NCBI GenBank assembly: GCA_001804285.1 | Contig: MHFR01000060.1 | Span: 34,442-98,441 of the forward strand | DNA from: Candidatus Danuiimicrobium aquiferis | GTDB taxonomy: Bacteria; Omnitrophota; Omnitrophia; Omnitrophales; Danuiimicrobiaceae | Reading direction: 5' to 3' | DNA: 64,000 nucleotides | Shown here: one piece after another, positions 1-64,000 of the stretch | Numbering within the stretch: the first letter of the stretch is position 1 | How the letters are laid out: each line of letters starts with the position of its first letter | Program-made: the position numbers and the translations under genes | The notes under the pieces: model-generated | Databases searched by the model: none | Seen by the model: only the letters and a program-made list of their open reading frames with translations | What the model was told of the DNA's origin: nothing

Positions 1-80
1 ATGGAAATGGACTGCAAGTTTTTATGCCAGCGCCATTCGTAACTGTTGTCACACTGTTTTTCTTAAGCGATCATCTATTC

Positions 81-602
81 CTATGTGCAGAATAAATCTT
101 CGCCGATATATTTTTGAATGCGTTCAATCGTATCAAGCGAAACATTCTCCGTCCCCCGCTCTATCCTTGATACAAACTGTTGGGTCAATCCCGCTCCGCG
201 TGCAAGATCTGCTTGCGTGATCTTCTTTGAACGCCTCACTTCACGGACCCTTTTACCGATCCTCGCCCGAAGAGAATTTTGCACAACTTGCACGGCTGGG
301 CGCCGCAACGCAATCCCCTGCGATTTCAATTTTTCGCTGAGGTGACGGTAAATCTCCTGCCAAAACTGGATCCGGCCATAATCTCTTCGATCTTTGCGCA
401 TGCGCCGCTTAATATTCTGCCATTGCATGCAAAAGTCTTCCTTCTTGAGGTACCGGCTGAAAACTTCCTTCGGAACATTATGCCGTGCCAGTAAAAGCGA
501 TGCATAATGAAGATAGCTTGGATGTTCTGGATTTTTCAAAATCTTGCGAATCTCTTCATCTGTACGCCGGACATCCCATTCCCATACCCGCGATGTCGTC
601 AC
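81..602 (-). CDS. XRE-family helix-turn-helix protein (C-terminal Cro/C1-type HTH), putative regulator/antitoxin partner of the adjacent AbiEii-like gene
   Basis: C-terminal 'ITQADLARGAGLTQQFVSRIERGTENVSLDTIERI' is a canonical HTH_3 (XRE) motif. 4-nt start/stop overlap with the upstream nucleotidyltransferase gene (599..602). Confidence 0.6.
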   Translation of the reverse strand: MTTSRVWEWDVRRTDEEIRKILKNPEHPSYLHYASLLLARHNVPKEVFSRYLKKEDFCMQWQNIKRRMRKDRRDYGRIQFWQEIYRHLSEKLKSQGIALRRPAVQVVQNSLRARIGKRVREVRRSKKITQADLARGAGLTQQFVSRIERGTENVSLDTIERIQKYIGEDLFCT

Positions 603-1336
603 AAAATACCTCCGATCAGTTCGTCAATTTCGTGCTTGAAATGTCTTTCGATAACCACAAATTCAATCGGAGTTCTCGTTTTTAGCTCCGATAGCCCGAT
701 CTTCATCTCCGCACGGTTATATGTGTGATACCATCGGATCAACGCTTCCTTTTCGAGATCATCACAATAATCAAGCGCAAACAGAGATAAACGTTTATAA
801 GACGAAGAAAGCCGGTAAATATCGAAAAGGTCCTTGGCTTCTTGACGGCCTCCCAAAAACTGTTTACGCCCTACCCGATCCATCTCGGGCAACGTTCCGG
901 ATATCGCATGAATTTTCCTGAGATAAATATCCTCCAAAGACAAGATATCAACCCCATCAACCCGCTTTAAGGGGCGCAGAAGCTTTGTCACATCCTCTAC
1001 AAAATCAATTTTAAGTGATTCGTTTTTATTGATCATGAAGGCATAAATGGAAATCTTGGCAAATCCATCCTTGTGGCTTTGCTGGATCAATTTCATTTTT
1101 TTTCCTGTCGATCCCTCAATCAATTCAACCAACTCACGGATTTGGGCAGGTGAATAAGTTTGTGAGAAAAAATCCAAGTCATAGGAATCACGGTGCTGAA
1201 AATAGAATTTGGCTAAAGCCGTTCCCCCCGCGAGATAAAAGGACCCAGCGCGATCTTTAAGAGTTTGAAGGACAATATCTTGATATTTCAATATGGATTT
1301 CATCTGACTCACCTCTCTGGCTGCTAAATAATACAC
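599..1336 (-). CDS. AbiEii/AbiGii-like nucleotidyltransferase (DUF1814; type IV TA / abortive-infection toxin family)
   Basis: Motifs 'YLAGGTALAKFY' and 'HRDSYDLDFF' match the GGTAL and RxSxDxD nucleotidyltransferase motifs of AbiEii. About 245 aa. Translationally coupled to the downstream HTH gene. Confidence 0.6.
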   Translation of the reverse strand: MYYLAAREVSQMKSILKYQDIVLQTLKDRAGSFYLAGGTALAKFYFQHRDSYDLDFFSQTYSPAQIRELVELIEGSTGKKMKLIQQSHKDGFAKISIYAFMINKNESLKIDFVEDVTKLLRPLKRVDGVDILSLEDIYLRKIHAISGTLPEMDRVGRKQFLGGRQEAKDLFDIYRLSSSYKRLSLFALDYCDDLEKEALIRWYHTYNRAEMKIGLSELKTRTPIEFVVIERHFKHEIDELIGGIL

Positions 1337-1441
1337 ATTATACTATGTAATGTCAATAGTAATACATATTATAATATGTATTATTTTACACCGGTGCATA
1401 CAGAAGTGCGTCCTTTTAAGGTTAAGTGGAGAGTATCTATT

Positions 1442-1540
1442 TAGCGTTTTGAAACGATTAAGATATCCCCCCCCTCACCCTAACCCTCTCCCTACGGGAG
1501 AGGGTTAGGGTGAGGGGCGATGGTCAACTTCAAAACGCTA
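1442..1540. repeat. GC-rich palindromic repeat family A copy 1: perfect 21-bp-stem hairpin CCCTCACCCTAACCCTCTCCC/GGGAGAGGGTTAGGGTGAGGG, nested inside outer inverted repeats TAGCGTTTTGAA/TTCAAAACGCTA
   Basis: Direct reading of 1467-1518 and flanks. Related copies at 9386-9452 and 20431-20500. Confidence 0.85.
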
Positions 1541-1555
1541 AACAATTACAGAATT

Positions 1556-3136
1556 TCAAACCTCTGGATTCCGGCCGGACTTGCCCATTTTGGGCCATAG
1601 GCGGGAAAAAATGATTCCGTCTTCCGCTTTCAGAATAAACGCAACCACACAATAAATGAGCGCACCGGCCGCAATCGTTCCGAACAATCCCCCGATTTTC
1701 CAGCTGAGTGCAGTATGTGAATCAAATTGAATGAGTCTTAAAATTGTAAGGCACGATAGCCCCATCACGCCGGCCGAAATGAGAATTTTCAGAAAACTTT
1801 CATTCAGTTTTTTCCAATCAAGCAATCCATACCGTTTTTGAAAAATATAGAGCAGCTGAATCACGCTGACCGCAGCGGCAATAGACGTCGCAAGCGCAAT
1901 CCCTCCCTGCTTCAGCGGATGCATCAGCGCCCAATTCAAAACGATATTCAGCAGCAAAGAAATGGCCCCGACTTTCACGGGCGTTTTAGTGTCCTGCAGT
2001 GAATAGAATGCCTGAACAATCAACCGAACCGCCGAAATAAAAAAAAGGCCGAGCGCATAATAACAAAGCGCAACCGCGGTACGGTCGGTATCAATCGCTG
2101 TAAAACGTCCGCGTTCAAACAACACCTTCACAATTTCACTCGACATCAGAAAAAGCCCGACCGTCGCCGGAATCGCAACAAATGCCATCACCCGCAAAGA
2201 GAAAGTAAGCGTTTTTTTCAATTCTTGCATATTTTTCGCCGCAGCCGAACGGGCCATATCCGGCAGAATGACCGTCGCAAGCGAAATCGTAAAAATCCCC
2301 AACACGAGTTCCATGACGCGGTCAGCATAATAAAGCTGCGACACACTTCCCTCCCGCAGGAAAGATGCCATGAGCGAATCGACAAGTAAATTGATCTGAA
2401 CAATTCCGATTCCAAAAATACTGGGCAAGAGCAAAAAGCCGACACGCCGAATCATCGGATGCTTAAATGAAAAACCGATTTTAAAATTCATCCCGACTTT
2501 TTTTGCCGCTGCAATCTGCATCAGCACCTGTAACACACCCCCTAATAAAACACCCAAAGAAACCGCCACGGCGGGCTGGGGAAAAAACCGTGCGGCAACC
2601 AAAGCGGAAAGGATGACGGAAACATTGAAATAAACGGGATTAAACGCCGGAACGATAAATTTCCCGAACGAATTTAAAATCCCGGTCAGAAGCGCCGCGA
2701 GTGACACCAAAGCCAGATATGGTGCCATCATCCGGGTGAGCAAAACGCACAGTTCAAACTTGTTTTTGATATGAATAAATCCGGGCGCCATGATGCGCAC
2801 AAAAACCGGCGCAAAAACAATTTCGAGGATGACCATTGCTGCCGTCACCAAGGCAAGCGTATAGAAAAACTTCCTCGTAAAATCCCAGAGTTCCTGTGCC
2901 GAATTTTTGGTTTTATATTCAACAAATACCGGAACGAATGCCGCACTCATCGCGCCTTCCCCGACCAGACGGCGGAAAAGGTTCGCAAGCCGGTACGCCA
3001 CCGTAAATGCATCCATTCCAAAACCCGCACCAAGAACCCATGCCAAGCTGGCATCCCGGACATAACCGAAAACACGGCTGCAGGTGGTGACTAAGCCGAC
3101 GCTCGTAGCAGATTTTAATAATTTGAGTTTAGACAC
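1556..3136 (-). CDS. murJ: Lipid II flippase MurJ (MviN)
   Basis: 526 aa with 14 predicted TM segments. N-terminus 'LVTTCSRVFGYVRDASLAWVLGAG...DAF' is typical of MurJ/MviN. Confidence 0.85.
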   Translation of the reverse strand: MSKLKLLKSATSVGLVTTCSRVFGYVRDASLAWVLGAGFGMDAFTVAYRLANLFRRLVGEGAMSAAFVPVFVEYKTKNSAQELWDFTRKFFYTLALVTAAMVILEIVFAPVFVRIMAPGFIHIKNKFELCVLLTRMMAPYLALVSLAALLTGILNSFGKFIVPAFNPVYFNVSVILSALVAARFFPQPAVAVSLGVLLGGVLQVLMQIAAAKKVGMNFKIGFSFKHPMIRRVGFLLLPSIFGIGIVQINLLVDSLMASFLREGSVSQLYYADRVMELVLGIFTISLATVILPDMARSAAAKNMQELKKTLTFSLRVMAFVAIPATVGLFLMSSEIVKVLFERGRFTAIDTDRTAVALCYYALGLFFISAVRLIVQAFYSLQDTKTPVKVGAISLLLNIVLNWALMHPLKQGGIALATSIAAAVSVIQLLYIFQKRYGLLDWKKLNESFLKILISAGVMGLSCLTILRLIQFDSHTALSWKIGGLFGTIAAGALIYCVVAFILKAEDGIIFSRLWPKMGKSGRNPEV

Positions 3137-3141
3137 GAGTT

Positions 3142-4032
3142 CTACGCCTCCCCTTCAGGGTCATAATGAACCGTCACATCGGAATCGGGAAAACGTTCTT
3201 TAATTTTACCGATCAGTCTTTCGGTAATTTCGTGGGCGTGTCTAAACTTCTGTTCCTTGCGGATTTCAATATGGAAATCGATAAATTTCTTAGTGCCGAT
3301 TTTACGCGTTCTTAATTGATGATACCCTAACACATCCGGATAAAAACCGACAATAATTTCCTGAATCAACCTGTTTTCGGTGATCGGAAGCGCCCGGTCA
3401 ATGAGTTCGTCAACAGAAGTTCTCATAATCCCAATCGCCTCCTTGAGAACGTAACAAGCAATTCCGAGAGCGAGTAATAAATCCCAAATCGTTTGCCCCG
3501 TAAAGCGGACCAAAAGGAGTGAAACAATCACGACGCCGTTCATCAAATAGTCCATCGTGTAATGAAGAGTCTCTGTTTTCAAAATCAAAGACCCACTTTT
3601 TCTTCCGACGCGTTTAAGCCGTTGGGTCAGAATCAAAGTAAAAATAATTGAAATCACCATGACACTTATCGCCACCGGGACATGGTTAATTTCATATCCT
3701 TTCATAAATCGTTTGATCGCCTCATAAATAAGGTACACACCGCTTCCTGAAATAAACAAGCTCTGAAGCAATCCCGCAAGGCTTTCGATCTTTCCATGCC
3801 CATACTCATGCTCATGGTCCGCCGGCTTCTCGGCCTCCCGTAAAGAAACTAAATTCAATGTGGAAGTACATATATCCATGATCGAATCCACCGCCGAAGC
3901 AATCAACGAGAGAGACTGAGTCAACACCCCGACGATGAGCTTCATTAACATTAAAGTTGAAGCCGTCCCGATTGACCACACCATGGCTTGAAATTTCTCT
4001 TTTGGATCTGAACCCGGACGATTTGTCGTCAC
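3142..4032 (-). CDS. Cation diffusion facilitator (CDF) family metal efflux transporter
   Basis: 296 aa. Six TM segments plus a cytoplasmic C-terminal domain. CDF-like 'SAVDSIMD' and histidine-rich loop 'HEHEYGHGK'. Confidence 0.8.
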   Translation of the reverse strand: MTTNRPGSDPKEKFQAMVWSIGTASTLMLMKLIVGVLTQSLSLIASAVDSIMDICTSTLNLVSLREAEKPADHEHEYGHGKIESLAGLLQSLFISGSGVYLIYEAIKRFMKGYEINHVPVAISVMVISIIFTLILTQRLKRVGRKSGSLILKTETLHYTMDYLMNGVVIVSLLLVRFTGQTIWDLLLALGIACYVLKEAIGIMRTSVDELIDRALPITENRLIQEIIVGFYPDVLGYHQLRTRKIGTKKFIDFHIEIRKEQKFRHAHEITERLIGKIKERFPDSDVTVHYDPEGEA

Positions 4033-4829
4033 TGTTTACTCTCTCCTTTTGTACTCATGGGGATTTTAGGGGACAGGCGCGAATTTTTGTGCCGGTACCC
4101 TAAAATCTTTTTCTGTTCAATCGCTCTGCCCAGCACAATCGAAAGTTCAAACAAAAACCACAAAGGAAACGCAAGCATACATTGCGTAATCATATCCACT
4201 GTCGGCGTCAGGATCGCGGCAATGATAAACGCTCCTAAAATAATATATTTTCGCTGCGACGCCAAATAAGCAGCATTTAAAATCCCTGTCGATATCAGGC
4301 CGATGACAATCACCGGAATATCAAATACCACACCGAACGAAATCAAAATAGAAGAAAAAAATGAAACATACGAACCAATGGATATCATCGGCGCAAGTGT
4401 CTCGCTTCTAAAACCAAGAAAAAAGTTGAGGGCAAACGGAAGCACCATGAAATATGCAAACAAAACACCGCCGATAAAAAGAACCGTCGCAAGCAATATG
4501 AGCGGCGAAATTTCTTTTTTTTCATTCGGATAGAGCCCCGGCCCTATAAATGCCCACAGTTGCGCAAAAATAACAGGAAGTGAAAGCACCACGCCCGCAA
4601 TTAAGGCCAGCTTCATTTTGGTGAGAAAAGCTTCATACGGAGTTAAAAAATATAGCGACTGGACACTCCCTTCAATAGGGCGCGTCATCCACTTCATCAG
4701 GATGTCGGAAAAACAAAAACATAAGATAGAAAAAAGCGAAACCCAAATTAAGGAAAACAAAATTCTTTTCCTTAATTCTTCCAAGTGGTCGATCGCCGAG
4801 TGATTGTGTTCTTGAATCATGGTAGGCAA
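4029..4829 (-). CDS. tatC: Twin-arginine translocase subunit TatC
   Basis: N-terminal 'HLEELRKRIL' TatC signature. About 6 TM segments, 266 aa. Confidence 0.9.
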   Translation of the reverse strand: MPTMIQEHNHSAIDHLEELRKRILFSLIWVSLFSILCFCFSDILMKWMTRPIEGSVQSLYFLTPYEAFLTKMKLALIAGVVLSLPVIFAQLWAFIGPGLYPNEKKEISPLILLATVLFIGGVLFAYFMVLPFALNFFLGFRSETLAPMISIGSYVSFFSSILISFGVVFDIPVIVIGLISTGILNAAYLASQRKYIILGAFIIAAILTPTVDMITQCMLAFPLWFLFELSIVLGRAIEQKKILGYRHKNSRLSPKIPMSTKGESKQ

Positions 4830-4920
4830 ATTATAAACTACTTCGAAGAAAAAGTCGTCGATAAAAAAGAGAGGGGACAGCGCCCTCTTTCTCGTTTAAA
4901 AAGGGCGCTGTCCCCTTTTA

Positions 4921-6039
4921 TCAAATAAAATCCATGAAATTTGTGCCTGAATCCTCCCCGTCCATGTAGATTTGATTTTTCCCTAATTGACTCAACTGCT
5001 CTTCCAGTTGATTAACCTTCCCGGACATTTCCGTTTCTAATTCTGAATTTTCGGGATTCGAATTCAATGGAGCGATCCCCAAACTAACCGCAATGTTTAG
5101 TTTTTCCGCGCGCCATTCTATCTGATCCTCCATGAGATCGCTTTGAATTCGTTTCGCGATTTTCTGCACCAAATCCATGAACAAGACATTCATATATGCA
5201 GAATGCGCGCTCCCACCATTCCAATCATACATCTCACAAAATGCGATACAAAACTTACCCGGCGCATACCGGATAAAACTGTCTGTCGTGCGTATATTTT
5301 TCTGAATTTTTTCCGATATCATTTGAATACATAAATCGGCCATTGTATCGCCGTAACGCAGCCGAATCGCCTCTTCATCATTGATGATAATCACCGCCAC
5401 CGCACAAGGCCCTTTCGTTTTTTTGAATTGCCGGCATAAAAGTCCGAATGAATCTTCGAGAAACTGATAGTGATAATCGTTCTTAAGCGGATCTTTTGAA
5501 GCTTCCCGGCAGCGATATTCCACCTCAAACATGAGGCCGATTTGATCCGCAAGCTGCTCAAAGTGGTTCACCATTTCTTGGGAATAATGGCCTCCCTCAG
5601 CAGGCGGACCGATAAAAAACATCCCGTATAAATGCCCGCTTTTTCGCAACATAAATTCAAACTCCGTACCGTGAAGCTTTAAAATATGTTTAAGATTCAA
5701 ATTGTTCTCTGGGTTGGAAATATTGGCGCGTGAGCTTTCGTGGACCAGTTCGCTTGAAATATCGGCCTTCACCAAATTCTGCGGAAGTCTAAATTTCCCC
5801 CATGACATTCGAACTCTATAGTCTTGTGTCCGCGGACGAAATTCCAAAACAGCGGCATGGGAAACACCGCAAACCTCAATCAGAGAGGAACCGATTTGAC
5901 GCAATGCGCAATCGGTTGAAACCATCTGTTTCAGAAAGCCTTCTGTTTTTTTCATCATTTCGTCCCGGAGCATCATTTTAATATACCATTGGCTTTGAGT
6001 ATCCTCATTCCAGAATTCCATATATTGGTCCTCCTTCAT
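4921..6039 (-). CDS. GAF-like sensor domain protein with degenerate (likely inactive) GGDEF domain
   Basis: The C-terminal half aligns to the GGDEF fold ('DPLKNDYHYQFL...AVAVIIINDEEAIRLRYGDTMADLCIQ...RYAPGKFCIAF'). The GG(D/E)EF motif is replaced by APGKF. Confidence 0.55.
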   Translation of the reverse strand: MKEDQYMEFWNEDTQSQWYIKMMLRDEMMKKTEGFLKQMVSTDCALRQIGSSLIEVCGVSHAAVLEFRPRTQDYRVRMSWGKFRLPQNLVKADISSELVHESSRANISNPENNLNLKHILKLHGTEFEFMLRKSGHLYGMFFIGPPAEGGHYSQEMVNHFEQLADQIGLMFEVEYRCREASKDPLKNDYHYQFLEDSFGLLCRQFKKTKGPCAVAVIIINDEEAIRLRYGDTMADLCIQMISEKIQKNIRTTDSFIRYAPGKFCIAFCEMYDWNGGSAHSAYMNVLFMDLVQKIAKRIQSDLMEDQIEWRAEKLNIAVSLGIAPLNSNPENSELETEMSGKVNQLEEQLSQLGKNQIYMDGEDSGTNFMDFI

Positions 6040-6611
6040 AAGTAAAACTCATCTGCGATTTTGCTTCACCCTATTCAAAATCTAACGCTATAGCGGATAA
6101 GAATACAAGAGGCAGCAAAAATATTTCCATGATAATAAAGTCCAAAGGAATGTTTGGTTTTCGAAAGGGGAAATGTAAAAATTTTTTGCTCTTCTAAAGC
6201 GGGAAAAATCCGGATGATAAAAAATGTGTAAAAAATTTTAGAACTGAAACCGTACCGGGTACGCGTCCCTTCCGTACATGGTACCGCGCCACACGGGGCG
6301 AGAGACAAGGGGCAACGGTACTCCGTCGCCACGAATCACGTTTCACGCAGAAAACAACGATCTTGCGAAATGCTTTATGTTCATAGGTTTATAATACCGA
6401 CAGACCTTTCAGGCCCATGATATTTAAAAGCGGTTTTATAAATCTCTAAAAGCATGTCATTGCGAGAAGCACTGCAGAAGTAACACGCAAGCTTTATTTA
6501 AAAGCGGGATTGCTTCGCCCTTCGGGCTGGCAATGGCGGTATTTGTTGGTCTTACGATAACTATTAAATCGCTTCCAGTATGTTTAATCTTTACACAGGA
6601 GAATTTAAAAT

Positions 6612-7187
6612 TTACGAAGGTCCCATAGCTGAGGTTTGAACAGTCCCTAAAACAGCGTCTAACACCCATTGATTTGCTTTTGAACGATACACTAAATTTT
6701 TTTTCACCTTCTGGCACACTTCACGTTCGGAAAGGTTCAAAACAAACGACAGCTCTCGCATAAGTCCTTTCACGGCCCGTAACAACATCTCTCTTTTTCC
6801 TTTTGCTACCTGCCCGTTTTTTTCCCGGGAATAAATCAAAATAACTTTACTAAAGGCCCATGGCGTATTTTTTTCGATCAAACTCAAAACTTCTTTCGAA
6901 AGTTCTTGTATATTTTGGTTTTCATTACTTAAATCGTTTGTTTTCAAATAATTCAAAATTTTGTTTGCTTCTTCACGTGAAATGACCAGATGAAAACCGG
7001 AGGTATTTATTTGGCTCGCATCAATGATAAATTTAGCTCTTTTGAAACGAGCCTCTCTGGATTCAAGCGAGTAGTAATACTGCTCTTTCCCAGACTGAAT
7101 TTGTTTATTGATTTCTTTAATGCGGCAAAGACCGTGGCTGGAATGAAAAAGCAGGCAACCTTTTTTATACAATGTATTTTTTTTCAT
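6612..7187 (-). CDS. CarD/CdnL-family RNA polymerase-binding transcription factor
   Basis: The N-terminus 'YKKGCLLFHSSHGLCRIKEI...EQYYYSLE' matches the CarD_CdnL_TRCF RNAP-interaction domain. The C-terminal helical domain contains a conserved W. Confidence 0.65.
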   Translation of the reverse strand: MKKNTLYKKGCLLFHSSHGLCRIKEINKQIQSGKEQYYYSLESREARFKRAKFIIDASQINTSGFHLVISREEANKILNYLKTNDLSNENQNIQELSKEVLSLIEKNTPWAFSKVILIYSREKNGQVAKGKREMLLRAVKGLMRELSFVLNLSEREVCQKVKKNLVYRSKANQWVLDAVLGTVQTSAMGPS

Positions 7188-7426
7188 TTAGACCTTTTGC
7201 TTCTGCTCCCACTAAATCACACTTAGATGCCCATAACGTCTTTAAATTTTACGGTTTCACGCCCTTATTGCCAGTAACAGTAAGCGATTACCAAAGTTTG
7301 TGACAAGCCAAATACCGCGGAGGATAAATCAAGGAGGAAAGATGAGTATTTGATTGACAGCTCAGGTTAGCTCCCATTCCTAATATCATTTCAATTTAAC
7401 AGGTAACAGAATTGTATACAATTAAA

Positions 7427-7462
7427 TTCTTTCTCTGATTCTTTCTCTGATTTTTTCTCTAG
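7427..7462. repeat. Tandem 12-mer repeat (TTCTTTCTCTGA x3)
   Basis: Direct reading. Overlaps the 3' end of the acyltransferase gene. Confidence 0.8.
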
Positions 7463-8307
7463 TTTTCTTCACTCAAAGGTTGCACTGCTTCCTGCCGCCA
7501 TCGATTATGTCCCCATAGCGTCCAATCGGACGGGCGCTTCCGAATTTCATGTTCGAGAGTAGCCACATACTGCTGCGTATTTGCCGTTAAATCGGCCTGA
7601 AAATCACCGGTTTGGATCAGCGGAAATGGTTCGCCAAAAGCAAGAATAGAACGTTTGTCACGTTCGCGGTAATAAAAAGTCGGGATGATGGGTGTCCCAT
7701 ATTTTAAGGCAAGCATAGCCGGAAACCGGAATGTGGCCGCTTGACGACCGAAAAAATCCACATTCACAAAACCGGATTTAGCGTGGGCATCAAGCAGCAC
7801 CGCCACCACCTGATTTTCTTTCAGTAATTGAATCGTTTTTTTGACAGCACCTTTCCGGTCAATGTTCCTGAGCCCCGTAGATCCGCGAAGCCGTTTGATA
7901 TAATTATAAATAAACGGATTTTTCACGGGTTTTCCGATGGCATGGATCGGAATTCCTTTAGCGGCCGCAGCCACCCCCATCAATTCCCAATTTCCGAAAT
8001 GGGCCAAAACCAGAATGAGCCCCTTTTTCTCTTCCAAGGCTTTCCACACATATTCTTCTCCGTGCGTTTCAATAAATTTTCCGGAATTTTTCGCAATTTT
8101 GGGAATGTTGATAACCTCGAAAAAAAAGTCCACCATACCCGTCATGGACAACCGGCCGATCCTTCTGATTTCTGATTTTGATTTTCGCGGGAAAGCTGCC
8201 CGAAGATTGTTTATGGAAAAATTTCGGCGCCGGGTTCTAAGGAAAAGAAGAAATCCGATAACTTGCGCTATTTTTCTTTTGATAGAACTTGTCAAGAAGT
8301 TAAGCAT
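7459..8307 (-). CDS. Lipid A biosynthesis (Kdo)2-lipid IVA acyltransferase, LpxL/HtrB family
   Basis: 'LVLAHFGNWEL' motif (HxxNWE of the LpxL/LpxM family). About 282 aa. N-terminal membrane anchor. Confidence 0.75.
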   Translation of the reverse strand: MLNFLTSSIKRKIAQVIGFLLFLRTRRRNFSINNLRAAFPRKSKSEIRRIGRLSMTGMVDFFFEVINIPKIAKNSGKFIETHGEEYVWKALEEKKGLILVLAHFGNWELMGVAAAAKGIPIHAIGKPVKNPFIYNYIKRLRGSTGLRNIDRKGAVKKTIQLLKENQVVAVLLDAHAKSGFVNVDFFGRQAATFRFPAMLALKYGTPIIPTFYYRERDKRSILAFGEPFPLIQTGDFQADLTANTQQYVATLEHEIRKRPSDWTLWGHNRWRQEAVQPLSEEN

Positions 8308-8549
8308 TGAAACGCAGATACCACCGACAATATACTGAACACGATAATATAGCTTTTTGATATGACCTCTACTGTGATCGCAAATTATTGATAATTGTTT
8401 TTAATATAAGCTGCTGCGCGAATTGCTTTTACTTAAATGGCATCCTATATTGATTAAATATTAAAGTCCATGACTATTGCTACTGTAACGTTTAACCCTC
8501 TCGGTTTTGTTAGAATAGTGTTTCTATGTCTCTCCTTTGATAGGATTGC

Positions 8550-8888
8550 CTAATGCTCCGTCCGGAAAAAAGCTCCAATACTTTCAATCGCCTCCATGGC
8601 ATCATCACCTTCGGCCTCTATATATATCTTTGATTTCCAAGCAACTGCCAAGACCAGGAGACCTAATATATTTTTCCCATCAGCCGTTATTTTCCCTTTT
8701 CGCACACGAATCACCGAACGAAACTGCCGTACTTTTTTCACGAATCGAGCAATTACCCGAAGGTGAAAACCAAGTCTGCTCGGCATGAAAACTTCAATTC
8801 TCCTGACCAAGGATTTATGCTCTTCCATAAAATTACTTTCTTTTGGTGAGCCAAAAGACATATTATTAGTATACGCTTCAGAAACCAC
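8550..8888 (-). CDS. HPr-family phosphocarrier protein (true start probably the internal Met, 'MEEHKSL...')
   Basis: Aligns to HPr: 'SRLGFHLRVIA' (active-site His region GxHARPA-like), 'GKITADGKNILGLLVLA', 'IEAEGDDAMEAIE'. Confidence 0.7.
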   Translation of the reverse strand: MVSEAYTNNMSFGSPKESNFMEEHKSLVRRIEVFMPSRLGFHLRVIARFVKKVRQFRSVIRVRKGKITADGKNILGLLVLAVAWKSKIYIEAEGDDAMEAIESIGAFFRTEH

Positions 8889-8994
8889 AAAGAGTTATTT
8901 ATGTTACAGGGGGGTTTTTGGCTCTTACATACTTCTGATCGCTTGGAGGCGCGGGGCGGAATCTCCACCACACAACATTAGGCGGATCGATCCA

Positions 8995-9069
8995 TGGAGG
9001 CGCGGGGCGGAATCGAACCGCCGTATACAGGTTTTGCAGACCCGTGCATTACCACTTTGCTACCGCGCC
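8995..9069 (-). tRNA. tRNA-Cys (anticodon GCA), CCA encoded
   Basis: Reverse complement: GGCGCGGTAGCAAAGTGGTAATGCACGGGTCTGCAAAACCTGTATACGGCGGTTCGATTCCGCCCCGCGCCTCCA. Cloverleaf with anticodon loop CTGCAAA. Confidence 0.9.
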
Positions 9070-9385
9070 AGCTGACATTTTAAATAAATCCCATAAAATT
9101 AAATGGGAAGCTGGCACTGTATTGACTTCCGATTAACAGTACTTTGATTCTTCATAGACAGTCAATACCGCGCCGACATTCCTTAAAAATAAATCCAAGG
9201 GTTCTAAATTGCTTTGTCGGCGCAGCACCTGCATTTGTTCATATTCGTCAAGATGCTGGTGCCGCGCGTCTTTTAGTGCTGCAAATCAAAACTTGGCGCA
9301 GTCCCGACCTTCCAATTAAATTAATGTCGGGCCCGCGCCAGCTAATATCTAAAAATAAATCCAAATAAAATTTATGGTATTAATT

Positions 9386-9452
9386 TAGCATTTTGAAGTG
9401 ATTAACAAATCCCCCTCACCCCCACCCTCTCCCCGAGGGAGAGGGATAGCCC
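9386..9452. repeat. Family A palindromic repeat copy 2 (degenerate right arm)
   Basis: TAGCATTTTGAAGTG...CCCCCTCACCCCCACCCTCTCCCCGAGGGAGAGGGATAGCC. Same module as 1442-1540. Confidence 0.75.
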
Positions 9453-9491
9453 GCCAAAGGCAAGCCGCGCGAACAATCCAAGAAGGCTTGA

Positions 9492-9953
9492 TTACTTCAT
9501 GTATTTTAGTTCTTCACCCGTCGAGGGATCAAACTGATATCGATCAGGAAAAGTTTGACCAGTCCTTGGATTATATTTCGTATTCACTTCCTGTGGCTGC
9601 ACAACCTGCTGCTGAACCTGAGGTTGAGCATATTGAGGCTGAGCGCCATATTGAGGAGCAGCTCCGGTTTGATACTGCTGCTGCATTAACTCCTGACGCA
9701 TTTCTTTCTTTGCATTTTCTTTAGATCGCCGCATCCCTTCTCCGGCAAGTGCGCCCGCCAAAAGGCCGGCACCGGCACCAATAGCCGTTCCAGCCCCGGC
9801 GTGTCCCGTTTGATTACCAATAATAGCTCCCATACCTGCCCCAAGACCGGTTCCCAAAAGCGCTCCTGTCTCACGTTCACTGAGACCGCTGCCTTCGGCA
9901 CAACCGGTAAGTGCAAGAATTGAGATCAACAACCAACATGCTGCTTTCTTCAT
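9492..9953 (-). CDS. Glycine-zipper lipoprotein (signal peptide with lipobox LTGC, Gly-zipper region, Q/P-rich tail)
   Basis: 'MKKAACWLLISILALTGC' lipoprotein signal peptide, then 'GTGLGAGMGAIIGNQTGHAGAGTAIGAGAGLLAGALAG'. Confidence 0.65.
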   Translation of the reverse strand: MKKAACWLLISILALTGCAEGSGLSERETGALLGTGLGAGMGAIIGNQTGHAGAGTAIGAGAGLLAGALAGEGMRRSKENAKKEMRQELMQQQYQTGAAPQYGAQPQYAQPQVQQQVVQPQEVNTKYNPRTGQTFPDRYQFDPSTGEELKYMK

Positions 9954-10046
9954 TTTTTCCTCCTTATGATCATTGATAGAAAAATTCCAGTTTTGTGTAC
10001 TATTAACTTTGACGCTTATTCAATCCGTTTTATTCACACCCTAAAA

Positions 10047-10679
10047 TCAGCTGATCACTTCCTTCAATATCACTTTCGCGGCTTCCATTTTTGACACATT
10101 TGCGTACTTCTTTCGAAATCCGCGCCGGCCCAAAAGTAACATTGAGAATCGATTCTTCCCAAAAGGGTTATTGTTCCGGGAAAACCAATTCGCAGCGATA
10201 AAATCCAAATTCTTTTGATTCAATTTTCGAACGGCTTTTCTCTCTACATCCTGTGTATCTAAAGAAAAACCGACGATTAAACGTTTCCCTTTCCGTTTCC
10301 CAAAATATCGTAAAATATCGGGATTAGGTTTAAGGAAAAGTTTAAAGCCTGTTTTAGACTTTGCCATCTTTTGAGTTGCCAAGCGGCTTGGCTTATAATC
10401 GCTAACCGCGGCACTCATGATCAAGAGATCGGTTTTCGGCCAACAACTCATAATGGCGTTTTTCAAATCTTCCGCACTTGTAATGGAAATACATTCCATC
10501 CCCTTCGGTGCAGCTAATGCCGTCGGACCGCTGACAAGCGTCACCTCATGCCCCAAACGTTTTGCTTCGCGCGCCAAAGCATATCCCATTTCACCGGTCG
10601 AAGAATTTGAAATAAATCTCACGGGATCAAGATATTCCCTGGTAGGGCCTGCCGTAATCAAAATCCGGAGCTTCTTCAT
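10047..10679 (-). CDS. coaB: Phosphopantothenate--cysteine ligase CoaB (separate gene; start at the internal 'MKKLRILITAGPTRE')
   Basis: 'ILITAGPTREYLDPVRFISNSSTGEMGYALA' DFP/CoaB motif. The ORF-track N-terminal extension overlaps coaC in another frame. Confidence 0.8.
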   Translation of the reverse strand: MKKLRILITAGPTREYLDPVRFISNSSTGEMGYALAREAKRLGHEVTLVSGPTALAAPKGMECISITSAEDLKNAIMSCWPKTDLLIMSAAVSDYKPSRLATQKMAKSKTGFKLFLKPNPDILRYFGKRKGKRLIVGFSLDTQDVERKAVRKLNQKNLDFIAANWFSRNNNPFGKNRFSMLLLGRRGFRKKYANVSKMEAAKVILKEVIS

Positions 10680-10680
10680 T

Positions 10681-11253
10681 TCAATTGAGCAACCGGTCAA
10701 TATGTTGAAGGATCGAACATGGATCAGCAATGTGCCCAACCGCTTTCCGGCCGCAGGCCAAATCTCCTTCAATCGGATTTTCGAAATGATAATTAAAACG
10801 GCGAAGTTTCTCCATATTTTCCTGCGTCAGTGGATGGTGATACATGTTGTCATTCATCGCAGGAACAATCAAAACCGGCGCTTTTGAAGCCAACACAACC
10901 GACGTCACCAAATCATCGGCAAACCCGGCAGCAAGACGGGCAATGACATTCGCGGTAGCCGGAGCAATTAAAATCAAATCCGCCCGGTCCGCCAAACTCG
11001 TATGGAGCACATTCCATTCTTCGACCGGTGAAAAAGCATCCGCATGAACCTGATTTCCGGTCAGCGAGCGGAACGTCAACGGCGTCACAAATTCCTGCGC
11101 ACATTTCGTCATCAGACAAACGACATCCGCACCTTCCCTTTTAAGTTCTCGCACTAAATCACAGGCGCGGTAAGCTGCGATGCTTCCTGTCACACAAAAA
11201 AGAATCGTTTTCTTTTTTAATTTCCCTTCGGATTTTGCTTTCACTTTTCCCAC
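10681..11253 (-). CDS. coaC: Phosphopantothenoylcysteine decarboxylase CoaC (flavoprotein)
   Basis: '[31 protein letters not shown]...[11 protein letters not shown]' flavoprotein domain. The stop TGA abuts the coaB ATG (TGAAATG). Confidence 0.8.
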
Positions 11254-11296
11254 AGAAACGCCTGCCTTTCAATTTATAAACAATTCTGTTTGGGAT

Positions 11297-11512
11297 TTAT
11301 TTCTTGGATTTCGATTTTTCTTTTGGAACTTCCACCCGGATTTTCTGGATAGCGATCTCCTGCAATGCAATGGTTGCCGGTTTGAATTTTCCCGGCACAT
11401 CCATGACAGACACCGCTCCGCTCGTCAGGTCGTTTGCCCGACGCGCGGCAACCAAGACAAGGCGAAAACGATTTGATTCCGTTTTTCTTAATCCTTCAAT
11501 GGGTATATTCAT
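11297..11512 (-). CDS. rpoZ: DNA-directed RNA polymerase subunit omega
   Basis: 'RFRLVLVAARRANDL' RpoZ signature. 71 aa. Confidence 0.85.
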   Translation of the reverse strand: MNIPIEGLRKTESNRFRLVLVAARRANDLTSGAVSVMDVPGKFKPATIALQEIAIQKIRVEVPKEKSKSKK

Positions 11513-12134
11513 GTTTTAATATCTCCTCTATCTCTTTGACTGTTTGACTAACTCTTTGATTAACTACCGCATATTGATACAAAGAACTGGCGGCCATTTC
11601 CTTCTTGGCCATTTTCAACCGGCATTCGAGCTCGCTTTTCCTCTCCGTTTTTCGCATGACAAGCCTTCGCCCCAATTCCTCTATCGAAGGCGGCATAATA
11701 AAAATCGTGATGAGGGGCAACTTCCCTTTCACTCTCCGGCAAACCTTCTTCATCCCTTGAATATCAATAATCAGAACAACGTATTTTCCACGCGCAACAT
11801 ATTGCTGAACAAATTCTTTTGACGTCCCATACGTGTAATGGAAAACCGGGGCCGTTTCCAGAAAAAATCCACGGCGCTTTTTCGCGTTAAATTCATCTTT
11901 CGAAATAAAAAAATAATCGCGGCCGTTCTTTTCGCCGGAACGCGGCGGCCGCGTCGTATAGGAAACCGATCGGATGCATCGTTTATTCTTCCGCAAGAGC
12001 TGCCGAACAACCGTTGTCTTCCCGCATCCCGATGGCGCCGAAACAATCACTAACTTGCCAAATTTTTTCTTCATTTTCCGTTTCAACCTGCTCAGTTTCG
12101 CTTCCACAAAAACGCAGACCGGAATATTATTCAA
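11496..12134 (-). CDS. gmk: Guanylate kinase (start may be at the internal 'MKKKFGKLVIVSAPSG')
   Basis: P-loop 'SAPSGCGKTT', 'SYTTRPPRSGE', 'GRDYFFIS' Gmk motifs. Confidence 0.9.
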   Translation of the reverse strand: MNNIPVCVFVEAKLSRLKRKMKKKFGKLVIVSAPSGCGKTTVVRQLLRKNKRCIRSVSYTTRPPRSGEKNGRDYFFISKDEFNAKKRRGFFLETAPVFHYTYGTSKEFVQQYVARGKYVVLIIDIQGMKKVCRRVKGKLPLITIFIMPPSIEELGRRLVMRKTERKSELECRLKMAKKEMAASSLYQYAVVNQRVSQTVKEIEEILKHEYTH

Positions 12135-13005
12135 CGTTTTGAACTTGCTCGCGAATTTTTTCTATTTCACTCTTGATCCGAATCACATCCGCGGAAATAG
12201 CTGAATCCTGAGATTTCGACCCGATCGTATTCACTTCGCGGTTCATTTCCTGCGCTATAAAATCCAACTCTTTTCCAACTTCATTTCCCCTCCGGATCAA
12301 AGAATGGAAGTGTTTCAAGTGGTTTCCGAGCCGCACAATTTCTTCCGTCACGTCCATCCGTTCCGCCATCATGGCGACTTCATGCTCGATCCGTTTTTCG
12401 TCTATCGCCGCATTTCCGATGAGCTCCGAAATTTTGTCTTTCAAACGGACAAATTGTTTTTCGGCCGTCTTAACCGTTTCTTTCTGAATCCGGTCAACCG
12501 AGCCGGTGATCAGATCAAGCCGCTTGTCAAAATCACGGACAAGCGCCAAACCTTCTTTTTCTCTCGAACGAACCAAGTTCCGGAGCGTGCCGTCTAAAAC
12601 TCCTTTGAAACCATTCCAAAGCGCCTCGCTGTCGTTTTCTCTGGTTTGAGAAACAAACACATTCGGAATGGCAAGCAGCGTATTGACATTCATTTTTCCT
12701 TCGAGGCAGAATTTCTTTTGAATTTTTTGAATATTCCGGAGATAAAACGCAACTTTCTTCTCATCCAGAGTCAAATGATCCTGTGCGTCATTTCCGTTTT
12801 TTAACGCAACTGAAATTGAAATTTTTCCGCGCTTAACACGATCCCGAATAATATCGCGAATCTTTCCCTCAAAACTCAGCAGGACATTGGGTAACCGGCT
12901 TGTGAATTCAAAAAATCGATGATTCCACGTTCGAATTTCAATATGCCACCGGACGGGTAATTTCCCTCCACGAGCCTGGCCATAGCCTGTCATGCTTCTA
13001 ATCAT
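12127..13005 (-). CDS. yicC: YicC-family stress-induced protein (UPF0701)
   Basis: Begins 'MIRSMTGYG', the YicC hallmark. Conserved yicC-gmk-rpoZ synteny. Confidence 0.85.
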   Translation of the reverse strand: MIRSMTGYGQARGGKLPVRWHIEIRTWNHRFFEFTSRLPNVLLSFEGKIRDIIRDRVKRGKISISVALKNGNDAQDHLTLDEKKVAFYLRNIQKIQKKFCLEGKMNVNTLLAIPNVFVSQTRENDSEALWNGFKGVLDGTLRNLVRSREKEGLALVRDFDKRLDLITGSVDRIQKETVKTAEKQFVRLKDKISELIGNAAIDEKRIEHEVAMMAERMDVTEEIVRLGNHLKHFHSLIRRGNEVGKELDFIAQEMNREVNTIGSKSQDSAISADVIRIKSEIEKIREQVQNVE

Positions 13006-13140
13006 AAATAAAATAGCTTCAAGTCCTTTTATGGTAACGGGTTGCGATTATTAAGATTTTGCGTGGTTTAGTATTATATGGTTGAACTTTACCTGTGTCA
13101 AGAGAATGAATTTTTCGCAGATTTCGAAAAAATTCCTCTT

Positions 13141-13225
13141 AGCCCGGACTTCTCATCGCTAATGAGAAATTTCGCTCGGAAGCTCTTCAAAAACTTTTTG
13201 AGCGGCTTCGGCTGGATTTTTGGCT
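13141..13225. repeat. Family B MITE-like element, partial copy B1 (terminal module AGCCCGGACTTCTCATCGCTAATGAGAAAT plus palindrome TCAAAAACTTTTTGA)
   Basis: The terminal inverted-repeat module is shared with copies at 36104, 40416, 44469, 48631 and 54101. It supplies the last codons and the stop (..ISH*) of pyrF. Confidence 0.75.
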
Positions 13226-13902
13226 TGAGTAATCGGCCTGCCGACAACGATGTAATCCGATCCCAATTCAAAGGCTTGCTTTGGCGTAACAATACGGGAC
13301 TGATCCTGTTTTTCCGACCATGCAGGACGGATACCGGGCGTGACGAGCATGAAGGATTTCCCCAATTCAGCTCTGATGGCCGCAACTTCCTTGGCCGAGG
13401 CAACAACCCCATCAAGCCCGGTTTTTTGAGCAAGCGTTGCGTATCGAAGAACTGTTTCTTCAACCGTACCCGGAATTCCGACTTCCCCGTTCATTTCTTC
13501 CTGATTTAAACTTGTAAGCACCGTAACGCCGATCAGTTTAGGCGCAGCAATATTATTCTTCCGGGCCTCTTCTGCCGAAGCGATACAAGCCTCCTGCAAC
13601 ATTCGCAGCCCACCTGAAATATGCACGTTAAACATAAACACACCCATCTTCGCCGCCATCCTTGCCGCACCCGCAACCGTATTCGGAATATCGTGAAATT
13701 TTAAATCAAGGAAAACCTGTGCGCCGGCTTCGTGAACCATGTCGACTACTTTGGGCCCGCAGGCCGTAAAAAGTTCTGCTCCGACTTTAAAAATTTTGAT
13801 TGAATCCTTCAGTTTCTTAACGAGCTGCTTGGCCTTCCGCAGCGTATCCGTATCCAGCGCCACAATGACCCGTTCTCTATAATTCATGCTTTCATTTTCC
13901 AT
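13159..13902 (-). CDS. pyrF: Orotidine 5'-phosphate decarboxylase
   Basis: 'VIVALDTDTL...FKVGAELF...LDLKFHDIPNTV' OMPdecase motifs. The C-terminal 'EISH*' is encoded by repeat B1. Confidence 0.9.
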   Translation of the reverse strand: MENESMNYRERVIVALDTDTLRKAKQLVKKLKDSIKIFKVGAELFTACGPKVVDMVHEAGAQVFLDLKFHDIPNTVAGAARMAAKMGVFMFNVHISGGLRMLQEACIASAEEARKNNIAAPKLIGVTVLTSLNQEEMNGEVGIPGTVEETVLRYATLAQKTGLDGVVASAKEVAAIRAELGKSFMLVTPGIRPAWSEKQDQSRIVTPKQAFELGSDYIVVGRPITQAKNPAEAAQKVFEELPSEISH

Positions 13903-13949
13903 TTCACGCCGTCTTTCTTTTAAGATTCATGAGAACCGATTTCATATGT

Positions 13950-14165
13950 TATTGCGAGGCCGGCGCCGTAGGCGACCGGAACATCGTCTCGCAATGACGC
14001 CTTAAGATTTATGTAACTGTGTTCTCAACCTGACCGTTTTTTTTGATTGAGCAGTTTACAACACTTTATGCTGCGTCATTCCCGAAAGCTTTTGTCGGGA
14101 ATCTACAGCCTTAGATTCCCGCTTAAAACTTGCGGGAATGACAAAAAACCGGTCAACCTGAGTAA
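13950..14165. promoter_or_regulatory. Cluster of nested hairpins in the pyrD-pyrF intergenic region (ATTGCGAG...CTCGCAAT; GTCATTCCCGAAAGCTTTTGTCGGGAAT; ATTCCCGCTTAAAACTTGCGGGAATGAC)
   Basis: Direct reading. Function unknown: terminator, attenuator, or REP-like. Confidence 0.5.
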
Positions 14166-14170
14166 CTGTT

Positions 14171-15121
14171 TTATCCGGCCGGAATGCAATTCCGGCCGTC
14201 TCGCCCGGCTTCTGGCTTCAGCGTTCCGCGCAAATCATCAATCTTCTGAATCCGTTTTTCTTTCATGTAGGATTTGATCCCGTCCAAAACGTCCATCGTG
14301 GCGCGCGGATTGATAAAATTGGCTGTTCCCACCGCAATCAAATCCGCACCGGTAATCAAAAACTCGAGCGCATCCGCGGCGTTTGTAATTCCGCCCATCG
14401 AAAGAACCGGGATATGAAACCGCTGTTTGACTTCATATAAGTACCGCAACGCGACCGGCCGGATTGCCGGACCGCTTAGCCCGCCGAAAATCCGGGCCAG
14501 TTTTGGTTTACGCGTTTCAATATCAACCGCCATCCCGCGAATCGTATTCATTAAGCTCAGCGCATTGGTGCCAGCGCGGATACAGGCATCCGCCACCCGC
14601 AAAAGGTCAAAACCTTCAGGAGAAAGTTTTGTAAATATCGGAAGCGCCGTTACGTCACGCACCGCTTTCACGAGTTCATAAGCCAGTTCAGGATTCGCAC
14701 AAAAAGAAAGGCCCTTTTTGACATTCGGGCAGGAAATATTTAGCTCCAACGCTTTAACACCGTTTTCTTTTTGAAGCCTTTCGGCAAGATAAACATAATC
14801 CTCAACGGAATCTCCGGCGATATTTACGATTAAATTTGTTTTCAATTTCCGGAAAAACGGGATTTTGTTTTCAATAAAATCTTCAAGCCCCTTATTTTGA
14901 AGCCCGATGGCGTTCAGCATGCCGCTTGGAGTTTCGCAAATCCGCGGCATGGGGTTCCCTTCTCTCGGTAACCGGGTAATGGTTTTTGTAATCACGGCCC
15001 CGAGTTTATTATAATTAACAAAAGACGCATATTCATCTTTCGTTCCGAACGTCCCGGACGCAACCGTGACCGGATTTGTAAACGTCAGGTTTCCGATTTT
15101 CGTCGTCAAATCAATTTTCAT
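14171..15121 (-). CDS. pyrD: Dihydroorotate dehydrogenase, class 1B catalytic subunit
   Basis: 'TNPVTVASGTFG', 'NISCPN', 'GGIT' motifs. Adjacent to pyrK. Confidence 0.9.
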   Translation of the reverse strand: MKIDLTTKIGNLTFTNPVTVASGTFGTKDEYASFVNYNKLGAVITKTITRLPREGNPMPRICETPSGMLNAIGLQNKGLEDFIENKIPFFRKLKTNLIVNIAGDSVEDYVYLAERLQKENGVKALELNISCPNVKKGLSFCANPELAYELVKAVRDVTALPIFTKLSPEGFDLLRVADACIRAGTNALSLMNTIRGMAVDIETRKPKLARIFGGLSGPAIRPVALRYLYEVKQRFHIPVLSMGGITNAADALEFLITGADLIAVGTANFINPRATMDVLDGIKSYMKEKRIQKIDDLRGTLKPEAGRDGRNCIPAG

Positions 15122-15133
15122 CTCGCCATCCTT

Positions 15134-15904
15134 TTATGGAAGTTCCTCAAAAGAAAATACCGGCCCGTCATGGCAACTCGTCTTGCGTCCTTCCTTCGTT
15201 TCAACCACGCAACCCAGGCAAGCTCCGATTCCGCATGCCATCCGCTCATCAAATGACAATTCCCCGTCAACACCAACCGTGCGCGCCATTCGCATCACCG
15301 CTTCCATCATTGCTTTCGGGCCGCAGGTTTGAATGAAAAGTTTCTTCGGATTATTCTCTTTCAATATCTTTTCGAGAAGTTTGGTCACAAACCCCTTCGT
15401 TCCGCACGAACCATCTTCCGTCGCGTAAGAAACCAAGTTTTTCAACTTGCTTAATTCTGTTTTTGGAAGAATGGCGTCATCTGACTGACAGCCGAACAAC
15501 AAAATGGGCGGAGTTGAATCGGATAATTTCGTTTTTCCGGCAAGGAAAATGAGAGGCGGAACACCGCATCCGCCACCGACTAAAATTCTTCGCTTCGCGC
15601 CGATTTTTTGAGAGAAACCTTTCCCCAACGGTCCCAGAATTTTGAGCGTGCTCCCGCGCTTTTTCTGCGATAATTTTTCCGTCCCGCAGCCGACCACTTC
15701 ATAAAGAATTTCTACCTTAGGTCCACTGACACGGTAATAACTAAACGGTCGCCGCCAAAGCGGGGCTGTCGAATTTTCGATTTGAATATTGAGAAATTGA
15801 CCGGGGCGAACATTGTCGGAAAGTTTGGAAGATGAAAACGTCAGCTTCCAATACACCGCGTTGATCTTTTTATTTTCTAAAATCTCTACGGTTACATCAT
15901 GCAT
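15134..15904 (-). CDS. pyrK: Dihydroorotate dehydrogenase electron-transfer subunit PyrK (FAD/[2Fe-2S]); start taken at the internal 'MHDVTVEIL'
   Basis: C-terminal '[13 protein letters not shown]' cluster motif. FNR-like fold. The upstream ORF-track extension overlaps carB. Confidence 0.8.
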
Positions 15905-18900
15905 GAAAATTTCGCCTTGGCTCCGACACTTTTCAAGTACGCTTGCAACGGTTTCACGGAAAGCCCTTTTTCTCTGAAAGAATCGATCGCTTGGACAACG
16001 GCACGCGCGGCATTGATGGTGGTCACACATGGCACATTAAAAGAAACTGCAAGTGATCTTATTTTAGCTTCGTCCTGCATCGGCCCTTTCCCCGTCGGCG
16101 TATTGATGACAAGCGCAACTTCCTTGGCGCGAATACGGTCCGTAATATTGGGCTCCCCCTCAGAAATCTTCTTGACCCTTTCGGATTCAATTCCGTGCTC
16201 TGCCAAATAGGCTCCGGTGCCTTGCGTTGTGATCAACTGATACCCTTGTTTAATCAATTTTTTTGCAATCGGAAGCATCTTTGCCTTATCTGACTCCATC
16301 ACACTCAAAAAAATCTTTCCTGACATCGGAATTTCCGAATAAGCGGCCACCTGTGCTTTATAGTAAGCAAGGCCAAAGTCTTCATCAATCCCCATAACTT
16401 CACCCGTCGACTTCATCTCGGGTGATAAAATTATATCAACTCCTGGAAACTTCACAAAGGGAAATACTGATTCTTTAATTGAAAAATAAGGGGGAATCAC
16501 TTCGTTCGAAAACCCCAATGTTCTTAGTGTCTTTCCAACCATGACCTGCGCAGCAAGTTTTGCAAGCGGGACACCGATCGCCTTGCTCACAAACGGGACG
16601 GTCCGGGACGCCCGGGGATTTACTTCGAGACAATAAATCTGGCCGTGCTGAATCGCATATTGAACATTCATCAGCCCAACCACTTTGAGTTCGGCAGCAA
16701 TCTTTTTCGTTTTTTCTACAAGCTCATCAATTTTTTCCTTGCTTAGCGAAAAGGGCGGAAGCGCCATCGCTGCATCGCCCGAATGGACTCCGGCCTCCTC
16801 TATATGCTCAAGAATTCCGCCGACAACGTAGGTTTCGCCGTCTCCGATTAAATCCACATCAATCTCAATCGCGTCCTCGAGAAATTTATCAATCAACACT
16901 GCATTTTTGTCACTCGCTTCAACCGCCGTTACAATATATTTACGGAGTTGTTCTTCATCGTAGACAATTTCCATCGCGCGGCCGCCCAACACATAGGAAG
17001 GCCGAATCAAAACCGGATATCCGACTTTTTTCGCCATCACGATCGCTTCTTCGGGCGTGAATACAATTTCGCTTTTCGGCTGGTGGACACCGATCCGCTC
17101 GAGAAGATCCCGGAACTTTTGCCGGTCTTCGGCAAAATCGATCGAAGCCGTTGACGTCCCTAAAATCTTCAAACCATTCTCTTCGAGCCCTTTACAAAGG
17201 TTGAGCGGCGTTTGCCCGCCCAACTGGACAATGACGCCGCAGGGCTTTTCGCGATCGGCAATGTTGAGAATATCTTCGAGCGTCACCGGTTCGAAAAATA
17301 ATTTATCGGATGTGTCGTAATCCGTACTGACGGTTTCGGGATTCGAATTCACCATAATAGTTTCGTATCCGAGGCCCCTCAATGCGATGGCTGCCTGCAC
17401 GCAACAATAATCGAACTCGATTCCCTGTCCTATCCGGTTGGGACCGCCGCCGAGAATCATCACTTTCCTTTTAGCGCTCGGAATCGTCTCGTCTTCATCT
17501 TCATAAGTTGAATAGAAATACGGCGTAAACGCTTTAAATTCTGCCGCGCAAGTATCAACGAGTTTATACACAGACTCAATATTTTTCGATTTCCGGAGCT
17601 TGCGAATTTCCAGATCTTTTTTCCCAAAACAAAATCCGATTTGAAAGTCCGAAAAACCATAGCGTTTCGCTTGTTTAAGGATTTGCCGGAAAGATTCAGA
17701 ATCCACATCGGGTTTATTCCCAAGCAGAAGCAATTCCTTTTCCAAATCAATAATCTGCCGCAGCTGTTCAAGAAACCAAATATCAACTTTTGTTGCATCA
17801 AAAATATCTTTCGCGGAATAACCCGCGTAAAAAGCATATTTAATATAAAAAATTCGGTCCGCCCGGGGAATTTTGATTCGCTCGAGAATTTTCCGCCGCA
17901 ACGCTTCGTCGCGCGGCGCTCCTTCGATAAATTGAACCAACGTTTCCCTCGACTCCAGCTTCAATCCAAATACATCATCCCGGCCGTCACAGCCGAACCC
18001 CATCCGTTTAATTTCAAGGCCTCGCATTCCTTTCTGAAAAGCTTCTTTAAATGTCCGCCCGAGCGCCATGGTTTCGCCAACGGACTTCATCTGCGTCCCG
18101 AGCGTATCATTGACACCCTCGAATTTTTCAAACGCAAATCTCGGAATTTTGACCACGCAGTAATCGATCGACGGCTCAAAACCGGCCGGCGTATATTTCG
18201 TAATATCATTCGGAATTTCATCGAGGGTCAGGCCGACCGCAAGTTTCGCGGCAAACTTCGCGATCGGAAACCCTGTAGCTTTCGAAGCAAGCGCTGACGA
18301 ACGCGACACGCGCGGATTCATTTCAATCACCACAAGCCGCCCCGTCTCCGGGTGAACGGCAAATTGAATATTCGAGCCGCCGGTTTCAACGCCGATCTCC
18401 GAAATGATTTTCCGGGCTGCGTCACGCATCCGCTGATATTCTTTGTCCGTCAATGTCTGCGCCGGCGCCACGGTAATCGAATCGCCCGTATGAATTCCCA
18501 TCGGATCAAAATTCTCAATCGAGCAAATGACGACGAAATTGTCTTTACAATCTCTCATCACTTCCAGTTCAAATTCTTTCCATCCGATCACCGATTCTTC
18601 AATCAAAACTTCTTTGACCATGCTGTATTCGAGGCCGAGCCGGGCAACCCGCTTTAAATCATCTTCGTTATAGCAAATTCCGCTTCCGGAACCGCCGAGT
18701 GTAAAACTTGGCCGGACAATGACGGGAAATCCGAGCGTTTTCGCAATCTCAAGCGCGTCTTCGACCGAACGAGCACATTCCGATCTTGGTAAATCAAGCC
18801 CAATTTTCTGCATCGCATTATGGAATGCGGATCGGTCTTCTGCCTTTTTGATGGCCTCGTATTTCACGCCGATCATTTCAACGCCGTATTTCGTGAATAT

Positions 18901-19218
18901 TCCGCGTTCATAAGCTTCAACGGCTTGATTCAGTCCGGTTTGCCCGCCCATCGTCGGCAGACACGCGTCCGGCCGTTCAATCTGGATAATTTTTTCAAGC
19001 ACATCGGCTGTAATCGGTTCGATGTAAGTCCGGTTCGCCACGTTCGGATCGGTCATAATTGTCGCGGGATTGGAATTCACCAGAACGACTTCATAACCTT
19101 CCTCACGAAGCGCTTTGCAGGCCTGCGTGCCCGAATAATCAAATTCACACGCCTGCCCGATGATGATCGGCCCCGAACCGATAATGAGGATTTTCTTAAT
19201 GTCTTTTCTCTTGGGCAT
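15892..19218 (-). CDS. carB: Carbamoyl-phosphate synthase large subunit (start taken at '[18 protein letters not shown]')
   Basis: Two ATP-grasp halves plus an MGS-like domain. '[21 protein letters not shown]' and second repeat '[20 protein letters not shown]'. Confidence 0.95.
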
Positions 19219-19222
19219 CTGC

Positions 19223-20362
19223 TTACCAAACTCCCCGGTCAATCATTTGATAGAACCGTTTAAATAAATAATCCGAATCATGCGGCCCCGGCGAATTTTC
19301 AGGGTGGTATTGAACCGAAAACACCGGAAACTTTTCATGCCGCAGTCCTTCCACGGTCTGATCGTTTAAATTGAGGTGCGACACTCTGGCTTCGTTTCCG
19401 GGAAGCGAACCGGCATCCACGCAAAATCCGTGATTCTGGGAAGTGATTTCAAAAAGACCGGTTTTCAAATCTTTGACTGGATGATTTCCGCCGCGATGGC
19501 CGAATTTCAATTTAAATGTTTTTCCGCCGAGCGCGAGTCCGAGCATTTGATGGCCCAGGCAAATTCCGAAAACCGGAACTTTCCCCAGCAATTTTTGCAT
19601 TCCTTGCCACACATATGTCACCGGCTCCGGGTCTCCGGGCCCATTGGAGTAAAAAACACCGTCCGGCTTCAATTTTAAAATTTCTTCTGCTGTAGTCGTT
19701 GCCGGAACCACATGCACACGGAAACCATGCTGTACTAATTTCCGGAGAATATTGAGTTTAATACCGCAATCCACGCACACAACCGAATATTTTTTATCCG
19801 TCTTCACCACTTCATCCGGCCAGGTAAATTCCGGCATCAGGGTTTCGTTGAAATCGTAAAACGCCGCACATGTAACTTTCTTCACTAAATCAATCCCGAC
19901 AATACTCGGCGATGCTTTCGCCTTTTCAACCAGACTTTTCGAATCCAAATCCACGGAAGAAATGACACCTTTCTTGGCCCCAAAATCGCGCAGGTGTTTG
20001 ACGAGTTTTCTCGTGTCAACTTCCTGAATCCCGATAATTTTGTTCCGTTTCAAATATTGATCCAAATCCTCTTCGGACCGCCAATTGCTCACCACGGGAC
20101 TGAGTTCCCTGACAACAAATCCTTCCACCCAAGGACGCCGGGATTCCGCATCCGCCTGATTAATCCCATAATTTCCGATGTGCGGATTCGTCATCGTCAC
20201 AATCTGTCCCGCGTAAGACGGATCCGTCAAAATTTCCTGATATCCCGAAAGCGACGTATTGAAAACTACTTCACCATAAGACTCTCCTTCAAATCCAAAG
20301 TGAACCCCTTCCAGGATCAGGCCGTCTTCCAGTGCTAAAATTGCTTTTTTAATCATTCCCAT
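19223..20362 (-). CDS. carA: Carbamoyl-phosphate synthase small subunit (glutamine amidotransferase)
   Basis: 'GICLGHQ' GATase triad motif. CarA N-domain. Confidence 0.95.
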
Positions 20363-20430
20363 TCACCCGTTTATCCTATTTCGCTTACACACTTCCCGCA
20401 TTTCTAAATTTGTGAACAATCTTGATCCTT

Positions 20431-20500
20431 GATTCTGAAGTTGACTATCGCCCCTCACCCCTGCCCTCTCCCCAAGGGAGAGGGTTAGGGTGAGGGGGAT
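20431..20500. repeat. Family A palindromic repeat copy 3 (CCCCTCACCCCTGCCCTCTCCCCAAGGGAGAGGGTTAGGGTGAGGGGG), inverted orientation relative to copy 1
   Basis: The flank GAAGTTGACTATCG matches the reverse complement of the copy-1 flank. Its translation gives the spurious 'PLPWGEGRGEGR' ORF. Confidence 0.8.
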
Positions 20501-20620
20501 TTATTAATAATACCTCAGAAATCACTACGCCTACGTACCATAACGCATTTCGGCGTGCAGGACTCTTCGCGATAACGCTATTAGTCAGTCCGAAGAAAAA
20601 TGCTGCTGGCGGTAAATATA

Positions 20621-21913
20621 TTATGAACGAAAATCCCACAATTTGCCGCGGCAAATTGTTGCAACCGCTTTTCCCTTCAACTTTTTCCCGACAAAACATG
20701 AGTTTTTCGATTTTGAAACAAAATCATTTTTATTGACCACCCATTCCTGATCAACATCCACGCACGTCAAATTGGCTTCCGCTCCGGTTTTGATTTCGCC
20801 GAACCCATGGGATAATTTCAAAATTTCCGCCGGCCGGACAGACATTTTCTCGACAAGCATTTTCAAATCCATCTTTTTCGTATGAACCAATTCCGTCAGC
20901 GCCACTCCAAGCGACGTTTCGAGTCCGATCACACCGTCAGGCGCATCCTGAAACTCCAGCATTTTCTCTTCGTCCGTATGAGGTGCGTGATCCGAAGCAA
21001 TCGCATCAACCGTTCCGTCCACAAGCCCCGCAATCAACGCCCGCCGGTCTTTTTCCGTCCGAAGCGGCGGCCTCATTTTAAAATTGGTACAATAACGGTC
21101 AACCGCTTCATCCGTCAGTGAAAAATGATGCGGTGTCACATCCGATGTCACTTTAATTCCTTTCGCTTTTGCATCGCGAATCATGGCAACGGAACCGGCC
21201 GTGGAAATGTGTGTCATATGAATCCGCGCACCCGTGTACTCAGCGAGAATCAAGTCGCGGGCAATCGCAATTTCCTCACTCGCAGAAGGAATTCCCCTCA
21301 ACCCCACTTTCGTGGAAACCAGCCCCTCATTCATCACGCCGGGGCCGGAAAGCCGTCTGTCTTCCGCATGACTAATCAACAGCAGGTCAAGCATCGATGC
21401 ATACTCAAGCGCGTGTCTCATCAGAAGCGAATCCGCCACCCACTCACCGTCATCACTCACCGCGCACGCACCCGCTTTCTTCATATCCGACATTTCGGAA
21501 AGTTCTTTACCTGCGCGTTCTTTTGTAATGGTCGCCGCCGGAAAAATATAAAATGGAACTTCATTCGCCTTCCGGATAATATTGTCGATCACACTTTGAT
21601 GATCGCACGGCGGATTCGTATTAGGCATCGCCACCGCCGCCACAAAACCGCCTCTCAGCGCAGCGCGTGATCCGGTTTCAATAGTTTCTTTTTGTTCAAA
21701 TCCCGGTTCCCGCATATGAACATGCATATCAATCAAGCCGGGAAATAAGTATTTGCCGCTTCCGTCAAACACTTGCGCATTCTCAACCGGTTCAATGTCT
21801 TTTTTAATCGCCGTAATTTTTCCTTTTTGAATCAACACATCCAAAATACCGTCCATTTGATTTTTGGGATCAACCACATGGATTTTTTTAATTAAAAGCT
21901 GAAGATTCGTCAT
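20621..21913 (-). CDS. pyrC: Dihydroorotase
   Basis: 'DMHVHMREPG' metal-binding motif, '...DHAPH' motif. 430 aa. Confidence 0.9.
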   Translation of the reverse strand: MTNLQLLIKKIHVVDPKNQMDGILDVLIQKGKITAIKKDIEPVENAQVFDGSGKYLFPGLIDMHVHMREPGFEQKETIETGSRAALRGGFVAAVAMPNTNPPCDHQSVIDNIIRKANEVPFYIFPAATITKERAGKELSEMSDMKKAGACAVSDDGEWVADSLLMRHALEYASMLDLLLISHAEDRRLSGPGVMNEGLVSTKVGLRGIPSASEEIAIARDLILAEYTGARIHMTHISTAGSVAMIRDAKAKGIKVTSDVTPHHFSLTDEAVDRYCTNFKMRPPLRTEKDRRALIAGLVDGTVDAIASDHAPHTDEEKMLEFQDAPDGVIGLETSLGVALTELVHTKKMDLKMLVEKMSVRPAEILKLSHGFGEIKTGAEANLTCVDVDQEWVVNKNDFVSKSKNSCFVGKKLKGKAVATICRGKLWDFRS

Positions 21914-21916
21914 CTC

Positions 21917-22861
21917 TTACCCCTCAATTTTCTTTCGAGCGCCGCTCAGCAGATAAAGCACCGCCATGCGGACAGCCAAACCGTTCGTCACTTGATCCAA
22001 TATCACCGAAGAGGGCCCATCCATCACATCGCTTGAAACTTCAATCCCGCGGTTCACCGGCCCCGGATGCATAATCACGACATCTTTCTTTGCAACTTCT
22101 AAAACTTTGCGATTGATTTGATAGGTATTCGCATATTCGCGAATACTCGGAAAAAAACATTCGCTTTGGCGTTCCATTTGAATCCGAAGCAAATTAATGA
22201 CATCCGCGTCTTTGATCGCATCATACAAATCATAGATCACTTCAACGCCCAACTCCTCAACCTTCGGAGGAATAAGCGTCTTGGGACCGCACACGACCAC
22301 TTTTGCACCCATTTTCGTCAGGCCCCAGATATTCGAACGCGCAACACGGCTGTGCAGGATATCGCCGATAAACGTCACCTTAACGCCCTCGAGAGTTCCT
22401 TTTTTTTCTTTAATGGTAAACATGTCGAGTAACGCTTGCGTGGGATGCTCGTTAATTCCGTCACCCGCATTGATAAAACTCACATCAAGCCTCTCCGCTA
22501 AACGGTGCGGGGCGCCGGACGCCGGATGCCGCATCACGATAATATCCACTTTGAGAGATTCAATGTTGCGCACGGTATCTTTAATGGATTCTCCTTTCAC
22601 GGTGCTGGAAGTGGCCGCCGAAAAATTAATCGTATCCGCACTTAACCGTTTTTCGGCAAGCTCAAACGAAATCCGCGTCCGTGTACTCGGCTCGAAAAAC
22701 ATATTCGCAACCGTCCGCCCGCGCAGGGTGGGAACTTTTTTCACCGGCCTTGTTGAAACTTCCTGCAGTGATTTCGCCGTATCCAAAATAAGCGTTATTT
22801 CTTCGCGCGATAAATCTTTCAGGCCCACCAAATCTTTCCGCGTCCACGCCGTTTTAGTCAT
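21917..22861 (-). CDS. pyrB: Aspartate carbamoyltransferase catalytic subunit
   Basis: 'STRTR' carbamoyl-phosphate binding motif. 'HPGPVNRG' motif (cf. HPLP). Confidence 0.9.
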
Positions 22862-23402
22862 TTTTGGTTTCTCCCTCGAAGACCACCACGGAATCTTCTT
22901 CGCCGCATTCTTTCAAATTCACAACCACGTCTTCCTGTTTCGACGTCGGAATATTTTTCCCGACATAATCCGCTTTAATCGGCAGTTCCCGGTGTCCTCG
23001 GTCAATTAATACCGCAAGTTGAATGAATTCCGGCCGGCCGAAATCAATAATCGCATCCATCGCACACCGAATCGTCCTTCCGGTAAACAAAACGTCGTCG
23101 ACTAAAATAATTTTTTTACCGCTCACACCAAAATCAATCTCTGTTTCTCTGATATCCGGCTGAGCCCCGATTTCCGTCAAATCATCCCGGTAAAGCGTAA
23201 TATCCAAAAGCCCGAGTTCAATTTCGGTCCCTTCGATTTCCTTTATTTTTTCCTGAAACCGTTTCGCCAGAAAGGCACCACCCGTCCGGATTCCGATCAA
23301 CGCCAGAGCCTTCGCCCCTTTATTTTTCTCTAAAATTTCATGGGCAATTCGAGTAATTGCCCGGGTGATTTCTTCTGAACTCATAATCTGTTTTTGCGGC
23401 AT
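22854..23402 (-). CDS. pyrR: Bifunctional pyrimidine operon regulator / uracil phosphoribosyltransferase PyrR
   Basis: '[17 protein letters not shown]...[18 protein letters not shown]' PRTase fold. First gene of the pyr operon. Confidence 0.9.
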
Positions 23403-23417
23403 AAATCCTCAAATTTC

Positions 23418-23520
23418 CAAAAAAAAAGCTCACCGTTTTGGTGAGCTTTGAACTTTTTTATAATTGCAGATTGACTTCATTTTCATCCTTTTCTGGCTTC
23501 TCAGAACCAGTTTAAAAGGT
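23418..23520 (-). promoter_or_regulatory. pyr operon leader: candidate PyrR-binding anti-antiterminator hairpin (CUGGUUCUGAGAAGCCAG) followed by intrinsic terminator/attenuator (AGCUCACCAAAACGGUGAGCU + U9) immediately upstream of pyrR
   Basis: The hairpin and U-run are read directly at 23418-23447. The loop sequence resembles the PyrR box ARUCCNGNGAGGYU (imperfect). A possible -35 TTGACG lies at about 23574-23579. Confidence 0.55.
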
Positions 23521-23603
23521 TAACTGACCTATTAATGCTTAATTGTGTAAACCTTACCCGATATTTCCATTTTCGTCAAGGGCGAAAAATTTGAATAAAA
23601 AAA

Positions 23604-24120
23604 CCACATGATGCTGACCTGTAAGCCGAGTTCTGTCCCCGCCACTTACGTGGCGGGTAATGATCATCTATCTAGGGCGCTGCTTGCGCAAACGCCTCAT
23701 GCGACCAACCCAAAACTTGGGAACGGGCCGTTCCCCCCGGCATCCGCAAAATCAGTGATTCTGCGCCGCCGAGTTCGTTTTCTATTCGGTCTTTCTCCAA
23801 GCGGGGTTTACCATGCGCCCTCCGTCGCCTTCGGGCCGGTGGTCTCTTAAACCGCCGTCACTCCCCATCATTAAATGAGAAATGACGACTGCACTCACTT
23901 TCTATTGATTACTCAATAAGAGTGACTGCCGCCGTTTCACCTTAACCCCCGATTGATGGGTTTGACACCATCAACAAAAGGCTGTTTATTTTCTGTGGCA
24001 CTTTCCATCTTTCACGGCTTTGGCCATGAAAGTCTCTGTGTTACAGAGCGCTCTTGCCCTGTGGAGCTCGGACTTTCCTCCTCCACGAATGGAAGCGATC
24101 ACCCGGTCAACATCATGTGG
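23604..24120 (-). ncRNA. rnpB: RNase P RNA (bacterial type A) with an enlarged internal helix (about 515 nt)
   Basis: Reverse complement contains GGAGGAGGAAAGTCCGAGCTCCACAGGGCA (P4/CR-I), GGTTAAGGTGAAACGGCGG, GGTAAACCCCGCTTGGAGAAAGACCGAATAG, and 3' CTAGATAGATGATCATTACCCGCCACG...ACAGAACTCGGCTTACAGGTCAGCATCATGTGG. P1 pairing is CACATGATGTTGACC/GGTCAGCATCATGTG. Confidence 0.9.
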
Positions 24121-24234
24121 AAAAGAACGATGACGTACAAAATGATTATATCATGAAATTTAAATTATGGTTTTTAACTTCAAAACGATAAAGTAATAAA
24201 AATTTAAAGGATTGGATAGCCTGACAAATATTTA

Positions 24235-25332
24235 TCAATAAACGGCACGGCGGAAGAGAAAAATAGACACCAGCACCATCACTATATTGGGAAGCCATAA
24301 GGAAATCTCGGGCGGCATTGAACCGCTTACTGCCAAGGTCCTCATCCATGCAAAACAAACGTAATAAATCGCGACAATACTCATGGCGATCGTAAAACTC
24401 ACCACTGCCTCGCCGCGGCGCGTAATGATCGCTGCCGGAAGCCCAATCATGGCAAACACAAAAGTCGCAAAGGCGAACGCAATTCTCTTATTAATCTCTG
24501 CTCTGAGGACTCTTTTTTCCTTCGGGGCTTGCGAAATACTCTTATCGTGCTTCAAACGATATAGCAACTCATCAAGCATCATTTCCCTGGGCTTCTTACC
24601 TTTTCCGCCGCTTGCTTTCCCAAGTGTCAAATTCGGAATGGTAAACGTCTCGAAATTCAGCTTATACAAAATCGATGGATCATCCGGATTCGGTTCATCG
24701 CTCGTTCCGTTAAACAACTTAATCGAAAGAGACAGCTCATCTTCACTCGGAATAATTTCACCCGCTTCAGCCAATATTGTCCGCGCCGGACCTTTTTCCT
24801 GCGGCTCATAAATTCTGATTCCTTCCAGCCGTTTCCCCTCTACTTTATTGACCCACATGACATACCCTTCGAAATCTTTGATAAAACGCTCGGCTTCGAT
24901 ATATGCCGTCGGCCGTTTCACCACCATCTGACGGGTCATTTGCCTGAGCGTGTATTGCGCATAAGGTTCAATCTGGTCTACAAGGAAAAGTGAAAAAATA
25001 CTAAGAAGAAACGCCGCCGCAATAACCGGAATCATCACCTTTACGATATTGACACCGCTTGCCTTCATTGCCGTAATTTCATTATTTTGGGCAAAACCGC
25101 CAAATGTGAGAAGAATACTCGCCAGAACACTCGTCGGCAAAATAAATCCAAAGACACTCGGAACCGCAAGCAGCAGCATCACGATCACATCCCAAAGGCT
25201 AACCCCTTTATTCACCAAAAGATCCGCCAATTTCACAAGATGCCCCACCATAAAGATAAACGTAAAAAGTAAAAGAGACATCAGCGTTGGGAAAATAAGC
25301 TCAAAACCGCAATACCGACGAAGAATTTTCAT
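24235..25332 (-). CDS. LPS export ABC permease, LptF/LptG (YjgP/YjgQ) family
   Basis: 365 aa. N-terminus 'ILRRY...' and 6-TM topology with periplasmic beta-jellyroll region are typical of LptF/G. Confidence 0.75.
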   Translation of the reverse strand: MKILRRYCGFELIFPTLMSLLLFTFIFMVGHLVKLADLLVNKGVSLWDVIVMLLLAVPSVFGFILPTSVLASILLTFGGFAQNNEITAMKASGVNIVKVMIPVIAAAFLLSIFSLFLVDQIEPYAQYTLRQMTRQMVVKRPTAYIEAERFIKDFEGYVMWVNKVEGKRLEGIRIYEPQEKGPARTILAEAGEIIPSEDELSLSIKLFNGTSDEPNPDDPSILYKLNFETFTIPNLTLGKASGGKGKKPREMMLDELLYRLKHDKSISQAPKEKRVLRAEINKRIAFAFATFVFAMIGLPAAIITRRGEAVVSFTIAMSIVAIYYVCFAWMRTLAVSGSMPPEISLWLPNIVMVLVSIFLFRRAVY

Positions 25333-25566
25333 TCGGGTTTATCGAACCTTTCTTTTTAACCTGCAGATTCTTATTGTGCCGGGGGCATTGTACACGATCG
25401 GCATGGAAAAATAAAGAATTTGAATATGGACGCCGAATTCGCCATGCCGGATTGATTGTAATTTGCTATGGAATTTGATAGGATTTATTTCGATATTGAA
25501 TTGATCATCATCAATATCATCCTTTAACCGCTTCTATAAAAGAAAATGAAGGAGTGATTATTTCCT

Positions 25567-26115
25567 ATGACTGCTCACAAACTGATGAGAAAAATTGGTT
25601 CTTTTGTATTCCTTTGCGTGCTATCAAACTGCTTGATCGCTAAAGATGCCCATTCAGCAGCCGCAGACCCGCGCATGCAAAAACAGATGCAACAGCAAAG
25701 AGCAATGAAAATGCGCCAAGCCCAAATGATGAATCAGGCCCAACAAGGAGGTCAAAGCCAACCGGGTTTAAATTCCGCTAACCCGTCATCAGCGAATGCT
25801 TCCGCACTCCCGGGCGAAGGCCCTCTTCCTTCTCCTCAGGAAATTAAAGAAACCATCGAACGCGCCCTCAAATCAAGCAGCGAATGGCGTCTTGCAAGTC
25901 AAAACATGAGGGATATTATTGCCGGATACCTCATGAATCAATACAAAGACCGCGGCGCCACCTTTGACAAACCGGCGGCATACTACCGGATGAAAATAGA
26001 TTATTTCGTTACGTCGGATCCGGGCATGTTGACTCAACACACGTTGAAGGAAATTTTCCAGGTCGCGGCTCAGATCAGCCCTGAATATTTTGGGGAAGAA
26101 ACCGAACAAATTTAG
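25567..26115 (+). CDS. Secreted hypothetical protein (signal peptide, Q-rich low-complexity region)
   Basis: N-terminal signal peptide 'MRKIGSFVFLCVLSNCLIAKDAHS'. No recognisable domain. Confidence 0.5.
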   Translation: MTAHKLMRKIGSFVFLCVLSNCLIAKDAHSAAADPRMQKQMQQQRAMKMRQAQMMNQAQQGGQSQPGLNSANPSSANASALPGEGPLPSPQEIKETIERALKSSSEWRLASQNMRDIIAGYLMNQYKDRGATFDKPAAYYRMKIDYFVTSDPGMLTQHTLKEIFQVAAQISPEYFGEETEQI

Positions 26116-26119
26116 TTTG

Positions 26120-27379
26120 TTAGTTTGATAGAATGTCGCTTGTGTAAGAATTTCGCCATTCATCCCAAAAATTGCCGTCTTTAATTTTGGAAATGGAATC
26201 CGTCACCTTTGAAACAGACTCTCCTTGATCAATGCGCCTGATGGCTTGATCTATATAGTGACGGTAAGCGGTACCGCGCATCAGAAAAGCCACAAAAGAA
26301 GCTGAAAAACCGTAATAAACAGAATCTTTGTCCCCATACCGGTCCCAAGAAAATATTTCCTTCGGATCGCCACCGGCATTGAGAAACTCTTTCATGTCTT
26401 TAGCACGAGGTATCGATAGTTTCATGGGCAAATAGATTTCCTTGCCATTAAACATCGTATTTTCAAAATGCTCGGCCAAGCCTTCTCCAAGCCATTTCGG
26501 ATATATATTTTGAGTAAACGTGTGCAAAAGCTGATGTGTTGCTTCATGAAACAAAGTTGCATAAAATTTTTGTTTTGATGAATACAATTCCGCCATATTT
26601 TCAAACTTTCTCCAATCGTTATCCCAATAAAAGAGAATCTGATTTTCGACGAAACGGCCAAACCGTCCTCCCGCCACAAGATAACGCGCACTGGTGACCC
26701 CCATTGTCCGGTCGCAATTCAATTGATGTTCTTCACAAAAAGATTCATAGTTCCGTTTGCCTTTAAAAATCCTGATTCGCAATTTGGTGTTAATGGTCTT
26801 ATTTGTCATCCTCGTTTCTTTTTTCAGCAACCGATAAAATCCTTCTAAGATTTTCGCCGTGTCAACACCGAAAGCCTTATTCTCCTCAATTTCAATCTTA
26901 TATGTTCCTGTCGTAATGACAAACCACGGAACTCCGTTTTCATCCGTTTTTGAAATAGCCGGGGAGCTCACATGCGGCAAAGAAACCCAGGAAGATTTGC
27001 CTTTAGACTTGTCGCCATTAGCGTTTTGAGCGCGTAAGTATCTTTTACTTTTTTGTCTAAAGTTTTGATCATAGTCACTCGGCATCACGCCGGTAATCGA
27101 AATAATTTCCTTCCCGCTCGCAGCCTTAGCGACCTCGACCTTGTTCAGGTTTTTAATGATTAATTCTGCGGGTTGCTTTTCAGGGGCAGAGTCTTGCTCC
27201 GCTTCCCGATTCACTTCAGCCGTTATCTCCTGGCTTGCAAACGCAATAGGAATACTTCTCAGACAATCAAGATCCACAGCCAACAGGATGAAAATCATCA
27301 GAAAAACAGTTCTCAAAAAGACTTTTTGTAGCTTGGCCCGTCGAATCGGTTGATTGATCAATTCTTTTCCAGTAGTCAT
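26120..27379 (-). CDS. Secreted DUF1570-family putative zinc metallopeptidase (HExxH...E, peptidase MA-like)
   Basis: 'ATLFHEATHQLLH' HExxH, then downstream 'GEGLAEHFE' (candidate third zinc ligand). N-terminal signal/TM. Paralog at 51585..52988. Confidence 0.6.
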   Translation of the reverse strand: MTTGKELINQPIRRAKLQKVFLRTVFLMIFILLAVDLDCLRSIPIAFASQEITAEVNREAEQDSAPEKQPAELIIKNLNKVEVAKAASGKEIISITGVMPSDYDQNFRQKSKRYLRAQNANGDKSKGKSSWVSLPHVSSPAISKTDENGVPWFVITTGTYKIEIEENKAFGVDTAKILEGFYRLLKKETRMTNKTINTKLRIRIFKGKRNYESFCEEHQLNCDRTMGVTSARYLVAGGRFGRFVENQILFYWDNDWRKFENMAELYSSKQKFYATLFHEATHQLLHTFTQNIYPKWLGEGLAEHFENTMFNGKEIYLPMKLSIPRAKDMKEFLNAGGDPKEIFSWDRYGDKDSVYYGFSASFVAFLMRGTAYRHYIDQAIRRIDQGESVSKVTDSISKIKDGNFWDEWRNSYTSDILSN

Positions 27380-27491
27380 TTGAATGGCTTCGCTATTTTA
27401 AAGCTGATTAAAAAAAGGGACGGTTCTAAAAACGAAGTGCCCGCAATCATCCGCACCGACTAACTTAGAACCCTCCTCTTAATATTTGAAA

Positions 27492-27806
27492 TCAAAATCC
27501 CAATTTCTTCTTCATGTCCTTGCCTGCTTTTCCAGCTTCCTTCTGTATCCTTTTTGCTTCCTGCTCGGCATAGCGCTTCACCCGATCGGCCTTGCGCTGG
27601 GCCAGAATTTGGTCTTTTTCAAGGCCTTTCTTCCCCATGGTCGCAAATGAATCGACTATCTTATCAAGAACGTTCTCTTGATATTCAGCAGCGTAGCAAA
27701 CGTTCATTGGCAGACTTGAAAACATCAATGACATTACAAAAAACAACGTTGCTAAACGTTTCATTCTATACCTCCTTTTTTCTAATAACATCACTGCCAT
27801 TGGCAA
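27492..27806 (-). CDS. Small secreted K/E-rich protein (probable start at 'MKRLATLFFVMSLMF', ~27764)
   Basis: Signal peptide followed by a charged helical region. No domain recognised. Confidence 0.45.
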   Translation of the reverse strand: MPMAVMLLEKRRYRMKRLATLFFVMSLMFSSLPMNVCYAAEYQENVLDKIVDSFATMGKKGLEKDQILAQRKADRVKRYAEQEAKRIQKEAGKAGKDMKKKLGF

Positions 27807-28264
27807 ATTATAAGAGTGGGTAGTTAAAAATCAATCAATAAATAATCATGACCGGTCGGACAAATCGTAATTTTTATAAGCCTCTTGAGCGCAATCATGC
27901 CGATCGTCATTTATTAAAACTCCCCCCTGCCTTTATTAGCGGGTATCTACATCAAGGGTACCCATTTCAAAAATGCACTGCAATTTTGTTAGTACCTAAC
28001 GGACGGCGTGTGGTATGCGGTATGCAACAGGGCACGGGATTGCTAAAGGGCTAATAGTGGGTGCTTATTCCGCATTCTATTTTCGTATTTTGACTATATA
28101 ACTTAGGAGGTGCTAAGGCACGATCACCCCAGCCTGACACGTACAGTAACGCCTCCGATTATTTTGAAAAAAAAGTAATGGCAGTTGTAAAAGTTGATTT
28201 TTCGGTTGTATAATGAATTAATATCTGTTTCCCGCTAAAAAGCTCAATTGGAACTAATACTGTT

Positions 28265-29650
28265 ATGAATGTACGCAGAAATTGGTTAATCGCCGGACTG
28301 ATTATTGTTCTGGTTGTAATCACAGGCCTGATTTCCGTTCGAAGATCCCAACGCGGTTCGAACGATTTTGATACCTACTATAAAGCAGGCAGGGCGGTCA
28401 TTCAAGGCAGCGGAATCTATTATGTAACGGAAGGAAACAACGTTCCGCCAACCGAAGATCATGTCAGTCCCTTCCTCTATCCTCCGGTCGCAGCTTGTTT
28501 TTTTGCGGCCTTTGCTGTTCTTCCGCTTTCAATCGCGAGTTTTTGCTGGAACGCTTTGAACGTCTGTTTTTTTTTCTGGGCCTTGGTCTTGTCATGGCAG
28601 ATTATGCAGCCAAGGCCGCCAAACCTATTGACGGTATTTCAGCGCATTCCGAAATTCGATGCGGTTTTATTCGTCGGAATCGGCTTTTCGTGTTTAATCG
28701 ACAACTTGGCAATGGCCCAGGTAAATATTCTGGTTTTCCTTCTTACCGTCATATCCATTGATTTCTGGCGGAAAAAAAGGGAATTTTGGGGTGGCGTTAT
28801 TCTGTCATGCGCGATCTTAATCAAAGTTACGCCCGCTTTGTTTTGCCTTTACTTTTTGGTCAAGAGAAAACCTAAGTTTTTGGCAGGCACGCTGGCCGGT
28901 GGAATTGTTCTGACTTTATTGATTCCGACACTTATATTTGGGATGGAAGGAAACCGTATTTACCACCGCCAATGGATAGGCCGAAACGTCAAGCCGCTTC
29001 TGATTAATGTCATTCAATATTTTAAAAAGGAAGCGCCGCATCCGGACAAAAAGACACCGGAGCAAATCCGGATGATGCATTTAACCTCCAATTTGCTCAA
29101 GGTCAACCAATCACTGGAAGCTACGATCACAAGACTTTTTTTGAAGAACCGGAATCAGTACGGGCCCGAACGAGGTTATCCAACATATGTTGTCCGCCAC
29201 TACGAGAAATTGCCGGTCATCGGCGGAGGAGTTTCGCTTGAAACTCTTGAAACCGGAGTCCGTATTTTTGAATTGTGTTTGCTGATCGGACTGATGTTTC
29301 TTTTTTTGAGTGTCAAGGCACCGGCTCAGGCAGGGGAATACCTTTACCCGCTGGAATTCTCTTTGATTTATCTGACGATGACATTGATTTCTCCAATCAC
29401 TAGGAGTCAACATATGGTGGTTTGGCTATTTCCAATTTTGGCCGCCATTTGGATGAATCACTGCGTGCCCGAACTTATCCGAGTCCGAAGTGTTATGCTT
29501 TTACGCACCGCACGTACTGCCTGTGTCATCTACTTTTTACAGGGATTACCTTACGGCCAGGCCATCGGAATGGGGACGTGGGCGAATCTAATACTGTGGT
29601 GCGGAATTACCACCGCCTTGCTACAGTTGAATAAAACCCCGCAAAATTAG
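28265..29650 (+). CDS. Polytopic membrane glycosyltransferase, GT87/DUF2029-like (GT-C fold)
   Basis: 461 aa, about 11 TM segments. N-proximal 'NDFDTYYKAGRAV...SPFLYPPVAACFFAAFAVLPL' resembles the DUF2029 signature. Confidence 0.5.
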   Translation: MNVRRNWLIAGLIIVLVVITGLISVRRSQRGSNDFDTYYKAGRAVIQGSGIYYVTEGNNVPPTEDHVSPFLYPPVAACFFAAFAVLPLSIASFCWNALNVCFFFWALVLSWQIMQPRPPNLLTVFQRIPKFDAVLFVGIGFSCLIDNLAMAQVNILVFLLTVISIDFWRKKREFWGGVILSCAILIKVTPALFCLYFLVKRKPKFLAGTLAGGIVLTLLIPTLIFGMEGNRIYHRQWIGRNVKPLLINVIQYFKKEAPHPDKKTPEQIRMMHLTSNLLKVNQSLEATITRLFLKNRNQYGPERGYPTYVVRHYEKLPVIGGGVSLETLETGVRIFELCLLIGLMFLFLSVKAPAQAGEYLYPLEFSLIYLTMTLISPITRSQHMVVWLFPILAAIWMNHCVPELIRVRSVMLLRTARTACVIYFLQGLPYGQAIGMGTWANLILWCGITTALLQLNKTPQN

Positions 29651-29843
29651 AATAATGACCTTGTTTGAGTAATAAAAAGCTTATCAAAGGCCAATAAGTC
29701 AAATGCAGGGCCGTTGACTCCTAAGAAAATTAATTGATTTATAGTACAAACTTCGAAAATTTCCGATATTAAAAAACAAGACATTGTTTTTCATCTCAAT
29801 CTCGTCAACAAAACGAATAACATAAAGAGTGTACATTTTTATT

Positions 29844-30854
29844 TCAAACCATTCCTGAAATAATTCCGGAGTCGTTGGGAGATTGAAAAGGAATGCGCCT
29901 GACTTTCTTCACGCCGGCTTGAATTAGCATCCCTTTAATTTGATTTTCCGAATAGGCATGGCCGCGGTTGGTCCCTAAAAGCATGTTCAGCGAAAAAAGA
30001 GCCGGAAAAAGCGGGCCGTCCATTGTATTGTTTAATATGAATTCGTGGACGATGATCATCCCTCCCGGTTTTAGTACCGAAACCGCCTTTCGGACAATTT
30101 TTTGACAATCTTGACTGCCCTCTCCGTGAAGAATATGAGAAAGCCAAGCAACATCATAAGTCCCGGGAATATGATCCCGCAAGTAATCCACGGCCTTGAA
30201 ATCGATTCGATCCGTTAAATGAAATTTCTTGACGGTCTCTTGGGCGAATGCTTTTGTGGTCGGAAGATCGCAAACGGTCGCTGCAAGTCCGGGATTATTC
30301 ATGCAGAAATGGATAGCATACGTTCCCGGCCCACCTCCCAAATCGAGCAGATGCTTTCGCCCGGAAATATCTATTTTAGCGACAAGCCGCGGAGCAAAGG
30401 TCATCGCAATATTAAACATGCCTAAAAGAAAATTTTTCCGTTCTTCTTTATTGCGTTGAGCAATCCCCGCTCTGATAGGCTTTCCGGATTTCACCGCTCT
30501 GTCCAACTGCTGCCAAGACGCCATCAAACCATGATGATGCAAAATAATATAACCCAGATACTGAGCGGACTCTTTTGAAAGAAACGATAAAGCAGCGGAC
30601 GTATTAGAATACGACTCGCCTTTTTTTGTCAAAAGCTTCATGGCGGATAGTGCATTGAGCAACATCAAAACCGCTTTCTCATTCGCGCCGATATGCCTGG
30701 CGACGCTTTCGCTTGTCAACCGTTTTTTCCTTATCACCGTAAAGATATCAAGTTTCACCGCGGCATGGAGGACACACGTTTCCCAATACGCCCCGGAAAG
30801 CTCCAAGAACCGGCCCGGATTCCATATTTTTATTGAATTTTTCTTCTTTAGCAT
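29844..30854 (-). CDS. Class I SAM-dependent O-methyltransferase (plant-type OMT family 2 with N-terminal dimerisation domain); start taken at 'MLKKKNSIKIW'
   Basis: 'LLDLGGGPGTYAIHF' SAM motif I. 'ELSGAYWETCVLHAAVKLDIF' dimerisation-domain-like N-terminus. Confidence 0.75.
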   Translation of the reverse strand: MLKKKNSIKIWNPGRFLELSGAYWETCVLHAAVKLDIFTVIRKKRLTSESVARHIGANEKAVLMLLNALSAMKLLTKKGESYSNTSAALSFLSKESAQYLGYIILHHHGLMASWQQLDRAVKSGKPIRAGIAQRNKEERKNFLLGMFNIAMTFAPRLVAKIDISGRKHLLDLGGGPGTYAIHFCMNNPGLAATVCDLPTTKAFAQETVKKFHLTDRIDFKAVDYLRDHIPGTYDVAWLSHILHGEGSQDCQKIVRKAVSVLKPGGMIIVHEFILNNTMDGPLFPALFSLNMLLGTNRGHAYSENQIKGMLIQAGVKKVRRIPFQSPNDSGIISGMV

Positions 30855-31163
30855 ACATTCCCCGAAAATAAATCTTCGTCGATAAATTTTTGAACCATCG
30901 GTACCCCTTTCCACCGTACGGCTTATCATCCAGCATGGCACCAGCAGCAGGCTTTTTGCAACCCTCGTAGAGGGTAACACCTCCTGGTTCCTCTACTAAA
31001 TCGTGTTCTGTCGTAGAGCAATCCACAATCAAGCCATTTTCCGACGCTCAGACAATAAAAAAACAATTCTATATTTATTTGCTTTTTCTAAACTCGCGGC
31101 GGAAGATGGCCTGATTGCAGGAAACTATCTGAAATCCTTCCGCGGAGTATCCATATACATGGT

Positions 31164-31228
31164 CCCGTTTGAAATAGTACCGCTTGTTTTTTGATTTTTT
31201 CCTTATCTTCCGGTACTATTTCAAACGG
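31164..31228. terminator. Perfect 19-bp inverted repeat (CCCGTTTGAAATAGTACCG...CGGTACTATTTCAAACGGTACC) with T-rich 27-nt loop, downstream of the PD40 gene
   Basis: Direct reading. Candidate transcription terminator or protein-binding palindrome. Confidence 0.5.
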
Positions 31229-31334
31229 TACCTTTATGTTAAACACGATTTCCTGCTTTTGATCAATAGGACACGATAGAACATGGTAGGACATTTTAAT
31301 CTGTAACCCGAACACACCGTCCGGTATTATATTT

Positions 31335-32339
31335 TTAATCCACCGCTTTCGGTGCGCTCCACGTTCCATCGGGTTGGAGTTGGGAATAGGAAATAATGAT
31401 GTCGTTCTTATCAAAATCAATCACGGCAAAATATGCTTTCCTGCCGCCGTTCGAAAACGATACTTCAGAAATGATTTTATTTGTTCCAAAATGGACCGGC
31501 GCGGGATCTGTCCATTTGCCGTTTTTCATTTCCGAACGAAACGGCGTCAATTCATTAAACCTGCCGAAATAAATGGCAGTTTGATCGTCACTCACCCAAA
31601 TCAGATCCTCGTCACCGCGGTTGATATTCTGTCCCATATTCACGGCTACATCCCACGTCCCGTCCATGCGCCTGGAGGAATAATACAAATCCCGTTTCCC
31701 AAAACCGCCGATCCGGTCCGACATAAAATAAAGCGTCATCCCGTTTTTTGAAATGTGAGGGTTGTCCTCGTGAAACTTGGTATTGACGGACGGTCCCAAC
31801 CACTCCGGGCGTCCCCATCCCGCACCCGGATTTTTTTTGGCCATATAAATATCCATTTTAGGCGAACCGGGCGGGTTCGGTTTTGCAAAATAAAACTGGT
31901 TGCCATCCGCTGACGGCATCCCGCAGCAGTCACCGGTCTCATTATTAAACGGAAGATTCACCGGCGCCCCCCACGTCCCATCGGGGTTCTTCGTGGAAAC
32001 ATAGAGGTCCGCATCCTCCCACGGACTTGCGTTGTGATGATGTCCGGGGCGATCGGGTCCGGCTTTCACGGGAAATTTTTCGCCTTTAAAGGTCGGAAAG
32101 AAATTCCACGGCGTATACATGAAATATAATTTCTGGTCGTCCGGTGTCACATACGGCGAATCCTCCCAGCCGCGGGTATTAATTTTGGCTGGGCTACACC
32201 CCGGTGCCGCGATGTCCACACACGATGCCGGCGTTGCCGGCCCGAGTGCTTTTTTCGACGATCCGGCAAACACATCGAACGAAACCAAAACGAAGAAACT
32301 TAGGCAAGATAAAAACAGAACCATTCTTTTCTTTTCCAT
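31335..32339 (-). CDS. Secreted PD40/TolB-like beta-propeller repeat protein
   Basis: Signal peptide. Repeated 'LYF.SDR.GG.GKRDLYYS'-type PD40 motifs. Confidence 0.6.
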   Translation of the reverse strand: MEKKRMVLFLSCLSFFVLVSFDVFAGSSKKALGPATPASCVDIAAPGCSPAKINTRGWEDSPYVTPDDQKLYFMYTPWNFFPTFKGEKFPVKAGPDRPGHHHNASPWEDADLYVSTKNPDGTWGAPVNLPFNNETGDCCGMPSADGNQFYFAKPNPPGSPKMDIYMAKKNPGAGWGRPEWLGPSVNTKFHEDNPHISKNGMTLYFMSDRIGGFGKRDLYYSSRRMDGTWDVAVNMGQNINRGDEDLIWVSDDQTAIYFGRFNELTPFRSEMKNGKWTDPAPVHFGTNKIISEVSFSNGGRKAYFAVIDFDKNDIIISYSQLQPDGTWSAPKAVD

Positions 32340-32490
32340 AAAATCTTCACTTTTTGTTTGTTAACGTTTTGGCCGAACGGCCAACGCATACCGGACGCGG
32401 CGTCCGGTATCAGGCATCAATCAAGTGAATAACATCAAGCCTGTCCCCTTCATCTACACCTGGCACCTTTATTTTGCATCATGAGGATGG

Positions 32491-32823
32491 TTAACAATCT
32501 TTCCGGGAGGCGTACGTAAAGCAAAAGAAATATTTTCGCCATGAAGCTTCGGTGGATGAGAATTCATTTGTCCCAACGAAAAAGTCAACTAACGCTTCAC
32601 GCATACGCGCAATCTCCCTAAGCCGCGTTTTGTTTCTTGCGTCATCGATCGTCAAATCGATCAATTCGAGCGCCCGTTCGAATGCTTTTTGCGTGTACAT
32701 GTCATTGTGTTTGATCCGCCAATTGATAGACCGTTCAACTTCACTGCCAATATTGGCCATTTGTTCGATAAATCTGAGTTGGCTCCAGCGGCCTTCAGCA
32801 AGTTGTTTGTGTTGAATGGTCAT
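32491..32823 (-). CDS. Conserved hypothetical helical protein (downstream member of an overlapping two-gene module)
   Basis: 110 aa, 'MTIQHKQLAEGRWSQLRFIEQMANIGSEVERSINW...'. 4-nt overlap with the upstream gene. Confidence 0.5.
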   Translation of the reverse strand: MTIQHKQLAEGRWSQLRFIEQMANIGSEVERSINWRIKHNDMYTQKAFERALELIDLTIDDARNKTRLREIARMREALVDFFVGTNEFSSTEASWRKYFFCFTYASRKDC

Positions 32824-33161
32824 CCTGTAATCCTCTTGGCAACCATCGCCAAAATCTTTTCCCGAAGGGCCTGATTTTCAACGCCTCGACTCTTATTTCC
32901 CTGAGATGGCCGCATATTAATCATCGAATCAAATTCAACAAACTCGTCTTCCTGCGCTTCGGGATATAGGTTAAGTCCCCAAAGATTTTTCTGTTTCGAT
33001 CCGTCTTCAAGAAGCAGCGCCTCCAAATCAGCATGGAGTTCTGCATCTACCGCAATCAGCTCTCTTTCAACATCAGCAACCGCTTTTACCATATCCCCAA
33101 ATAAACTGGCGGCGATGTGTTTTAATTCAGTCAAGGTTAATGATTCACGTATGATGAGCAT
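32820..33161 (-). CDS. Conserved hypothetical protein (upstream member of the two-gene module)
   Basis: 113 aa, 'MLIIRESLTLTELKHIAASLFGDMVKAVADVERELIAVDAELHADLEALLLEDGS...EFDSMINMRPSQGNKSRGV'. Confidence 0.5.
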   Translation of the reverse strand: MLIIRESLTLTELKHIAASLFGDMVKAVADVERELIAVDAELHADLEALLLEDGSKQKNLWGLNLYPEAQEDEFVEFDSMINMRPSQGNKSRGVENQALREKILAMVAKRITG

Positions 33162-33367
33162 AAAAAGGTTAGATGCAGTTTAATATTAAACTAAATTTTG
33201 GGCTCTCCGGTACAAACTGTTACCCATGTGTCCGGTACGGACCATTTGGGTAGTCTCGGGGCGGCCATGACTCTCATTTAAATATATTTTCTTTTATTCA
33301 TCGGAAGTCATGACTGTCCATAGGCTTTCATTGGAAAACAATATTAAACTATTTATTAAGGTAGTTT

Positions 33368-33440
33368 CGGGGCGGTAGGATTTGAACCTACGACCTCACG
33401 GTCCCGAACCGTGCGCGATACCAAACTTCGCTACGCCCCG
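33368..33440 (-). tRNA. tRNA-Pro (anticodon CGG), no encoded CCA; acceptor stem extended by 8 bp of complementary 5'/3' flank
   Basis: Reverse complement: GGGGCGTAGCGAAGTTTGGTATCGCGCACGGTTCGGGACCGTGAGGTCGTAGGTTCAAATCCTACCGCCCCGA. Anticodon loop TTCGGGA. Confidence 0.9.
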
Positions 33441-33699
33441 AAACTACATTAAGAAGAAAACAAAGCCATGCATCAATCAAAGTTTCGGGCAGTGCTTGAG
33501 CGACCTCTGCTAATTTCAATCAATGCTCAAGTGCGCCCCGAAACTACATTTCAAATAATATACAATCCGGGCACCTGCCGCTCATGCACCGCATAACGTC
33601 CTTTAACATTTTTCACAGCTAAAAGCCAACAGCTGACCGCTAAAGATTACGTATTATATTGTTTTTTAACAGAATTAGAAGAAAAGATTTCAGACGATT

Positions 33700-35070
33700 T
33701 TAGATCTTGAAATAATCGATGATCCACGCCGCATCCTTTGAAGAGGCCCGGTTCCAGCTCTCGATCAATTGATCCGCCGGCGATTTCCCCGGACCGGTAA
33801 TTTCTTCTTTAAGCGGTCCGAGATAAATACTCTCATCGCGGCCCTTTTCATTCACCATGGCCATCCGTTTGAGTCCGGCTTCACTCATTGCAACAAGCTC
33901 ACGCGCATAATCGAGTACACAGTTCTTCTCCATTTTTGCGCGCAAGCCCTCCTTCTCGATCGATTCACGAAGTTGAACAAACGTTTCCCGGCAAAACGGC
34001 TTCAATAATTTTTCAGCATCCTTCATTGCCCGATCATCATAAAGAATTCCTTTCCAGAATGCCGCCACGGAAGGAATCAATTGACACCGCTGGCCGTCCA
34101 TGCCGCGCACTTCAACATAATGTTTAAACCGCGCGTCCGTAAAAATCGTGCTCAAATGAAGATCAAAATCTTCACGCGTCGGATAAATCCCCTCATAACC
34201 GTTTTCAATAAAGTGACGAAACGTCAAATTCTTCACGGGTAACCAGTCATCACTGCGGACCACAAACATGACCGGCACATCCAAAACATAATTTAAATAA
34301 TCATCAAACGTACATTTTTGGCAGACAAGATCGAGCACGAGGCCAGTACGATCGGGATCCGTATGACGCCAAATATAAAGGCGTTCCGATTGAAAACCGG
34401 ATAACTTCCCGCTGGAAAAAGCGCTGTTCGAAAACATAGCGGCGGCAAACGGAGTCACTGCCAGAATGAGCCGCATTTTTTCGATGGCGTCCTGTTCGTC
34501 CCGGTAATCGAGATTGACCTGATCCGTGGCGGTTCGTTTCATCATGTCATGCGCACGGGCACCTTTTTGGATGAGGTAATCCGCCATGATTCGGTAGCGT
34601 TTTTTCGGAACCCATTCGATAGATTCAAGCCCGGAAAACGGATGAATCCCGCAGGCAAGCCACGAAATTTTTCCCAAAATTTGTGCAGCTATTTTTAATT
34701 GAAAGAAAAAATCATTCAACTGCGACTTCGCTTCATGGATGCTTCGAACAGGTTCACCGCTTAGTTCAATCTGTCCGCCGGGCTCGAGCGTAATCATTGT
34801 ATGCCCTTTTTGCAGGGCAATCGTGCGATCCCCTTCTTGAATGGGTGTGTAGCCGAATTCCCGGGAAAGCACCCGCAGCACCGCTTCCACGCCCCGCTTT
34901 CCGGAATAAGGCAGTGCTTCCGCCGTTTCAGAATGAACACCGAAAATTTCACATTCAATACCGATTTTTTCCGCTCCCGCAGGCTTTCCAAATTCCTGAA
35001 AATAGCCTCGCAAATCCTCTACCGAATGAATGGGGATCGCTCGAGAATTGGTGTGTAAAAAAGTACTCAT
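33700..35070 (-). CDS. gshA: Glutamate--cysteine ligase (gamma-glutamylcysteine synthetase, plant/proteobacterial GCS2 type); start taken at 'MSTFLHTNS'
   Basis: About 457 aa. 'IGIECEIFGV', 'LEPGGQIELSG' motifs of the GCL family. Divergently paired with gshB. Confidence 0.65.
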   Translation of the reverse strand: MSTFLHTNSRAIPIHSVEDLRGYFQEFGKPAGAEKIGIECEIFGVHSETAEALPYSGKRGVEAVLRVLSREFGYTPIQEGDRTIALQKGHTMITLEPGGQIELSGEPVRSIHEAKSQLNDFFFQLKIAAQILGKISWLACGIHPFSGLESIEWVPKKRYRIMADYLIQKGARAHDMMKRTATDQVNLDYRDEQDAIEKMRLILAVTPFAAAMFSNSAFSSGKLSGFQSERLYIWRHTDPDRTGLVLDLVCQKCTFDDYLNYVLDVPVMFVVRSDDWLPVKNLTFRHFIENGYEGIYPTREDFDLHLSTIFTDARFKHYVEVRGMDGQRCQLIPSVAAFWKGILYDDRAMKDAEKLLKPFCRETFVQLRESIEKEGLRAKMEKNCVLDYARELVAMSEAGLKRMAMVNEKGRDESIYLGPLKEEITGPGKSPADQLIESWNRASSKDAAWIIDYFKI

Positions 35071-35113
35071 CTCAGCATGCCTTTTTCTTAAATTTGCCTT
35101 ATAATACTGCCTT

Positions 35114-36106
35114 ATGATAGCCCAAGGACAAAGGAAAGACAACCCGAAACAGCCGGTAAAAGCACTCTCCATAGGGTTCGTCATGGATCCGATGGAACAT
35201 ATTGATATTCAATATGATAGTTCGGTTTCGCTGATGATGGAGGCTGAAAAACGCGGCCACCGGATCTATTATTTCGAACCTCGGGATATTTACACTCAGA
35301 ATCATGAACTTCTGGGATGCGCGCGAAAAATTTCAATTCCGGCCCGAAAAACGGGCTTCCGGGTCCTTTCCACAGAACGGGTTTATCTAAAAAATTTGGA
35401 TGTTCTGTTCATTCGAAAAGATCCTCCGTTCGACTTATCTTACCTGTATCTCATGCAAATCCTGACCCTCATTGAAAAAGACGTTTTTGTCATTAATTCC
35501 GCACACGGAATCGAGCGGGCCAATGAAAAACTTTATATCCTTGAATTTCCCCGGTGGATTCCACCGACCACCGTCACCAATGATCCTTTGCGGATCGAAG
35601 AATTTCAAAAAAAAATAAAGTCCGATATCATTATAAAACCGCTTGATCAAAAAGGAGGTGCAGGAATTAAACTCCTTCCGTTCCGTTTGTCGAACAGCCG
35701 CCAAGCTTTGAACCGAATGACCCGGCACGGAACAAAATGGGTCATGGTTCAAAAATTCATTAAGGCGAGCCGCACAAAAGGCGATAAACGAATTTTACTT
35801 TTAAACGGAAATGTACTCGGGCAATTCCGCAGAATTCCGGTCCGTGGTGAATTCCGCGCTAATTTATCCCTGGGAGGAATGGAAGCGAAAGCAACTTTAA
35901 CCAACCGCGAACGGAAAATGGTTCGCGCAATTCGGCCCAAGCTGATTCGAGACGGGCTTTATTTCGTGGGGATTGATATTGTTGACGGTTATTTAATTGA
36001 AATTAATGTGACCAGTCCGGCCGGGCTTACCGTGCTTGAGGCACTCGACGGAAAGCGGCTTGAGCCGAAAGTGATTGATTTTGCTGAATCCCGGGTTTTG
36101 CATTAG
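35114..36106 (+). CDS. gshB: Glutathione synthetase (prokaryotic ATP-grasp type)
   Basis: Aligns along the E. coli GshB sequence: 'SIGFVMDPMEHIDIQYDSSVSLMMEAEKRGH', 'RKDPPFD', 'IIKPLDQKGGAGI', 'GDKRILLLNG', 'EINVTSP'. The stop TAG lies inside repeat B2. Confidence 0.85.
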   Translation: MIAQGQRKDNPKQPVKALSIGFVMDPMEHIDIQYDSSVSLMMEAEKRGHRIYYFEPRDIYTQNHELLGCARKISIPARKTGFRVLSTERVYLKNLDVLFIRKDPPFDLSYLYLMQILTLIEKDVFVINSAHGIERANEKLYILEFPRWIPPTTVTNDPLRIEEFQKKIKSDIIIKPLDQKGGAGIKLLPFRLSNSRQALNRMTRHGTKWVMVQKFIKASRTKGDKRILLLNGNVLGQFRRIPVRGEFRANLSLGGMEAKATLTNRERKMVRAIRPKLIRDGLYFVGIDIVDGYLIEINVTSPAGLTVLEALDGKRLEPKVIDFAESRVLH

Positions 36107-36308
36107 CCCGGATTTCGCATCTTTAATAAGAAATTCCGCTCATAAGAGCTGCGGTGCAAAGATGGTTTGTATCTTTGCGACGCAGGGCTTATCTTTTGCG
36201 CCCTTGTTAAATCAGGGCGCAAAACTTTGGGCCACCTGATTGCGCCCAAAGCGACTTTCTCGTCGATTCACGAAATCGATGAGAAAGTCGGGTTAGCCCG
36301 GATTTCTC
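36104..36308. repeat. Family B MITE-like element, full copy B2 (about 205 bp; five consecutive hairpin modules; termini TAGCCCGGATTTC...GAGAAAGTCGGGTTA)
   Basis: Sits between convergent gshB and ftsI. It provides the gshB stop codon, and the last ~13 codons plus stop of ftsI ('GEIRANPTFSSIS*'). Confidence 0.85.
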
Positions 36309-38028
36309 CGGTTCCCGCCGCGGCTTCGCCTTCCTTCACCGCAGGCGGCACATATCCTAAATACCATAAACTGCGTTCAATCACCGATTTGAAAACCGGC
36401 GCAGCCACGGTTCCACCGTAATAAAGCGGATGGGGATCATCAATTCCCACAAACATGGCAAGCTGGGGATCTTCCACCGGCGCAAATCCGATAAAACTGC
36501 CGATAAAATGCGAATGCGAATAAGTTCCATTCGGCTCAAGCTTCTGAGAAGTCCCTGTTTTTCCGCCGGCACGGATATCAGTCATATATGCACCTTTTCC
36601 GGTTCCCTCGCTCACCACTCGTTCCAAAATCCCTTTGACCGTTTCAGCCACAGCCGGCGAAACGATCGGACCCCGGAGTTCCGGCTCCCGATGTGACAAT
36701 ACGACGCCTTTTGAATCCTTGATTTCTTTCAATAAGTAGGGTTTCACCAAATATCCGCCATTTGCAATCACGCTCACCGCGCGCACCATTTGAAGCGCAG
36801 TTGCAGCGACTTCCTGGCCATATGGAATAGACGTAATCGAAAATTTTGACCATCTATCCAACGGCCGGAAAATGCCGACCACTTCTCCGGGAAAATCAAT
36901 ACCTGTTTTATCGCCAAAACCGAATTTCTTGACATACTCGTAAAGTTTTTTATCTCCAAGTTTCATTGCAATTTTAACCGTCCCGATATTGCTTGATTTA
37001 ATGAGAACCATCGGCACGTCTAAAATTCCGTAAGGATGCACATCATGAATCGTTCGGTTAGGACGGGCACGCCAAAACCCTTGTTCGCAATTAAATGTGT
37101 CTGTTAACTGAATCGCTTTTTCCTGAAGCGCACCCGTCACCGTTACAATTTTAAAAACAGAACCCGGCTCAAAGATATCCGTCACGGGCCGGTTGCGGCG
37201 GCTTGCCGTATCGGATTTCCCGCGAAAATTCGGATCGAATGTCGGCCGCGATGCCATGGCAAGAATCTCACCCGTCTTCGGGTTCATCACGACTGCAATC
37301 GCAGCTTTCGCTTTCCATTGTAAAAACGCCTCATTCAAAGCCTGCTCTGTGTAAAATTGAATATGCTTATCAATGGTCAGAATCAAATCAGCGCCATCAA
37401 CCGCCGGAATTAATTTTTGCTCCATTGAAACGATTTCCCGGCCAAGCGCATCCCGTTTCGTATAGCGATATCCCGTCCTTCCGGATAGTTCGCGTTCATA
37501 AAGCATTTCGAGGCCGTCCACTCCTTTGTTATCAATATCACAGAAACCGAGGATATTCGAAAGCATCTCACTATGAGGATAAAACCGTTTACTTTCGTAA
37601 GCCACTCCGAGCACCGGATTCTCCAAACTCATGATTTCTTCTGCTTCTTTCACAGCCGTTCTGCGTTTAAGCCATACAAATGATTTATCGCGCAAAAGCC
37701 GGTCCGATAAATATTTCTGATCGAGCCCGAGAATCCGGCTGAGAATGGCTGCCAATTTTTTTATGTTGGATTTTGAAATCAACCTGGGCACGGCATAAAT
37801 AGAGGGGGATCTCAAGTTGGTAGCAAGCACTTGCATGCGATGATCATAAATAACGCCACGCTCTGGAGGAATTTCAATCACAAGATTGTGCTGTCGTTCG
37901 GCAAAATCAGTCAACATTTCCTGATTCCGAACCGTCAACCGGAAAAGCTGGTAAAAAATCAGAAGGAATAGAATCACAACGGAAATATACAACAGTAAAA
38001 TGCGTCTTTTAAAACTTTTCGCGAGCAT
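36268..38028 (-). CDS. ftsI: Peptidoglycan D,D-transpeptidase FtsI / PBP3-class penicillin-binding protein
   Basis: N-terminal TM, PBP dimerisation domain, transpeptidase motifs ('SVFK' SxxK, 'SSN', 'KTGT'). Located after ftsL in the dcw cluster. Confidence 0.85.
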   Translation of the reverse strand: MLAKSFKRRILLLYISVVILFLLIFYQLFRLTVRNQEMLTDFAERQHNLVIEIPPERGVIYDHRMQVLATNLRSPSIYAVPRLISKSNIKKLAAILSRILGLDQKYLSDRLLRDKSFVWLKRRTAVKEAEEIMSLENPVLGVAYESKRFYPHSEMLSNILGFCDIDNKGVDGLEMLYERELSGRTGYRYTKRDALGREIVSMEQKLIPAVDGADLILTIDKHIQFYTEQALNEAFLQWKAKAAIAVVMNPKTGEILAMASRPTFDPNFRGKSDTASRRNRPVTDIFEPGSVFKIVTVTGALQEKAIQLTDTFNCEQGFWRARPNRTIHDVHPYGILDVPMVLIKSSNIGTVKIAMKLGDKKLYEYVKKFGFGDKTGIDFPGEVVGIFRPLDRWSKFSITSIPYGQEVAATALQMVRAVSVIANGGYLVKPYLLKEIKDSKGVVLSHREPELRGPIVSPAVAETVKGILERVVSEGTGKGAYMTDIRAGGKTGTSQKLEPNGTYSHSHFIGSFIGFAPVEDPQLAMFVGIDDPHPLYYGGTVAAPVFKSVIERSLWYLGYVPPAVKEGEAAAGTGEIRANPTFSSIS

Positions 38029-38029
38029 C

Positions 38030-38401
38030 CTACTTGGAGGGTTTTGCCTGGGCTTCCTTTACCGCACTCAGCGCGGCAAGAAAACCCGTCTTCGCAGGCA
38101 TTTTAGGTTCAATCGCCGGAGTCATGACTTTATCAATTTTCACCTTAATGACATCCGCTACTTTTGGGTTGGTTAAATCGAGAGAGCAATGTTTCATTTG
38201 TTTGTCGAGGAACTCAGGAGATCTCAACCGCTCATTCCGGAAACGTGCTATTTTATATTGTTCGCTCAATTGTACCAATTCGCGTTCTTTTTTGCCGATC
38301 GAATATGACACCCGGAAGATTTCGGTTTGAACATGAACGTACAATAAAAGAAGAATGGTCCCGCAAATAATAAATGAGAATATTTTCTTCTGAATATACA
38401 T
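38030..38401 (-). CDS. ftsL: Cell division protein FtsL-like (single-TM, coiled-coil)
   Basis: 123 aa, one TM segment, position between rsmH and ftsI. Confidence 0.55.
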   Translation of the reverse strand: MYIQKKIFSFIICGTILLLLYVHVQTEIFRVSYSIGKKERELVQLSEQYKIARFRNERLRSPEFLDKQMKHCSLDLTNPKVADVIKVKIDKVMTPAIEPKMPAKTGFLAALSAVKEAQAKPSK

Positions 38402-38403
38402 AA

Positions 38404-39288
38404 TTATTTCACCCGTTTAATCACACGCAATTTCGCCGACCGCGACATGCTATTGTGCAATATTTCTTCTTCGCCCGGACAAACCGGCTTTTTCGTTAAA
38501 ATAACACCCCGCGATTCAGTTTTCATTCGCTTGAAAAAGTGTTTAACGATCCGATCTTCAAGCGAATGAAAACTAATCACTGAAAGTTTACCATTTATCA
38601 CCAAGGAGTCAAACGCTTTTGGCAACGCTTCGGTCAATTGATTGAGTTCATCATTCACGGCAATGCGAAGCGCCTGAAAAACCCGCGTTGCCGGGTGGAT
38701 TCTTCCATACCGGAAACGTGCCGGTGTCAAATTGAAAATCAGTTCCGCCAAATCTTTCGTTGTTTGAATTTCTTTTTTCGTCCGTTCGCGAACGATCGCA
38801 CGAGCAATTGAACGCGCATGCCGTTCCTCACCATATTCATAAAATATCGTACTCAATTCTTCTTCGGATGAATCATGGATCAACTCAGCGGCCGTACGCC
38901 CACTGGTTTGATCCATTCGCATATCAAGAGGCCCGTCACGGAGAAAGCTGAATCCACGTCCGGCATCCTCAATCTGATCCAAACAAAATCCTACATCTAA
39001 AAGAACGGCATCCACACGTGGCATATTGAGAGAAACCAGTATTTCGTCTAAACGACCGAATTGGGAATGTTTCAGGATAAAGGGTTGATTTAGCTTATTA
39101 AGCCGTTCGCGGGACCGCGCTATCGCTTGTTCGTCTTGGTCTAAACCGATGAAATAACCCGTAGAACCGATTACACGCATGATGGCTTCGGCGTGTCCAC
39201 CGCTTCCGACCGTTCCGTCCAAGACAATGTTTCCCGGACGTAAATCCAAAAGCGTTATAACTTCTTTAAGTAAAACCGGTACATGCAA
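38404..39288 (-). CDS. rsmH: 16S rRNA (cytosine1402-N4)-methyltransferase
   Basis: 'HVPVLLKEV...DGTVGSGGH' MraW signature. Confidence 0.9.
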   Translation of the reverse strand: MHVPVLLKEVITLLDLRPGNIVLDGTVGSGGHAEAIMRVIGSTGYFIGLDQDEQAIARSRERLNKLNQPFILKHSQFGRLDEILVSLNMPRVDAVLLDVGFCLDQIEDAGRGFSFLRDGPLDMRMDQTSGRTAAELIHDSSEEELSTIFYEYGEERHARSIARAIVRERTKKEIQTTKDLAELIFNLTPARFRYGRIHPATRVFQALRIAVNDELNQLTEALPKAFDSLVINGKLSVISFHSLEDRIVKHFFKRMKTESRGVILTKKPVCPGEEEILHNSMSRSAKLRVIKRVK

Positions 39289-39385
39289 TCTAAATCTCCG
39301 TTAAATATGAATGGATAAGAACAAATCCCCGTTGATCACATGACCTGAAATCTTATAATCCATTGTCAAAAAAGCAAAAAACCTC

Positions 39386-39733
39386 TTAAGCGTGCTTAAA
39401 ACTCTGCACACCTTCCTCCTCGTTTGAATACGTCTCAATCATGTCATCGATCCCCAAGTAATGCAGCATTTCCTGAACTTTCGGCTGCAAATTAACCAAC
39501 CGAATGTCGCCCCTGAGAGACCGGACTTTTTGAATCCGCTCAACGAGAATGCTGATCCCTGCAACGTCAATCCAACGCGCGCGCTTAAGATCTAAAAGAA
39601 AATAGCGATGATTTTGATTCACCAACCGGCTTAACCGATTTTTAAGATGAACCATCTGCGTAGCGTTGAGATTTCCTCCGCAACGGACAACATCCACCGG
39701 ATTTTTTCCGTTTCCGTTCAATCGATACCCCAT
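39386..39733 (-). CDS. STAS-domain protein (anti-sigma-factor antagonist, SpoIIAA-like)
   Basis: 115 aa. 'YFLLDLKRARWIDVAGISILVERIQKVRSLRGDIRLVNLQPKVQEMLHYLGID' STAS fold pattern. Confidence 0.65.
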   Translation of the reverse strand: MGYRLNGNGKNPVDVVRCGGNLNATQMVHLKNRLSRLVNQNHRYFLLDLKRARWIDVAGISILVERIQKVRSLRGDIRLVNLQPKVQEMLHYLGIDDMIETYSNEEEGVQSFKHA

Positions 39734-39748
39734 GATTCCTTCCTTTCT

Positions 39749-40201
39749 TTAAGATTGCTGTTTTGGAATCTCGATCAACTTTTCAGCCAGTTGTTCGAAT
39801 GAATCCAAATTTCCCCTAAAAAATTGTTCCCATTTTTCTTTCGACCAAATTTCTATACGATCTGACACACCGATAATGACCACGTCCTGTTTAATCTCTC
39901 CGTATTCCTTGAGATACGTGGGGATTAAAATTCTTCCCTGTTTGTCGCATATCACTTCACTGGCACCTGAAAAATAAAGGCGGTTAAATTTTCTTGATTC
40001 TTCGCGGGTAAACGGTTGATCCCGAAATTTACGTTCCTGTAACTTCCATTCACTTTCGGGGAAGACAAACAAACAACGATCAAGGCCGCGGGTAATAAAA
40101 AATTTTTCCACATAGTGTTCTTTGAAAATCTCTCGGAACTTGGCAGGAATAATCACGCGATCTTTTGCATCCAAGGAATGCTGATATTCACCGTAGAACA
40201 T
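39749..40201 (-). CDS. mraZ: Transcriptional regulator MraZ
   Basis: 'MFYGEYQHSLDAKDRVIIPAKFRE' with duplicated SpoVT/AbrB-like halves. Confidence 0.9.
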   Translation of the reverse strand: MFYGEYQHSLDAKDRVIIPAKFREIFKEHYVEKFFITRGLDRCLFVFPESEWKLQERKFRDQPFTREESRKFNRLYFSGASEVICDKQGRILIPTYLKEYGEIKQDVVIIGVSDRIEIWSKEKWEQFFRGNLDSFEQLAEKLIEIPKQQS

Positions 40202-40208
40202 ATCTTAA

Positions 40209-40238
40209 TTCTCCACTTTCTCCCACCTGAAACCACTT
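40209..40238 (-). promoter_or_regulatory. Candidate MraZ operator: three GTGG(N) direct repeats at 10-11-bp spacing immediately upstream of mraZ
   Basis: mRNA-sense AAGTGGTTTCAGGTGGGAGAAAGTGGAG. Resembles the E. coli MraZ-box array (GTGGG repeats with 10-nt periodicity). Confidence 0.4.
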
Positions 40239-40415
40239 TACGTCACGAAGTATACCGAATTGTGGAACTCCTTGTCAAGAAATAAGATGGAGAAAACTCA
40301 AAACATACAAGACACAAAATATGGTAAATAAACGAGCCGCCAACACAATATAATGTGGCTTATTTTAAAAGAGGGATAGTTCCTTAGAATAAAAAATGGG
40401 ATGCTGCTGAAACTT

Positions 40416-40609
40416 TAGCCCGGATTTCTCATCGCTAATGAGAAATTCCGCTCGTAAGAGCTGCGGTGCAAAGAGGTTATTCATCTTTGCGACACAGGGC
40501 TTATCTTTTGCGCCCTGATTTAACAAGGGCGCAAAACTTTGGGTGCAACTTATTGCGCCCAAAGCGACCTTCTCCATGATTCAAAAAATCGATGAGAAGG
40601 TCGGGTTAG
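40416..40609. repeat. Family B MITE-like element, full copy B3 (about 194 bp)
   Basis: TAGCCCGGATTTCTCATCGCTAATGAGAAATTCCG...GATGAGAAGGTCGGGTTA, collinear with B2. Generates the spurious ORF 40365..40577. Confidence 0.85.
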
Positions 40610-40622
40610 GACTTTTTTTGAA

Positions 40623-41324
40623 TTATTCGCAGTATAAAATGCGGGAGCAATTTTCGCAGAAAACGACTTTTTCCTTCATTTTGATTTCATTGATGATTTG
40701 CGGACGGATTGTCATTTGGCATTCATTACAAACTTCACCTGTCACTTCAACAAGCGCAACTCCTCTTTTCTTCACAACAATTCTATCGTAGACAGAAGCA
40801 ATTTCCGGATCAACCTGCTTGATTTTTTCATTTCGCTGTTTTGTAAGGACTTCGCTTTGACCTTCAATTGCTTTGGCCTTTTCTTCAAACGTTTTAACCT
40901 TTTGATGTTGCTCAATTTCTGTTGTCTGAAATTTCTTTTTTTGTTCCTCTAATTTTTTCTGAACAGCCTGAACGTCATCCATAAATTGGATAATTTGTTC
41001 TTCGAGCAAGGAATTATCGGCCTTTAAGGAAGCAATTTCATCCTGCAGCGACTTATATTCTTTATTGGTCTTTACCTGGCTGAGTTGCGCATCATATTTC
41101 CTGACATTTTCTTCTTTGCCGGCAAGTTCAACTTCTTTCCCTTTTTGTTTAAGCTGAAGCTTTTTCAACTCATCCTGAAGATTCGTCAAAACATTTTTCT
41201 GTTCAACAATAAAACAGTTAATTGCTTCGATTTGCTCGGGAATAGTATTCTTTTCTTCTTCAAGCGTATAGATCTGCTTATCCCATTCCTGGATTTCTTT
41301 TAAGATTTTCATATCTGGCATCAT
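40623..41324 (-). CDS. Coiled-coil protein with C-terminal C4 zinc-ribbon (COG1579 / zf-RING_7 family)
   Basis: Long heptad-rich N-terminus. C-terminus 'CNECQMTIRPQ...VFCENCSRILY' is a CxxC...CxxC ribbon. Confidence 0.65.
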   Translation of the reverse strand: MMPDMKILKEIQEWDKQIYTLEEEKNTIPEQIEAINCFIVEQKNVLTNLQDELKKLQLKQKGKEVELAGKEENVRKYDAQLSQVKTNKEYKSLQDEIASLKADNSLLEEQIIQFMDDVQAVQKKLEEQKKKFQTTEIEQHQKVKTFEEKAKAIEGQSEVLTKQRNEKIKQVDPEIASVYDRIVVKKRGVALVEVTGEVCNECQMTIRPQIINEIKMKEKVVFCENCSRILYCE

Positions 41325-41432
41325 AGAATATTAAACAATAAACCCTTTTTGGCATTATCAAATCTACTATCGGTATTCGGCACTAAATAAACGGGGGTAT
41401 TATAGGGAAGCGTGACTGCTGCCGCAAGCCTT

Positions 41433-42038
41433 TTATACAGCCTTCTCAATTTTGGATTCATTTAAAATTGCCCGCCGCTTGCGAAGTTCCATCCCCAAGC
41501 GGGCAAAAGCAATCAGCTCAGGAGTTGAAAGATCCGATTCCCGGATACCGGATTCTGTTTTGGAATTAATCGGCCGCGGATAAAGGGCGGCTGAAAAGCC
41601 CGCATTTGCTTCCCTCTCTTCTTTCACTCGTCGAATGAAAACCGCATTTTCACCTTCTGAGCGAATAAAAGAAAACTCGTGAAGGCTCACCCTGATTAAA
41701 CCAAATGACATCCGGGATAATAAATGAGAGGAAAATCCGTTCGCAAAAACACATAATGCAATATCTTGGATATTCGCATCATTCAATTCTTTGCGTTTCC
41801 CTTCCAATCGTGCCGCACTATTTAAAAACCATTCGAAGGACTCTTCCTCTAACTCTTGCGAATGAATCTGTATTTCCACCAAAGTATGCTCCACCAAAAT
41901 AAACTGGCAAATCGCTCGCTCTCCCTTGGGATGAGAAAGGAATCGTGCAGCCGGAAACATCTTCTGAATGATGGCCGGAAGAATATTAACCAGTGATTCA
42001 CGCGACAATTCGTCGTAAACGGGTTCGTAAATTTTCAT
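41433..42038 (-). CDS. Hypothetical protein (last gene of the ParA-CBM48 operon)
   Basis: 201 aa, no recognisable motif. 4-nt overlap with the upstream gene. Confidence 0.45.
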   Translation of the reverse strand: MKIYEPVYDELSRESLVNILPAIIQKMFPAARFLSHPKGERAICQFILVEHTLVEIQIHSQELEEESFEWFLNSAARLEGKRKELNDANIQDIALCVFANGFSSHLLSRMSFGLIRVSLHEFSFIRSEGENAVFIRRVKEEREANAGFSAALYPRPINSKTESGIRESDLSTPELIAFARLGMELRKRRAILNESKIEKAV

Positions 42039-42904
42039 GAAATTAAATGCAGCTCCTCACACAGTTCAATTTTGGCTGATGAATTTAATATCATAGATTC
42101 CGGCTGCATCAGAATTTCAGGATTCAAGCGATACCGGTCATCTTCTCCCCAACCCATCAGATTTAAATCACAGCCAATGTATTGTGATACAATTTGGCAA
42201 AATTGTTCATAAACAAACTCGCACAAAGATTCGGCACCGGCCCCTTTTACCACCATCATAAAACGCAAGTTTTTTTTATGCGAAGCATGTAATCGCATCG
42301 CCTGATAAGCTTTAAGGACTCCCTCTAGATTAGGCGGAACAACCAAGATAATACAATCTAAAACATCGAGGATTTCCATTCCGAACCGGCAATCAGCCAA
42401 TGTTAAATAAGAAGAGTCAAACAAAACCAGATTAGACTGCGTAAGAGATCCGTTCAAACCCCTCTTAATTGGTTTTAAATCGATGATATCACCAAATTTG
42501 ACGGCAGGAATATAGGTAAACTTCACCGACCGGTCAAGTTGTTGAAATTGAACTAAATCATCCGAAACGATTTGTTCCCATCTGGGCAGCGGCAAAAAGG
42601 AAGCAAATATTTCATACCGTTCGTGGTTCGGAGCAACGGAAACAAAATACGTTTCCTGAAAAGATGTGCTGATCGATTCGAGCAACTTCATTTCCTCCAG
42701 AATCGTTAATTCTTCTTCCACAGATAAGAGAGTCGCGCAAACAACACCCCTGTGAATTTCTGCATCATGATAGACTTCGTTGTGGTGCTCAAATTCATGA
42801 GGAGGCGCAATCGACACAATCCGATTCGCATACCCTTTCCCAGGCATCTCAAAAAGCGGCGATAAATCAGCAAGTCCCTGTTTCAGCTTCTTTTCAACCT
42901 TCAT
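42035..42904 (-). CDS. MinD/ParA-like protein lacking a Walker A motif (degenerate pseudo-ATPase partner); start taken at 'MKVEKKLKQG'
   Basis: The C-terminal half 'DCIILVVPPNLEGVLKAYQAMRLHASHKKNLRFMMVVKGAGAESL...LMGWGEDD' follows the MinD/FlhG fold pattern. No GKGGxGK[ST] P-loop. Confidence 0.5.
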   Translation of the reverse strand: MKVEKKLKQGLADLSPLFEMPGKGYANRIVSIAPPHEFEHHNEVYHDAEIHRGVVCATLLSVEEELTILEEMKLLESISTSFQETYFVSVAPNHERYEIFASFLPLPRWEQIVSDDLVQFQQLDRSVKFTYIPAVKFGDIIDLKPIKRGLNGSLTQSNLVLFDSSYLTLADCRFGMEILDVLDCIILVVPPNLEGVLKAYQAMRLHASHKKNLRFMMVVKGAGAESLCEFVYEQFCQIVSQYIGCDLNLMGWGEDDRYRLNPEILMQPESMILNSSAKIELCEELHLIS

Positions 42905-44198
42905 GTAAGTTACTTTCAATCTCCACCATAATAAGCGAATCAACCCCACCATACTGATTCGCGCTGTTGTACCCGTTGGCAGGATCTGTTTTCCATTCGT
43001 CATCAACCAAAAGTTTATACCTGTGCAACCCTTTGCCGATCGGAATGATTTTCCGCCACAATCCTTTCTCCGCATCTACAAGGTGGAGCGGTTCTGCTAC
43101 CCATCGGTTGAAATCCCCCGCAATCATGACGGAGCGAACTGCCTGATTTAAATAAGAGAATAAAAAACCACCTAAAACGGCGCGCGGTTTTAATTCTTCG
43201 GGATCCATCGCGGGCACTTGAATTTGTTCTATTTGAATAGTGGCAATCGTCGACGCGGGATGAGTCTCAACCGCGGCTTGCGTTTGAACCGTAGGGGACT
43301 GAGTAGAATCGATATGAATGGCCTCTTGTTTATCGTTTCCCGAAGTCACAGAATTTTCCGTTTCGTCTTGATGGCTCTTTCCATCAGAAACGCTTGCCCC
43401 ATCCACCTTTGGCGAAACTTTCGAACCGCCACTTGCCCAAATTAATCCGCGTTCGATCACTTCGATAGCCAGCCCCATGTAATTTCGGAAACCACTCGAT
43501 TCCCGGTCAAAAGCAACAATACTTTGCCCGGCCGCAGCAGCTTCTTTTAATCTGATATTTTCATCAATGATATTAATAAAGATCTGATCGTGAAAATATT
43601 TCCGAACTTCTTCTTTGATTTCCCGTCCGAGCCGGCTCCGGTCTTCCCATCGGGTTAAGAGCGCATGAATCCTGAGTTCTTTGCCAAATTCTTTTTTAAA
43701 CGAATCAATGGTTTCAAAAATTTTTGCAAGTCCATGAAGTGAAAAAAAGGACGGTTCAATCGGAATAATCACCTCTTCAGCGGCATAAAGCGCATTGAAT
43801 GTCAAAAATCCAAGATTTGGCGGGCAATCAATAATAACATATTCGTACCGGTCTGAAATGGCGTCCAACTGGCGTGCCAAGCAACTGTGCGGAACAGTTT
43901 CGCAAACAAATTCACGTTCAACACGGCCTAACTTGATCGTTGAGGGAATCATATCCAAGTGATCATTAACAAAAACACCTAAGTCAGCAGCGCTGATTTC
44001 CTGGCTCTGGAAGAGATCATACGACGTATAAGGAAGAAATTCGGCTTTAATGCCAAGCCCGCAGGCACAATGTCCTTGAGGATCTAAATCCATTAACAAA
44101 ACTTTTTTACGAAGGAAAGCTAAGCTTGCGGATAAATTGATAGCGGTAGTCGTTTTTCCACAACCCCCTTTTTGATTTGCAATTGCAACAATTCGCAC
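42894..44198 (-). CDS. ParA/Soj-family deviant Walker-A ATPase fused to a C-terminal AMPK-beta / CBM48-like glycogen-binding domain
   Basis: N-terminus 'IVAIANQKGGCGKTTTAINLSASLA...DLDPQGH...IIDCPPNLG' is a canonical ParA. After a low-complexity linker, the C-terminus 'VLGGF..S.L...VRSVMIAGDFNRWVAEPLHLVDAEKGLWRKIIPIGKGLHRYKLLVDDEWKTDPAN' aligns to the AMPK beta-subunit GBD (SGSFNNW...HQYKFFVDGQWTHDP). Confidence 0.7.
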   Translation of the reverse strand: MRIVAIANQKGGCGKTTTAINLSASLAFLRKKVLLMDLDPQGHCACGLGIKAEFLPYTSYDLFQSQEISAADLGVFVNDHLDMIPSTIKLGRVEREFVCETVPHSCLARQLDAISDRYEYVIIDCPPNLGFLTFNALYAAEEVIIPIEPSFFSLHGLAKIFETIDSFKKEFGKELRIHALLTRWEDRSRLGREIKEEVRKYFHDQIFINIIDENIRLKEAAAAGQSIVAFDRESSGFRNYMGLAIEVIERGLIWASGGSKVSPKVDGASVSDGKSHQDETENSVTSGNDKQEAIHIDSTQSPTVQTQAAVETHPASTIATIQIEQIQVPAMDPEELKPRAVLGGFLFSYLNQAVRSVMIAGDFNRWVAEPLHLVDAEKGLWRKIIPIGKGLHRYKLLVDDEWKTDPANGYNSANQYGGVDSLIMVEIESNLHEG

Positions 44199-44468
44199 GG
44201 GGTTTTAACCTCCCCTTTTCGTTTTACGCGAACGTTCTTACACGCAATCAATTCTATGGCTTGAATTCTGTGGACGCTATCGTTCGGAATTTAACAAAAG
44301 AACTATAGCTCAATCACAAAAGTTGTAAAAAATATATTTTTTTATGAATAATGACAAAAAAATCACTTCATTCTCAGGAAAATCCCTTTCCAAAAAAGAA
44401 ATTCTATAGATAGACCTTTGAATCTTATATCGGCAATCGGGGAACAATCTTAAGCTGTTGCATGCTTT

Positions 44469-44560
44469 TGGTTTAGCTCGGATTTCTCATTGCTAATCCG
44501 GTTTTCTCATCGTTTTTTTCAATCGATGATAAGGGCGCGTGTTAGATGAGAAACTATCTA
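44469..44560. repeat. Family B element, degenerate partial copy B4
   Basis: TTAGCTCGGATTTCTCATTGCTAATCCGGTTTTCTCATCG...GATGAGAAACT. TIR-like modules only. Confidence 0.55.
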
Positions 44561-44581
44561 TGGGGAGAGGCCCCAGCTGAA

Positions 44582-45538
44582 TTACACGCGCACTAAATTC
44601 TCAACATTCGCTACCCCAACCACCTCGCGGGAAGGGTTAATCACAATAGCGTAAGATGCGTGTTTCGATTGCAGGAGATAGAGTGCTTTTTCGGAAGACG
44701 TGTCATGCCGGATAAAAAGCGGGGCTCGTAGATATTGGGAGAGAGGAAGATCTCCGTCACTTTCGAACAAAATATCAAAAACATAAATAATGCCCACCAC
44801 AATTGATGGAATTTCTTCGTAAACTAAAATGGCTTTTGTTTTCCGATCCTTTGCAATCTTTTTGACCTCTTTAATCTTGCAAGTAAGCGGAACTTGAGGA
44901 AAACGCGAGAGTGGAATCATGACTTCTTCCACACGATTTGACCGCAGATTTAAAATAGTATCAATCATTTTCTGCTCGTGCTGGTGAAGCACACCCTGTT
45001 TTGCGCTTTCTTTCACGACATATGAAAACTCCTCGCGAGTTACAAAAGGATTCGGTTTAAACGCTGAACCCGTAAATCCAATTAATTGATCGATGATTTT
45101 AATAAATACGACTGAAATCCAGCCCAAGAGGCGATCAATCACTGTCATTAACGGCGCTAAACGATAAATGAAGTCATCGGCACGTTGGCGGAACCAATCT
45201 TTCGGAACGGTTTCCGCAAAAATGATGATAAATGGCGCAATAATAGCCACGATAACCCACTCATTTGTGATATGCATCTTTTCGCCCAATAAATAAGTCG
45301 CAAGAGACGTCATCGAAACATGGGTCAAATTATTTCCGATCAGAACAGTTGTCAAAAAACGCTTCGGCTCACGGTGAAATGCCATCGCCAATATGCCATT
45401 TTTATTTCCCTCATCGGCCAAATGGCGAAGTTTGAGCTTATTGCAAGACAAATAAGCCATTTCCATTCCGGCGAAAATAACCGAAAGCGCAAAGCTCAGT
45501 CCGATTAAAAATAAAATAATGATCATGGTTTCTGCCAA
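44582..45538 (-). CDS. CNNM/DUF21-CBS pair domain membrane protein (CorC/HlyC-family transporter, lacks C-terminal CorC domain)
   Basis: DUF21 4-TM N-terminus plus tandem CBS domains. Paralog of the upstream gene. Confidence 0.7.
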   Translation of the reverse strand: MAETMIIILFLIGLSFALSVIFAGMEMAYLSCNKLKLRHLADEGNKNGILAMAFHREPKRFLTTVLIGNNLTHVSMTSLATYLLGEKMHITNEWVIVAIIAPFIIIFAETVPKDWFRQRADDFIYRLAPLMTVIDRLLGWISVVFIKIIDQLIGFTGSAFKPNPFVTREEFSYVVKESAKQGVLHQHEQKMIDTILNLRSNRVEEVMIPLSRFPQVPLTCKIKEVKKIAKDRKTKAILVYEEIPSIVVGIIYVFDILFESDGDLPLSQYLRAPLFIRHDTSSEKALYLLQSKHASYAIVINPSREVVGVANVENLVRV

Positions 45539-46758
45539 ATTTCAATTTTTTTGATTCTTTGTCGATGAACTTCTCTGACATAAAATTCATTTGCATCGTC
45601 TGAAAATAATTCACCCGTTTTAGGAATTCGTCCAAGCTTTTCAAGAAGCCAACCGCCTAATGTTTCACTGGTCTCGGAGGTTAAATGCAAACCCAATTTT
45701 TCTTCCAGCTCATGGAGTCCAGCTTTCCCCAGAACCATATACCGGCCAACACCTGTTTCCCGGATCATCGGCTCCTCCTTAGAATATTCATCGTAAAACT
45801 CTCCAAAAATTTCTTCTAAAACATCTTCAAGAGTGACGATCCCGGCCGTTCCGCCATATTCATCCACACAAATCGCGCAACGATATTGCTGTTTTTGTAA
45901 TTCTAAAAGCAATTCGTCAACCGGTTTCGTCTCCGGAACATAAAATGGAGTCATTATATGTTCTTGGACCTTTTTCGTTTCATCAAGCATAAATTCTTGC
46001 GACCAAATTACTCCCAACAAATGATCCAGCGATTTCTCGTAGACAGGGATATAACTGTAATGGCTCTGTTTGATCAATTCCGCAAGACTTTCCGGAGAGT
46101 CTTCAACATCAAAAGCGATTAAATCGGGCCGCGGCGTCATGATCTCGCGAACAATGCGGTCGCTCAAACTGATCAATTTATGGATCATTCCGCTTTCCTC
46201 ATCCTTGAGGACCCCTTCTTCCTCACCGATTCGAACCAAAGCTTTGAGCTCATCTTCAGAAATCATGTCCGGATGCAATCTTTTCCCTTTAACTAAAATC
46301 CGCAGGATAAAATCAGAAATCAAACGGATGAGTTTTCGTATGGGAAATAAAATACGTGCAATCAAATCGAGAGGAATACATGTGATTGTCGCGGTCCAAA
46401 CATTTTGCTGAACTGCAAAGACTTTCGGGGTCAACTCACCAAACAACACCAAGACAACCGTAAACCCGGCGATGGTCCAACCAACCCCTCCAAATCCAAA
46501 TAGTTTTATTGAAATCAATGTCACAATCGCCACCATCAAGGTATTCACAGCCATATTTCCTATCAAAATGGTGATCAACGTTCGGCGCGGACTTTCGAGC
46601 AGCCGTTCAACGATTTTCCAGATTAACGGATGTCCGCTTTGCAAACGGCGCTTCTCAATTTTAGAAAGAGAAAAAATAGCCGCTTCTGATCCCGAAAAAA
46701 ACGCGGACATCAATAAAAGTAATATAAGAAGCGCGAAATGAGACATTAATGTCGGCAT
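45523..46758 (-). CDS. CNNM/CorC-family Mg2+/Co2+ transporter (DUF21-CBS-CorC_HlyC)
   Basis: 'FFSGSEAAIFSLS' DUF21 start. CBS pair. C-terminal transporter-associated domain. Confidence 0.75.
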   Translation of the reverse strand: MPTLMSHFALLILLLLMSAFFSGSEAAIFSLSKIEKRRLQSGHPLIWKIVERLLESPRRTLITILIGNMAVNTLMVAIVTLISIKLFGFGGVGWTIAGFTVVLVLFGELTPKVFAVQQNVWTATITCIPLDLIARILFPIRKLIRLISDFILRILVKGKRLHPDMISEDELKALVRIGEEEGVLKDEESGMIHKLISLSDRIVREIMTPRPDLIAFDVEDSPESLAELIKQSHYSYIPVYEKSLDHLLGVIWSQEFMLDETKKVQEHIMTPFYVPETKPVDELLLELQKQQYRCAICVDEYGGTAGIVTLEDVLEEIFGEFYDEYSKEEPMIRETGVGRYMVLGKAGLHELEEKLGLHLTSETSETLGGWLLEKLGRIPKTGELFSDDANEFYVREVHRQRIKKIEIWQKP

Positions 46759-46761
46759 CGG

Positions 46762-47334
46762 TCAAGCCTCGTAAAGTTTTTGTTTCACGATATAATCCAA
46801 GACGGGCTTCGTGATATGCAAATCATCTATCTTTTTTTTCTTAATCCTGTTTCGAATGTGTGTTGAAGAAATTTTCAGCGGAATGAAATCCAAATATTCA
46901 ACCTCTCGCGGCATTTGCTTCGTTTCATATCCCGGCCGCTTCGCCACCACAAAGTGGCATAACTTGAAAATCGTTTCGATTTCTTTCCATTTTTCAAGCC
47001 GTTGCCCCCAATCACCGCCCGTCACAAAATAAAGTTCGTGAGACGGTGGATATTGTTCCCGGAAATAACGGACCGTATCTACCGTATAGGACACGCCTCC
47101 GCGTTTAATTTCACAATCAGAGATTTTAAATCGGGGTTCTCCGCTAATACATAGTTCGATCATCGCAATGCGTTGTTTATCAGAAGTTAAATTTCCGCAA
47201 TCTTTGAGAGGAGGATTTAAAGCCGGAACAAAATAAAGGAAATCTAATTTTAGAAGCTCGAGGGCCGAACGCGCAAGCGCCAAATGTCCTTTATGAATCG
47301 GATCAAACGTCCCTCCCAAGATTCCTATCTTCAT
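46762..47334 (-). CDS. nadD: Nicotinate-nucleotide adenylyltransferase
   Basis: 'IGILGGTFDPIHKGH' (T/H)xGH nucleotidyltransferase motif. Confidence 0.9.
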   Translation of the reverse strand: MKIGILGGTFDPIHKGHLALARSALELLKLDFLYFVPALNPPLKDCGNLTSDKQRIAMIELCISGEPRFKISDCEIKRGGVSYTVDTVRYFREQYPPSHELYFVTGGDWGQRLEKWKEIETIFKLCHFVVAKRPGYETKQMPREVEYLDFIPLKISSTHIRNRIKKKKIDDLHITKPVLDYIVKQKLYEA

Positions 47335-47357
47335 ATCACCACGGTTTTTTCAATTGG

Positions 47358-48614
47358 TTATGTTCGTACCTGGCCATTCCCGCGAACAACATACTTATAA
47401 GACATCAACCCTTCAAGCCCCATCGGACCGCGTGCATGAACCTTGTCCGTCGAGATTCCGATTTCCGCGCCAAAACCATATTCGTTTCCATCGGAAAATC
47501 TGGTTGAAGCATTGACCATCACCGACGAAGAATCCACTTTCAAGACGAATGTCTCTGCTGCCATTCGATTTCGAGTGACAATCGCATCGGTATGAGCGGA
47601 TCCGTACTTTGTAATGTGGTCTATCGCTTCCTCCATATTCTTGACAACGCGAATAGAAAGAATAAGATCCAGATATTCCGTTGCCCAATCTTTTTCGGTT
47701 ACTTTCGAAGCCCACGGAATGTATTTTCGCGTTAAAGCGTCTCCGCGAACCTCACACTTTGCATTCCGGTAAATTCGTCCCAAATCCGGAAGCACTTTTT
47801 CCGCAATGTCGCGATGGACGAGCAAAGTCTCCATGGCATTACAAACACCCGGCCGCTGGCATTTGGCGTTATATGCAATTTTTTTCGCCATCTCCAAATC
47901 GGCTTCCCGATCAATATAAACGTGGCAAATCCCCTTATAGTGCTTTACAACAGGAATCCGGGAATTTTCAGCAACCCGGCGAATGAGCGCCTCTCCGCCT
48001 CTTGGAATCACAAGATTAATCAACTCGTCGAGTTGAAGCAACTCGTCAATTGCATTGCGATCTGAAGTTTGAATGAGTGAAACAACCGAAGCCTTGATTC
48101 CACAGGAACGAAGCGCTTTTTCATAAACACGAACAATCGCAAGGTTTGAATGGAACGACTCCTTCCCGCCCCGCAAAATCACGGCATTTCCGCTTTTTAA
48201 ACACAACGAAGCGCATTCCGAAGTCACATTCGGACGGGATTCGTAAATAATCAAGATCACGCCGAGAGGAACCGAAACCTTACTGATCCGAAGTCCGTTC
48301 GGCCTTTTCCACGCAGCCAATTCCCTGCCCACAGGATCCGAGAGTTTCTCGACCTCCAACACGGCTTTCGCCATATGTTTAATTCGATCCGGCGTAAGCG
48401 TCAACCGATCCATAGCCGCATCAGTCAAACGCCTCGCGCGCGCCATCGCAAGGTCTTTTTGATTTGCCCGTACAATCGCTTGGGATTGCTTGAGCATTTC
48501 CTTCGCCACTTTGCTAAGAATTTTGTTTTTCTGCTTGGCCGCAAGTTCCGCAGCAACCCGGGAGGCTCCCTTCGCCGCTTGCGCACACCGAATCATTTCA
48601 TTTCTAAGACCCAT
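47358..48614 (-). CDS. proA: Gamma-glutamyl phosphate reductase
   Basis: ALDH-superfamily ProA. Conserved synteny with proB. Confidence 0.9.
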   Translation of the reverse strand: MGLRNEMIRCAQAAKGASRVAAELAAKQKNKILSKVAKEMLKQSQAIVRANQKDLAMARARRLTDAAMDRLTLTPDRIKHMAKAVLEVEKLSDPVGRELAAWKRPNGLRISKVSVPLGVILIIYESRPNVTSECASLCLKSGNAVILRGGKESFHSNLAIVRVYEKALRSCGIKASVVSLIQTSDRNAIDELLQLDELINLVIPRGGEALIRRVAENSRIPVVKHYKGICHVYIDREADLEMAKKIAYNAKCQRPGVCNAMETLLVHRDIAEKVLPDLGRIYRNAKCEVRGDALTRKYIPWASKVTEKDWATEYLDLILSIRVVKNMEEAIDHITKYGSAHTDAIVTRNRMAAETFVLKVDSSSVMVNASTRFSDGNEYGFGAEIGISTDKVHARGPMGLEGLMSYKYVVRGNGQVRT

Positions 48615-48630
48615 CTTTCACTTCTCCTCT

Positions 48631-48669
48631 AACCCGACTTTCTCATTAACGATGAGAAGTCCGGGCTAA
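48631..48669. repeat. Family B minimal element B5: the two terminal inverted repeats joined (TAACCCGACTTTCTCATTAACGATGAGAAGTCCGGGCTAA)
   Basis: Perfect hairpin between proA and proB. Supplies the proB stop codon. Equivalent to an 'empty' or solo-TIR form of family B. Confidence 0.75.
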
Positions 48670-49778
48670 ATGCTCAAAACCGCAAGATTATCACGGTGGA
48701 TCAGCTCATCCGTCCGTTTATAGCCTAACGAGTCCACTACTTGACTCGTTTTACGGCCTTTGATTTTGTTCACTTCTTCGCGCGAATAATTAATCAATCC
48801 GGTCGCAAAGACTTCCCCTTTTTGGTTGACTAACTCAACACGATCACCCACTTCAAACCCCCCCGAGCAAGAAACAACGCCGCCCGGCAATAAACTTTTT
48901 TTTGATTTCACAAGCGCCTGATATGCTCCATCATCAACAAAAACCTTTCCTTTCACGGATGCTGAATGCGCAAGCCATTTTTTCCGCGCGCTTGTCTTGC
49001 TGACTGTCGGATGAAAGAGCGAGCCAACTTCTTCGCCCTTGACTATTTTCTCAAAAACCTCTTCATCACGCCCGTTTGTCAGTACGATCGGAATTCCGGA
49101 TGTCATCGCCACTTTTGCAGCATTAAGTTTTGTTTTCATTCCCCCAGCCGTTTTTTCATTTTTCTTCACATAAATATGGGACATGTATTCTTTAAGCTCC
49201 TCAAGGGAATAAATATGTCTGACAAGCATCTTGTCTTTCGTATAAAAACCTTCGATATCACTTAGAAAAATCAATAAATCTGCTTCCACCATGTTGGCAA
49301 CTTGGGCCCCGAGCGTATCATTATCACCAAATTTAATTTCTTCCGTCGCCACGGTATCATTTTCATTGACAATGGGAACCGCTCCCATTTTCAAAAGCGC
49401 GTTGATTGTATTTTTGGCGTTTACGTATCGTTCGCGATTCTCCAGGCCGTCACGAGTCAATAAAATTTGTGCTGAATGATAACCTCGAGTGGAAAACGCG
49501 GTTTCATAGGCTTTCATCAATTTCCCCTGCCCAATCGCTGCACACGCCTGAAGGCCCGGAAGTGCTTTCGGCCGTTTTTCGAAATTCATCGTCTCCATTC
49601 CGAGCGCAATCGCACCTGAACTTACTAAAATAACTTCATAGCCTTTTTCAAGCAGGGCTACCAATTGATTAACAATTCTTTCAAGAACCGGAACCGAAAA
49701 ATCTCCGGATTCATCCGTTAAAATACTTGTGCCCAGCTTGATTACCCATCGTTTACTCCGAGGTGATTCGCCCTTCAT
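48666..49778 (-). CDS. proB: Glutamate 5-kinase with PUA domain
   Basis: AAK-family kinase N-domain plus C-terminal PUA. 'VIKLGTSILT'. Confidence 0.9.
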   Translation of the reverse strand: MKGESPRSKRWVIKLGTSILTDESGDFSVPVLERIVNQLVALLEKGYEVILVSSGAIALGMETMNFEKRPKALPGLQACAAIGQGKLMKAYETAFSTRGYHSAQILLTRDGLENRERYVNAKNTINALLKMGAVPIVNENDTVATEEIKFGDNDTLGAQVANMVEADLLIFLSDIEGFYTKDKMLVRHIYSLEELKEYMSHIYVKKNEKTAGGMKTKLNAAKVAMTSGIPIVLTNGRDEEVFEKIVKGEEVGSLFHPTVSKTSARKKWLAHSASVKGKVFVDDGAYQALVKSKKSLLPGGVVSCSGGFEVGDRVELVNQKGEVFATGLINYSREEVNKIKGRKTSQVVDSLGYKRTDELIHRDNLAVLSI

Positions 49779-50737
49779 AACGTTTCCTCCAAGTGCTTTG
49801 CCGCTTCATTCATTAATTCGTCCAATCCTGTTTTATCTTTGACTGAAATAAAGAAGATTTTTTCTGATCCGGGAAATAATTTATGCCGCACCATTTCTTC
49901 CTTCTCCAGAAGATCGGCTTTATTCACGATCACGACTCTCTGTTTTTTTAAGAAATCGAGGTTATACCGTTGGACAATATTGAGTAACATCTGGAATCCG
50001 TCAGACAAATCCGCCGAAAATTTCGAACCCACATCAACCACAAAAAAAAACAGCCGTGCCCGCTCAAGATGTTTCAAAAAATGCGTCCCCAGACCATGTT
50101 CCTCCTCCGATCCGTGATAAATAGACGGTAAATCACAAATCCGAAGTTGGCTTGTATCGGTCCGATATGTTCCAAGTTGCGGAGCTTTAGTCGAAAATGG
50201 ATAATCCGTCTCATGAACACCGGCCCCTGTTAAAGTTTTGAGAAACGCCGTTTTCCCGGAATTAGGAAGTCCGATCAAAACAATATCGGTAATTATTTTA
50301 TACGAAAGGAAAACATCGATTTCTTTCCCAGCCTCTCCGAGAGTCGCATCGCGATCCTGATGATTGCCATACCCCCGATGCCCTCCCTTCAACACCAGAA
50401 CCTGATCTCCCGATTCAATCATATCTCGGATGAGAAGTTGATCATCTTTGTTAAATACCGTCGTTCCGCAAGGCACAGAAATGATGCAATCATTTCCTTT
50501 GCGTCCGTATTTGTTGTTACTGAGTCCGGCCCCGCCGTGTTCGGCCTCAAACACTCTTTTGGATTTAAGGGAAAGCAGGCTTCCGACGTTACTGTCGGCT
50601 CGAATAATCACATCGCCGCCGTCACCGCCGTCACCGCCGTTCGGAATGACTTTCCGGTCCGGCCGGCGGAAAAGGCTTTCACACCCTTTTCCGCCATTGC
50701 CCGAACGGATGGTAATCGTCAGTTCATCAATAAACAT
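49775..50737 (-). CDS. obg: GTPase Obg/CgtA
   Basis: 'MFIDE...SGNGGKGCESLFR...GGDGGDGGDV' Obg fold. G-domain 'GLPNSGKT'. Confidence 0.9.
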   Translation of the reverse strand: MFIDELTITIRSGNGGKGCESLFRRPDRKVIPNGGDGGDGGDVIIRADSNVGSLLSLKSKRVFEAEHGGAGLSNNKYGRKGNDCIISVPCGTTVFNKDDQLLIRDMIESGDQVLVLKGGHRGYGNHQDRDATLGEAGKEIDVFLSYKIITDIVLIGLPNSGKTAFLKTLTGAGVHETDYPFSTKAPQLGTYRTDTSQLRICDLPSIYHGSEEEHGLGTHFLKHLERARLFFFVVDVGSKFSADLSDGFQMLLNIVQRYNLDFLKKQRVVIVNKADLLEKEEMVRHKLFPGSEKIFFISVKDKTGLDELMNEAAKHLEETL

Positions 50738-50766
50738 AAGGAGTTATCCTGAAAATTGTATTTTAA

Positions 50767-50807
50767 ACAAAAAAAGCTGAGCTGGGCTTTTGACGTCCCT
50801 TCTCAGC
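50767..50807 (-). terminator. Rho-independent terminator after rpmA (stem AAGCTGAGAAG/CCCAGCTCAGCTT followed by U7)
   Basis: Direct reading of the reverse complement: ...AAGCTGAGAAGGGACGTCAAAAGCCCAGCTCAGCTTTTTTTG. Confidence 0.75.
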
Positions 50808-50840
50808 TTTTATGATATCGCAATTCTTGAAAAAAGAAAT

Positions 50841-51086
50841 TCAATTATTAGGAACTAAGCAAACGGTTCGGTTCGGTTTAAATAGAACGACTCCATCCCG
50901 AAGAGCAAAAAGGGTATCGTCGGTTCCGCGCCTCACATAGTGGCCGGGTTTAAAACGCGTGCCCCTCTGCCGAACAATCACTGAACCTGCGCGGACAAAT
51001 TGACCGCCATACGCTTTCACTCCAAGCATTTGCGGATTTGAATCACGCCCGTTTGATGAACTTCCTTGTGCTTTTGTATGCGCCAT
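50841..51086 (-). CDS. rpmA: 50S ribosomal protein L27
   Basis: '[22 protein letters not shown]' L27 signature. Confidence 0.95.
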
Positions 51087-51091
51087 GACGT

Positions 51092-51418
51092 TTAGACTTC
51101 CTTTAACTGAATGGATTTAACTTTTAATTTGAGCAGAACTTGGCGATGTCCCTTTTTGCGTTTATATCCTTTGCGCCTCTTAAATTTAAAGTTGATGACT
51201 TTCTTTTGCTTTTCTTCACCTAAAACATCACACAAAACTTCTACATTGGTTAAATGCGGTTGGCCGAAAAAAACATTATCGCCATCCTTATAAGCAAGAA
51301 TCTGATCGAGTTTAACTTCCTTTGCCCCAGCCAGATCGAGCTTCTCAACTTTCACGACGGTATTTTCTTCCAACGTATATTGCCGCCCACCACTACTAAC
51401 GATAACATATTTTGACAT
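51092..51418 (-). CDS. rplU: 50S ribosomal protein L21
   Basis: '[14 protein letters not shown]' L21 start. rplU-rpmA-obg synteny. Confidence 0.9.
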
Positions 51419-51584
51419 GAGCCTTTATCTCCTAAATTCTTATGAGTCCATCATTTAAAAGGCGTTAATTTTATTCGAATTTGCTCCATCTGTCAAATTT
51501 TAATAGTTTTAATTAGCCAATTTTTAAATAATTTATCGTAAATACATACTACTAAACAGCTTACAATTAAAAAGTAGAGTTGTT

Positions 51585-52988
51585 TTATCTCTTCTTTTTG
51601 CCGCCCATAAGATTCCTGAGCCATTCAGATGAAAAATCATCAAAAGAACGGGCCGTCACACTTTGAAACGCATCCGGGAAAGATTTCCCTTCCCCTATTT
51701 CGGTCAAGATTTGCTTCACTTTATAAAAACGGTATTTTTCAACCATTGCCGATGCAAGAGAAAAAGATTCTAAATAAAAAAGAAGCGCATCACTCGCTTC
51801 CAATTGATTGACATCACCGAAAATAATCTTATCAAGGCCTAACAGCTTTTGCGATTTGATAGCATCTTCAAGTAAAGCAAGATTAATCGGAACCGCTTTA
51901 TTTTCTTCGTATTGCGCAAGCCCCTCCTGCAACCAGACCGGCGCATGCATTCTGCTCATATCCAAAACAAACGCATGCGTTAATTCATGAAACGCTAATC
52001 TCTTAATGCTTTCTAACGTCATCGTTTCCGAATAGGCCGGTAATCGGATTTTCCCGTCATACAGTCCCCCCGACCAATGCGGGACCTGTCCCATCACGGT
52101 TTGATATTCACCTTTGTCATAAAGAATCACGGGGATTTTATATTGAGGATAAATATTATAATCCTGGGAAATTGTTCGGTAGGCTTCCCTCAAAACTTCG
52201 CGTATTTTTCCGCCTTCAAATTTTTCCCCGCGGCGATAGCGAATAATAAAATATTGATCTAAATACTGTTGCTGCGTTTTATCCACTTCTTTTTCCCGTG
52301 TCAATTTTTCAACTTTTTCCCGTACACGGGGATTTGAATTAAGCGAAAACGCTTTTCCATAATATATTTTCGCAGAATCCAAATCATGGTTAAGATTCGT
52401 AATATCTCCGAGCAATTCATAAGCATAGGGATTGCTTTGATCGAGTTCAATCGATTCTTTCAGTATTTTTTCAGCCACGTCAAATTCATGTTTGTTGAAA
52501 TGCTCGACTGCTTGATTATAAAGTTCCCGGCCGGAATTCATCTCAACCAATTGTTCCGCCTTTTGATTGCCCTCTTCAAGCAAATATTCTTTCGCGGTTG
52601 CCACCTCACGTTTGATCCTGGATTTGGCCTTAAGTTCTTCTCTTGAAAATTCCCGCGCCGGGATTTCATCCACTTTTTGCATCAGGCTTTCCGCTTTTTT
52701 TAAATACGTACCGGCCTGATCAAATTTTCCTTGTTCAATCAGCTTTTTGCTGTATTCATCGCAAGCGGTCAAATAAGAATTAATGGCATCCGAATTTTTT
52801 GGATCACGCACTAACACTGTTTCAAGCACTGAAATCCCGGCCTGATACGCACCCTGCCCGATCAAGACTTCCGCTTTTTTAACGAGGGTGGCATAATCGC
52901 TCTGACCGCCGTATGCGTGGCCATGAACCAGCAAAAAAAAGCCCATAACCATGAAATAAAATTGACTTTTTTTCATTGTGGTTCCCAC
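51585..52988 (-). CDS. Secreted TPR-repeat protein with C-terminal DUF1570 HExxH putative metallopeptidase domain
   Basis: Signal peptide. TPR-like helical repeats. 'LAFHELTHAFVL' HExxH plus 'LQEGLAQYEE'. Paralog of 26120..27379. Confidence 0.6.
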   Translation of the reverse strand: MGTTMKKSQFYFMVMGFFLLVHGHAYGGQSDYATLVKKAEVLIGQGAYQAGISVLETVLVRDPKNSDAINSYLTACDEYSKKLIEQGKFDQAGTYLKKAESLMQKVDEIPAREFSREELKAKSRIKREVATAKEYLLEEGNQKAEQLVEMNSGRELYNQAVEHFNKHEFDVAEKILKESIELDQSNPYAYELLGDITNLNHDLDSAKIYYGKAFSLNSNPRVREKVEKLTREKEVDKTQQQYLDQYFIIRYRRGEKFEGGKIREVLREAYRTISQDYNIYPQYKIPVILYDKGEYQTVMGQVPHWSGGLYDGKIRLPAYSETMTLESIKRLAFHELTHAFVLDMSRMHAPVWLQEGLAQYEENKAVPINLALLEDAIKSQKLLGLDKIIFGDVNQLEASDALLFYLESFSLASAMVEKYRFYKVKQILTEIGEGKSFPDAFQSVTARSFDDFSSEWLRNLMGGKKKR

Positions 52989-54085
52989 CTTTCTGCAACG
53001 CGAATCCGTTTCCCAATCGGCGGATGATCGTAAAATAAAAATTCAATCACGGGGTGCGGTTCCGGATCGGCCAGATTCATCAAACTCAATTTTTGCATCG
53101 CCGAAATAAACGCGTTTTTATTCTTGTTTGCCTCAAGAGCAAACCGGTCCGCTCGAAATTCAACATGCCTTGAAAATCCATTCGCTAACGGCCCCGTGAC
53201 GAGTCCGAACAAAAAGAAAATAGAGCACACCAAAGGAAACGCTCTAATATCTCCTGCCCCAGCATAGCCGAAGAATCGGGAAATCGTATCAATCGTCACA
53301 AAACAAATCCAAAACCCGATGAAACTTATCACTACCCCAAGAAAAAATTGCTTCCAGATATCCCGGTGTTTAAAATGCCCCAGCTCATGGGCAAGCACCG
53401 TTTCGATTTCATCATGCGAAAATGATTTTAATAATGTATCGGCTAAAATGACCCGTTTCGTTTTCCCAAAACCTGTAAACGCCGCGTTGGCTTTTTTCGT
53501 CGTTTTGCTCAAATTTAACGATGATATATTTTTCACTTCCATTCCGAAACGTCTTGCAAGGTTTTCAATTCTTTGTTTTAGCTCTTCATCATGAATCGGA
53601 CTATATTGATAAAAAAGAGGGATAATGAGAACCGGAAATAATTTGCCAAGGATCAGAGAAAAAGCGGCGTAAGCTATCCACGCCCAAAGCCACCACCAAT
53701 GTTCGAAATTCCAGATCAGCGCGTAGAGCAAAATTACAAGGGCCAGCATCATCGCAAATGAGAGTACAATCTGCTTTATAAATTCAGCCAGCCAACCCCG
53801 GAAATTTTGATTTGAAAGTTGATATTCGTGTTCCAGCATAAATCCTGAATAAAAGTCAAGCGGCAATGATAGAATGAGTAAATAAATAGAAAAAAATAAA
53901 AAATAAATCGAAAGCATCACATACGGTCTCGAGGATATCACGGCCGCCCACGAATAAAACATATCCGTCCACCGGAAAAGAATCACGAGCTCCAATATCG
54001 CAAGCGTCAGAAGAAGATTGTAAAGTCTAAGCCAATTTCTTTTGGTCTGATACGCTTTAGCCCTATTTGTGGTTTCGCCGGTCAT
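52973..54085 (-). CDS. M48-family integral-membrane zinc metalloprotease (Ste24/HtpX-like)
   Basis: 'VLAHELGHFKHRD' HExxH in an M48 context. Multiple TM segments. Confidence 0.8.
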   Translation of the reverse strand: MTGETTNRAKAYQTKRNWLRLYNLLLTLAILELVILFRWTDMFYSWAAVISSRPYVMLSIYFLFFSIYLLILSLPLDFYSGFMLEHEYQLSNQNFRGWLAEFIKQIVLSFAMMLALVILLYALIWNFEHWWWLWAWIAYAAFSLILGKLFPVLIIPLFYQYSPIHDEELKQRIENLARRFGMEVKNISSLNLSKTTKKANAAFTGFGKTKRVILADTLLKSFSHDEIETVLAHELGHFKHRDIWKQFFLGVVISFIGFWICFVTIDTISRFFGYAGAGDIRAFPLVCSIFFLFGLVTGPLANGFSRHVEFRADRFALEANKNKNAFISAMQKLSLMNLADPEPHPVIEFLFYDHPPIGKRIRVAERWEPQ

Positions 54086-54100
54086 CCCGGAACCGCCTTT

Positions 54101-54426
54101 CTAACCCGACTTTCTCATCGATTTTATGAATCGACGAGAAAGTCGCTTTGGGCGCAATCAGTTGCGTCCGTGGCTTCCCCCCGGGCAAGCCCGGGGCACC
54201 TTTCAAAATCTGGCCTCGCTTGGAATTTTCTCTTTCCATGCTCGGCACGCCCTTCGGGCGCCATTCACCCCCGGGCAAGCCCGGGGAGCTCAAAGCGGCG
54301 TAAAGTTTTGCGCCCTTATTAAATCAGAGCGCAAAAGATAAGCCCTGCGGCGCAAAGACGCAAACAGCTTTGCACCGCAGCTCTTACGAGCGGAATTTCT
54401 TATTAACAATAAGAAATCCGGGCTAA
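54101..54426. repeat. Family B MITE-like element, composite copy B6 (about 326 bp, reverse orientation, with an extra ~140-bp insert carrying two CCCCGGGCAAGCCCGGGG hairpins)
   Basis: CTAACCCGACTTTCTCATCGATTTTATGAATCGACGAGAAAGTCG...GCGGAATTTCTTATTAACAATAAGAAATCCGGGCTAA matches the reverse complement of B2 end to end. Sits between the uvrD 3' end and the M48 peptidase start. Confidence 0.85.
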
Positions 54427-54446
54427 TCATCATAAAGAATCCGGTT

Positions 54447-56480
54447 TCACTTCCGCTCTCTATCGTCAAATTCAATGACTTCTTCAAATTCAATCGGAAC
54501 TTCTAAAATCGAATTTTCCTCATATAAATGTCCCGGAATTTCTCCTAAGAAGCGGGAAGGCAAATTGTGATGCCGCGTTCCGTAAAGATGCCTCGACTGC
54601 GTATAGACCAAATAAAGTTTTTCTTTTGCGCGCGTCATCCCCACATAACAAAGACGCCGTTCTTCTTCCAACTCGGCGATATCCTCCCCAAACGAATTGA
54701 CATGCGGAAAAATTTCCTCTTCCATCCCCACCATAAACACAATCGGGAACTCGAGGCCCTTCGCCACATGCAGCGTCATCAACGTACAACAGTCGCTGCC
54801 ACCTTCCCATGAGTCGAGATCCGTCATGAGCGTAATACTTTCAATAAATGCCTCAAGCATGCTTCCCGGAGAATCCTCTTTTTCCGATTTGACCGCATAC
54901 GCTTCGGGATTTCTTTTCCACCTTTCTTCAAACTCTTGAATCACCGTGTAAAACTCCTGAATGTTCTCAAGGCGGACTTTAGATTCGAACGTCCGTTCGT
55001 CTTCCAAGGCTTTCAGGTACCCCGAACGGTCGAGGACTTCTTCCAGAATTTCGTTCAGCATCATCTTGTTTTTTCTTGTCCTCAATTCGGAAACCATCCG
55101 GAAAAATAATTTAATCGAATTCTTGGCCTTCATCCCGATCTTTTCCACCACGTCCACTTTGGCTAAAATCTGATCAAGCGGTAATCCTTGGGCCCAGCGA
55201 TAATCATCTAAAACTTCAATCGTTTTCTTGCCGATGCCCCGGTTCGGCACATTGACAATGCGTTTAAAACTCACATAATCTTCGGGAAACGCAATCAATT
55301 TCAAATACGCAATCATGTCTTTGATTTCTTTGCGGTCATAGAACCGGACACCCCCGATAATTTTGTAAGGAACGTTATTCCGCCTCAGCTCATCTTCCAG
55401 AACCCGTGACTGGGCGTGAAGACGATAAAAAATAACGCAATCCGCCAGAGTTCCGCGCTCTTTTTGATATTCGAGAATTTTTTGAACCGTAAAGTGCGCT
55501 TCCTCTCTTTCATCGTACGCTGAAAAAAGCCCGATTTTTTCACCGCTCTCGCGTTCCGTCCACAGATTTTTCGGTTTCCGAGACGCATTACAAGAAATCA
55601 ATGCATTCGCAGCTTCAAGAATATTCGCAGACGAGCGGTAATTTTGTTCCAACTTCACCACCATACATTCGGGATAATCCCTTTCAAATTCGAGGATATT
55701 CCGGATATCGGCTCCGCGCCATGCGTAAATAGACTGATCCGGATCCCCCACCACCGTAATATTCTGATACTTCCGCGCTAAATGCTGAACGAGCGAATAT
55801 TGAGCGTGATTTGTGTCCTGATATTCATCAATCAATATATGTTTAAACCTTTCCTGCCACTCGCTCAAAATATCTGGATTTTGATCGAATAACTGAACTA
55901 CTTTCATAATCAAATCTCCGAAATCACATGCATTGAGCGAAGCAAGCTTTTGCTCATACCGCTCATAAATCTGTGCAACCATTTCTTCGAAATATTCTCC
56001 GGCCTGTTCCGCATAGGCTTTCGGCGTCAGGAGAAAATCTTTTGCACGATGAATGGCTTCGCGAACCCCTTTGGGATTGATCCGTTTGTCATTTTTCTGG
56101 AGTTCTTCCATGCATTCTTTGATCAACACCAGCTGATCGTAATCATCGTATATTGAAAATCCGGAACGAAGCCCGATGGCTTCCCCTTCGATCCGCAAAA
56201 TCCTAAGGCACGTGGAGTGAAAGGTGGAAATCCAAACATCCTGTCGGACCAATTGGCTGACACGCCGTTTCATTTCTTCCGCGGCCTTATTAGTAAAGGT
56301 GACGCCCAGAATGTTAAATGACGGGACTTTATGTTCCGCTATTAGATAGGCGATTCGGAAAGTCAGAATTCTCGTTTTTCCGCTTCCCGCACCGGCAAGG
56401 GCAAGCAGCGGCCCCGGAGGCGCGGTCACGGCTTTCAGTTGCTCAGAATTTAATTTTTGAAGCAACTCAGTCGTATTCAT
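54447..56480 (-). CDS. ATP-dependent DNA helicase UvrD/PcrA (SF1)
   Basis: 'LLALAGAGSGKTRILTFRIAYLI' motif I. 'DEYQDTN' motif II. 677 aa. Confidence 0.9.
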   Translation of the reverse strand: MNTTELLQKLNSEQLKAVTAPPGPLLALAGAGSGKTRILTFRIAYLIAEHKVPSFNILGVTFTNKAAEEMKRRVSQLVRQDVWISTFHSTCLRILRIEGEAIGLRSGFSIYDDYDQLVLIKECMEELQKNDKRINPKGVREAIHRAKDFLLTPKAYAEQAGEYFEEMVAQIYERYEQKLASLNACDFGDLIMKVVQLFDQNPDILSEWQERFKHILIDEYQDTNHAQYSLVQHLARKYQNITVVGDPDQSIYAWRGADIRNILEFERDYPECMVVKLEQNYRSSANILEAANALISCNASRKPKNLWTERESGEKIGLFSAYDEREEAHFTVQKILEYQKERGTLADCVIFYRLHAQSRVLEDELRRNNVPYKIIGGVRFYDRKEIKDMIAYLKLIAFPEDYVSFKRIVNVPNRGIGKKTIEVLDDYRWAQGLPLDQILAKVDVVEKIGMKAKNSIKLFFRMVSELRTRKNKMMLNEILEEVLDRSGYLKALEDERTFESKVRLENIQEFYTVIQEFEERWKRNPEAYAVKSEKEDSPGSMLEAFIESITLMTDLDSWEGGSDCCTLMTLHVAKGLEFPIVFMVGMEEEIFPHVNSFGEDIAELEEERRLCYVGMTRAKEKLYLVYTQSRHLYGTRHHNLPSRFLGEIPGHLYEENSILEVPIEFEEVIEFDDRERK

Positions 56481-56857
56481 GGCTGCATTTCAATCGCAGC
56501 TTTTGCGCTAAAGGCTTTTTTAAAATCATAAACATCCTTAAAATCATTAATCGAATCTTCTTCCGTTTTTCGCATCAGTCCAAGATCAACCATCGCAAAT
56601 ACAATATTCCCAAAGTCTATTGTGCCCGTAATCCCCCAATATTCAAATACAGAGCACACCATCGGGCCAAACTGGTCAAGTGCATACGCCCGGATCCCTT
56701 TGCAGAATTCCTGCCCCGTAATGTGACGCAGCGGATTAATCTTCTGCATGGTATAATGCAACGCAGACAGGGCAAAGCTATACGCCTCAAGCTTATATTT
56801 CGGGTTTTTCTCGAGTAAACTATGAATTTTTTGAAGCATCTGTTCGGGTGTGTCCAT
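56477..56857 (-). CDS. Hypothetical protein translationally coupled (4-nt overlap) to the uvrD/pcrA-like helicase
   Basis: 126 aa, no motif recognised. Confidence 0.45.
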   Translation of the reverse strand: MDTPEQMLQKIHSLLEKNPKYKLEAYSFALSALHYTMQKINPLRHITGQEFCKGIRAYALDQFGPMVCSVFEYWGITGTIDFGNIVFAMVDLGLMRKTEEDSINDFKDVYDFKKAFSAKAAIEMQP

Positions 56858-56911
56858 TGTCTTTCCTATGTGAATTTGCAGGTTGGCTTACGCTGACGTT
56901 TCATTTAAACA

Positions 56912-57622
56912 TCATACCATATGAGGCTCGGGGATGATAGCCTCCTTCCCCTCCCAGGCAGATATCTCTTCCTGCACAAGGGGAATCTCCCGCAATTCAC
57001 AACAGAAATAATTTCCAAAAGCGTTCGCGAGCGATTGACGCAATTTGATTTCGGATATATTTCGGTTTAATTCCCTCAAAACGTCTAAGGCAATTGAACC
57101 TTGATGCAATAAAAATCCGAGACTTCGTTTCTGTCCCGCTCCGGCAATTTTTCTGCCACAACACATCACATCATACAAAACCGGTTTTTGGAAACATAAA
57201 TCTTGAGGCGTTGATTTCGTCCCCACGGAAAATAATTCTGCTTCGGCCCCTACTTCTGACAACGCTTTTATTAAAACCGAATGAATCTCGCCATAACTTT
57301 CGAGGACATGACTTAACTTGTCAAACAAACGGAATGGCACAATCACAGAATAAATCAAATCTTCACCGTGACAGACAACACCCCCGCCTGTCGGTCGCTG
57401 CGCTATTTTCGTTTTGGCCAAATAATCCGGCAAAACATTATTTTTGCCGCAGCCAACAGTTACCGATGGATTTTCAAAACGATAAATCCGTAATATTGGG
57501 TTAGGATCATTGGCCTTGATGCTTTCCGAAAACAAATACCGGTCAACGGCCATATTAAATGCGGCATTATAAATTCCATCATTGATATAACGCAAATAGA
57601 CCACTGGGGTTTTCCTTTTCAA
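56912..57622 (-). CDS. Lipoate-protein ligase / octanoyltransferase, LplA-LipM family catalytic domain
   Basis: 'AQRPTGGGVVCHGEDLIYSVIVP' and 'GRKIAGAGQK' (catalytic Lys) BPL_LplA_LipB motifs. Adjacent to the gcv genes (GcvH lipoylation). Confidence 0.7.
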   Translation of the reverse strand: MKRKTPVVYLRYINDGIYNAAFNMAVDRYLFSESIKANDPNPILRIYRFENPSVTVGCGKNNVLPDYLAKTKIAQRPTGGGVVCHGEDLIYSVIVPFRLFDKLSHVLESYGEIHSVLIKALSEVGAEAELFSVGTKSTPQDLCFQKPVLYDVMCCGRKIAGAGQKRSLGFLLHQGSIALDVLRELNRNISEIKLRQSLANAFGNYFCCELREIPLVQEEISAWEGKEAIIPEPHMV

Positions 57623-57654
57623 CGTTTAAAATCGCGATAGGACAAAACTTTCTG

Positions 57655-59142
57655 TTATCGCTCAATATCTCGAAAGCTTAAAACCGGATTCCTCGCGGCC
57701 AAAACTTCATCCGGCCGACTGATGGGCGTCGTATACGGCGCGTTCTTGAGAATGTCGGGCGACTCATTTGCTTCTCTATGAATTTGGCGCATCACGTCAA
57801 CAAACCGATCCAGCATTTCCTTTGATTCCGTTTCCGTTGGCTCGATCATCAGCGCCTCTTTCACAATCAATGGAAAATGAACGGTCGGCGCATGAATCCC
57901 GTAATCAAGAAGCCGTTTCCCAAAATCCCCGGCATGAAGCCCTTTCGAATCGAAATTGCTCGTTGAAATAACAAATTCATGCATGCAAAAATCGTTATAA
58001 GGAACATTATAAATTGTGCTTAACTTTTTCCGGAGATAATTAGCATTCACCACCGCATCATGACTCACACGCTTCAATCCATCCAACCCAAGCATCCGGA
58101 TATACACATACGCACGGATCAGCACTCCGACATTTCCATAAAACGATTTCACTTTCCCAATCGAGGCCGGCCGATTGTAATCAAACCCATATTGGCCGTC
58201 CTTTTTCACGATCGAGGGAACCGGAAGAAACGGAATAAGGGTTTTGCTCACCCCAACCGGTCCCGCTCCAGGGCCCCCACAGCCGTGGGGAGTTGAAAAT
58301 GTTTTGTGAAGATTAAGATGAATAATATCAAACCCCATGTCACCGGGACGAAGATTGCCGACTAATGCATTCAAATTCGCCCCGTCATAATATAAAAGAG
58401 CGCCTTTCCGGTGAACTGCCTCACAAATCTGAAGGATATCATCTTCAAAAAGTCCCAGCGTATTCGGATTCGTCAACATCAAACAAGCGGCCCGGTCATC
58501 AAGTGCCGCTTCCAGGGCTATTAAATCAACACGGCCTCTCGCATTCGACGGAATCTGCACCACCTCAAAGCCACATTGTCCGGCTGACGCGGGATTCGTT
58601 CCGTGACTGGAATCCGGCACAAGCACACGAGTCCGCTTCGTATCGCCGCGCGACAAATGATAGGCGCGTGTAATCATCATGCCGGTTAATTCACCGTGCG
58701 CTCCGGCTGCGGGTTGAAGGCTCACTTCCGCCATTCCGGTTATTTCTGAAAGTGCCGTTGAAAGTTCGTGCAAAATCCGCAACATTCCTTGCACTTCGCT
58801 TATATCCTGATAGGGATGAATCCACGAAAATCCTTCCAGCCCTGCAATGTCTTCATTGATTTTGGGGTTATATTTCATCGTACAGCTTCCGAGCGGATAA
58901 AAATGTGTATCAACACTGAAATTTTTCCGGGAAAGATTAATGAAGTGCCGTATGAGTTCCGATTCTGTCAGCTGTGGAAGCCTTGCCCCGGAAGCACGTT
59001 GAAGTGACTGAGGAATCAGCTTTCCGAAATTCCGGTTTTGAAATTTCCGTTTCGGCAATGGCGTCCCGGATTTTCCGGGCTTACTCTTTTCGAAAAGAAG
59101 CTTCGAATCTTGTTCCAAGTTAATGTGTGATTCTACGTTCAT
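57655..59142 (-). CDS. gcvPB: Glycine dehydrogenase (decarboxylating) subunit 2 (P-protein C-terminal subunit)
   Basis: PLP-dependent. 'HLNLHKTFSTPHGCGGPG' motif with PLP lysine. Confidence 0.9.
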   Translation of the reverse strand: MNVESHINLEQDSKLLFEKSKPGKSGTPLPKRKFQNRNFGKLIPQSLQRASGARLPQLTESELIRHFINLSRKNFSVDTHFYPLGSCTMKYNPKINEDIAGLEGFSWIHPYQDISEVQGMLRILHELSTALSEITGMAEVSLQPAAGAHGELTGMMITRAYHLSRGDTKRTRVLVPDSSHGTNPASAGQCGFEVVQIPSNARGRVDLIALEAALDDRAACLMLTNPNTLGLFEDDILQICEAVHRKGALLYYDGANLNALVGNLRPGDMGFDIIHLNLHKTFSTPHGCGGPGAGPVGVSKTLIPFLPVPSIVKKDGQYGFDYNRPASIGKVKSFYGNVGVLIRAYVYIRMLGLDGLKRVSHDAVVNANYLRKKLSTIYNVPYNDFCMHEFVISTSNFDSKGLHAGDFGKRLLDYGIHAPTVHFPLIVKEALMIEPTETESKEMLDRFVDVMRQIHREANESPDILKNAPYTTPISRPDEVLAARNPVLSFRDIER

Positions 59143-60482
59143 TGAGAAATCCTCTTGAGTTCCGAAACGAACCGATCCATTTCTGCCTTTGATTTGGTTT
59201 CAGTCGCGCAAAAAACCGTTTGGTTCTTTAAGGTGGGATAAAATCTTTCAAGATCAAGGCCGCCGATCATTCCTCGTTTACGCAATTCCCCGTTTATCTT
59301 CTGTATCGGTTTCGAAAATTTCACGACAAACTCGTTAAAGATAGTTCCTTTCGTTAAAACTTCGATTCCGGGTACCGCGCCAAGTGAATCCCGCAAATAA
59401 TTCGCATTCTCCAAATTCAGCTCCGCAATTTGCTTCACACCGGACTCGCCTAACGTCGCTAAATAAACACAGGCCATCATGGCACAAAGCGCCTGATTGG
59501 AACAAATATTCGACGGCGCTTTTTCGCGCCGGATATGCTGCTCGCGCGCCTGCAGTGTCAAACAAAACGCCCGTCGGCCTTCATGGTCTTTCGTCATCCC
59601 AACCAATCTTCCCGGAATACGCCTCATCAGAGCTTTCGTCGTCACTAAATATCCCAGCCATGGTCCGCCGAAACCGGGAACAATACCGAGCGGCTGCCCT
59701 TCTCCGCAAGCAATATCTGCGTGCCATTCTCCGGGACTTTTGAAAAATCCAAAGGAAAGAGGATGTCCCATCATAATGAGAAGCGAACCGTTTGCGTGCA
59801 CCAGCTTTTCAATTTCCGTCAAGTCTTCGACAAGGCCAAAAAAGTTCGGAGATTGAATAACCACCGCGGCAATTTCCGGGCTGAGCTTCTTTTTAAAATC
59901 GTTCAAATCAAATGCAAAATCTGGAGAAAACGAAACTTCTTCTAAAACCCCATGCGTTCCCTGTAAATAAGTTCTCGCCACCAACCGATATTCGGGATGG
60001 ACGGAAGATGCGATGAGGATATTATTCCGCCGGGTATGATTCAATGCCATCATCAAGGATTCGGCAAGGGCTGTTGCTCCGTCGTAATGCGAACCGTTCG
60101 AAACCTCGAGCCCCGTTAGCTCACACATCAGACTTTGATATTCAAACAACATTTGGAGCGATCCCTGAGAAGCCTCGGGCTGATAGGGCGTATAGGCTGT
60201 ATAAAACTCAGACCTGCTCACCACATGACGGACAATCGAGGGAATAAAATGTTCATAACATCCGCTTCCCAAAAATGAAAGATTCTGCTTTAACGTAATA
60301 TTTTGGCCGGCTAATTCGCAAAACCATTTTTGCGCATCAAGTTCACTTAATGCTTCCGGCAAATTTATTTTCGGATTCCTCAGTTTTTCGGGAATGCATT
60401 TGAGCATCTCGCCGAAATGTTGGACTCCGATTTCAGCAAGCATTTGGTGTTGATCTTCGGAAGTTAAGGGAAAGTTTTCCAT
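59139..60482 (-). CDS. gcvPA: Glycine dehydrogenase (decarboxylating) subunit 1
   Basis: GcvP N-terminal subunit family. 4-nt overlap with gcvPB. Confidence 0.9.
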   Translation of the reverse strand: MENFPLTSEDQHQMLAEIGVQHFGEMLKCIPEKLRNPKINLPEALSELDAQKWFCELAGQNITLKQNLSFLGSGCYEHFIPSIVRHVVSRSEFYTAYTPYQPEASQGSLQMLFEYQSLMCELTGLEVSNGSHYDGATALAESLMMALNHTRRNNILIASSVHPEYRLVARTYLQGTHGVLEEVSFSPDFAFDLNDFKKKLSPEIAAVVIQSPNFFGLVEDLTEIEKLVHANGSLLIMMGHPLSFGFFKSPGEWHADIACGEGQPLGIVPGFGGPWLGYLVTTKALMRRIPGRLVGMTKDHEGRRAFCLTLQAREQHIRREKAPSNICSNQALCAMMACVYLATLGESGVKQIAELNLENANYLRDSLGAVPGIEVLTKGTIFNEFVVKFSKPIQKINGELRKRGMIGGLDLERFYPTLKNQTVFCATETKSKAEMDRFVSELKRISQ

Positions 60483-60489
60483 CAGCTGA

Positions 60490-60876
60490 CTAAACTCCCT
60501 GTTTAATCACTTGCTCATATTGAGCACTTGTCATCAGGGAATCCCACTCCTCGACATTCGAGGGTGATAATTCAAACAACCAAGCGCTGCCATAAGGATC
60601 CCGATTGATCAACCCGGGATCCGATTCAAGAGCGGTATTGATGGCTTTAATGACACCGCTCATCGGGGCATAAATATCGAAAGCGGCCTTCACAGATTCG
60701 ACGATACAAACCGGTTTTCCGCTTTCAATCGAATTGCCGACATGCGGAAGCTCGACATAAACGACATCTGTAATTTCATGTTGCGCATATTCCGTGATTC
60801 CTACTTTAATCACATTCCCGTCCCGCCTCACCCACTCATGCGTCTTCGTGTAACGCAATTCATTCGGATAATTCAT
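60490..60876 (-). CDS. gcvH: Glycine cleavage system H protein
   Basis: 'VESVKAAFDIYAPMSG' lipoyl-lysine motif. Confidence 0.9.
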   Translation of the reverse strand: MNYPNELRYTKTHEWVRRDGNVIKVGITEYAQHEITDVVYVELPHVGNSIESGKPVCIVESVKAAFDIYAPMSGVIKAINTALESDPGLINRDPYGSAWLFELSPSNVEEWDSLMTSAQYEQVIKQGV

Positions 60877-60937
60877 CCTATCACCTGTTTGAGTAAGAGC
60901 GCCTGTTTGATATCGCCTGTTTGCGCTCTTACCCTTT

Positions 60938-60973
60938 TTAAAAAAAGAGTCCGCGATTTTTTACAAATCGCGG
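60938..60973 (-). terminator. Intra-operon intrinsic terminator/attenuator between gcvT and gcvH (CCGCGATTTGTAAAAAATCGCGG + U-run), followed by a second hairpin and three direct CAAACAGG(C/T)G repeats before the gcvH start
   Basis: Direct reading of 60877-61009 on the minus strand. Confidence 0.55.
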
Positions 60974-61009
60974 AACAAACAGGCAATGGGATCATAGAAT
61001 TTCCTATTT

Positions 61010-62131
61010 TCATTTTTGCCTTTTATAAAACGGCGTTTGAATAATTTTTGCCGGATGTAAATTTCCTCGGACTTCGACATCGATATTTTGCCCCACTTGT
61101 GAATAAGGAACTGCAATCAATCCCAGTCCGATATTTTTTTTCAATGTCGGCGAATAGGTACCGCTCGTCACACGTCCGACCGCATCTTCATTTACTTTCA
61201 ACACACAACCTTCACGAGCAATTCCACGACCGACTATTTCAAATCCGACAAGTTTGTGTTTAAGCCCCGCTTCGCGTTGACGCTTCAACGCTTCAAACCC
61301 GATAAAATCTTCTTTCCCCCATCCAATCGCCCACGAAAGCCCCGCTTCAAGCGGTGTAATATCATCTGTCAATTCATGACCGTAAAGACACATTTTTGCT
61401 TCAAGCCTTAATGTATCTCGAGCACCGAAACCGATTGGCTTTAGCCCCATGGGAGCGCCGTGTTCAAAAAATCTCTGCCACAAAGTCACAACCTGATGAA
61501 TGGGGCAAAAAATCTCATAACCCTTTTCACCCGTATAGCCTGTTTCGGATAAAATAATTTCGCCCAAATCCGTTTGAAACGCTTGAAAATGATAATAGGC
61601 CAGTCCTGCTAAATTTCTCGAGAAAACTTTTTCAACGAGATCCTTGGAAAGCGGCCCTTGAACCGAAAGCATTCCGGTTTCAGGGCTCTTGTCCTGCAGT
61701 ACCACATCGAGACTACGATGAGAACCGAACCATGCAAAATCTTTTTCTACATTGGAAGCATTGACCACAATCAAATACCGGTCAACTGCCATTTCATAGA
61801 CAAGGACGTCGTCTACTGTCCCGCCATTTTCACGACAAACGGGACTATATAAAATACGCCCCGGCCAAAGTTTTTCAATATCGTTTGTAATCCATTGATT
61901 CACCAATCGCCGGGCATTTGCCCCGCTCACAAAAAACTCTCCCATGTGGGAAATATCAAAAATCCCGACTGAATGTCTGACTGCCTGATGTTCTTCAATA
62001 ATACTGGTATACTGGATAGGAACAAGCCAACTGCCGAACGCACCGATTCGGGCACCTAATCGTTCGTGTTCTTTGTGTAGCGGCAATTTTTTCAGGTTTG
62101 TTACTTCGTCATGCACTATCGTATCGCTCAT
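61010..62131 (-). CDS. gcvT: Glycine cleavage system aminomethyltransferase T
   Basis: GcvT/folate-binding fold. 373 aa. First gene of the gcvT-H-PA-PB cluster. Confidence 0.9.
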   Translation of the reverse strand: MSDTIVHDEVTNLKKLPLHKEHERLGARIGAFGSWLVPIQYTSIIEEHQAVRHSVGIFDISHMGEFFVSGANARRLVNQWITNDIEKLWPGRILYSPVCRENGGTVDDVLVYEMAVDRYLIVVNASNVEKDFAWFGSHRSLDVVLQDKSPETGMLSVQGPLSKDLVEKVFSRNLAGLAYYHFQAFQTDLGEIILSETGYTGEKGYEIFCPIHQVVTLWQRFFEHGAPMGLKPIGFGARDTLRLEAKMCLYGHELTDDITPLEAGLSWAIGWGKEDFIGFEALKRQREAGLKHKLVGFEIVGRGIAREGCVLKVNEDAVGRVTSGTYSPTLKKNIGLGLIAVPYSQVGQNIDVEVRGNLHPAKIIQTPFYKRQK

Positions 62132-62319
62132 TATAAATAAGTCCGGTTTCCTTAAAATAATTTAAAATAAACGAGTAGAATTGTACCAGAATCTCAGAAT
62201 TTATTGTATGTAAATTTTAGATTGATTTTAGGTTGAATCTCTCTTTGGTCGAAGGAACCGTCCAAAGGTAACTGTTTATTAGGAAATTCTCAGAGAAAAC
62301 AAGGCTGGTATCTCAGTGT

Positions 62320-63231
62320 TTACGTTTCCAGATGGTCAATCAAGTATTGAAAATCTTTCGGGATTTTGGATTCGAAAGAAACATGCTGCTTGGTTTTCGG
62401 GTGCTGAAATCCAAGCAATTTCGCATGAAGCGCCTGACGATGAATAAATTGCGAGTTAATTCCATACACCGAATCACCCAAAACAGGATAGCCCAAACTC
62501 CTTAAATGAACCCGGATTTGATGGGTTCGCCCCGTTTGGGGACGCGCTTCAAGTAAAGTTGCTTTTTTAAAACGTTTGAGAATCCGGAAATTGGTAACCG
62601 CTTCTTTCCCATCGCCTGAAACCGCCACAATCACTTTCTTCCGATTCATGGGCGACCGGGCAAGCGGATCCGAACACTTCATCTCATCATGCTGAACCAC
62701 ACCGCCAACCACCACCCAGTAAATTCTTTCAATATGGTGCGACGAAAATTGATTCGCCAACATTCGGTGAGCCTGATCGTTTTTTGCAATCACAAGCACC
62801 CCCGAAGTATCTTTATCTAACCGGTGGACGATTCCAGGCCTGGCGGCATCACCGACTGTCGAAAGAGATTGGGTATGAAAAAGAAGAGCGTTAACGAGTG
62901 TCCCATCCGGATTTCCGCAGGCAGGATGGACTACCATTCCCGCCGGCTTATCCACAACGATAATCTCTTCGTCCTCATAAAGGATGGTAATCGGGATGTC
63001 TTCCGCGCGCGTCACTTCATCCAGAATAATTTCATATGCAATCGTAATTTGATCACCCGCACAAATATGCGTATGCGCTTTCACGGTCTTGCCGTTGAGT
63101 TCCACCTGGCCCTGTTCGATCAGTTGCTTGATCTTACTCCGGGAAAATTGGATGGCAAATTCTTGCGCAAGGAAATAATCCAAACGCTGATTTGCCTGTT
63201 CAGTTTTAACGATAACTATTTTTTTTTCCAT
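62320..63231 (-). CDS. rluD: 23S rRNA pseudouridine synthase, RluA/RluD family with S4 domain (start taken at 'MEKKIVIV')
   Basis: 'HRLDKDTSGVLVIAKN' catalytic Asp motif. N-terminal S4 domain 'QRLDYFLAQEF'. Confidence 0.85.
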   Translation of the reverse strand: MEKKIVIVKTEQANQRLDYFLAQEFAIQFSRSKIKQLIEQGQVELNGKTVKAHTHICAGDQITIAYEIILDEVTRAEDIPITILYEDEEIIVVDKPAGMVVHPACGNPDGTLVNALLFHTQSLSTVGDAARPGIVHRLDKDTSGVLVIAKNDQAHRMLANQFSSHHIERIYWVVVGGVVQHDEMKCSDPLARSPMNRKKVIVAVSGDGKEAVTNFRILKRFKKATLLEARPQTGRTHQIRVHLRSLGYPVLGDSVYGINSQFIHRQALHAKLLGFQHPKTKQHVSFESKIPKDFQYLIDHLET

Positions 63232-63995
63232 ATTTGAAGAAAATAAATTAAAAATGGGATGCAGACAAACAAGATTCCCAAACTGATCCACTGGGAAACA
63301 GTTAGACTGAGCCACCATTTTTCATTGTCACCCCGGAGGAATTCGATAAAAAATCGAAAAACAGAATAACCCGCAAAATACACGAAAGAAACAAAGCCCA
63401 CGCGCGACCGGTTTTTCCAAATCAAATATAAAAGGATTGCCAGTACAAAACAAAATGCTGACTCATACAGCTGCACGGGATGCACAGGCCCCGCCGGAAA
63501 TGGAAATTGGACGCCCCATGGCAATGTCGTGGATTTCCCAAAACAGCAGCCATTCAAAAAACAACCGATCCGGCCGAATCCTTGCGCGATTGCAAGGCCC
63601 GGAACAAATAAATCCAACAATTTCCAAATATTCAATTTTTTTCTAAAAACATAAACGCAAAATCCGATAACACCGCCTATCAATCCTCCGTAATAGACAA
63701 GCCCGCCCTCCCAAATTTTTAACATATCAACCGGATTGGCCTCATAAAGTTTCCAGAACTGAACGACATAAAAAATACGCGCATTTAAAAAACCTGCAAA
63801 AATCGTTACAAAAGCAAGGTCAACCATCGTTTCAGAGGAAAGATTTACCCGTTTTGCGTGCCGGCGAAGAAACAAAATCGCACACAACACACCGACCGCA
63901 ACGGCCGCGCCGTAAGAATAAATGGTCAAAAATCCGATAGAAAATAATTTGGGATACATTAGCGCCCCCGAAATGCCAGCCACAGAAACAAACAA
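63216..63995 (-). CDS. lgt: Prolipoprotein diacylglyceryl transferase (N-terminus at or near the window edge)
   Basis: 'GFGRIGCFLNGCCFG' Lgt signature. 'YGGLIGG'. Confidence 0.9.
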   Translation of the reverse strand: MFVSVAGISGALMYPKLFSIGFLTIYSYGAAVAVGVLCAILFLRRHAKRVNLSSETMVDLAFVTIFAGFLNARIFYVVQFWKLYEANPVDMLKIWEGGLVYYGGLIGGVIGFCVYVFRKKLNIWKLLDLFVPGLAIAQGFGRIGCFLNGCCFGKSTTLPWGVQFPFPAGPVHPVQLYESAFCFVLAILLYLIWKNRSRVGFVSFVYFAGYSVFRFFIEFLRGDNEKWWLSLTVSQWISLGILFVCIPFLIYFLQIWKKK

Positions 63996-64000
63996 ACCCC

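Follow-up and report, generated by a model that had tools for sequence, protein, structure and literature searches.

The stretch analysed here (64 kb, hereafter the window) comes from an uncultured Omnitrophota of the RIFCSPLOWO2_12_FULL_44_17 lineage, the host of the repeat described below, and is a housekeeping region that carries the pyrimidine operon, the dcw cluster, proBA and glycine-cleavage genes. Outside the window, its exact gshB product was met solely in contigs of groundwater metagenomes. Between its convergent gshB and PBP/FtsI-like genes lies a short sequence rich in palindromes, which an earlier note, made from the DNA alone, had read as one copy of a six-member, MITE-like family. 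The locus raises three questions: whether such a family is real, from what kind of element it descends, and whether its copies serve the genes that they adjoin or simply lie beside them.

Copies and anatomy of the repeat

The repeat, here termed family B, is confirmed as a real dispersed repeat within the 64-kb window. A scan of the window for its end motif, TAGCCCGGAYTTCTCAT, with up to three mismatches allowed, returned 12 matches where 0.37 were expected, a count reached in 0 of 100 shuffles, and all 12 matches are confined to six loci. An nhmmer profile built from ten full copies returned these six and no other place in the window, and repeat finding likewise yielded only them, with the three long copies appearing as direct and inverted repeats of 82-95% identity. 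Three of the loci are full copies, two are truncated or internally deleted, and one, 41 nt long, consists of ends only. Together with the two further repeats that adjoin or interrupt them, they are arranged as follows.

13139-13185, plus strand: 3'-truncated copy with TTAG, the left end and hairpin 1 only (nhmmer E 1.8e-8)
36103-36296, plus strand: full copy, TTAG + 186-nt core with five hairpins + TTAG (nhmmer E 2e-66)
36297-36309, plus strand: solo left-end fragment, CCCGGATTTCTCC, which abuts the full copy and uses its TTAG (36293-36296)
40415-40609, plus strand: full copy between the stop of a Zn-ribbon gene (40623-41324, minus strand) and the mraZ promoter (nhmmer E 8.5e-68)
44473-44545, plus strand: internally deleted, degenerate copy with TTAG on both sides (motif scan and nhmmer profile)
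48629-48669, minus strand: minimal 41-nt copy, left end + 5-nt loop + right end with TTAG flanks, between proB and proA
54101-54426, minus strand: full copy broken by a nested repeat (repeat finding and nhmmer profile)
54170-54301, minus strand: nested repeat of ~132 nt with two CCCCGGGCTTGCCCGGGG hairpins, between hairpins 3 and 4 of the copy above

Full copies have a core structure of ~193 nt (193-195 nt), and the copy that holds the nested insert reaches 326 nt. These are the six places at which the earlier note had located the family; the copies share their ends on alignment and recur on other contigs, and two of the previous assignments are redrawn. What had been taken as a single copy at 36104-36308 is a full copy followed by the solo left-end fragment, and it is because this fragment abuts the full copy that the range had been extended to 36308. 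The copy at 54101 is in reverse orientation and contains an insert with two hairpins, as described before, but the insert is an independent repeat, present alone and nearly identical on another contig (L126, ~7435-7567), and the surrounding bases of the host copy show no target duplication. The copy previously given as starting at 48631 and consisting of two terminal repeats joined is the 41-nt, ends-only copy seen at 48629-48669.

Beyond the window, at least ten more family B loci lie at unrelated sites on other contigs of the lineage, contigs of sibling MAGs included. Pairwise identity among the ten full copies is 78-96% (mean 88%), and since copies differ by 4-22%, the family may be old and inactive.

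On alignment the invariant unit is TTAG/CCCGGAYTTCTCAT...ATGAGAARGTCGGG/TTAG, where slashes separate the element from its flanking bases, and the terminal inverted repeats, CCCGGAYTTCTCAT and CCCGACYTTCTCAT, stand at the two ends of every complete copy. Each end runs straight into an inverted copy of itself, which forms hairpins 1 and 5, and three more palindromes lie between. A full copy is predicted to fold into five hairpins closed by a terminal stem (MFE -92.2 kcal/mol, z = -9.1), and the opposite strand folds equally well (-88.4 kcal/mol, z = -9.15). Alignment and fold prediction, the latter a check that had been proposed, thus uphold the earlier description of each full copy as terminal inverted repeats around five hairpins. 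Hairpin 3 of the copy at 36103 has a loop that is exactly reverse-complementary to its counterpart in every other copy, a DNA-level flip between the arms of the palindrome. Because hairpin arms are repeats of one another, this inversion could arise by recombination or slippage between arms, and so could the short variants: the 41-nt copy, and the 73-nt copy at 44473-44545, in which the left end and hairpin-1 loop are fused to a degenerate hairpin-5-like palindrome, would be deletions between the repeated arms of hairpins 1 and 5.

Neighbouring genes and the case for an RNA role

The copies lie at gene boundaries, as had been noticed before, and gene 3' ends are altered there. In the copy between gshB and the PBP/FtsI-like gene, the TAG of the left flank is the gshB stop codon (36104-36106, inside the flanking TTAG), and the proB stop (48666-48668) also falls inside a TTAG flank. 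In pyrF (13159-13902, minus strand), the last eight or so codons derive from the element, and the stop (13159-13161) is situated in the hairpin 1 loop. The last ~13 codons of the PBP/FtsI-like gene (36268-38028, minus strand), together with its stop, are supplied by the element and the adjoining solo end fragment, in agreement with the 13-residue tail and stop previously proposed for ftsI. The earlier claim that copies provide the stops of gshB, proB and pyrF was right as to the positions of these codons; however, only pyrF and the PBP gene truly read into element sequence. The gshB and proB stops may pre-date insertion, because their TAG lies in the TTAG flank, possibly part of a pre-existing target, and the element may have landed on these stops rather than supplied them. 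Since TTAG contains the stop codon TAG, insertion at TTAG-type sites, which we infer for family B, would often leave copies adjoining or overlapping gene 3' ends, and a TAG-containing target offers a simple reason for such elements ending on stop codons. At the remaining full copy (54101-54426), the neighbours are a uvrD-like helicase gene and an M48 peptidase gene, whose start codon is 16 nt downstream.

Two syntenic relatives (L130 and L131, ~60% amino-acid identity) have the same gene order over ~21 kb, and family B was not found in them, by gene comparison or nhmmer, at the five sites covered. The gap between uvrD and the M48 peptidase gene measures 32 nt in the relatives and 361 nt in the window, and that between proB and proA 4 nt and 51 nt, respectively; the relatives have an 80-nt overlap of PBP and gshB, two genes that the element separates in the window, where the PBP is 15-19 residues shorter than in L130 and L131. 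Gene 3' ends have been remodelled here, with the PBP/FtsI tail replaced and the gshB/PBP overlap split.

Copies also give rise to open reading frames. The spurious ORFs listed in the earlier note (13098..13463, 40365..40577 and 54063..54293) are present, and that at 40365-40577 is the GenBank hypothetical protein A3G33_11495. A protein search with an ORF internal to the element gave a match of 100% identity and eight more ORFs encoded by copies of the element; those with names belong to sibling Omnitrophica MAGs, and no Pfam domain was found in element-internal ORFs. Family B explains several 'hypothetical proteins' in the GenBank Rifle Omnitrophica MAGs as repeat artefacts, and it explains contig breaks at its loci; two population contigs start ~250 nt upstream of mraZ, near the repeat.

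It had further been suggested that the copies act as terminators, mRNA stabilisers or small RNAs. It is very unlikely that they have been co-opted as functional RNAs (terminators, 3' stabilisers of mRNA or sRNAs) and retained for that role. Copies do lie at 3' ends or between operon genes, yet their orientation relative to the upstream gene and to neighbouring genes is inconsistent. Hairpin 2 is followed in forward orientation by a T-rich tract, whereas terminator-like sites occur at the level of shuffled sequence (5 against 5.9 expected; 2 against 1.2), as do promoter-like sites, and a terminator role was rejected on this chance-level scan. Across the population contigs sampled, the insertion upstream of mraZ is fixed: those with an identical mraZ that span the interval between the Zn-ribbon gene and mraZ show a gap of 421 nt, as does the window, and a polymorphic empty site sought among contigs with identical MraZ was not found, all being filled or repeat-broken. 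There is also the precedent of Coxiella, in which sRNAs arose from QMITE1 and QMITE2 (PMC5896051). Against these points, the RNAalifold consensus of family B (71 pairs) has a covariation term of +0.88, with compensatory change in only 2 of the 71 pairs, and the two strands fold equally (-92 and -88 kcal/mol), as expected of DNA palindromes; with almost no hairpin covariation and equal folding on both strands, an RNA role is unsupported. No Rfam match was obtained at the gathering or E <= 1 thresholds, and a structured RNA family was rejected on this result and on the essential absence of covariation; the functional part of the earlier note is unsupported. Selfish DNA palindromes that affect their neighbours collaterally fit the evidence better than a selected RNA function, and their maintenance would be selfish rather than host-selected.

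Parentage

Family B is small by the ~600-bp limit used for MITEs, has no coding capacity, is bounded by terminal inverted repeats and occurs in dispersed copies with deletion derivatives, all of which agrees with the earlier reading of it as a MITE. A Pfam/NCBIfam scan of 50 large window ORFs detected neither a transposase nor a RAYT, consistent with the previous report that no cognate transposase is present in the window, and the other nine large window ORFs correspond to non-transposase genes in the syntenic relatives. Searches with three IS1380 transposases (tblastn) against the window and ~98 kb of further lineage sequence gave no match.

A metagenome scan for TTAGCCCGGAYTTCTCAT matched at least 115 loci, many of them at contig ends; in 110 of the 115 loci listed, the Y position is occupied by T. 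Family B itself accounts for only three of the loci listed; at the others, the same 18-mer ends many different sequences, and its recurrence at so many sequence ends is not chance. At least 12 loci among the matches listed have an inverted partner 1.57-2.40 kb away and are complete elements with TTAG/CCCGGATTTCTCAT ends, and the ten of them that were examined each hold a single long ORF, which encodes a full-length IS1380-type transposase. Three of these ORFs matched PF13701 in Pfam (E 5e-147 to 2e-156), and two matched NF033539, 'IS1380 family transposase', in NCBIfam (388-403 bits against a cut-off of 180; E ~1e-116 to 1e-120); tblastn placed an IS1380-type transposase at 26 or more of the matches listed. 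The three transposases that were compared are 36-51% identical, yet their elements have an identical 18-nt terminus. The same terminus also bounds short elements: at no fewer than 22 loci among the matches listed, the partner lies less than 700 nt away, giving MITE-like elements of 52-274 nt whose neighbouring ORFs, where read, resemble ordinary host genes. Since so many short gene-less elements, from unrelated environmental organisms, are bounded by this 18-nt sequence, IS1380-derived MITEs seem common in the environmental metagenomes scanned.

The end of family B is identical to the ends of the uncultured IS1380 elements at 18 of 18 bases, flank included. Among named members, the P. putida pKF715A copy reads CTAG/CCCGCATTTCTCACAG...CTGTGAGAAATGCGGG/CTAG and the Bradyrhizobium CB82 copy CTAG/CCCGCATTTTTCACAG...GTGAGAAATGCGGG/CTAG, with the joint form CTAG/CCCGCATTT[C/T]TCACAG...GTGAGAAATGCGGG/CTAG, and IS1380A reads TCGA/CGCGGAAATCTCACAG...GTGTGAGAAATCCGCG/TCGA (CGCGGA...TCCGCG). 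Over 14 positions, the family B end has 12 in common with IS1380A (right end) and 12 with the P. putida IS, and IS1380A and other annotated IS1380 members have the end consensus C[C/G]CG[G/C]ATTTCTCA in common. Beyond the 14-nt end, family B and one IS group have at most ~8 more bases in common (CGATTTTG), and its likeness to any particular IS beyond that end does not appear convincing.

Because metagenome elements with the same ends encode IS1380 transposases and named members share the consensus, we look to IS1380, not IS630/Tc1, for the parent. On these sequence comparisons, family B is probably a non-autonomous MITE from an IS1380-family DDE transposase element, and presumably a transposase of that family would mobilise it in trans; autonomous IS1380 elements with the same ends are present in other metagenomic organisms. 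In the literature searched, coverage of which was incomplete, IS1380 had not previously been linked to MITEs and we found no report that names it as a MITE parent. No paper turned up in a full-text search with the end sequence, and patterns for the family B interior and for the end plus hairpin had no match in a genome-contig collection in which the lineage is apparently absent or masked.

It is highly improbable that the copies are instead REP/BIME-like palindromes spread by a RAYT (IS200/IS605-type), or modular DNA or RNA structures kept by the host. REP/BIME resemble family B as modular extragenic palindromes in intergenic positions with single-hairpin minimal units, a form that the copy at 48629-48669 takes, but the terminal inverted repeats of family B are genuine and match IS1380 ends exactly, and a constant 4-bp flank borders the element left and right. 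The inverted hairpin 3 loop in one copy and the very strong fold on both strands would also suit such palindromes, and the second, nested repeat, inserted without duplication, indicates that elements of that kind occur in this genome; the copies of family B, however, are single and dispersed rather than set in alternating arrays, and the window ORFs scanned include no RAYT or Y1 transposase.

That family B is a Stowaway-like MITE derived from an IS630/Tc1-mariner element with TA duplication, the origin given in the earlier note, is extremely unlikely: although TA is the only dinucleotide common to all flank variants (TTAG, CTAG and TTAA), and a TA duplication around ends drawn as GCCCGG...CCGGGC would also explain the 13 of 34 elements, among the matches listed, in which TTAG flanks one end and CTAG the other, every complete same-end element with an ORF examined encodes an IS1380-family transposase, the end consensus is that of IS1380A and other annotated IS1380 members, and the long ORFs read beside these termini resemble host genes or other types of transposase (one IS66-like), none of them IS630.

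Flanking bases and comparison with known systems

Omnitrophota copies that were found by internal similarity, and are therefore unbiased with respect to flank, have TTAG as left flank in 16 of 16 cases and as right flank in 11 of 13, the other two of the 13 having TTAA, with no repeat beyond the four flanking bases. The earlier observation that the ends lie beside TA or TTA holds in that every flank variant contains TA, but the conserved unit is 4 bp, with TTAG on both sides. In the terms used for IS1380, a 4-bp direct repeat brackets family B, its four bases either duplicated or carried. We infer a 4-bp duplication on insertion from these flanks; the relatives are too divergent for intergenic DNA to be aligned, and no base-precise empty site was found.

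In all 11 of 11 complete Omnitrophota copies, the flank is TTAG relative to the orientation of the element and never CTAA, for which the chance is ~2^-10 if orientation is random. Such a lock is not what one expects of a simple duplication of 4 bp where the target is non-palindromic and orientation random. Of 34 two-ended metagenome elements among the matches listed, 13 pair a TTAG flank with a CTAG flank, and these hybrid flanks may be a matter of ascertainment because the scan pattern required TTAG at one end. Viral contigs scanned for TANCCCGGATTTCTCAT gave one match, too few for flank statistics. The orientation lock and the non-identical flanks of these 13 of 34 elements are together awkward for plain fill-in duplication.

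Members of the IS1380 family (IS1380A of Acetobacter pasteurianus, IS1247 and ISEcp1; NF033539, PF13701) have, like family B, ends that start with CC and a 4-bp bracket, whereas family B has no transposase gene, measures ~190 nt against 1.6-2.4 kb and has only palindromes in its interior. Its flank is the non-palindromic TTAG, in contrast to the CTAG or TCGA of named members. For IS1247, a 5-bp direct repeat is listed (PMC3281130).

Family B does not belong to the QMITEs and probably falls outside Correia, BOX, RUP and ERIC as well; its parent IS family and its host phylum (Omnitrophota) differ from those of Correia/NEMIS, RUP, BOX, ERIC and the QMITEs alike. Correia/NEMIS of Neisseria, RUP and BOX of the pneumococcus, and ERIC are small, TIR-bounded, multi-copy elements that fold strongly, lie between genes or across gene 3' ends, and have small spurious ORFs and variants with internal deletions. 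QMITE1 and QMITE2 of Coxiella are likewise small, TIR-bounded, multi-copy and strongly folding, lie between genes or overlap 3' ends, and show spurious ORFs and internal deletions, and the ORFs of QMITE1 constitute DUF1658 (PMC5896051). Identity with QMITE1/QMITE2 (the CbsR13/CbsR16 loci) was rejected on the Omnitrophota host and the lack of DUF1658-like peptides; no family B ORF matches DUF1658, because the element ORFs carry no Pfam domain.

The layout of piggyBac is TTAA/CCC...GGG/TTAA, and the excised element carries the flanking TTAA as 5' overhangs. Family B, with TTAG as its tetranucleotide, mirrors this order of tetranucleotide/CCC...GGG/tetranucleotide. It differs from piggyBac, an element of eukaryotes, in its bacterial host, in flanks of TTAG or CTAG rather than TTAA, and in giving no sign of hairpin intermediates or precise excision. 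IS1380 transposases form the prokaryotic outgroup of piggyBac (PMC10813416), and by this analogy the four flanking bases may travel with the element, piggyBac-like, instead of being copied from the target, an idea that we consider unlikely. Were IS1380 to move through hairpins and overhangs as piggyBac does, flanks that form a heteroduplex between donor and target would yield exactly the hybrids described above. The link to piggyBac makes the behaviour of the flanks worth an experiment and, were the flanks indeed carried, these MITEs would be natural reporters of piggyBac-like chemistry in bacteria.

Shared termini beyond the window

Across the metagenome loci (L003-L117), IS1380 elements whose transposases share only 36-51% identity end in one and the same 18-mer, TTAGCCCGGATTTCTCAT. 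In that set of loci this 18-mer also delimits short elements without genes, at least 22 of them, which are 52-274 nt long and come from unrelated organisms. Among the matches listed, 13 of the 34 elements with an inverted partner end have differing flanks, with TTAG on one side and CTAG on the other.

Family-B copies as annotated genes and neighbouring features

Translated family-B copies account for no fewer than nine "hypothetical proteins" (48-92 aa) in GenBank and other public annotations, the five-hairpin palindromic repeat having been called as genes in the window's own MAG, in sibling MAGs and in related metagenome contigs (for example, A3G33_11495, A3G33_01210, A3E74_07960 and A3E74_03505). 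One such ORF lies in the window, close to mraZ. The mraZ gene is preceded by a near-consensus promoter (TTGACA-18-TATACT), with a family-B MITE directly upstream of it and repeated GTGG motifs running from it downstream to mraZ; promoter and motifs are also kept in the syntenic relatives L130 and L131. A repeat search of the window recovered a second palindromic family, CCCCTCACCCTAACCCTCTCCC...GGGAGAGGGTTAGGGTGAGGGG, which is unrelated to family B and whose three copies, in both orientations, share 70-89% identity. The class A RNase P RNA in the window is 509 nt long against a 367-position model, with one helix expanded by ~100 nt and a separate ~36-nt insertion, neither of which matches family B. 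At the window edge, an AbiEii-type nucleotidyltransferase toxin gene adjoins an HTH_3 protein gene, and the two probably form a type IV toxin-antitoxin pair.

Features in the window
40365-40577 (-), family-B-derived ORF
40249-40278 (-), mraZ promoter
1471-1517, 9412-9458 and 20451-20497 (both orientations), second palindromic family
23606-24114 (-), class A RNase P RNA
81-1336 (-), AbiEii-type toxin and HTH_3 genes

Inversion of the hairpin-3 loop

The hairpin-3 stems of the 36103 and 40415 copies of family B are identical (36194-36224 versus 40506-40536), whereas the 36103 copy carries the enclosed 11-nt loop as an exact inversion of the loop in all nine other full copies; this inversion is a loop flip between the palindrome arms.

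Small repeats nested in family B

The 54101 copy holds a nested repeat of ~132 nt (54170-54301) with two CCCCGGGCTTGCCCGGGG hairpins. Further family-B copies on other contigs of the lineage (L126, 505-799; L125, 9566-9857) carry a different insert of ~100 nt, GTTTGACTTTCCATAGATAATTTTATAAGGGAGTCAAAAC..., between hairpins 2 and 3, which makes family B a landing site used repeatedly by other small repeats. The ~132-nt repeat also occurs solo on L126 (~7435-7567), and the copy there has been annotated as a gene of 69 aa. Inside the 54101 copy it is flanked by no target duplication, and it resembles an IS200/IS605-type (PATE-like) or other non-duplicating element.

What the first reader, a model, noticed from the sequence alone, without database searches (positions are those of the whole stretch)
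42035..44198. ParA/Soj ATPase fused to an AMPK-beta/CBM48-type glycogen-binding domain, heading a four-gene operon
The 434-aa protein has a complete deviant Walker-A ParA module (KGGCGKTT, DLDPQ, IIDCPPNLG). After a ~100-aa low-complexity linker it carries a C-terminal ~90-aa domain that aligns motif-for-motif with the eukaryotic AMPK beta-subunit glycogen-binding domain (GDFNRW ... HRYKLLVDDEWKTDP). ParA/MinD ATPases position cargo such as plasmids, carboxysomes, chemoreceptor arrays and flagella through a cargo-binding adaptor. Here a polysaccharide-binding module is built into the ATPase itself. I am not aware of a characterised ParA of this architecture. It suggests a self-contained system that positions or segregates glycogen/polyglucan granules, or another glucan-decorated structure. 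The gene is followed by a Walker-A-less MinD paralog and a hypothetical protein with overlapping start/stop codons, and then by a coiled-coil zinc-ribbon protein. Together these form a compact candidate machine.
Basis: partly seen in the sequence, partly recalled or inferred. Interest (0 to 1): 0.85.

Follow-up and report, generated by a model that had tools for sequence, protein, structure and literature searches.

The report
ParA ATPase with built-in glycogen-binding domain
The gene is real: it encodes a Soj-type ParA positioning ATPase joined to an AMPK-beta-type glycogen-binding domain. It is conserved across Omnitrophota and some other phyla together with a catalytically dead MinD/FlhG-like partner, and it probably ties glycogen stores to the nucleoid, although that function is untested.

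Summary
ORF 42894-44198(-) encodes 434 aa in three parts:
- a Soj-like ParA with Walker A KGGCGKTT (Foldseek TM 0.9 to Soj);
- a disordered linker of about 70-80 aa;
- a C-terminal beta-sandwich that matches the AMPK beta1/beta2 carbohydrate-binding module. Support: Pfam PF16561 E=2.6e-9; profile vs PDB E=2.5e-12; Foldseek TM 0.8, rmsd 1.2-1.4 Å. The sugar-contacting Trp/Lys/Trp positions are conserved.

The fusion is not an artefact. It occurs in more than 110 protein clusters. It also occurs in all 76 of the 80 best genome loci that hold the whole gene; these are mostly Omnitrophota, with some labelled Nitrospirota, Planctomycetia and Deltaproteobacteria. None was found on plasmids or in viral contigs.

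New here:
- The downstream gene is an FlhG/FleN-family protein without a P-loop.
- Its N-terminus (KKLKRGLxDLSPLF) resembles the ParB/Spo0J peptide that activates ParA.
- The same peptide heads an unrelated HTH protein behind ParA-CBM in the deltaproteobacterial loci. It therefore looks like a portable partner tag.

The conserved core is ParA-CBM, this partner, and probably the 201-aa protein. The zinc-ribbon gene and the mraZ/dcw neighbourhood are specific to Omnitrophota.

Glycogen-granule positioning is the best reading (about 0.45) but is untested. I found no publication on it. I class it as a new variant of a known kind.

The parts
42894..44198 (-). ParA-CBM gene (434 aa, GTG start)
   Evidence: ORF. 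It is 100% identical to P0001 from Omnitrophica bacterium RIFCSPLOWO2_12_FULL_44_17. Domains.
43431..44198 (-). Soj-type ParA ATPase domain (residues 1-256)
   Evidence: AAA_31 E=3.6e-50. phmmer vs PDB: 8ray ParA 3.5e-53, T. thermophilus Soj 1.5e-42, H. pylori Soj 1e-39. Foldseek target TM 0.89-0.94. K10, K15, D37, D39 and D124 are invariant in 88 homologues.
44145..44177 (-). Deviant Walker A, NQKGGCGKTTT (residues 8-18), with a family-specific Cys
   Evidence: Cys13 is invariant in 88/88 sequences. It is also present in the Nitrospirota-, Planctomycetia- and Delta-labelled copies.
43191..43430 (-). Low-complexity disordered linker (residues about 257-336)
   Evidence: pLDDT below 50 for residues 266-324. 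Composition is rich in S, Q, T, V, A and E. Family linker lengths fall into two classes, 14 aa and 45-139 aa.
42924..43190 (-). AMPK-beta-type CBM48 carbohydrate-binding domain (residues about 337-425)
   Evidence: PF16561 E=2.6e-9. Profile vs PDB 1z0n E=2.5e-12. AF2 pLDDT 95.6 and Foldseek TM about 0.8 to AMPK beta CBMs. W366, K395 and W402 align with AMPK beta1 W100, K126 and W133, and D420 aligns with N150.
44302..44329 (-). Sigma-70-like promoter candidate upstream of ParA-CBM (TTTACA-16-TATAGT)
   Evidence: This is a consensus match only; the number of such sites in the region is not above shuffled expectation.
44209..44217 (-). Shine-Dalgarno AAGGGGAGG, 10 nt before the GTG start
   Evidence: Read directly.
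42035..42904 (-). P2: FlhG/FleN/MinD-family pseudo-ATPase partner (289 aa from ATG 42904), 11-nt overlap with ParA-CBM
   Evidence: Family profile vs PDB: FlhG 4rz2 E=1.1e-15, FleN 5j1j 2.7e-10. The window protein alone hits only FlhG, at E=0.03. No P-loop at the Walker A position. Found directly downstream of ParA-CBM in 77 loci. Omnitrophota vs Nitrospirota-type P2: hhalign probability 96.9%.
42851..42895 (-). P2 N-terminal basic tag peptide (residues 4-18, EKKLKQGLADLSPLF)
   Evidence: It is conserved across P2 (L7, R9, G10, L11, S15, F18). A motif regex matches 61/77 P2 and otherwise only the HTH protein downstream of ParA-CBM in L079/L082, out of 4453 ORFs. It resembles the Spo0J N-terminus MSRKPSGLGRGLEALLPK, verified in PDB 1vz0.
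41433..42038 (-). P3: 201-aa protein of unknown fold, 4-nt ATGA overlap with P2
   Evidence: No Pfam, NCBIfam or PDB match. Conserved downstream of P2 in 65 loci. It has a conserved C-terminal L[ST]xxE motif, shared with the 188-aa ORF that follows P2 in Nitrospirota-type loci. hhalign between the two is only weak, P=0.0016.
40623..41324 (-). P4: CT398/CdsZ-like coiled-coil hairpin plus C4 zinc ribbon (233 aa). An Omnitrophota-specific neighbour, probably not part of the core.
   Evidence: CT398_CC E=6.6e-13 and Zn_ribbon_9 E=2.9e-11. NCBIfam CdsZ scores 92 bits, below the 275 cut-off. There is a 108-nt gap with a TATAAT box. Absent from the non-Omnitrophota loci.

Best explanation
This is a chromosomally encoded ParA/MinD-type positioning module. 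Its ATPase recognises a storage polysaccharide directly.

Shown:
- The ATPase is a Soj-like ParA with intact catalytic residues.
- It is joined by a flexible linker to a CBM48/AMPK-beta-type domain that keeps the alpha-glucan-contacting residues.
- It is always followed, with translational coupling, by P2. P2 is an FlhG/FleN-like protein that has lost its P-loop and carries a conserved basic N-terminal peptide resembling the ParB/Spo0J peptide that stimulates Soj.

Inferred:
- The ATP-bound ParA-CBM dimer binds the nucleoid non-specifically through the conserved Soj-type Arg/Lys residues.
- As a dimer it presents two CBMs, which hold glycogen granules by avidity.
- The P2 tag peptide triggers ATP hydrolysis, which returns the dimer to monomers and releases the granule.
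- Repeated cycles would tether and distribute glycogen granules over the nucleoid so that the very small daughter cells inherit them. This is analogous to McdA/McdB for carboxysomes.

The roles of the dead ATPase body of P2 and of P3 are unknown. They may form a scaffold on the granule or act as a heterodimeric cap on ParA-CBM.
For: - Architecture and folds.
- Catalytic residues invariant in 88 homologues: K10, K15, D37, D39, D124.
- The equivalent of B. subtilis Soj R189 is Arg in 77/88 sequences, and position 218 is K/R in 88/88. The role of R189 in DNA binding is from my own knowledge (Hester & Lutkenhaus 2007).
- CBM positions aligned to AMPK beta1 W100/K126/W133 are W/K/W, invariant or above 90%. 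N150 aligns to D or N, and L146 to Y/F. Their role in sugar contact is from my own knowledge (Polekhina 2005; PDB 1z0m/1z0n).
- The fusion is conserved in more than 110 of the 120 best protein clusters. It is present in all 76 of the 80 best GTDB loci whose ORF is long enough to include the N-terminus; the other four are cut by a contig end. 73 of the 76 match the strict Walker A pattern KGGxGK[ST].
- P2 sits directly downstream in 77 loci, including Nitrospirota-type loci where the rest of the neighbourhood differs.
- The tag peptide is specific to the ORF downstream of ParA-CBM on two unrelated scaffolds. It resembles the Spo0J N-terminus.
- Partner proteins of ParA/MinD ATPases generally act through a positively charged N-terminus (PMC10241942).
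- Many Omnitrophota MAGs encode glycogen synthesis (PMC8542988).
- The gene family was not found on plasmids or in viral contigs, so it is not a mobile-element partition system.
- In Delta-type loci, a nearby 104-aa protein combines a very basic tail with the same CBM type. This is McdB-like logic.
Against: - No binding, localisation or ATPase data exist.
- No glycogen-metabolism gene lies in the window or next to the module. The one exception is a GDE_N gene 8 kb away in L003.
- Co-occurrence with glg genes could not be tested.
- A CBM carried constitutively on the ATPase does not fit the usual Brownian-ratchet logic, where the cargo carries the activator and not the ATPase.
- In Omnitrophota the module is invariably next to mraZ/dcw, which may point to cell division instead.
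- In Delta-type loci the partner is an HTH protein, which suggests a DNA cargo.
- Some Omnitrophota are reported to have trehalose synthesis but not glycogen synthesis. Whether those lineages carry the gene is unknown.
Confidence: 0.45

Rival explanations
1. Glycogen sensing rather than glycogen transport. As in AMPK, the CBM would report carbon-store status. Glucan binding would modulate the dimerisation, DNA binding or turnover of a Soj-like ATPase whose real task is chromosome segregation or division-site placement. P2, P3 and the coiled-coil zinc-ribbon protein would be the positioned complex, in the manner of PomXYZ or MipZ.
For: - The module sits immediately upstream of mraZ-STAS-rsmH-ftsL-ftsI in essentially every Omnitrophota locus, even where the upstream synteny is broken (L004, L014, L019).
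- The ParA domain is as close to chromosomal Soj (41% to B. subtilis Soj) as it is to ParA-CBM proteins of other phyla (38-47%).
- The partner peptide is ParB-like.
- The short-linker class (14 aa) holds the CBM close to the ATPase body.
- P4 is a coiled-coil protein.
Against: - The dcw linkage is absent in the Nitrospirota-, Planctomycetia- and Delta-type loci.
- P4 has its own -10 box and is not part of the cross-phylum core.
- Long, variable, disordered linkers (45-139 aa) argue for a tether rather than an allosteric sensor.
- No ParB or centromere-binding protein lies in the Omnitrophota module.
Confidence: 0.25
2. The CBM48-like domain has been repurposed. It would bind a protein or a non-glucan ligand, and the module would position some other cargo, for example a protein assembly formed by P2 and P3.
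For: - In AMPK the same domain also makes protein contacts with the kinase domain (my own knowledge).
- CBM48-like domains are very widespread in prokaryotic proteins of unknown role: 14,905 clusters at 50% identity, many as tandem repeats.
- No glycogen genes are linked to the module.
Against: - The sugar-stacking Trp/Lys/Trp positions and the Asn/Asp position are among the most conserved columns of the domain. That is what purifying selection on the glucan site predicts.
- All the closest structural matches are glucan-binding CBMs: AMPK beta, then SEX4. By sequence profile, LSF1 and GlgB follow the AMPK beta CBMs.
Confidence: 0.2
3. A FleN-like transcriptional switch. P2 would act as an anti-activator of a sigma-54 enhancer-binding protein, ParA-CBM would sequester it, and the CT398-like protein would bind RpoN.
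For: - The closest solved relatives of P2 are FlhG and FleN.
- An NtrC-type sigma-54 activator and a histidine kinase lie directly upstream in Nitrospirota-type loci.
- CT398 and HP0958 are reported to bind RpoN (my own knowledge).
Against: - There is no sigma-54 promoter signal upstream of ParA-CBM above background.
- No enhancer-binding protein is found in the Omnitrophota loci.
- P2 lacks the ATP site that FleN needs for dimer-dependent FleQ binding.
Confidence: 0.05
4. The fusion is an assembly or frameshift artefact.
For: None found.
Against: The same single ORF is present in more than 110 independent protein clusters and in all 76 of the 80 best genome loci that hold the whole gene, from many studies and assemblers. 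It comes in two linker-length classes.
Confidence: 0.01

Closest known systems
Chromosomal Soj/ParA (T. thermophilus 1wcv/2bek, H. pylori 6iub/8jmj, B. subtilis Soj, ParA 8ray)
   Same: Short ParA with the deviant Walker A at residue 10. 34-41% identity and Foldseek target TM about 0.9. The Soj DNA-binding Arg position is conserved. The partner carries a Spo0J-like N-terminal peptide.
   Different: It has a C-terminal linker and CBM48 domain. There is no ParB (no ParB N-terminal domain or HTH) in the Omnitrophota and Nitrospirota modules. The Walker A has Cys instead of Val. It is not located in a gid/parAB origin-proximal context in the loci seen.
McdA/McdB carboxysome positioning, and other cargo-positioning ParA/MinD systems (PomXYZ, PpfA/TlpT, ParC/ParP)
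   Same: The logic is shared: a nucleoid-bound ParA-type ATPase plus a partner that acts through a basic N-terminal peptide and distributes a non-DNA cargo (PMC10241942). McdA is a structural hit (6non/6nop).
   Different: Here a cargo-recognition domain sits on the ATPase itself. The presumed cargo is a polysaccharide. The partner is a degenerate ParA/MinD-fold protein rather than a disordered or coiled-coil adaptor.
AMPK beta-subunit / Snf1-beta glycogen-binding domain (CBM48; PDB 1z0m, 1z0n, 2f15, 4yee, 4yef)
   Same: Same fold: TM about 0.8, rmsd 1.2-1.4 Å, 28% identity. The Trp/Lys/Trp sugar-contact positions are the same.
   Different: It is fused to a ParA ATPase instead of the alpha/gamma-binding C-terminal region of a kinase scaffold. 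N150 is mostly Asp and L146 is Tyr/Phe.
FlhG/FleN (MinD-like flagellar regulators; 4rz2, 5j1j). This comparison is for P2.
   Same: Closest solved relatives by profile, E=1.1e-15 and 2.7e-10. The similarity is collinear across the whole MinD fold.
   Different: The Walker A lysines are lost. There is no DQAxxLR/MinE-like activator helix; a ParB-like peptide is there instead. No signal for an amphipathic C-terminal helix. There are no flhF/flhA neighbours.
PhaM/PhaF tethering of PHB granules to the nucleoid (from my own knowledge)
   Same: The proposed outcome is the same: storage granules are attached to the nucleoid so that they are inherited equally.
   Different: PhaM and PhaF are passive DNA- and granule-binding proteins without an ATPase. 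There is no sequence relationship.

Membership tests
ParA/MinD (deviant Walker A, SIMIBI) ATPases | Deviant Walker A xKGGxxK[ST] with the signature lysine | tested here: met
   NQKGGCGKTTT. K10 and K15 are invariant in 88/88 sequences.
ParA/MinD (deviant Walker A, SIMIBI) ATPases | Walker A' and Walker B aspartates, and the ParA fold | tested here: met
   D37, D39 and D124 are invariant. Foldseek target TM 0.89-0.94 to Soj/ParA.
ParA/MinD (deviant Walker A, SIMIBI) ATPases | ATP-dependent dimerisation and partner-stimulated ATPase activity | not testable with these tools
   This needs biochemistry or multimer modelling.
ParA/MinD (deviant Walker A, SIMIBI) ATPases | A cognate partner with a basic N-terminal interaction peptide | tested here: met
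   The P2 N-terminus KKLKRGLxDLSPLF is conserved and specific to the ORF downstream of ParA-CBM. The function of the peptide is inferred.
Canonical chromosomal ParABS | An adjacent ParB (ParB N-terminal/CTPase domain plus HTH) and parS | tested here: not met
   P2, P3 and P4 have no ParB-type Pfam or NCBIfam hit. P2 is FlhG-like. parS was not searched for.
Canonical chromosomal ParABS | Non-specific DNA binding through the Soj R189-type arginine | tested here: inconclusive
   The equivalent R187 is Arg in 77/88 sequences, and K/R218 is basic in 88/88. Conservation alone does not show binding.
CBM48 / AMPK1_CBM (PF16561) | A profile match above the curated threshold | tested here: met
   37.6 bits against a cut-off of 26.8, E=2.6e-9. 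Family profile vs PDB AMPK beta1 gives E=2.5e-12.
CBM48 / AMPK1_CBM (PF16561) | The beta-sandwich fold of the AMPK beta CBM | tested here: met
   AF2 pLDDT 95.6. Foldseek TM about 0.8 and rmsd 1.2-1.4 Å, with the top 47 hits all AMPK or Snf1 beta.
CBM48 / AMPK1_CBM (PF16561) | Glucan-contact residues (AMPK beta1 W100, K126, W133, L146, N150) | tested here: met
   W366, K395 and W402 are conserved. L146 aligns to Y/F and N150 to D/N.
CBM48 / AMPK1_CBM (PF16561) | Actual binding of glycogen, amylose or cyclodextrin | not testable with these tools
   This needs pull-down or ITC.
FlhG/FleN/MinD (for P2) | Sequence and fold similarity to the MinD/FlhG core | tested here: met
   Profile A2 vs 4rz2 gives E=1.1e-15, and vs 5j1j gives 2.7e-10. 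4/20 members hit Pfam CbiA.
FlhG/FleN/MinD (for P2) | An intact deviant Walker A | tested here: not met
   The P-loop position reads, for example, SPDxEGDS or GGVNTQIG. No GK[ST] is found there in 75 sequences.
FlhG/FleN/MinD (for P2) | A C-terminal amphipathic membrane-targeting helix | tested here: not met
   The hydrophobic moment of the tails equals the shuffled control, 0.457 vs 0.462.
FlhG/FleN/MinD (for P2) | flhF/flagellar gene context | tested here: not met
   No flagellar genes are in any locus examined.
CT398/CdsZ/HP0958 zinc-ribbon proteins (for P4) | CT398-type coiled-coil hairpin plus C4 zinc ribbon | tested here: met
   PF24481 E=6.6e-13 and PF02591 E=2.9e-11.
CT398/CdsZ/HP0958 zinc-ribbon proteins (for P4) | Equivalog-level match to CdsZ | tested here: not met
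   NF047363 scores 92 bits, below the 275 cut-off.

The most novel reading that the evidence does not exclude
A prokaryotic counterpart of AMPK-style glycogen sensing wired into the cell cycle. ParA-CBM would read the state of the glycogen store and, with its ParB-peptide-bearing pseudo-ATPase partner, would gate nucleoid segregation or divisome placement in ultra-small Omnitrophota. That would explain why the module is fixed next to mraZ/dcw. A nearly as novel reading is the main one: the first ParA system whose cargo is a polysaccharide recognised directly by the ATPase.
Probability: 0.15. Interest if true: 0.85.

Novelty: new variant of a known kind. Interest (0 to 1): 0.7.

Why it matters
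ParA/MinD ATPases are the general bacterial solution for placing large cargos. The known cargos are DNA or protein assemblies, and they are recognised through an adaptor.

A family with a glucan-binding module on the ATPase itself would extend that list to storage polysaccharides. It is conserved in at least about 80 and probably several hundred species, spread over several phylum labels. How bacteria place and inherit glycogen granules is poorly understood, and this family would make the question directly testable.

The partner is also instructive. A ParB-like tag peptide sits on a dead MinD/FlhG fold, and in another lineage the same peptide sits on an HTH protein. This is a natural example of the portable 'luggage tag' idea that synthetic positioning systems aim for.

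All parts are small soluble proteins. They could be tested in E. coli, although the source organisms are uncultured.

Tried and rejected
1. A single-sequence database search with P2 found only P2 itself. The family evolves fast, so I recovered homologues by synteny from loci and by a profile search.
2. hhalign of P2 against the ParA domain of ParA-CBM was only suggestive: probability 25%, P=7.8e-4. The PDB profile search settled the fold.
3. The exhaustive CBM profile search was dominated by multi-repeat CBM proteins. It said nothing about the distribution of the ParA fusion.
4. P3 gave no Pfam, NCBIfam or PDB match. Its link to the Nitrospirota 188-aa ORF rests on position, size, a shared C-terminal motif and a weak hhalign score. 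No structure was predicted for it, because both prediction jobs went to ParA-CBM.
5. A scan for a sigma-54 promoter upstream of ParA-CBM gave nothing above background.
6. A test for an amphipathic membrane-targeting helix in P2 matched the shuffled control.
7. Short-peptide searches for the tag found nothing: against the PDB, against plasmids, and as 'LGRGL' in papers. I verified the Spo0J N-terminus through PDB 1vz0 instead.
8. Eight literature searches and look-ups in five papers found no description of a ParA-CBM48 protein.
9. Plasmid and viral collections contain no such fusion.
10. Extending the contig beyond the window found only a mobile/defence region on one side; the look-up failed on the other side.
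11. The afdb50 fold library was unavailable.
12. Pfam annotation of the rest of the window found only housekeeping genes and no glycogen genes.

Full report
**Observation**

The window comes from Omnitrophica bacterium RIFCSPLOWO2_12_FULL_44_17: the encoded protein is 100% identical to P0001. ORF 42894-44198(-) encodes 434 aa. It starts at GTG 44198, behind a strong Shine-Dalgarno sequence, AAGGGGAGG.

- Pfam gives AAA_31/CbiA/ParA-type hits for residues 1-250. It gives AMPK1_CBM (PF16561) for residues 353-426, E=2.6e-9 and 37.6 bits, above the curated 26.8 cut-off. CBM_48 itself is weak.
- Against PDB sequences, the C-terminal 105 aa hit AMPK beta1/beta2 CBMs first, E about 5e-6.
- A 29-sequence family profile raises this to E=2.5e-12. 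Pullulanase, LSF1, SEX4 and GlgB CBM48 domains follow.
- AlphaFold2 on an 88-sequence alignment gives a confident ParA domain (1-256), a disordered linker (266-324, pLDDT below 50) and a confident beta-sandwich (333-425). The CBM alone reaches pLDDT 95.6.
- Foldseek against the PDB places the ParA part with Soj/ParA, target TM 0.89-0.94.
- For the CBM, the first 47 Foldseek hits are AMPK-beta or Snf1-beta CBMs, at TM about 0.8 and rmsd 1.2-1.4 Å.

**Not an artefact, and widespread**

- Of the 120 best protein clusters, more than 110 carry both ParA-type domains and PF16561.
Of the best 80, the 76 whose ORF includes the N-terminus all pair a ParA domain with the C-terminal CBM. 73 of these match the strict Walker A pattern KGGxGK[ST]. 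The other four are cut by a contig end.
- Most records are Omnitrophota. Some are titled Nitrospirota/Nitrospiria, Planctomycetia, or Deltaproteobacteria/Syntrophobacterales. These titles are the submitters' own labels.
- Every copy examined, in every group, shares the unusual Walker A NQKGGCGKTTT, with Cys where Soj has Val. This argues for a single origin of the fusion.
- Linker lengths fall into two classes, 14 aa and 45-139 aa.
- Nothing similar was found on PLSDB plasmids or IMG/VR viral contigs. This is a chromosomal family, not a mobile-element partition gene.

**The ATPase**

- The closest solved relatives are chromosomal-type ParA/Soj: 8ray at 3.5e-53, T. thermophilus Soj at 1.5e-42 and H. 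pylori Soj at 1e-39.
- The signature lysine K10, K15, D37/D39 and D124 are invariant in 88 homologues.
- The position aligned with B. subtilis Soj R189 is Arg in 77/88 sequences. Position 218 is always Lys or Arg. That R189 mediates DNA binding is from my own knowledge (Hester and Lutkenhaus 2007).
- The protein therefore looks like an active ATPase that can bind the nucleoid. This is an inference.

**The CBM**

The HMMER alignment to PDB 1z0n, which covers rat AMPK beta1 residues 68-163, gives these correspondences:

| AMPK beta1 | This family | Conservation |
|---|---|---|
| W100 | W366 | invariant |
| K126 | K395 | at least 90% |
| W133 | W402 | at least 90% |
| L146 | Tyr/Phe | - |
| N150 | Asp or Asn | - |

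These are the residues that contact cyclodextrin in AMPK beta (my own knowledge, Polekhina 2005). Their conservation is the main argument that the domain still binds an alpha-glucan.

**The partner P2**

It overlaps the ParA-CBM stop by 11 nt.
- Pfam and NCBIfam find nothing in it. A single-sequence database search found only itself.
- I collected the gene downstream of ParA-CBM from 77 loci by iterated profile search.
- The family profile hits FlhG (4rz2, E=1.1e-15) and FleN (5j1j, E=2.7e-10). The window protein alone hits only FlhG, at E=0.03.
- Omnitrophota-type and Nitrospirota-type P2 are homologous over their full length: hhalign probability 96.9%, E=1.7e-10.
- The P-loop is gone in all of them.

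The part not seen before is the N-terminus.

- The peptide KKLKRGLxDLSPLF (KRLGRGLEEISHIFLSS in Nitrospirota-type proteins) is the best-conserved part of P2.
- It closely resembles the N-terminus of chromosomal ParB/Spo0J. I verified that sequence as MSRKPSGLGRGLEALLPK in PDB 1vz0.
- According to Leonard et al. 2005 (my own knowledge), that peptide stimulates the Soj ATPase through its arginine.
- A regular expression for the peptide, run over all 4453 ORFs of 84 loci, hits only 61 of the 77 P2 proteins and two other proteins. Those two are the 218-aa HTH_17 plus coiled-coil proteins that lie directly downstream of ParA-CBM in the two deltaproteobacterial loci.
- The same tag thus sits on two unrelated scaffolds, always behind ParA-CBM. 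This is strong comparative evidence that the peptide is the handle that interacts with ParA-CBM.
- It also fits the general rule that ParA/MinD partners act through a basic N-terminus (PMC10241942).

**The rest of the neighbourhood**

- P3 (41433-42038, 201 aa) overlaps P2 by ATGA. It is conserved behind P2 in 65 loci. It matches nothing known.
- Nitrospirota-type loci have a 188-aa ORF in the same place, with the same C-terminal L[ST]xxE motif. The profile-profile score between the two is only weak.
- P4 (40623-41324) is a CT398/CdsZ-like coiled-coil zinc-ribbon protein. It lies 108 nt downstream, behind a TATAAT box, and is absent outside Omnitrophota.
- In Omnitrophota the order ParA-CBM, P2, P3, P4, mraZ, STAS, rsmH, ftsL, ftsI is nearly invariant, even where the upstream genes differ.
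- In Nitrospirota-type loci the module follows a histidine kinase and an NtrC-type sigma-54 activator.
- In Planctomycetia-labelled loci it sits among RmuC, a membrane protein, a BFN-nuclease-domain protein and UvrD, with no P2.
- The cross-phylum core is therefore ParA-CBM plus a tag-bearing partner, and probably P3. It is not a four-gene machine.

**Mechanism**

The reading I consider most likely (about 0.45) is a nucleoid-based tether or distributor for glycogen granules.

1. The ATP-bound dimer binds DNA and presents two CBMs on flexible linkers. Both DNA binding and granule binding would then depend on the dimer state.
2. The P2 tag triggers ATP hydrolysis and release.
3. Repeated cycles spread granules along the nucleoid.

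Supporting context:
- Many Omnitrophota MAGs encode glycogen synthesis (PMC8542988).
- Delta-type loci also encode a small protein with a very basic tail and the same CBM type, which is McdB-like logic.

Points against:
- No glycogen genes are linked to the module.
- I could not test co-occurrence with glg genes.
- A CBM carried constitutively on the ATPase does not fit the classical ratchet.

Rivals:
- A glycogen-sensing Soj that acts in segregation or division (0.25). The dcw linkage and the ParB-like peptide favour it. The linkage is lost in other phyla, and the long floppy linkers argue against it.
- A repurposed CBM that binds something else (0.2). The conservation of the sugar-contact residues disfavours it.
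- A FleN-like sigma-54 switch (0.05). There is no sigma-54 promoter signal.
- An artefact, which is excluded.

**Novelty**

Eight full-text searches and look-ups in five papers found no description of this architecture. Public records call these proteins only 'AAA family ATPase', 'ParA family protein' or 'chromosome partitioning protein'.

The components belong to known families: ParA/Soj, CBM48, and the MinD/FlhG fold. The combination appears undescribed: a cargo-binding module on the ATPase, and a ParB-like tag on a dead MinD fold. I rate it a new variant of a known kind, with interest 0.7.

Noticed in passing
window 39386-39733 (-); also L001-L084: A STAS-domain gene (anti-sigma-antagonist type, 115 aa) sits between mraZ and rsmH. 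It is conserved there in essentially all Omnitrophota loci. This is an unusual insertion into the start of the dcw cluster.
   Followed up: partly
window 33700-38028: The dcw cluster stops after ftsI. It is followed by a convergent glutathione-synthetase/RimK-like gene (35114-36106, +) and a GCS2 glutamate-cysteine ligase gene (33700-35184, -). The same break is seen in L001-L003.
   Followed up: no
window 44145-44177 (-); L079, L080, L085: The Walker A of every ParA-CBM protein reads KGGCGKT, with an invariant Cys where Soj has Val. This is a possible family signature, or possibly a redox-sensitive site.
   Followed up: partly
L079 3552-3866 (+) and L082 3573-3866 (+): A stand-alone protein of about 100 aa lies 1.3 kb upstream of the deltaproteobacterial ParA-CBM. 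It has an extremely basic N-terminal tail (MKRKPRRVEMSKKKQKKKPEKRR) followed by the same CBM48-type domain. This has the layout expected of a cargo-marking partner for a ParA.
   Followed up: partly
L079 6233-6889 (+), L082 6233-6889 (+): An HTH_17 plus coiled-coil protein carries the same N-terminal tag peptide as P2 (KNQERGLAKVSHFFLSS). It lies directly downstream of ParA-CBM. It may link this ATPase to a DNA site in that lineage.
   Followed up: partly
window 44582-46758 (-): Two tandem CNNM/CBS (CorC/HlyC-type) membrane protein genes lie directly upstream of ParA-CBM. They are conserved in most Omnitrophota loci, along with obg-proB-proA-nadD.
   Followed up: no
window 81-1336 (-) and L088 11834-21581: An AbiEii toxin and HTH antitoxin pair lies at the window edge. 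Beyond the window, the related contig L088, which carries the identical MurJ protein, continues with DUF3800, a serine recombinase, a type I restriction HsdR and AbiEi. Together these form a mobile/defence island.
   Followed up: partly
window 25567-29650: This is the only block with genes on the + strand. It holds a 182-aa ORF without Pfam hits and a GT87 glycosyltransferase at 28265-29650, next to a 419-aa ORF without hits (26120-27379, -). It coincides with the one 2-kb bin of positive GC skew.
   Followed up: no
proteins P0122-P0271: CBM48/AMPK1_CBM-like domains related to this one are very common in prokaryotic proteins: 14,905 clusters at 50% identity with E<=1e-3. A large class is about 480 aa with four tandem copies, and giant proteins carry up to 18-19 copies. 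All are uncharacterised here.
   Followed up: no
window 23606-24114 (-), 8998-9069 (-), 33367-33440 (-): A bacterial class A RNase P RNA and two tRNA genes. These are ordinary.
   Followed up: no

What the first reader, a model, noticed from the sequence alone, without database searches (positions are those of the whole stretch)
42035..42904. Walker-A-less MinD/FlhG-like paralog immediately downstream of the ParA-CBM48 gene
The C-terminal half follows the MinD/FlhG pattern (D..ILVVPPNLEGVLKAYQAM...RFMMVV...LMGW.ED) but there is no P-loop. A catalytically dead ParA-like partner encoded in cis suggests a heterodimeric ATPase/pseudo-ATPase pair, or an adaptor that regulates the ParA-CBM48 ATPase. 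This is an unusual arrangement among ParA systems, which normally use ParB/MinE-type activators.
Basis: inference. Interest (0 to 1): 0.6.

Follow-up and report, generated by a model that had tools for sequence, protein, structure and literature searches.

The report
Dead MinD-like partner of a ParA ATPase
The gene encodes a real, conserved protein with a FlhG/MinD ATPase fold that has lost its ATP-binding loop but has a highly conserved ParB-like peptide at its N-terminus, so it most likely acts as the activator and adaptor of the neighbouring glycogen-module ParA ATPase rather than as an enzyme.

Summary
Window 42035-42904 (-) encodes a 289-aa protein, and orthologue alignments confirm the start. 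It overlaps the ParA-CBM48 stop by 11 nt and the next gene's start by 4 nt. Single-sequence Pfam and NCBIfam searches find nothing. A 44-sequence family profile hits FlhG (PDB 4rz2, E 1.9e-9). An AlphaFold model (pLDDT 86) matches FlhG, FleN and MinD by Foldseek (E 6e-9). More distant syntenic relatives match FlhG over the whole domain (E 2e-22).

None of 72 family members has a Walker A at the P-loop position (here SVEEELT), and the switch I aspartates are gone. 'MPGKGYANRIV' lies in a disordered linker and is not a relic P-loop.

[quoted passage not shown] The same peptide heads non-MinD proteins encoded after ParA-CBM48 in Desulfobacterales.

My reading is that this is a new kind of ParA-activating partner: a ParB-like peptide on a pseudo-ATPase body, within a conserved three-gene module. 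Its function is inferred, not shown, and its cargo is unknown. Glycogen or the division machinery are candidates.

The parts
42035..42904 (-). Target gene, 289 aa plus stop. It encodes an N-terminal peptide, a disordered linker and a P-loop-less FlhG/MinD-fold domain.
   Evidence: ORF. Start fixed by the family alignment. 69 homologues in an exhaustive HMMER search. AF2 pLDDT 86.
42851..42904 (-). N-terminal peptide MKVEKKLKQGLADLSPLF (residues 1-18), the most conserved segment of the family. Proposed ParA-binding and ParA-activating motif.
   Evidence: Translation. Column conservation: L7 64/72, R9 64/72 (Q in this window), G10 64/72, L11 70/72, D/E13 71/72, S15 64/72, F18 68/72. Short helix 12-18 inside an otherwise disordered 1-50. 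Regex L.[RK]GL..[LIVM] gives 38 hits in 716k residues of six-frame ORFs, 30 of them at the N-terminus of the gene right after ParA-CBM48.
42749..42850 (-). Variable, low-confidence linker (residues 19-52).
   Evidence: pLDDT 49-68. Gapped and unconserved columns.
42038..42748 (-). Pseudo-ATPase domain (residues 53-289) with a MinD/FlhG (SIMIBI) fold.
   Evidence: Foldseek: FlhG 4rz2 E 6.2e-9, then FleN, MinD, CooC1. Profile against PDB: FlhG E 1.9e-9. Link through A5.
42704..42724 (-). Position equivalent to the Walker A / P-loop (residues 61-67, SVEEELT). No glycine or lysine; erased.
   Evidence: Translation. Model strand 54-61 followed by helix 68-81. 0 of 72 family members have GK[ST] here. 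A5 relatives show intermediate states: GEKIQGKT in L025 and DKGIAERA in L043.
42419..42421 (-). Asp162, the retained Walker-B-position aspartate (LVLFD).
   Evidence: D in 60/72 and E in 7/72. Aligned to FlhG YLIFDMGAG.
42894..44198 (-). ParA-CBM48 gene (434 aa), the proposed cognate ATPase.
   Evidence: Pfam AAA_31 E 3.6e-50, AMPK1_CBM E 2.6e-9. Best PDB relative is M. xanthus ParA 8RAY, E 1.2e-52. Catalytic K10, K15, D37, D39 and D124 are invariant in 26 homologues.
42909..43169 (-). CBM48 / AMPK-beta-type carbohydrate-binding module of the ParA protein.
   Evidence: Aligns to AMPK beta1/beta2 CBM (1z0m, 2f15; E 5e-6) with GDFNRW and HRYKLLVDDEW matched. W366, K395 and W402 are invariant in the family.
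41433..42038 (-). Third gene of the module (201 aa, no Pfam hit). Its start overlaps the target's stop by 4 nt.
   Evidence: Conserved position. Family alignment A6. The distant member in L020 weakly resembles NucS_C (E 0.0023, below threshold).
41481..41534 (-). Conserved C-terminal motif of the third gene (DLSTPELIAFARLGMELR). In some genomes the motif is instead fused to the C-terminus of the target homologue.
   Evidence: Translation. E174 invariant. Fusions in P0139/L093, P0185/L091 and L050, where the separate third gene is absent.
40623..41324 (-). CdsZ/CT398-like coiled-coil zinc-ribbon gene, a conserved downstream neighbour in Omnitrophota. Its membership in the module is uncertain.
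   Evidence: Pfam CT398_CC and Zn_ribbon_9. NCBIfam CdsZ below cutoff. Synteny.

Best explanation
The protein is the partner (ATPase-activating protein and adaptor) of the upstream ParA-CBM48 ATPase. It is not an ATPase itself. It has three parts.

1. **A basic/hydrophobic N-terminal peptide.** Residues 1-18, family consensus KKLKRGLxDLSxLF, at the end of a disordered arm. [quoted passage not shown] It would stimulate or tune ATP hydrolysis there, as the N-terminal motif of ParB does.
2. **A flexible linker** of about 35 residues.
3. **A FlhG/MinD-derived domain** whose P-loop and switch I have been erased. It can no longer bind ATP or form an ATP-sandwich dimer. I propose that it serves as the scaffold that connects ParA to something else. 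The best candidate is the product of the third gene, whose conserved C-terminal helix is fused to this domain in some genomes.

**Shown here:** fold, loss of motifs, conservation of the peptide, strict gene linkage, and an intact Soj/ParA-type ATPase next door.

**Inferred:** that the peptide contacts the ParA ATPase domain and activates it; what the dead domain binds; and the cargo (glycogen through CBM48, or a division-related structure, given the position just upstream of mraZ in Omnitrophota).
For: **The fold is there and the catalytic motifs are gone**
- establish both points.

**The peptide is the most conserved element**
- It sits on a disordered arm containing a short helix.
- This matches the description of ParB's peptide as folding into a short helix on ParA (PMC12462528).

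**Motif geometry**
- M. xanthus ParB uses L11, R13, L15, L18 and I19.
- The family here has L7, R9, L11 and L14.
- Relatives in other phyla read K-L-G-R-G-L-x-x-I-S-x-L-F.

**The peptide is modular**
- It also heads a 187-aa non-MinD protein right after ParA-CBM48 in Desulfobacterales.
- It also heads a lysine-rich DUF4912 protein in the same locus as a module in L020.
- In L032 the partner follows a ParA that lacks the CBM48 domain. This ties the peptide to the ATPase domain rather than to the CBM.

**Gene linkage**
- The target's start overlaps the ParA stop by 11 nt, and its stop overlaps the next gene's start by 4 nt.
- Where the upstream gene was readable, every family member looked up sits directly after a ParA-CBM48 gene or a CBM48-containing fragment of one.
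- About 34 of 80 GTDB ParA-CBM48 loci have a family member immediately downstream.

**The neighbour looks like an active, ParB-type-regulated ParA**
- Its closest solved relative is M. xanthus ParA 8RAY (E 1e-52), followed by Soj.
- Its catalytic residues are invariant.
- Three of the six ParB-pocket positions tested in that paper (L150, L152, L155) correspond to conserved hydrophobic L129, F131 and F134.
- The non-specific DNA-binding R238 corresponds to R216.

**General precedent**
- Diverse ParA/MinD activators work through short, positively charged N-terminal extensions (PMC7993993; PMC11407121).
Against: - No interaction or activity was tested. No multimer prediction was possible with these tools.
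- The similarity of the peptide to ParB N-termini rests on motif spacing. A profile of the peptide against PDB sequences did not retrieve any ParB.
- In this window's protein the central Arg is Gln (KLKQGL), as in 3 of 72 members. In M. xanthus ParB that Arg is needed for ATPase stimulation but not for binding. This species' protein may therefore bind without activating, or use K8 instead.
- Two of the six pocket positions differ (V116 to R95, L187 to S166), and a third (L192 to F171) is not conserved across the family.
- Many ParA-CBM48 loci, mostly Phycisphaerae and a second Omnitrophota clade, have no such partner downstream.
- The reason why Asp162, Asp183, Tyr200 and Gly251 stay conserved in a dead domain is unexplained.
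- The AF2 model of a natural fusion gave only moderate confidence for the third-gene motif (pLDDT 66-72). Its docking on the domain is therefore not established.
Confidence: 0.6

Rival explanations
1. Heterodimer model. The dead MinD-like domain pairs face to face with one ParA-CBM48 ATPase domain. This would give an asymmetric ATPase/pseudo-ATPase dimer with a single active site.
For: - Both proteins share the SIMIBI fold.
- The genes are translationally coupled.
- The Walker-B-position Asp162 and Asp183 are retained. These positions lie near the dimer interface in MinD-type proteins (from general knowledge of MinD).
Against: - The domain descends from the FlhG/MinD branch, not from the neighbour ParA (hhalign E 0.27 against E 1e-18 to A5). 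Co-evolved pairing is therefore not the simplest history.
- All elements that build the nucleotide sandwich (signature Lys, P-loop, switch I) are erased.
- The same N-peptide occurs on bodies that are not MinD-like. This shows the body is exchangeable while the peptide is constant.
- This model does not explain why the peptide is the most conserved part.
Confidence: 0.15
2. The N-terminal peptide targets something other than the ParA ATPase domain, for example the CBM48 module, a divisome protein or the membrane. On this view the pseudo-ATPase is an independent FlhG/FleN-like regulator or scaffold, and its linkage to ParA-CBM48 reflects a shared pathway rather than direct activation.
For: - In Omnitrophota the module lies immediately upstream of mraZ-STAS-rsmH-ftsL-ftsI and next to a CdsZ/FlgZ-like zinc-ribbon gene.
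- FleN and FlhG act on partners other than ParA (PDB entries).
- No statistical match of the peptide to ParB was found.
Against: - The partner persists next to a ParA without CBM48 in L032.
- There is no C-terminal amphipathic helix. The protein ends at the helix that A5 aligns to FlhG 256-266, before the remaining C-terminal ~30 residues of the 295-aa FlhG chain. Its C-terminus is acidic.
- The dcw neighbourhood is specific to Omnitrophota, whereas the ParA-partner pairing spans several phyla.
Confidence: 0.2
3. A decaying, functionless paralogue or a gene-calling artefact.
For: - Single-sequence searches of Pfam, NCBIfam and the word-indexed database found nothing but the protein itself.
Against: - There are 69 homologues at E below 1e-3, down to about 20% identity. 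They share invariant or near-invariant positions and give a confident AF2 fold.
- Position and overlaps are conserved in many genomes.
Confidence: 0.02

Closest known systems
FlhG (YlxH) / FleN, the MinD-type ATPases that control flagellar number (PDB 4rz2, 5j1j)
   Same: - Closest relatives by sequence profile and by structure.
- Shared stretch xxAY...(F/Y)ER(F/L)...FL...LG.
- Same overall architecture: a regulatory N-terminal peptide on a flexible arm followed by a MinD-fold domain. FlhG's N-terminus activates the FlhF GTPase (from general knowledge).
   Different: - No deviant Walker A and no switch I aspartates.
- No C-terminal membrane-targeting helix.
- The N-terminal peptide has a different sequence: KLKRGLxDLSxLF, not the DQAxxLR type (the latter from memory).
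- No flagellar gene context.
- The partner is a ParA, not FlhF.
ParB/Spo0J N-terminal ParA-binding motif
   Same: - Position at the extreme N-terminus of a disordered arm.
- Basic residues followed by L-x-[R/K]-G-L-x-x-[L/I] spacing (PMC12462528).
- Encoded directly after a Soj/ParA-type ATPase.
   Different: - No ParB CTPase, HTH or dimerisation domains; the body is a dead MinD fold.
- The motif continues as D-[LIV]-S-x-L-F rather than A-L-[LI].
- No parS or DNA-binding function is evident.
- The similarity is not statistically demonstrable with a short profile.
Non-ParB ATPase-activating partners: PomX, McdB, TlpT, ParG, MinE
   Same: [quoted passage not shown]
- Encoded next to the ATPase.
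   Different: [quoted passage not shown]
- Here the activator is built from a pseudo-enzyme of the same superfamily as its target.
MinD
   Same: - SIMIBI fold.
- An aspartate is conserved at the Walker B position.
- An aspartate is conserved in the LLDhxIlVv strand. This is equivalent to the Asp of MinD's 'ADeaIittnPE' (from memory).
   Different: - No ATP-binding loop.
- No membrane-targeting sequence.
- No MinC or MinE in the neighbourhood.

Membership tests
ParA/MinD (deviant Walker A) ATPases | Deviant Walker A KGGxxGK[ST] between strand 1 and helix 1 | tested here: not met
   The loop at that position is SVEEELT. 0 of 72 family members have GK[ST] or KGG there.
ParA/MinD (deviant Walker A) ATPases | Switch I / A' aspartates after strand 2 (DxD) | tested here: not met
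   This window has VSVAPNHERY. The family columns are S-[LVI]-x-P with no conserved Asp.
ParA/MinD (deviant Walker A) ATPases | Walker B hhhhD | tested here: met
   LVLFD162. D in 60/72 and E in 7/72. Aligned to FlhG YLIFD.
ParA/MinD (deviant Walker A) ATPases | SIMIBI-class alpha/beta fold | tested here: met
   AF2 model pLDDT 86. Foldseek top 50 hits are all P-loop NTPases, nearly all MinD/ParA/NifH/Get3-type, with FlhG at E 6e-9.
ParA/MinD (deviant Walker A) ATPases | ATP binding, ATP-dependent dimerisation and hydrolysis | not testable with these tools
   Predicted absent from the loss of motifs. Needs nucleotide-binding and ATPase assays.
FlhG/FleN subfamily | Best sequence and structure similarity is to FlhG/FleN among solved proteins | tested here: met
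   FlhG E 2.4e-22, FleN 5e-20, MinD 6e-14 for the A5 relatives.
FlhG/FleN subfamily | C-terminal amphipathic membrane-targeting helix | tested here: not met
   The protein ends with the acidic helix AKIELCEELHLIS. The alignment of relatives to FlhG stops at FlhG residue 266 of 295.
FlhG/FleN subfamily | Flagellar gene neighbourhood (flhF, fliA) | tested here: not met
   The neighbours are CNNM genes, ParA-CBM48, an unknown gene, a CdsZ-like gene and mraZ-ftsI.
ATPase-activating partner proteins of ParA/MinD ATPases (functional class) | Encoded adjacent to, and co-occurring with, a cognate ParA/MinD ATPase | tested here: met
ATPase-activating partner proteins of ParA/MinD ATPases (functional class) | Conserved, positively charged N-terminal peptide on a flexible extension | tested here: met
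   K2, K5, K6 and K8 here. In the family, basic residues at positions 5 and 6 in 62-67 of 72 and R9 in 64 of 72. The arm is disordered.
ATPase-activating partner proteins of ParA/MinD ATPases (functional class) | Stimulates the ATPase of its partner | not testable with these tools
   Needs biochemistry. Caveat: the central Arg is Gln in this species.
ParB/Spo0J | ParB N-terminal CTPase domain, HTH and C-terminal dimerisation domain | tested here: not met
   No Pfam or NCBIfam ParB hit. The fold is MinD-like.

The most novel reading that the evidence does not exclude
The three-gene module (ParA with its own glycogen-binding CBM48, then a ParB-like peptide on a dead FlhG/MinD domain, then a small protein with a conserved C-terminal helix) is an undescribed ParA-type positioning system. 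In it the activator is a pseudo-enzyme of the same superfamily as the motor. The cargo or matrix would be alpha-glucan (glycogen) granules, or in Omnitrophota a division-site structure. The family also records stepwise pseudo-enzyme evolution: Walker A intact in an Eisenbacteria relative, half-decayed in others, and erased in Omnitrophota.
Probability: 0.3. Interest if true: 0.8.

Novelty: new variant of a known kind. Interest (0 to 1): 0.62.

Why it matters
ParA/MinD ATPases organise chromosomes, plasmids, carboxysomes, chemoreceptor arrays and division sites. Each new ATPase and partner pair has revealed a new cargo and a new way of coupling to it.

- **The motor is unusual.** It carries a carbohydrate-binding module in which three positions matching the AMPK-beta CBM sugar-binding residues (identified from memory) are invariant.
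- **The partner is unusual.** It is a catalytically dead member of the motor's own superfamily and has a ParB-like activating peptide.
- **The family is unannotated.** It has no Pfam or NCBIfam model, and I found no paper describing it in the library searched. It is nevertheless conserved across Omnitrophota and present in several other phyla.
- **It is testable.** If the proposed mechanism holds, it offers a case of a pseudo-ATPase reused as an adaptor. It may also be a first handle on how uncultured PVC-related bacteria position glycogen or their division machinery.

Tried and rejected
**Searches that found nothing**
- Single-sequence Pfam, NCBIfam and PADLOC scans of the target gave no hit. 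Scanning all 72 members against Pfam gave only noise.
- The word-indexed homologue search found only the protein itself. With the family profile it found only 8 proteins. The exhaustive HMMER search was needed.
- A profile of the N-terminal peptide against PDB sequences retrieved no ParB, only designed coiled coils. The ParB resemblance therefore remains a motif-level argument.
- A profile of the third-gene family against PDB found nothing. Only one distant member weakly resembles NucS_C.
- Literature searches for ParA with CBM48, AMPK1_CBM, glycogen or DUF4912 found nothing relevant.

**Comparisons that were negative or inconclusive**
- hhalign of the family against its neighbour ParA-CBM48 family was not significant. 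The target is therefore not a recent duplicate of its neighbour.
- AF2 of the natural fusion P0139 was used as a proxy for a complex between the target and the third-gene motif. The motif is helical but only at pLDDT 66-72 and no contacts are reported, so this is inconclusive.

- The search for related loci with the family alignment failed because no stretch was conserved enough.

**Ideas rejected**
- An alternative upstream start restoring a Walker A was rejected.
- A defence-system reading was rejected. There are no PADLOC hits for the window proteins, and the housekeeping synteny is fixed.
Full report
**What is at the coordinates.** Window 42035-42904 on the minus strand is an ORF of 289 codons. 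Its ATG (42904) lies 11 nt inside the end of the ParA-CBM48 gene (42894-44198). Its stop overlaps the ATG of the next gene (41433-42038) by 4 nt. The window matches a contig of 'Omnitrophica bacterium RIFCSPLOWO2_12_FULL_44_17'. Identical copies occur in several groundwater metagenomes. Public gene callers chose an earlier start (305 aa), and a longer in-frame ORF starts at 43075. The upstream extension lies in the CBM48 coding region and contains no Walker A.

**Is it MinD/FlhG-like?** Single-sequence Pfam and NCBIfam scans find nothing. The word-indexed database returns only the protein itself. An exhaustive HMMER search of 1.8 billion cluster representatives found 69 homologues of 230-316 aa plus a few fragments.
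- A profile of 44 members hits the crystal-structure sequence of Geobacillus FlhG (4rz2) at E 1.9e-9 over residues 157-253.
- An AlphaFold2 model built on 72 sequences is confident (mean pLDDT 86, pTM 0.80). Residues 1-50 are disordered apart from a short helix at 12-18, and residues 53-289 form a compact alpha/beta domain.
- Foldseek against the PDB ranks FlhG first (E 6e-9), followed by CooC1, FleN, MinD and ParA-family proteins.
- The genes immediately downstream of ParA-CBM48 in other lineages (alignment A5) bridge the gap. A5 matches FlhG over the whole domain (E 2.4e-22), FleN (5e-20) and MinD (6e-14). A5 aligns to the target family with hhalign probability 99.1% and E 1e-18.
- One of these relatives (L043) passes Pfam's thresholds for ParA, AAA_31 and CbiA.

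The relationship to the FlhG/MinD branch is therefore established. It is not a recent copy of the neighbouring ParA, since hhalign between the two families gives E 0.27.

**Is the P-loop really missing?** Yes.
- In the model, strand 54-61 (VVCATLLS) is followed by the loop SVEEELT and helix 68-81.
- Across 72 members the loop columns are dominated by S, P, D, E and F. No GK[ST] or KGG motif occurs there. The few GK[ST] strings in the family lie elsewhere.
- The switch I aspartates are also gone.
- Retained are the Walker-B-position Asp162 (60/72, plus 7 Glu), Asp183 (68/72), Tyr200 (70/72) and Gly251 (72/72).
- The distant relatives show intermediate states at the P-loop position: GEKIQGKT (a formally intact GxxxxGKT) in an Eisenbacteria genome, DKGIAERA in L043, and unrecognisable sequences elsewhere. 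This looks like stepwise decay of an ancestral ATPase.

The most conserved part of the protein is its N-terminus. The counts of 72 are K/R5 (62), K/R6 (67), L7 (64), K8 (55), R9 (64), G10 (64), L11 (70), D/E13 (71), L/I/V14 (71), S15 (64) and F18 (68).
- In other phyla the gene after ParA-CBM48 begins K-(K/R)-L-G-R-G-L-x-x-(I/V)-S-x-(L/I)-F-L-S.
- The pattern L.[RK]GL..[LIVM] occurs 38 times in 716,000 residues of six-frame ORFs from the 90 loci held at the time. Thirty of those hits are at the N-terminus of the gene directly after ParA-CBM48.
[quoted passage not shown] The central R13, a Lys in about half of ParBs, is needed for ATPase stimulation but not for binding (PMC12462528).
- Short, positively charged N-terminal extensions are the common device of otherwise unrelated ParA/MinD activators such as ParB, MinE, ParG, PomX, McdB and TlpT (PMC7993993; PMC11407121).

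**The peptide is modular and goes with the ATPase domain.**
- In Desulfobacterales the gene after ParA-CBM48 is a 182-187-aa protein with the same N-terminus (MAKKSLGRGLDDISDIFLS) and no MinD-like domain.
- In locus L020 a second protein carries the peptide ahead of a lysine-rich repeat region and a DUF4912 domain (E 5e-24).
- In L032 the ParA lacks the CBM48 module, yet the peptide-bearing pseudo-MinD partner is still present.

The constant pairing is therefore between the peptide and the ParA ATPase domain. The body behind the peptide can be exchanged.

**The neighbour ATPase.**
- ParA-CBM48 has an intact deviant Walker A (QKGGCGKT). K10, K15, D37, D39 and D124 are invariant in 26 homologues.
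- Its closest solved relative is M. xanthus ParA (8RAY, E 1.2e-52), then Thermus and Helicobacter Soj.
- Using D60A and V116 to fix the numbering, I mapped the residues from PMC12462528. Pocket residues L150, L152 and L155 correspond to conserved hydrophobic L129, F131 and F134. V116 and L187 correspond to R95 and S166 and are not conserved. L192 corresponds to F171, which is hydrophobic here but not across the family. R238, which is needed for non-specific DNA binding, corresponds to R216 (Arg in 15 of 26).
- The C-terminal module aligns to the AMPK beta carbohydrate-binding module (1z0m, 2f15; E about 5e-6). The tryptophans and lysine that I recall as sugar-contacting (W100, K126, W133 of beta1, from memory) correspond to W366, K395 and W402, which are invariant.

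**The module and its surroundings.**
- In Omnitrophota the order is two CNNM/CorC genes, ParA-CBM48, the target, a gene of about 200 aa, a CdsZ/CT398-like zinc-ribbon gene, then mraZ, a STAS gene, rsmH, ftsL and ftsI. This order is conserved in contigs whose ParA is only 40-58% identical.
- The ParA-partner pair, usually with the third gene, also occurs outside that neighbourhood in other phyla.
- The third gene has no Pfam hit. Its family shares a C-terminal motif [RK]-L-[ST]-x-x-E-[LI]-x-x-[FL]-x-x-L, with the Glu invariant.
- In at least three genomes (P0139/L093, P0185/L091, L050) the separate third gene is absent and this motif is fused to the C-terminus of the target homologue. That suggests the motif works together with the dead domain.
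- An AF2 model of one such fusion predicts the motif as a helix at pLDDT 66-72 after a disordered linker. This does not show docking.

**Most likely mechanism (confidence about 0.6).** The protein is the activating partner and adaptor of ParA-CBM48. Its N-terminal peptide engages the ATP-bound ParA dimer next to the Walker B loop, as ParB's does. The dead FlhG/MinD domain, unable to bind nucleotide or form a sandwich dimer, acts as a scaffold that recruits the third protein or another cargo.
- **Shown:** fold, motif loss, peptide conservation and modularity, linkage, and an intact Soj-type neighbour.
- **Inferred:** peptide-ParA contact, activation, what the domain binds, and the cargo.
- **Caveat for this species:** the central Arg is Gln (KLKQGL), so activation may be weak or may depend on K8.

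**Rivals.**
- The heterodimer model (0.15) lacks support, for the reasons given above.
- A model in which the peptide targets something other than ParA (0.2) cannot be excluded without binding data.
- A functionless relic is excluded by conservation.

**Novelty.** I found no Pfam or NCBIfam model and no paper that describes this family, ParA-CBM48 or the module. The class of thing, a ParA partner with an N-terminal activating peptide, is known. A partner whose body is a pseudo-ATPase of the ParA/MinD superfamily, attached to a ParA carrying a glycogen-binding module, is to my knowledge not described. I rate it a new variant of a known kind. It has a plausible but unproven link to glycogen or division-site positioning.

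Noticed in passing
window 36103-36306 (+), 40415-40612 (+), about 54299-54426 (-); partial ends near 13139, 44473-44560 and 48656: A repeated intergenic element of about 195 nt. It contains several internal hairpins and a terminal inverted repeat (TTAGCCCGGATTTC ... GAAAGTCGGGTTA). One copy lies between mraZ and the CdsZ-like gene, and a partial copy lies upstream of ParA-CBM48. It is not in Rfam at gathering threshold. It produces two spurious ORFs that share the peptide LIAPKATFS.I.EIDEKVGL.
   Followed up: partly
window 41433-42038 (-); motif at 41481-41534: The third gene of the module has no known domain, but its family shares a C-terminal motif [RK]L[ST]xxE[LI]xx[FL]xxL. In three genomes (L093, L091, L050) the separate gene is absent and the motif is fused to the C-terminus of the target homologue. 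Distant members (L020, L084, L052) carry a NucS/PD-(D/E)XK-like N-terminal segment (NucS_C E 0.0023; PADLOC candidate PDC-S18 E 5e-9).
   Followed up: partly
L020 7734-9104 (+): A second protein carries the same peptide (KKLGKGLEDISTLFLS). The peptide is followed by a lysine/alanine-rich repeat region and a DUF4912 domain (E 5e-24). It lies 2.6 kb downstream of a ParA-CBM48 module, after a Cu-oxidase_4 (YfiH/PgeF-like) gene.
   Followed up: partly
L039 5082-5645 (+); also L023, L072, L082: In Desulfobacterales the gene after ParA-CBM48 is a 182-187-aa protein. It has the ParB-like N-terminus MAKKSLGRGLDDISDIFLS, a cysteine-containing middle region and no MinD-like domain. This is an alternative body for the same peptide.
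   Followed up: partly
L025 3770-4693 (+) (Eisenbacteria MAG): This partner homologue keeps a formally intact Walker A (GEKIQGKT), an Asp in switch I (NAD) and a Walker B Asp. It may be a still-active ancestor-like form of the family.
   Followed up: no
L032 4001-4966 (+): This ParA of the same clade has no CBM48 module, only a low-complexity tail of about 70 aa. It is still followed by a peptide-bearing pseudo-MinD partner.
   Followed up: partly
window 39386-39733 (-): A STAS-domain (anti-sigma-antagonist-like) gene sits between mraZ and rsmH at the head of the dcw cluster. It is conserved there in all Omnitrophota contigs examined. This is an unusual insertion in an otherwise canonical mraZ-rsmH-ftsL-ftsI order.
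   Followed up: no
L067, L071, L075, L078, L079, L085, L086, L089 (downstream of ParA-CBM48): A second clade of Omnitrophota and Planctomycetales ParA-CBM48 genes (about 30% identical) is followed by a small membrane protein (...GKI[FY]A[IL]LAYLSI.CIIPLI.KK.N.FV...) and not by the peptide-bearing partner. Their activator, if any, is elsewhere.
   Followed up: no
window 23606-24114 (-), 8995-9069 (-), 33366-33441 (-): RNase P RNA (class A, 224.6 bits), tRNA-Cys(GCA) and tRNA-Pro(CGG). These are ordinary housekeeping RNAs.
   Followed up: yes
window 42905-42952 (-): Public gene calls (P0001, 305 aa) start the target 16 codons too early, inside the CBM48 coding region. The family alignment supports the ATG at 42904.
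   Followed up: yes
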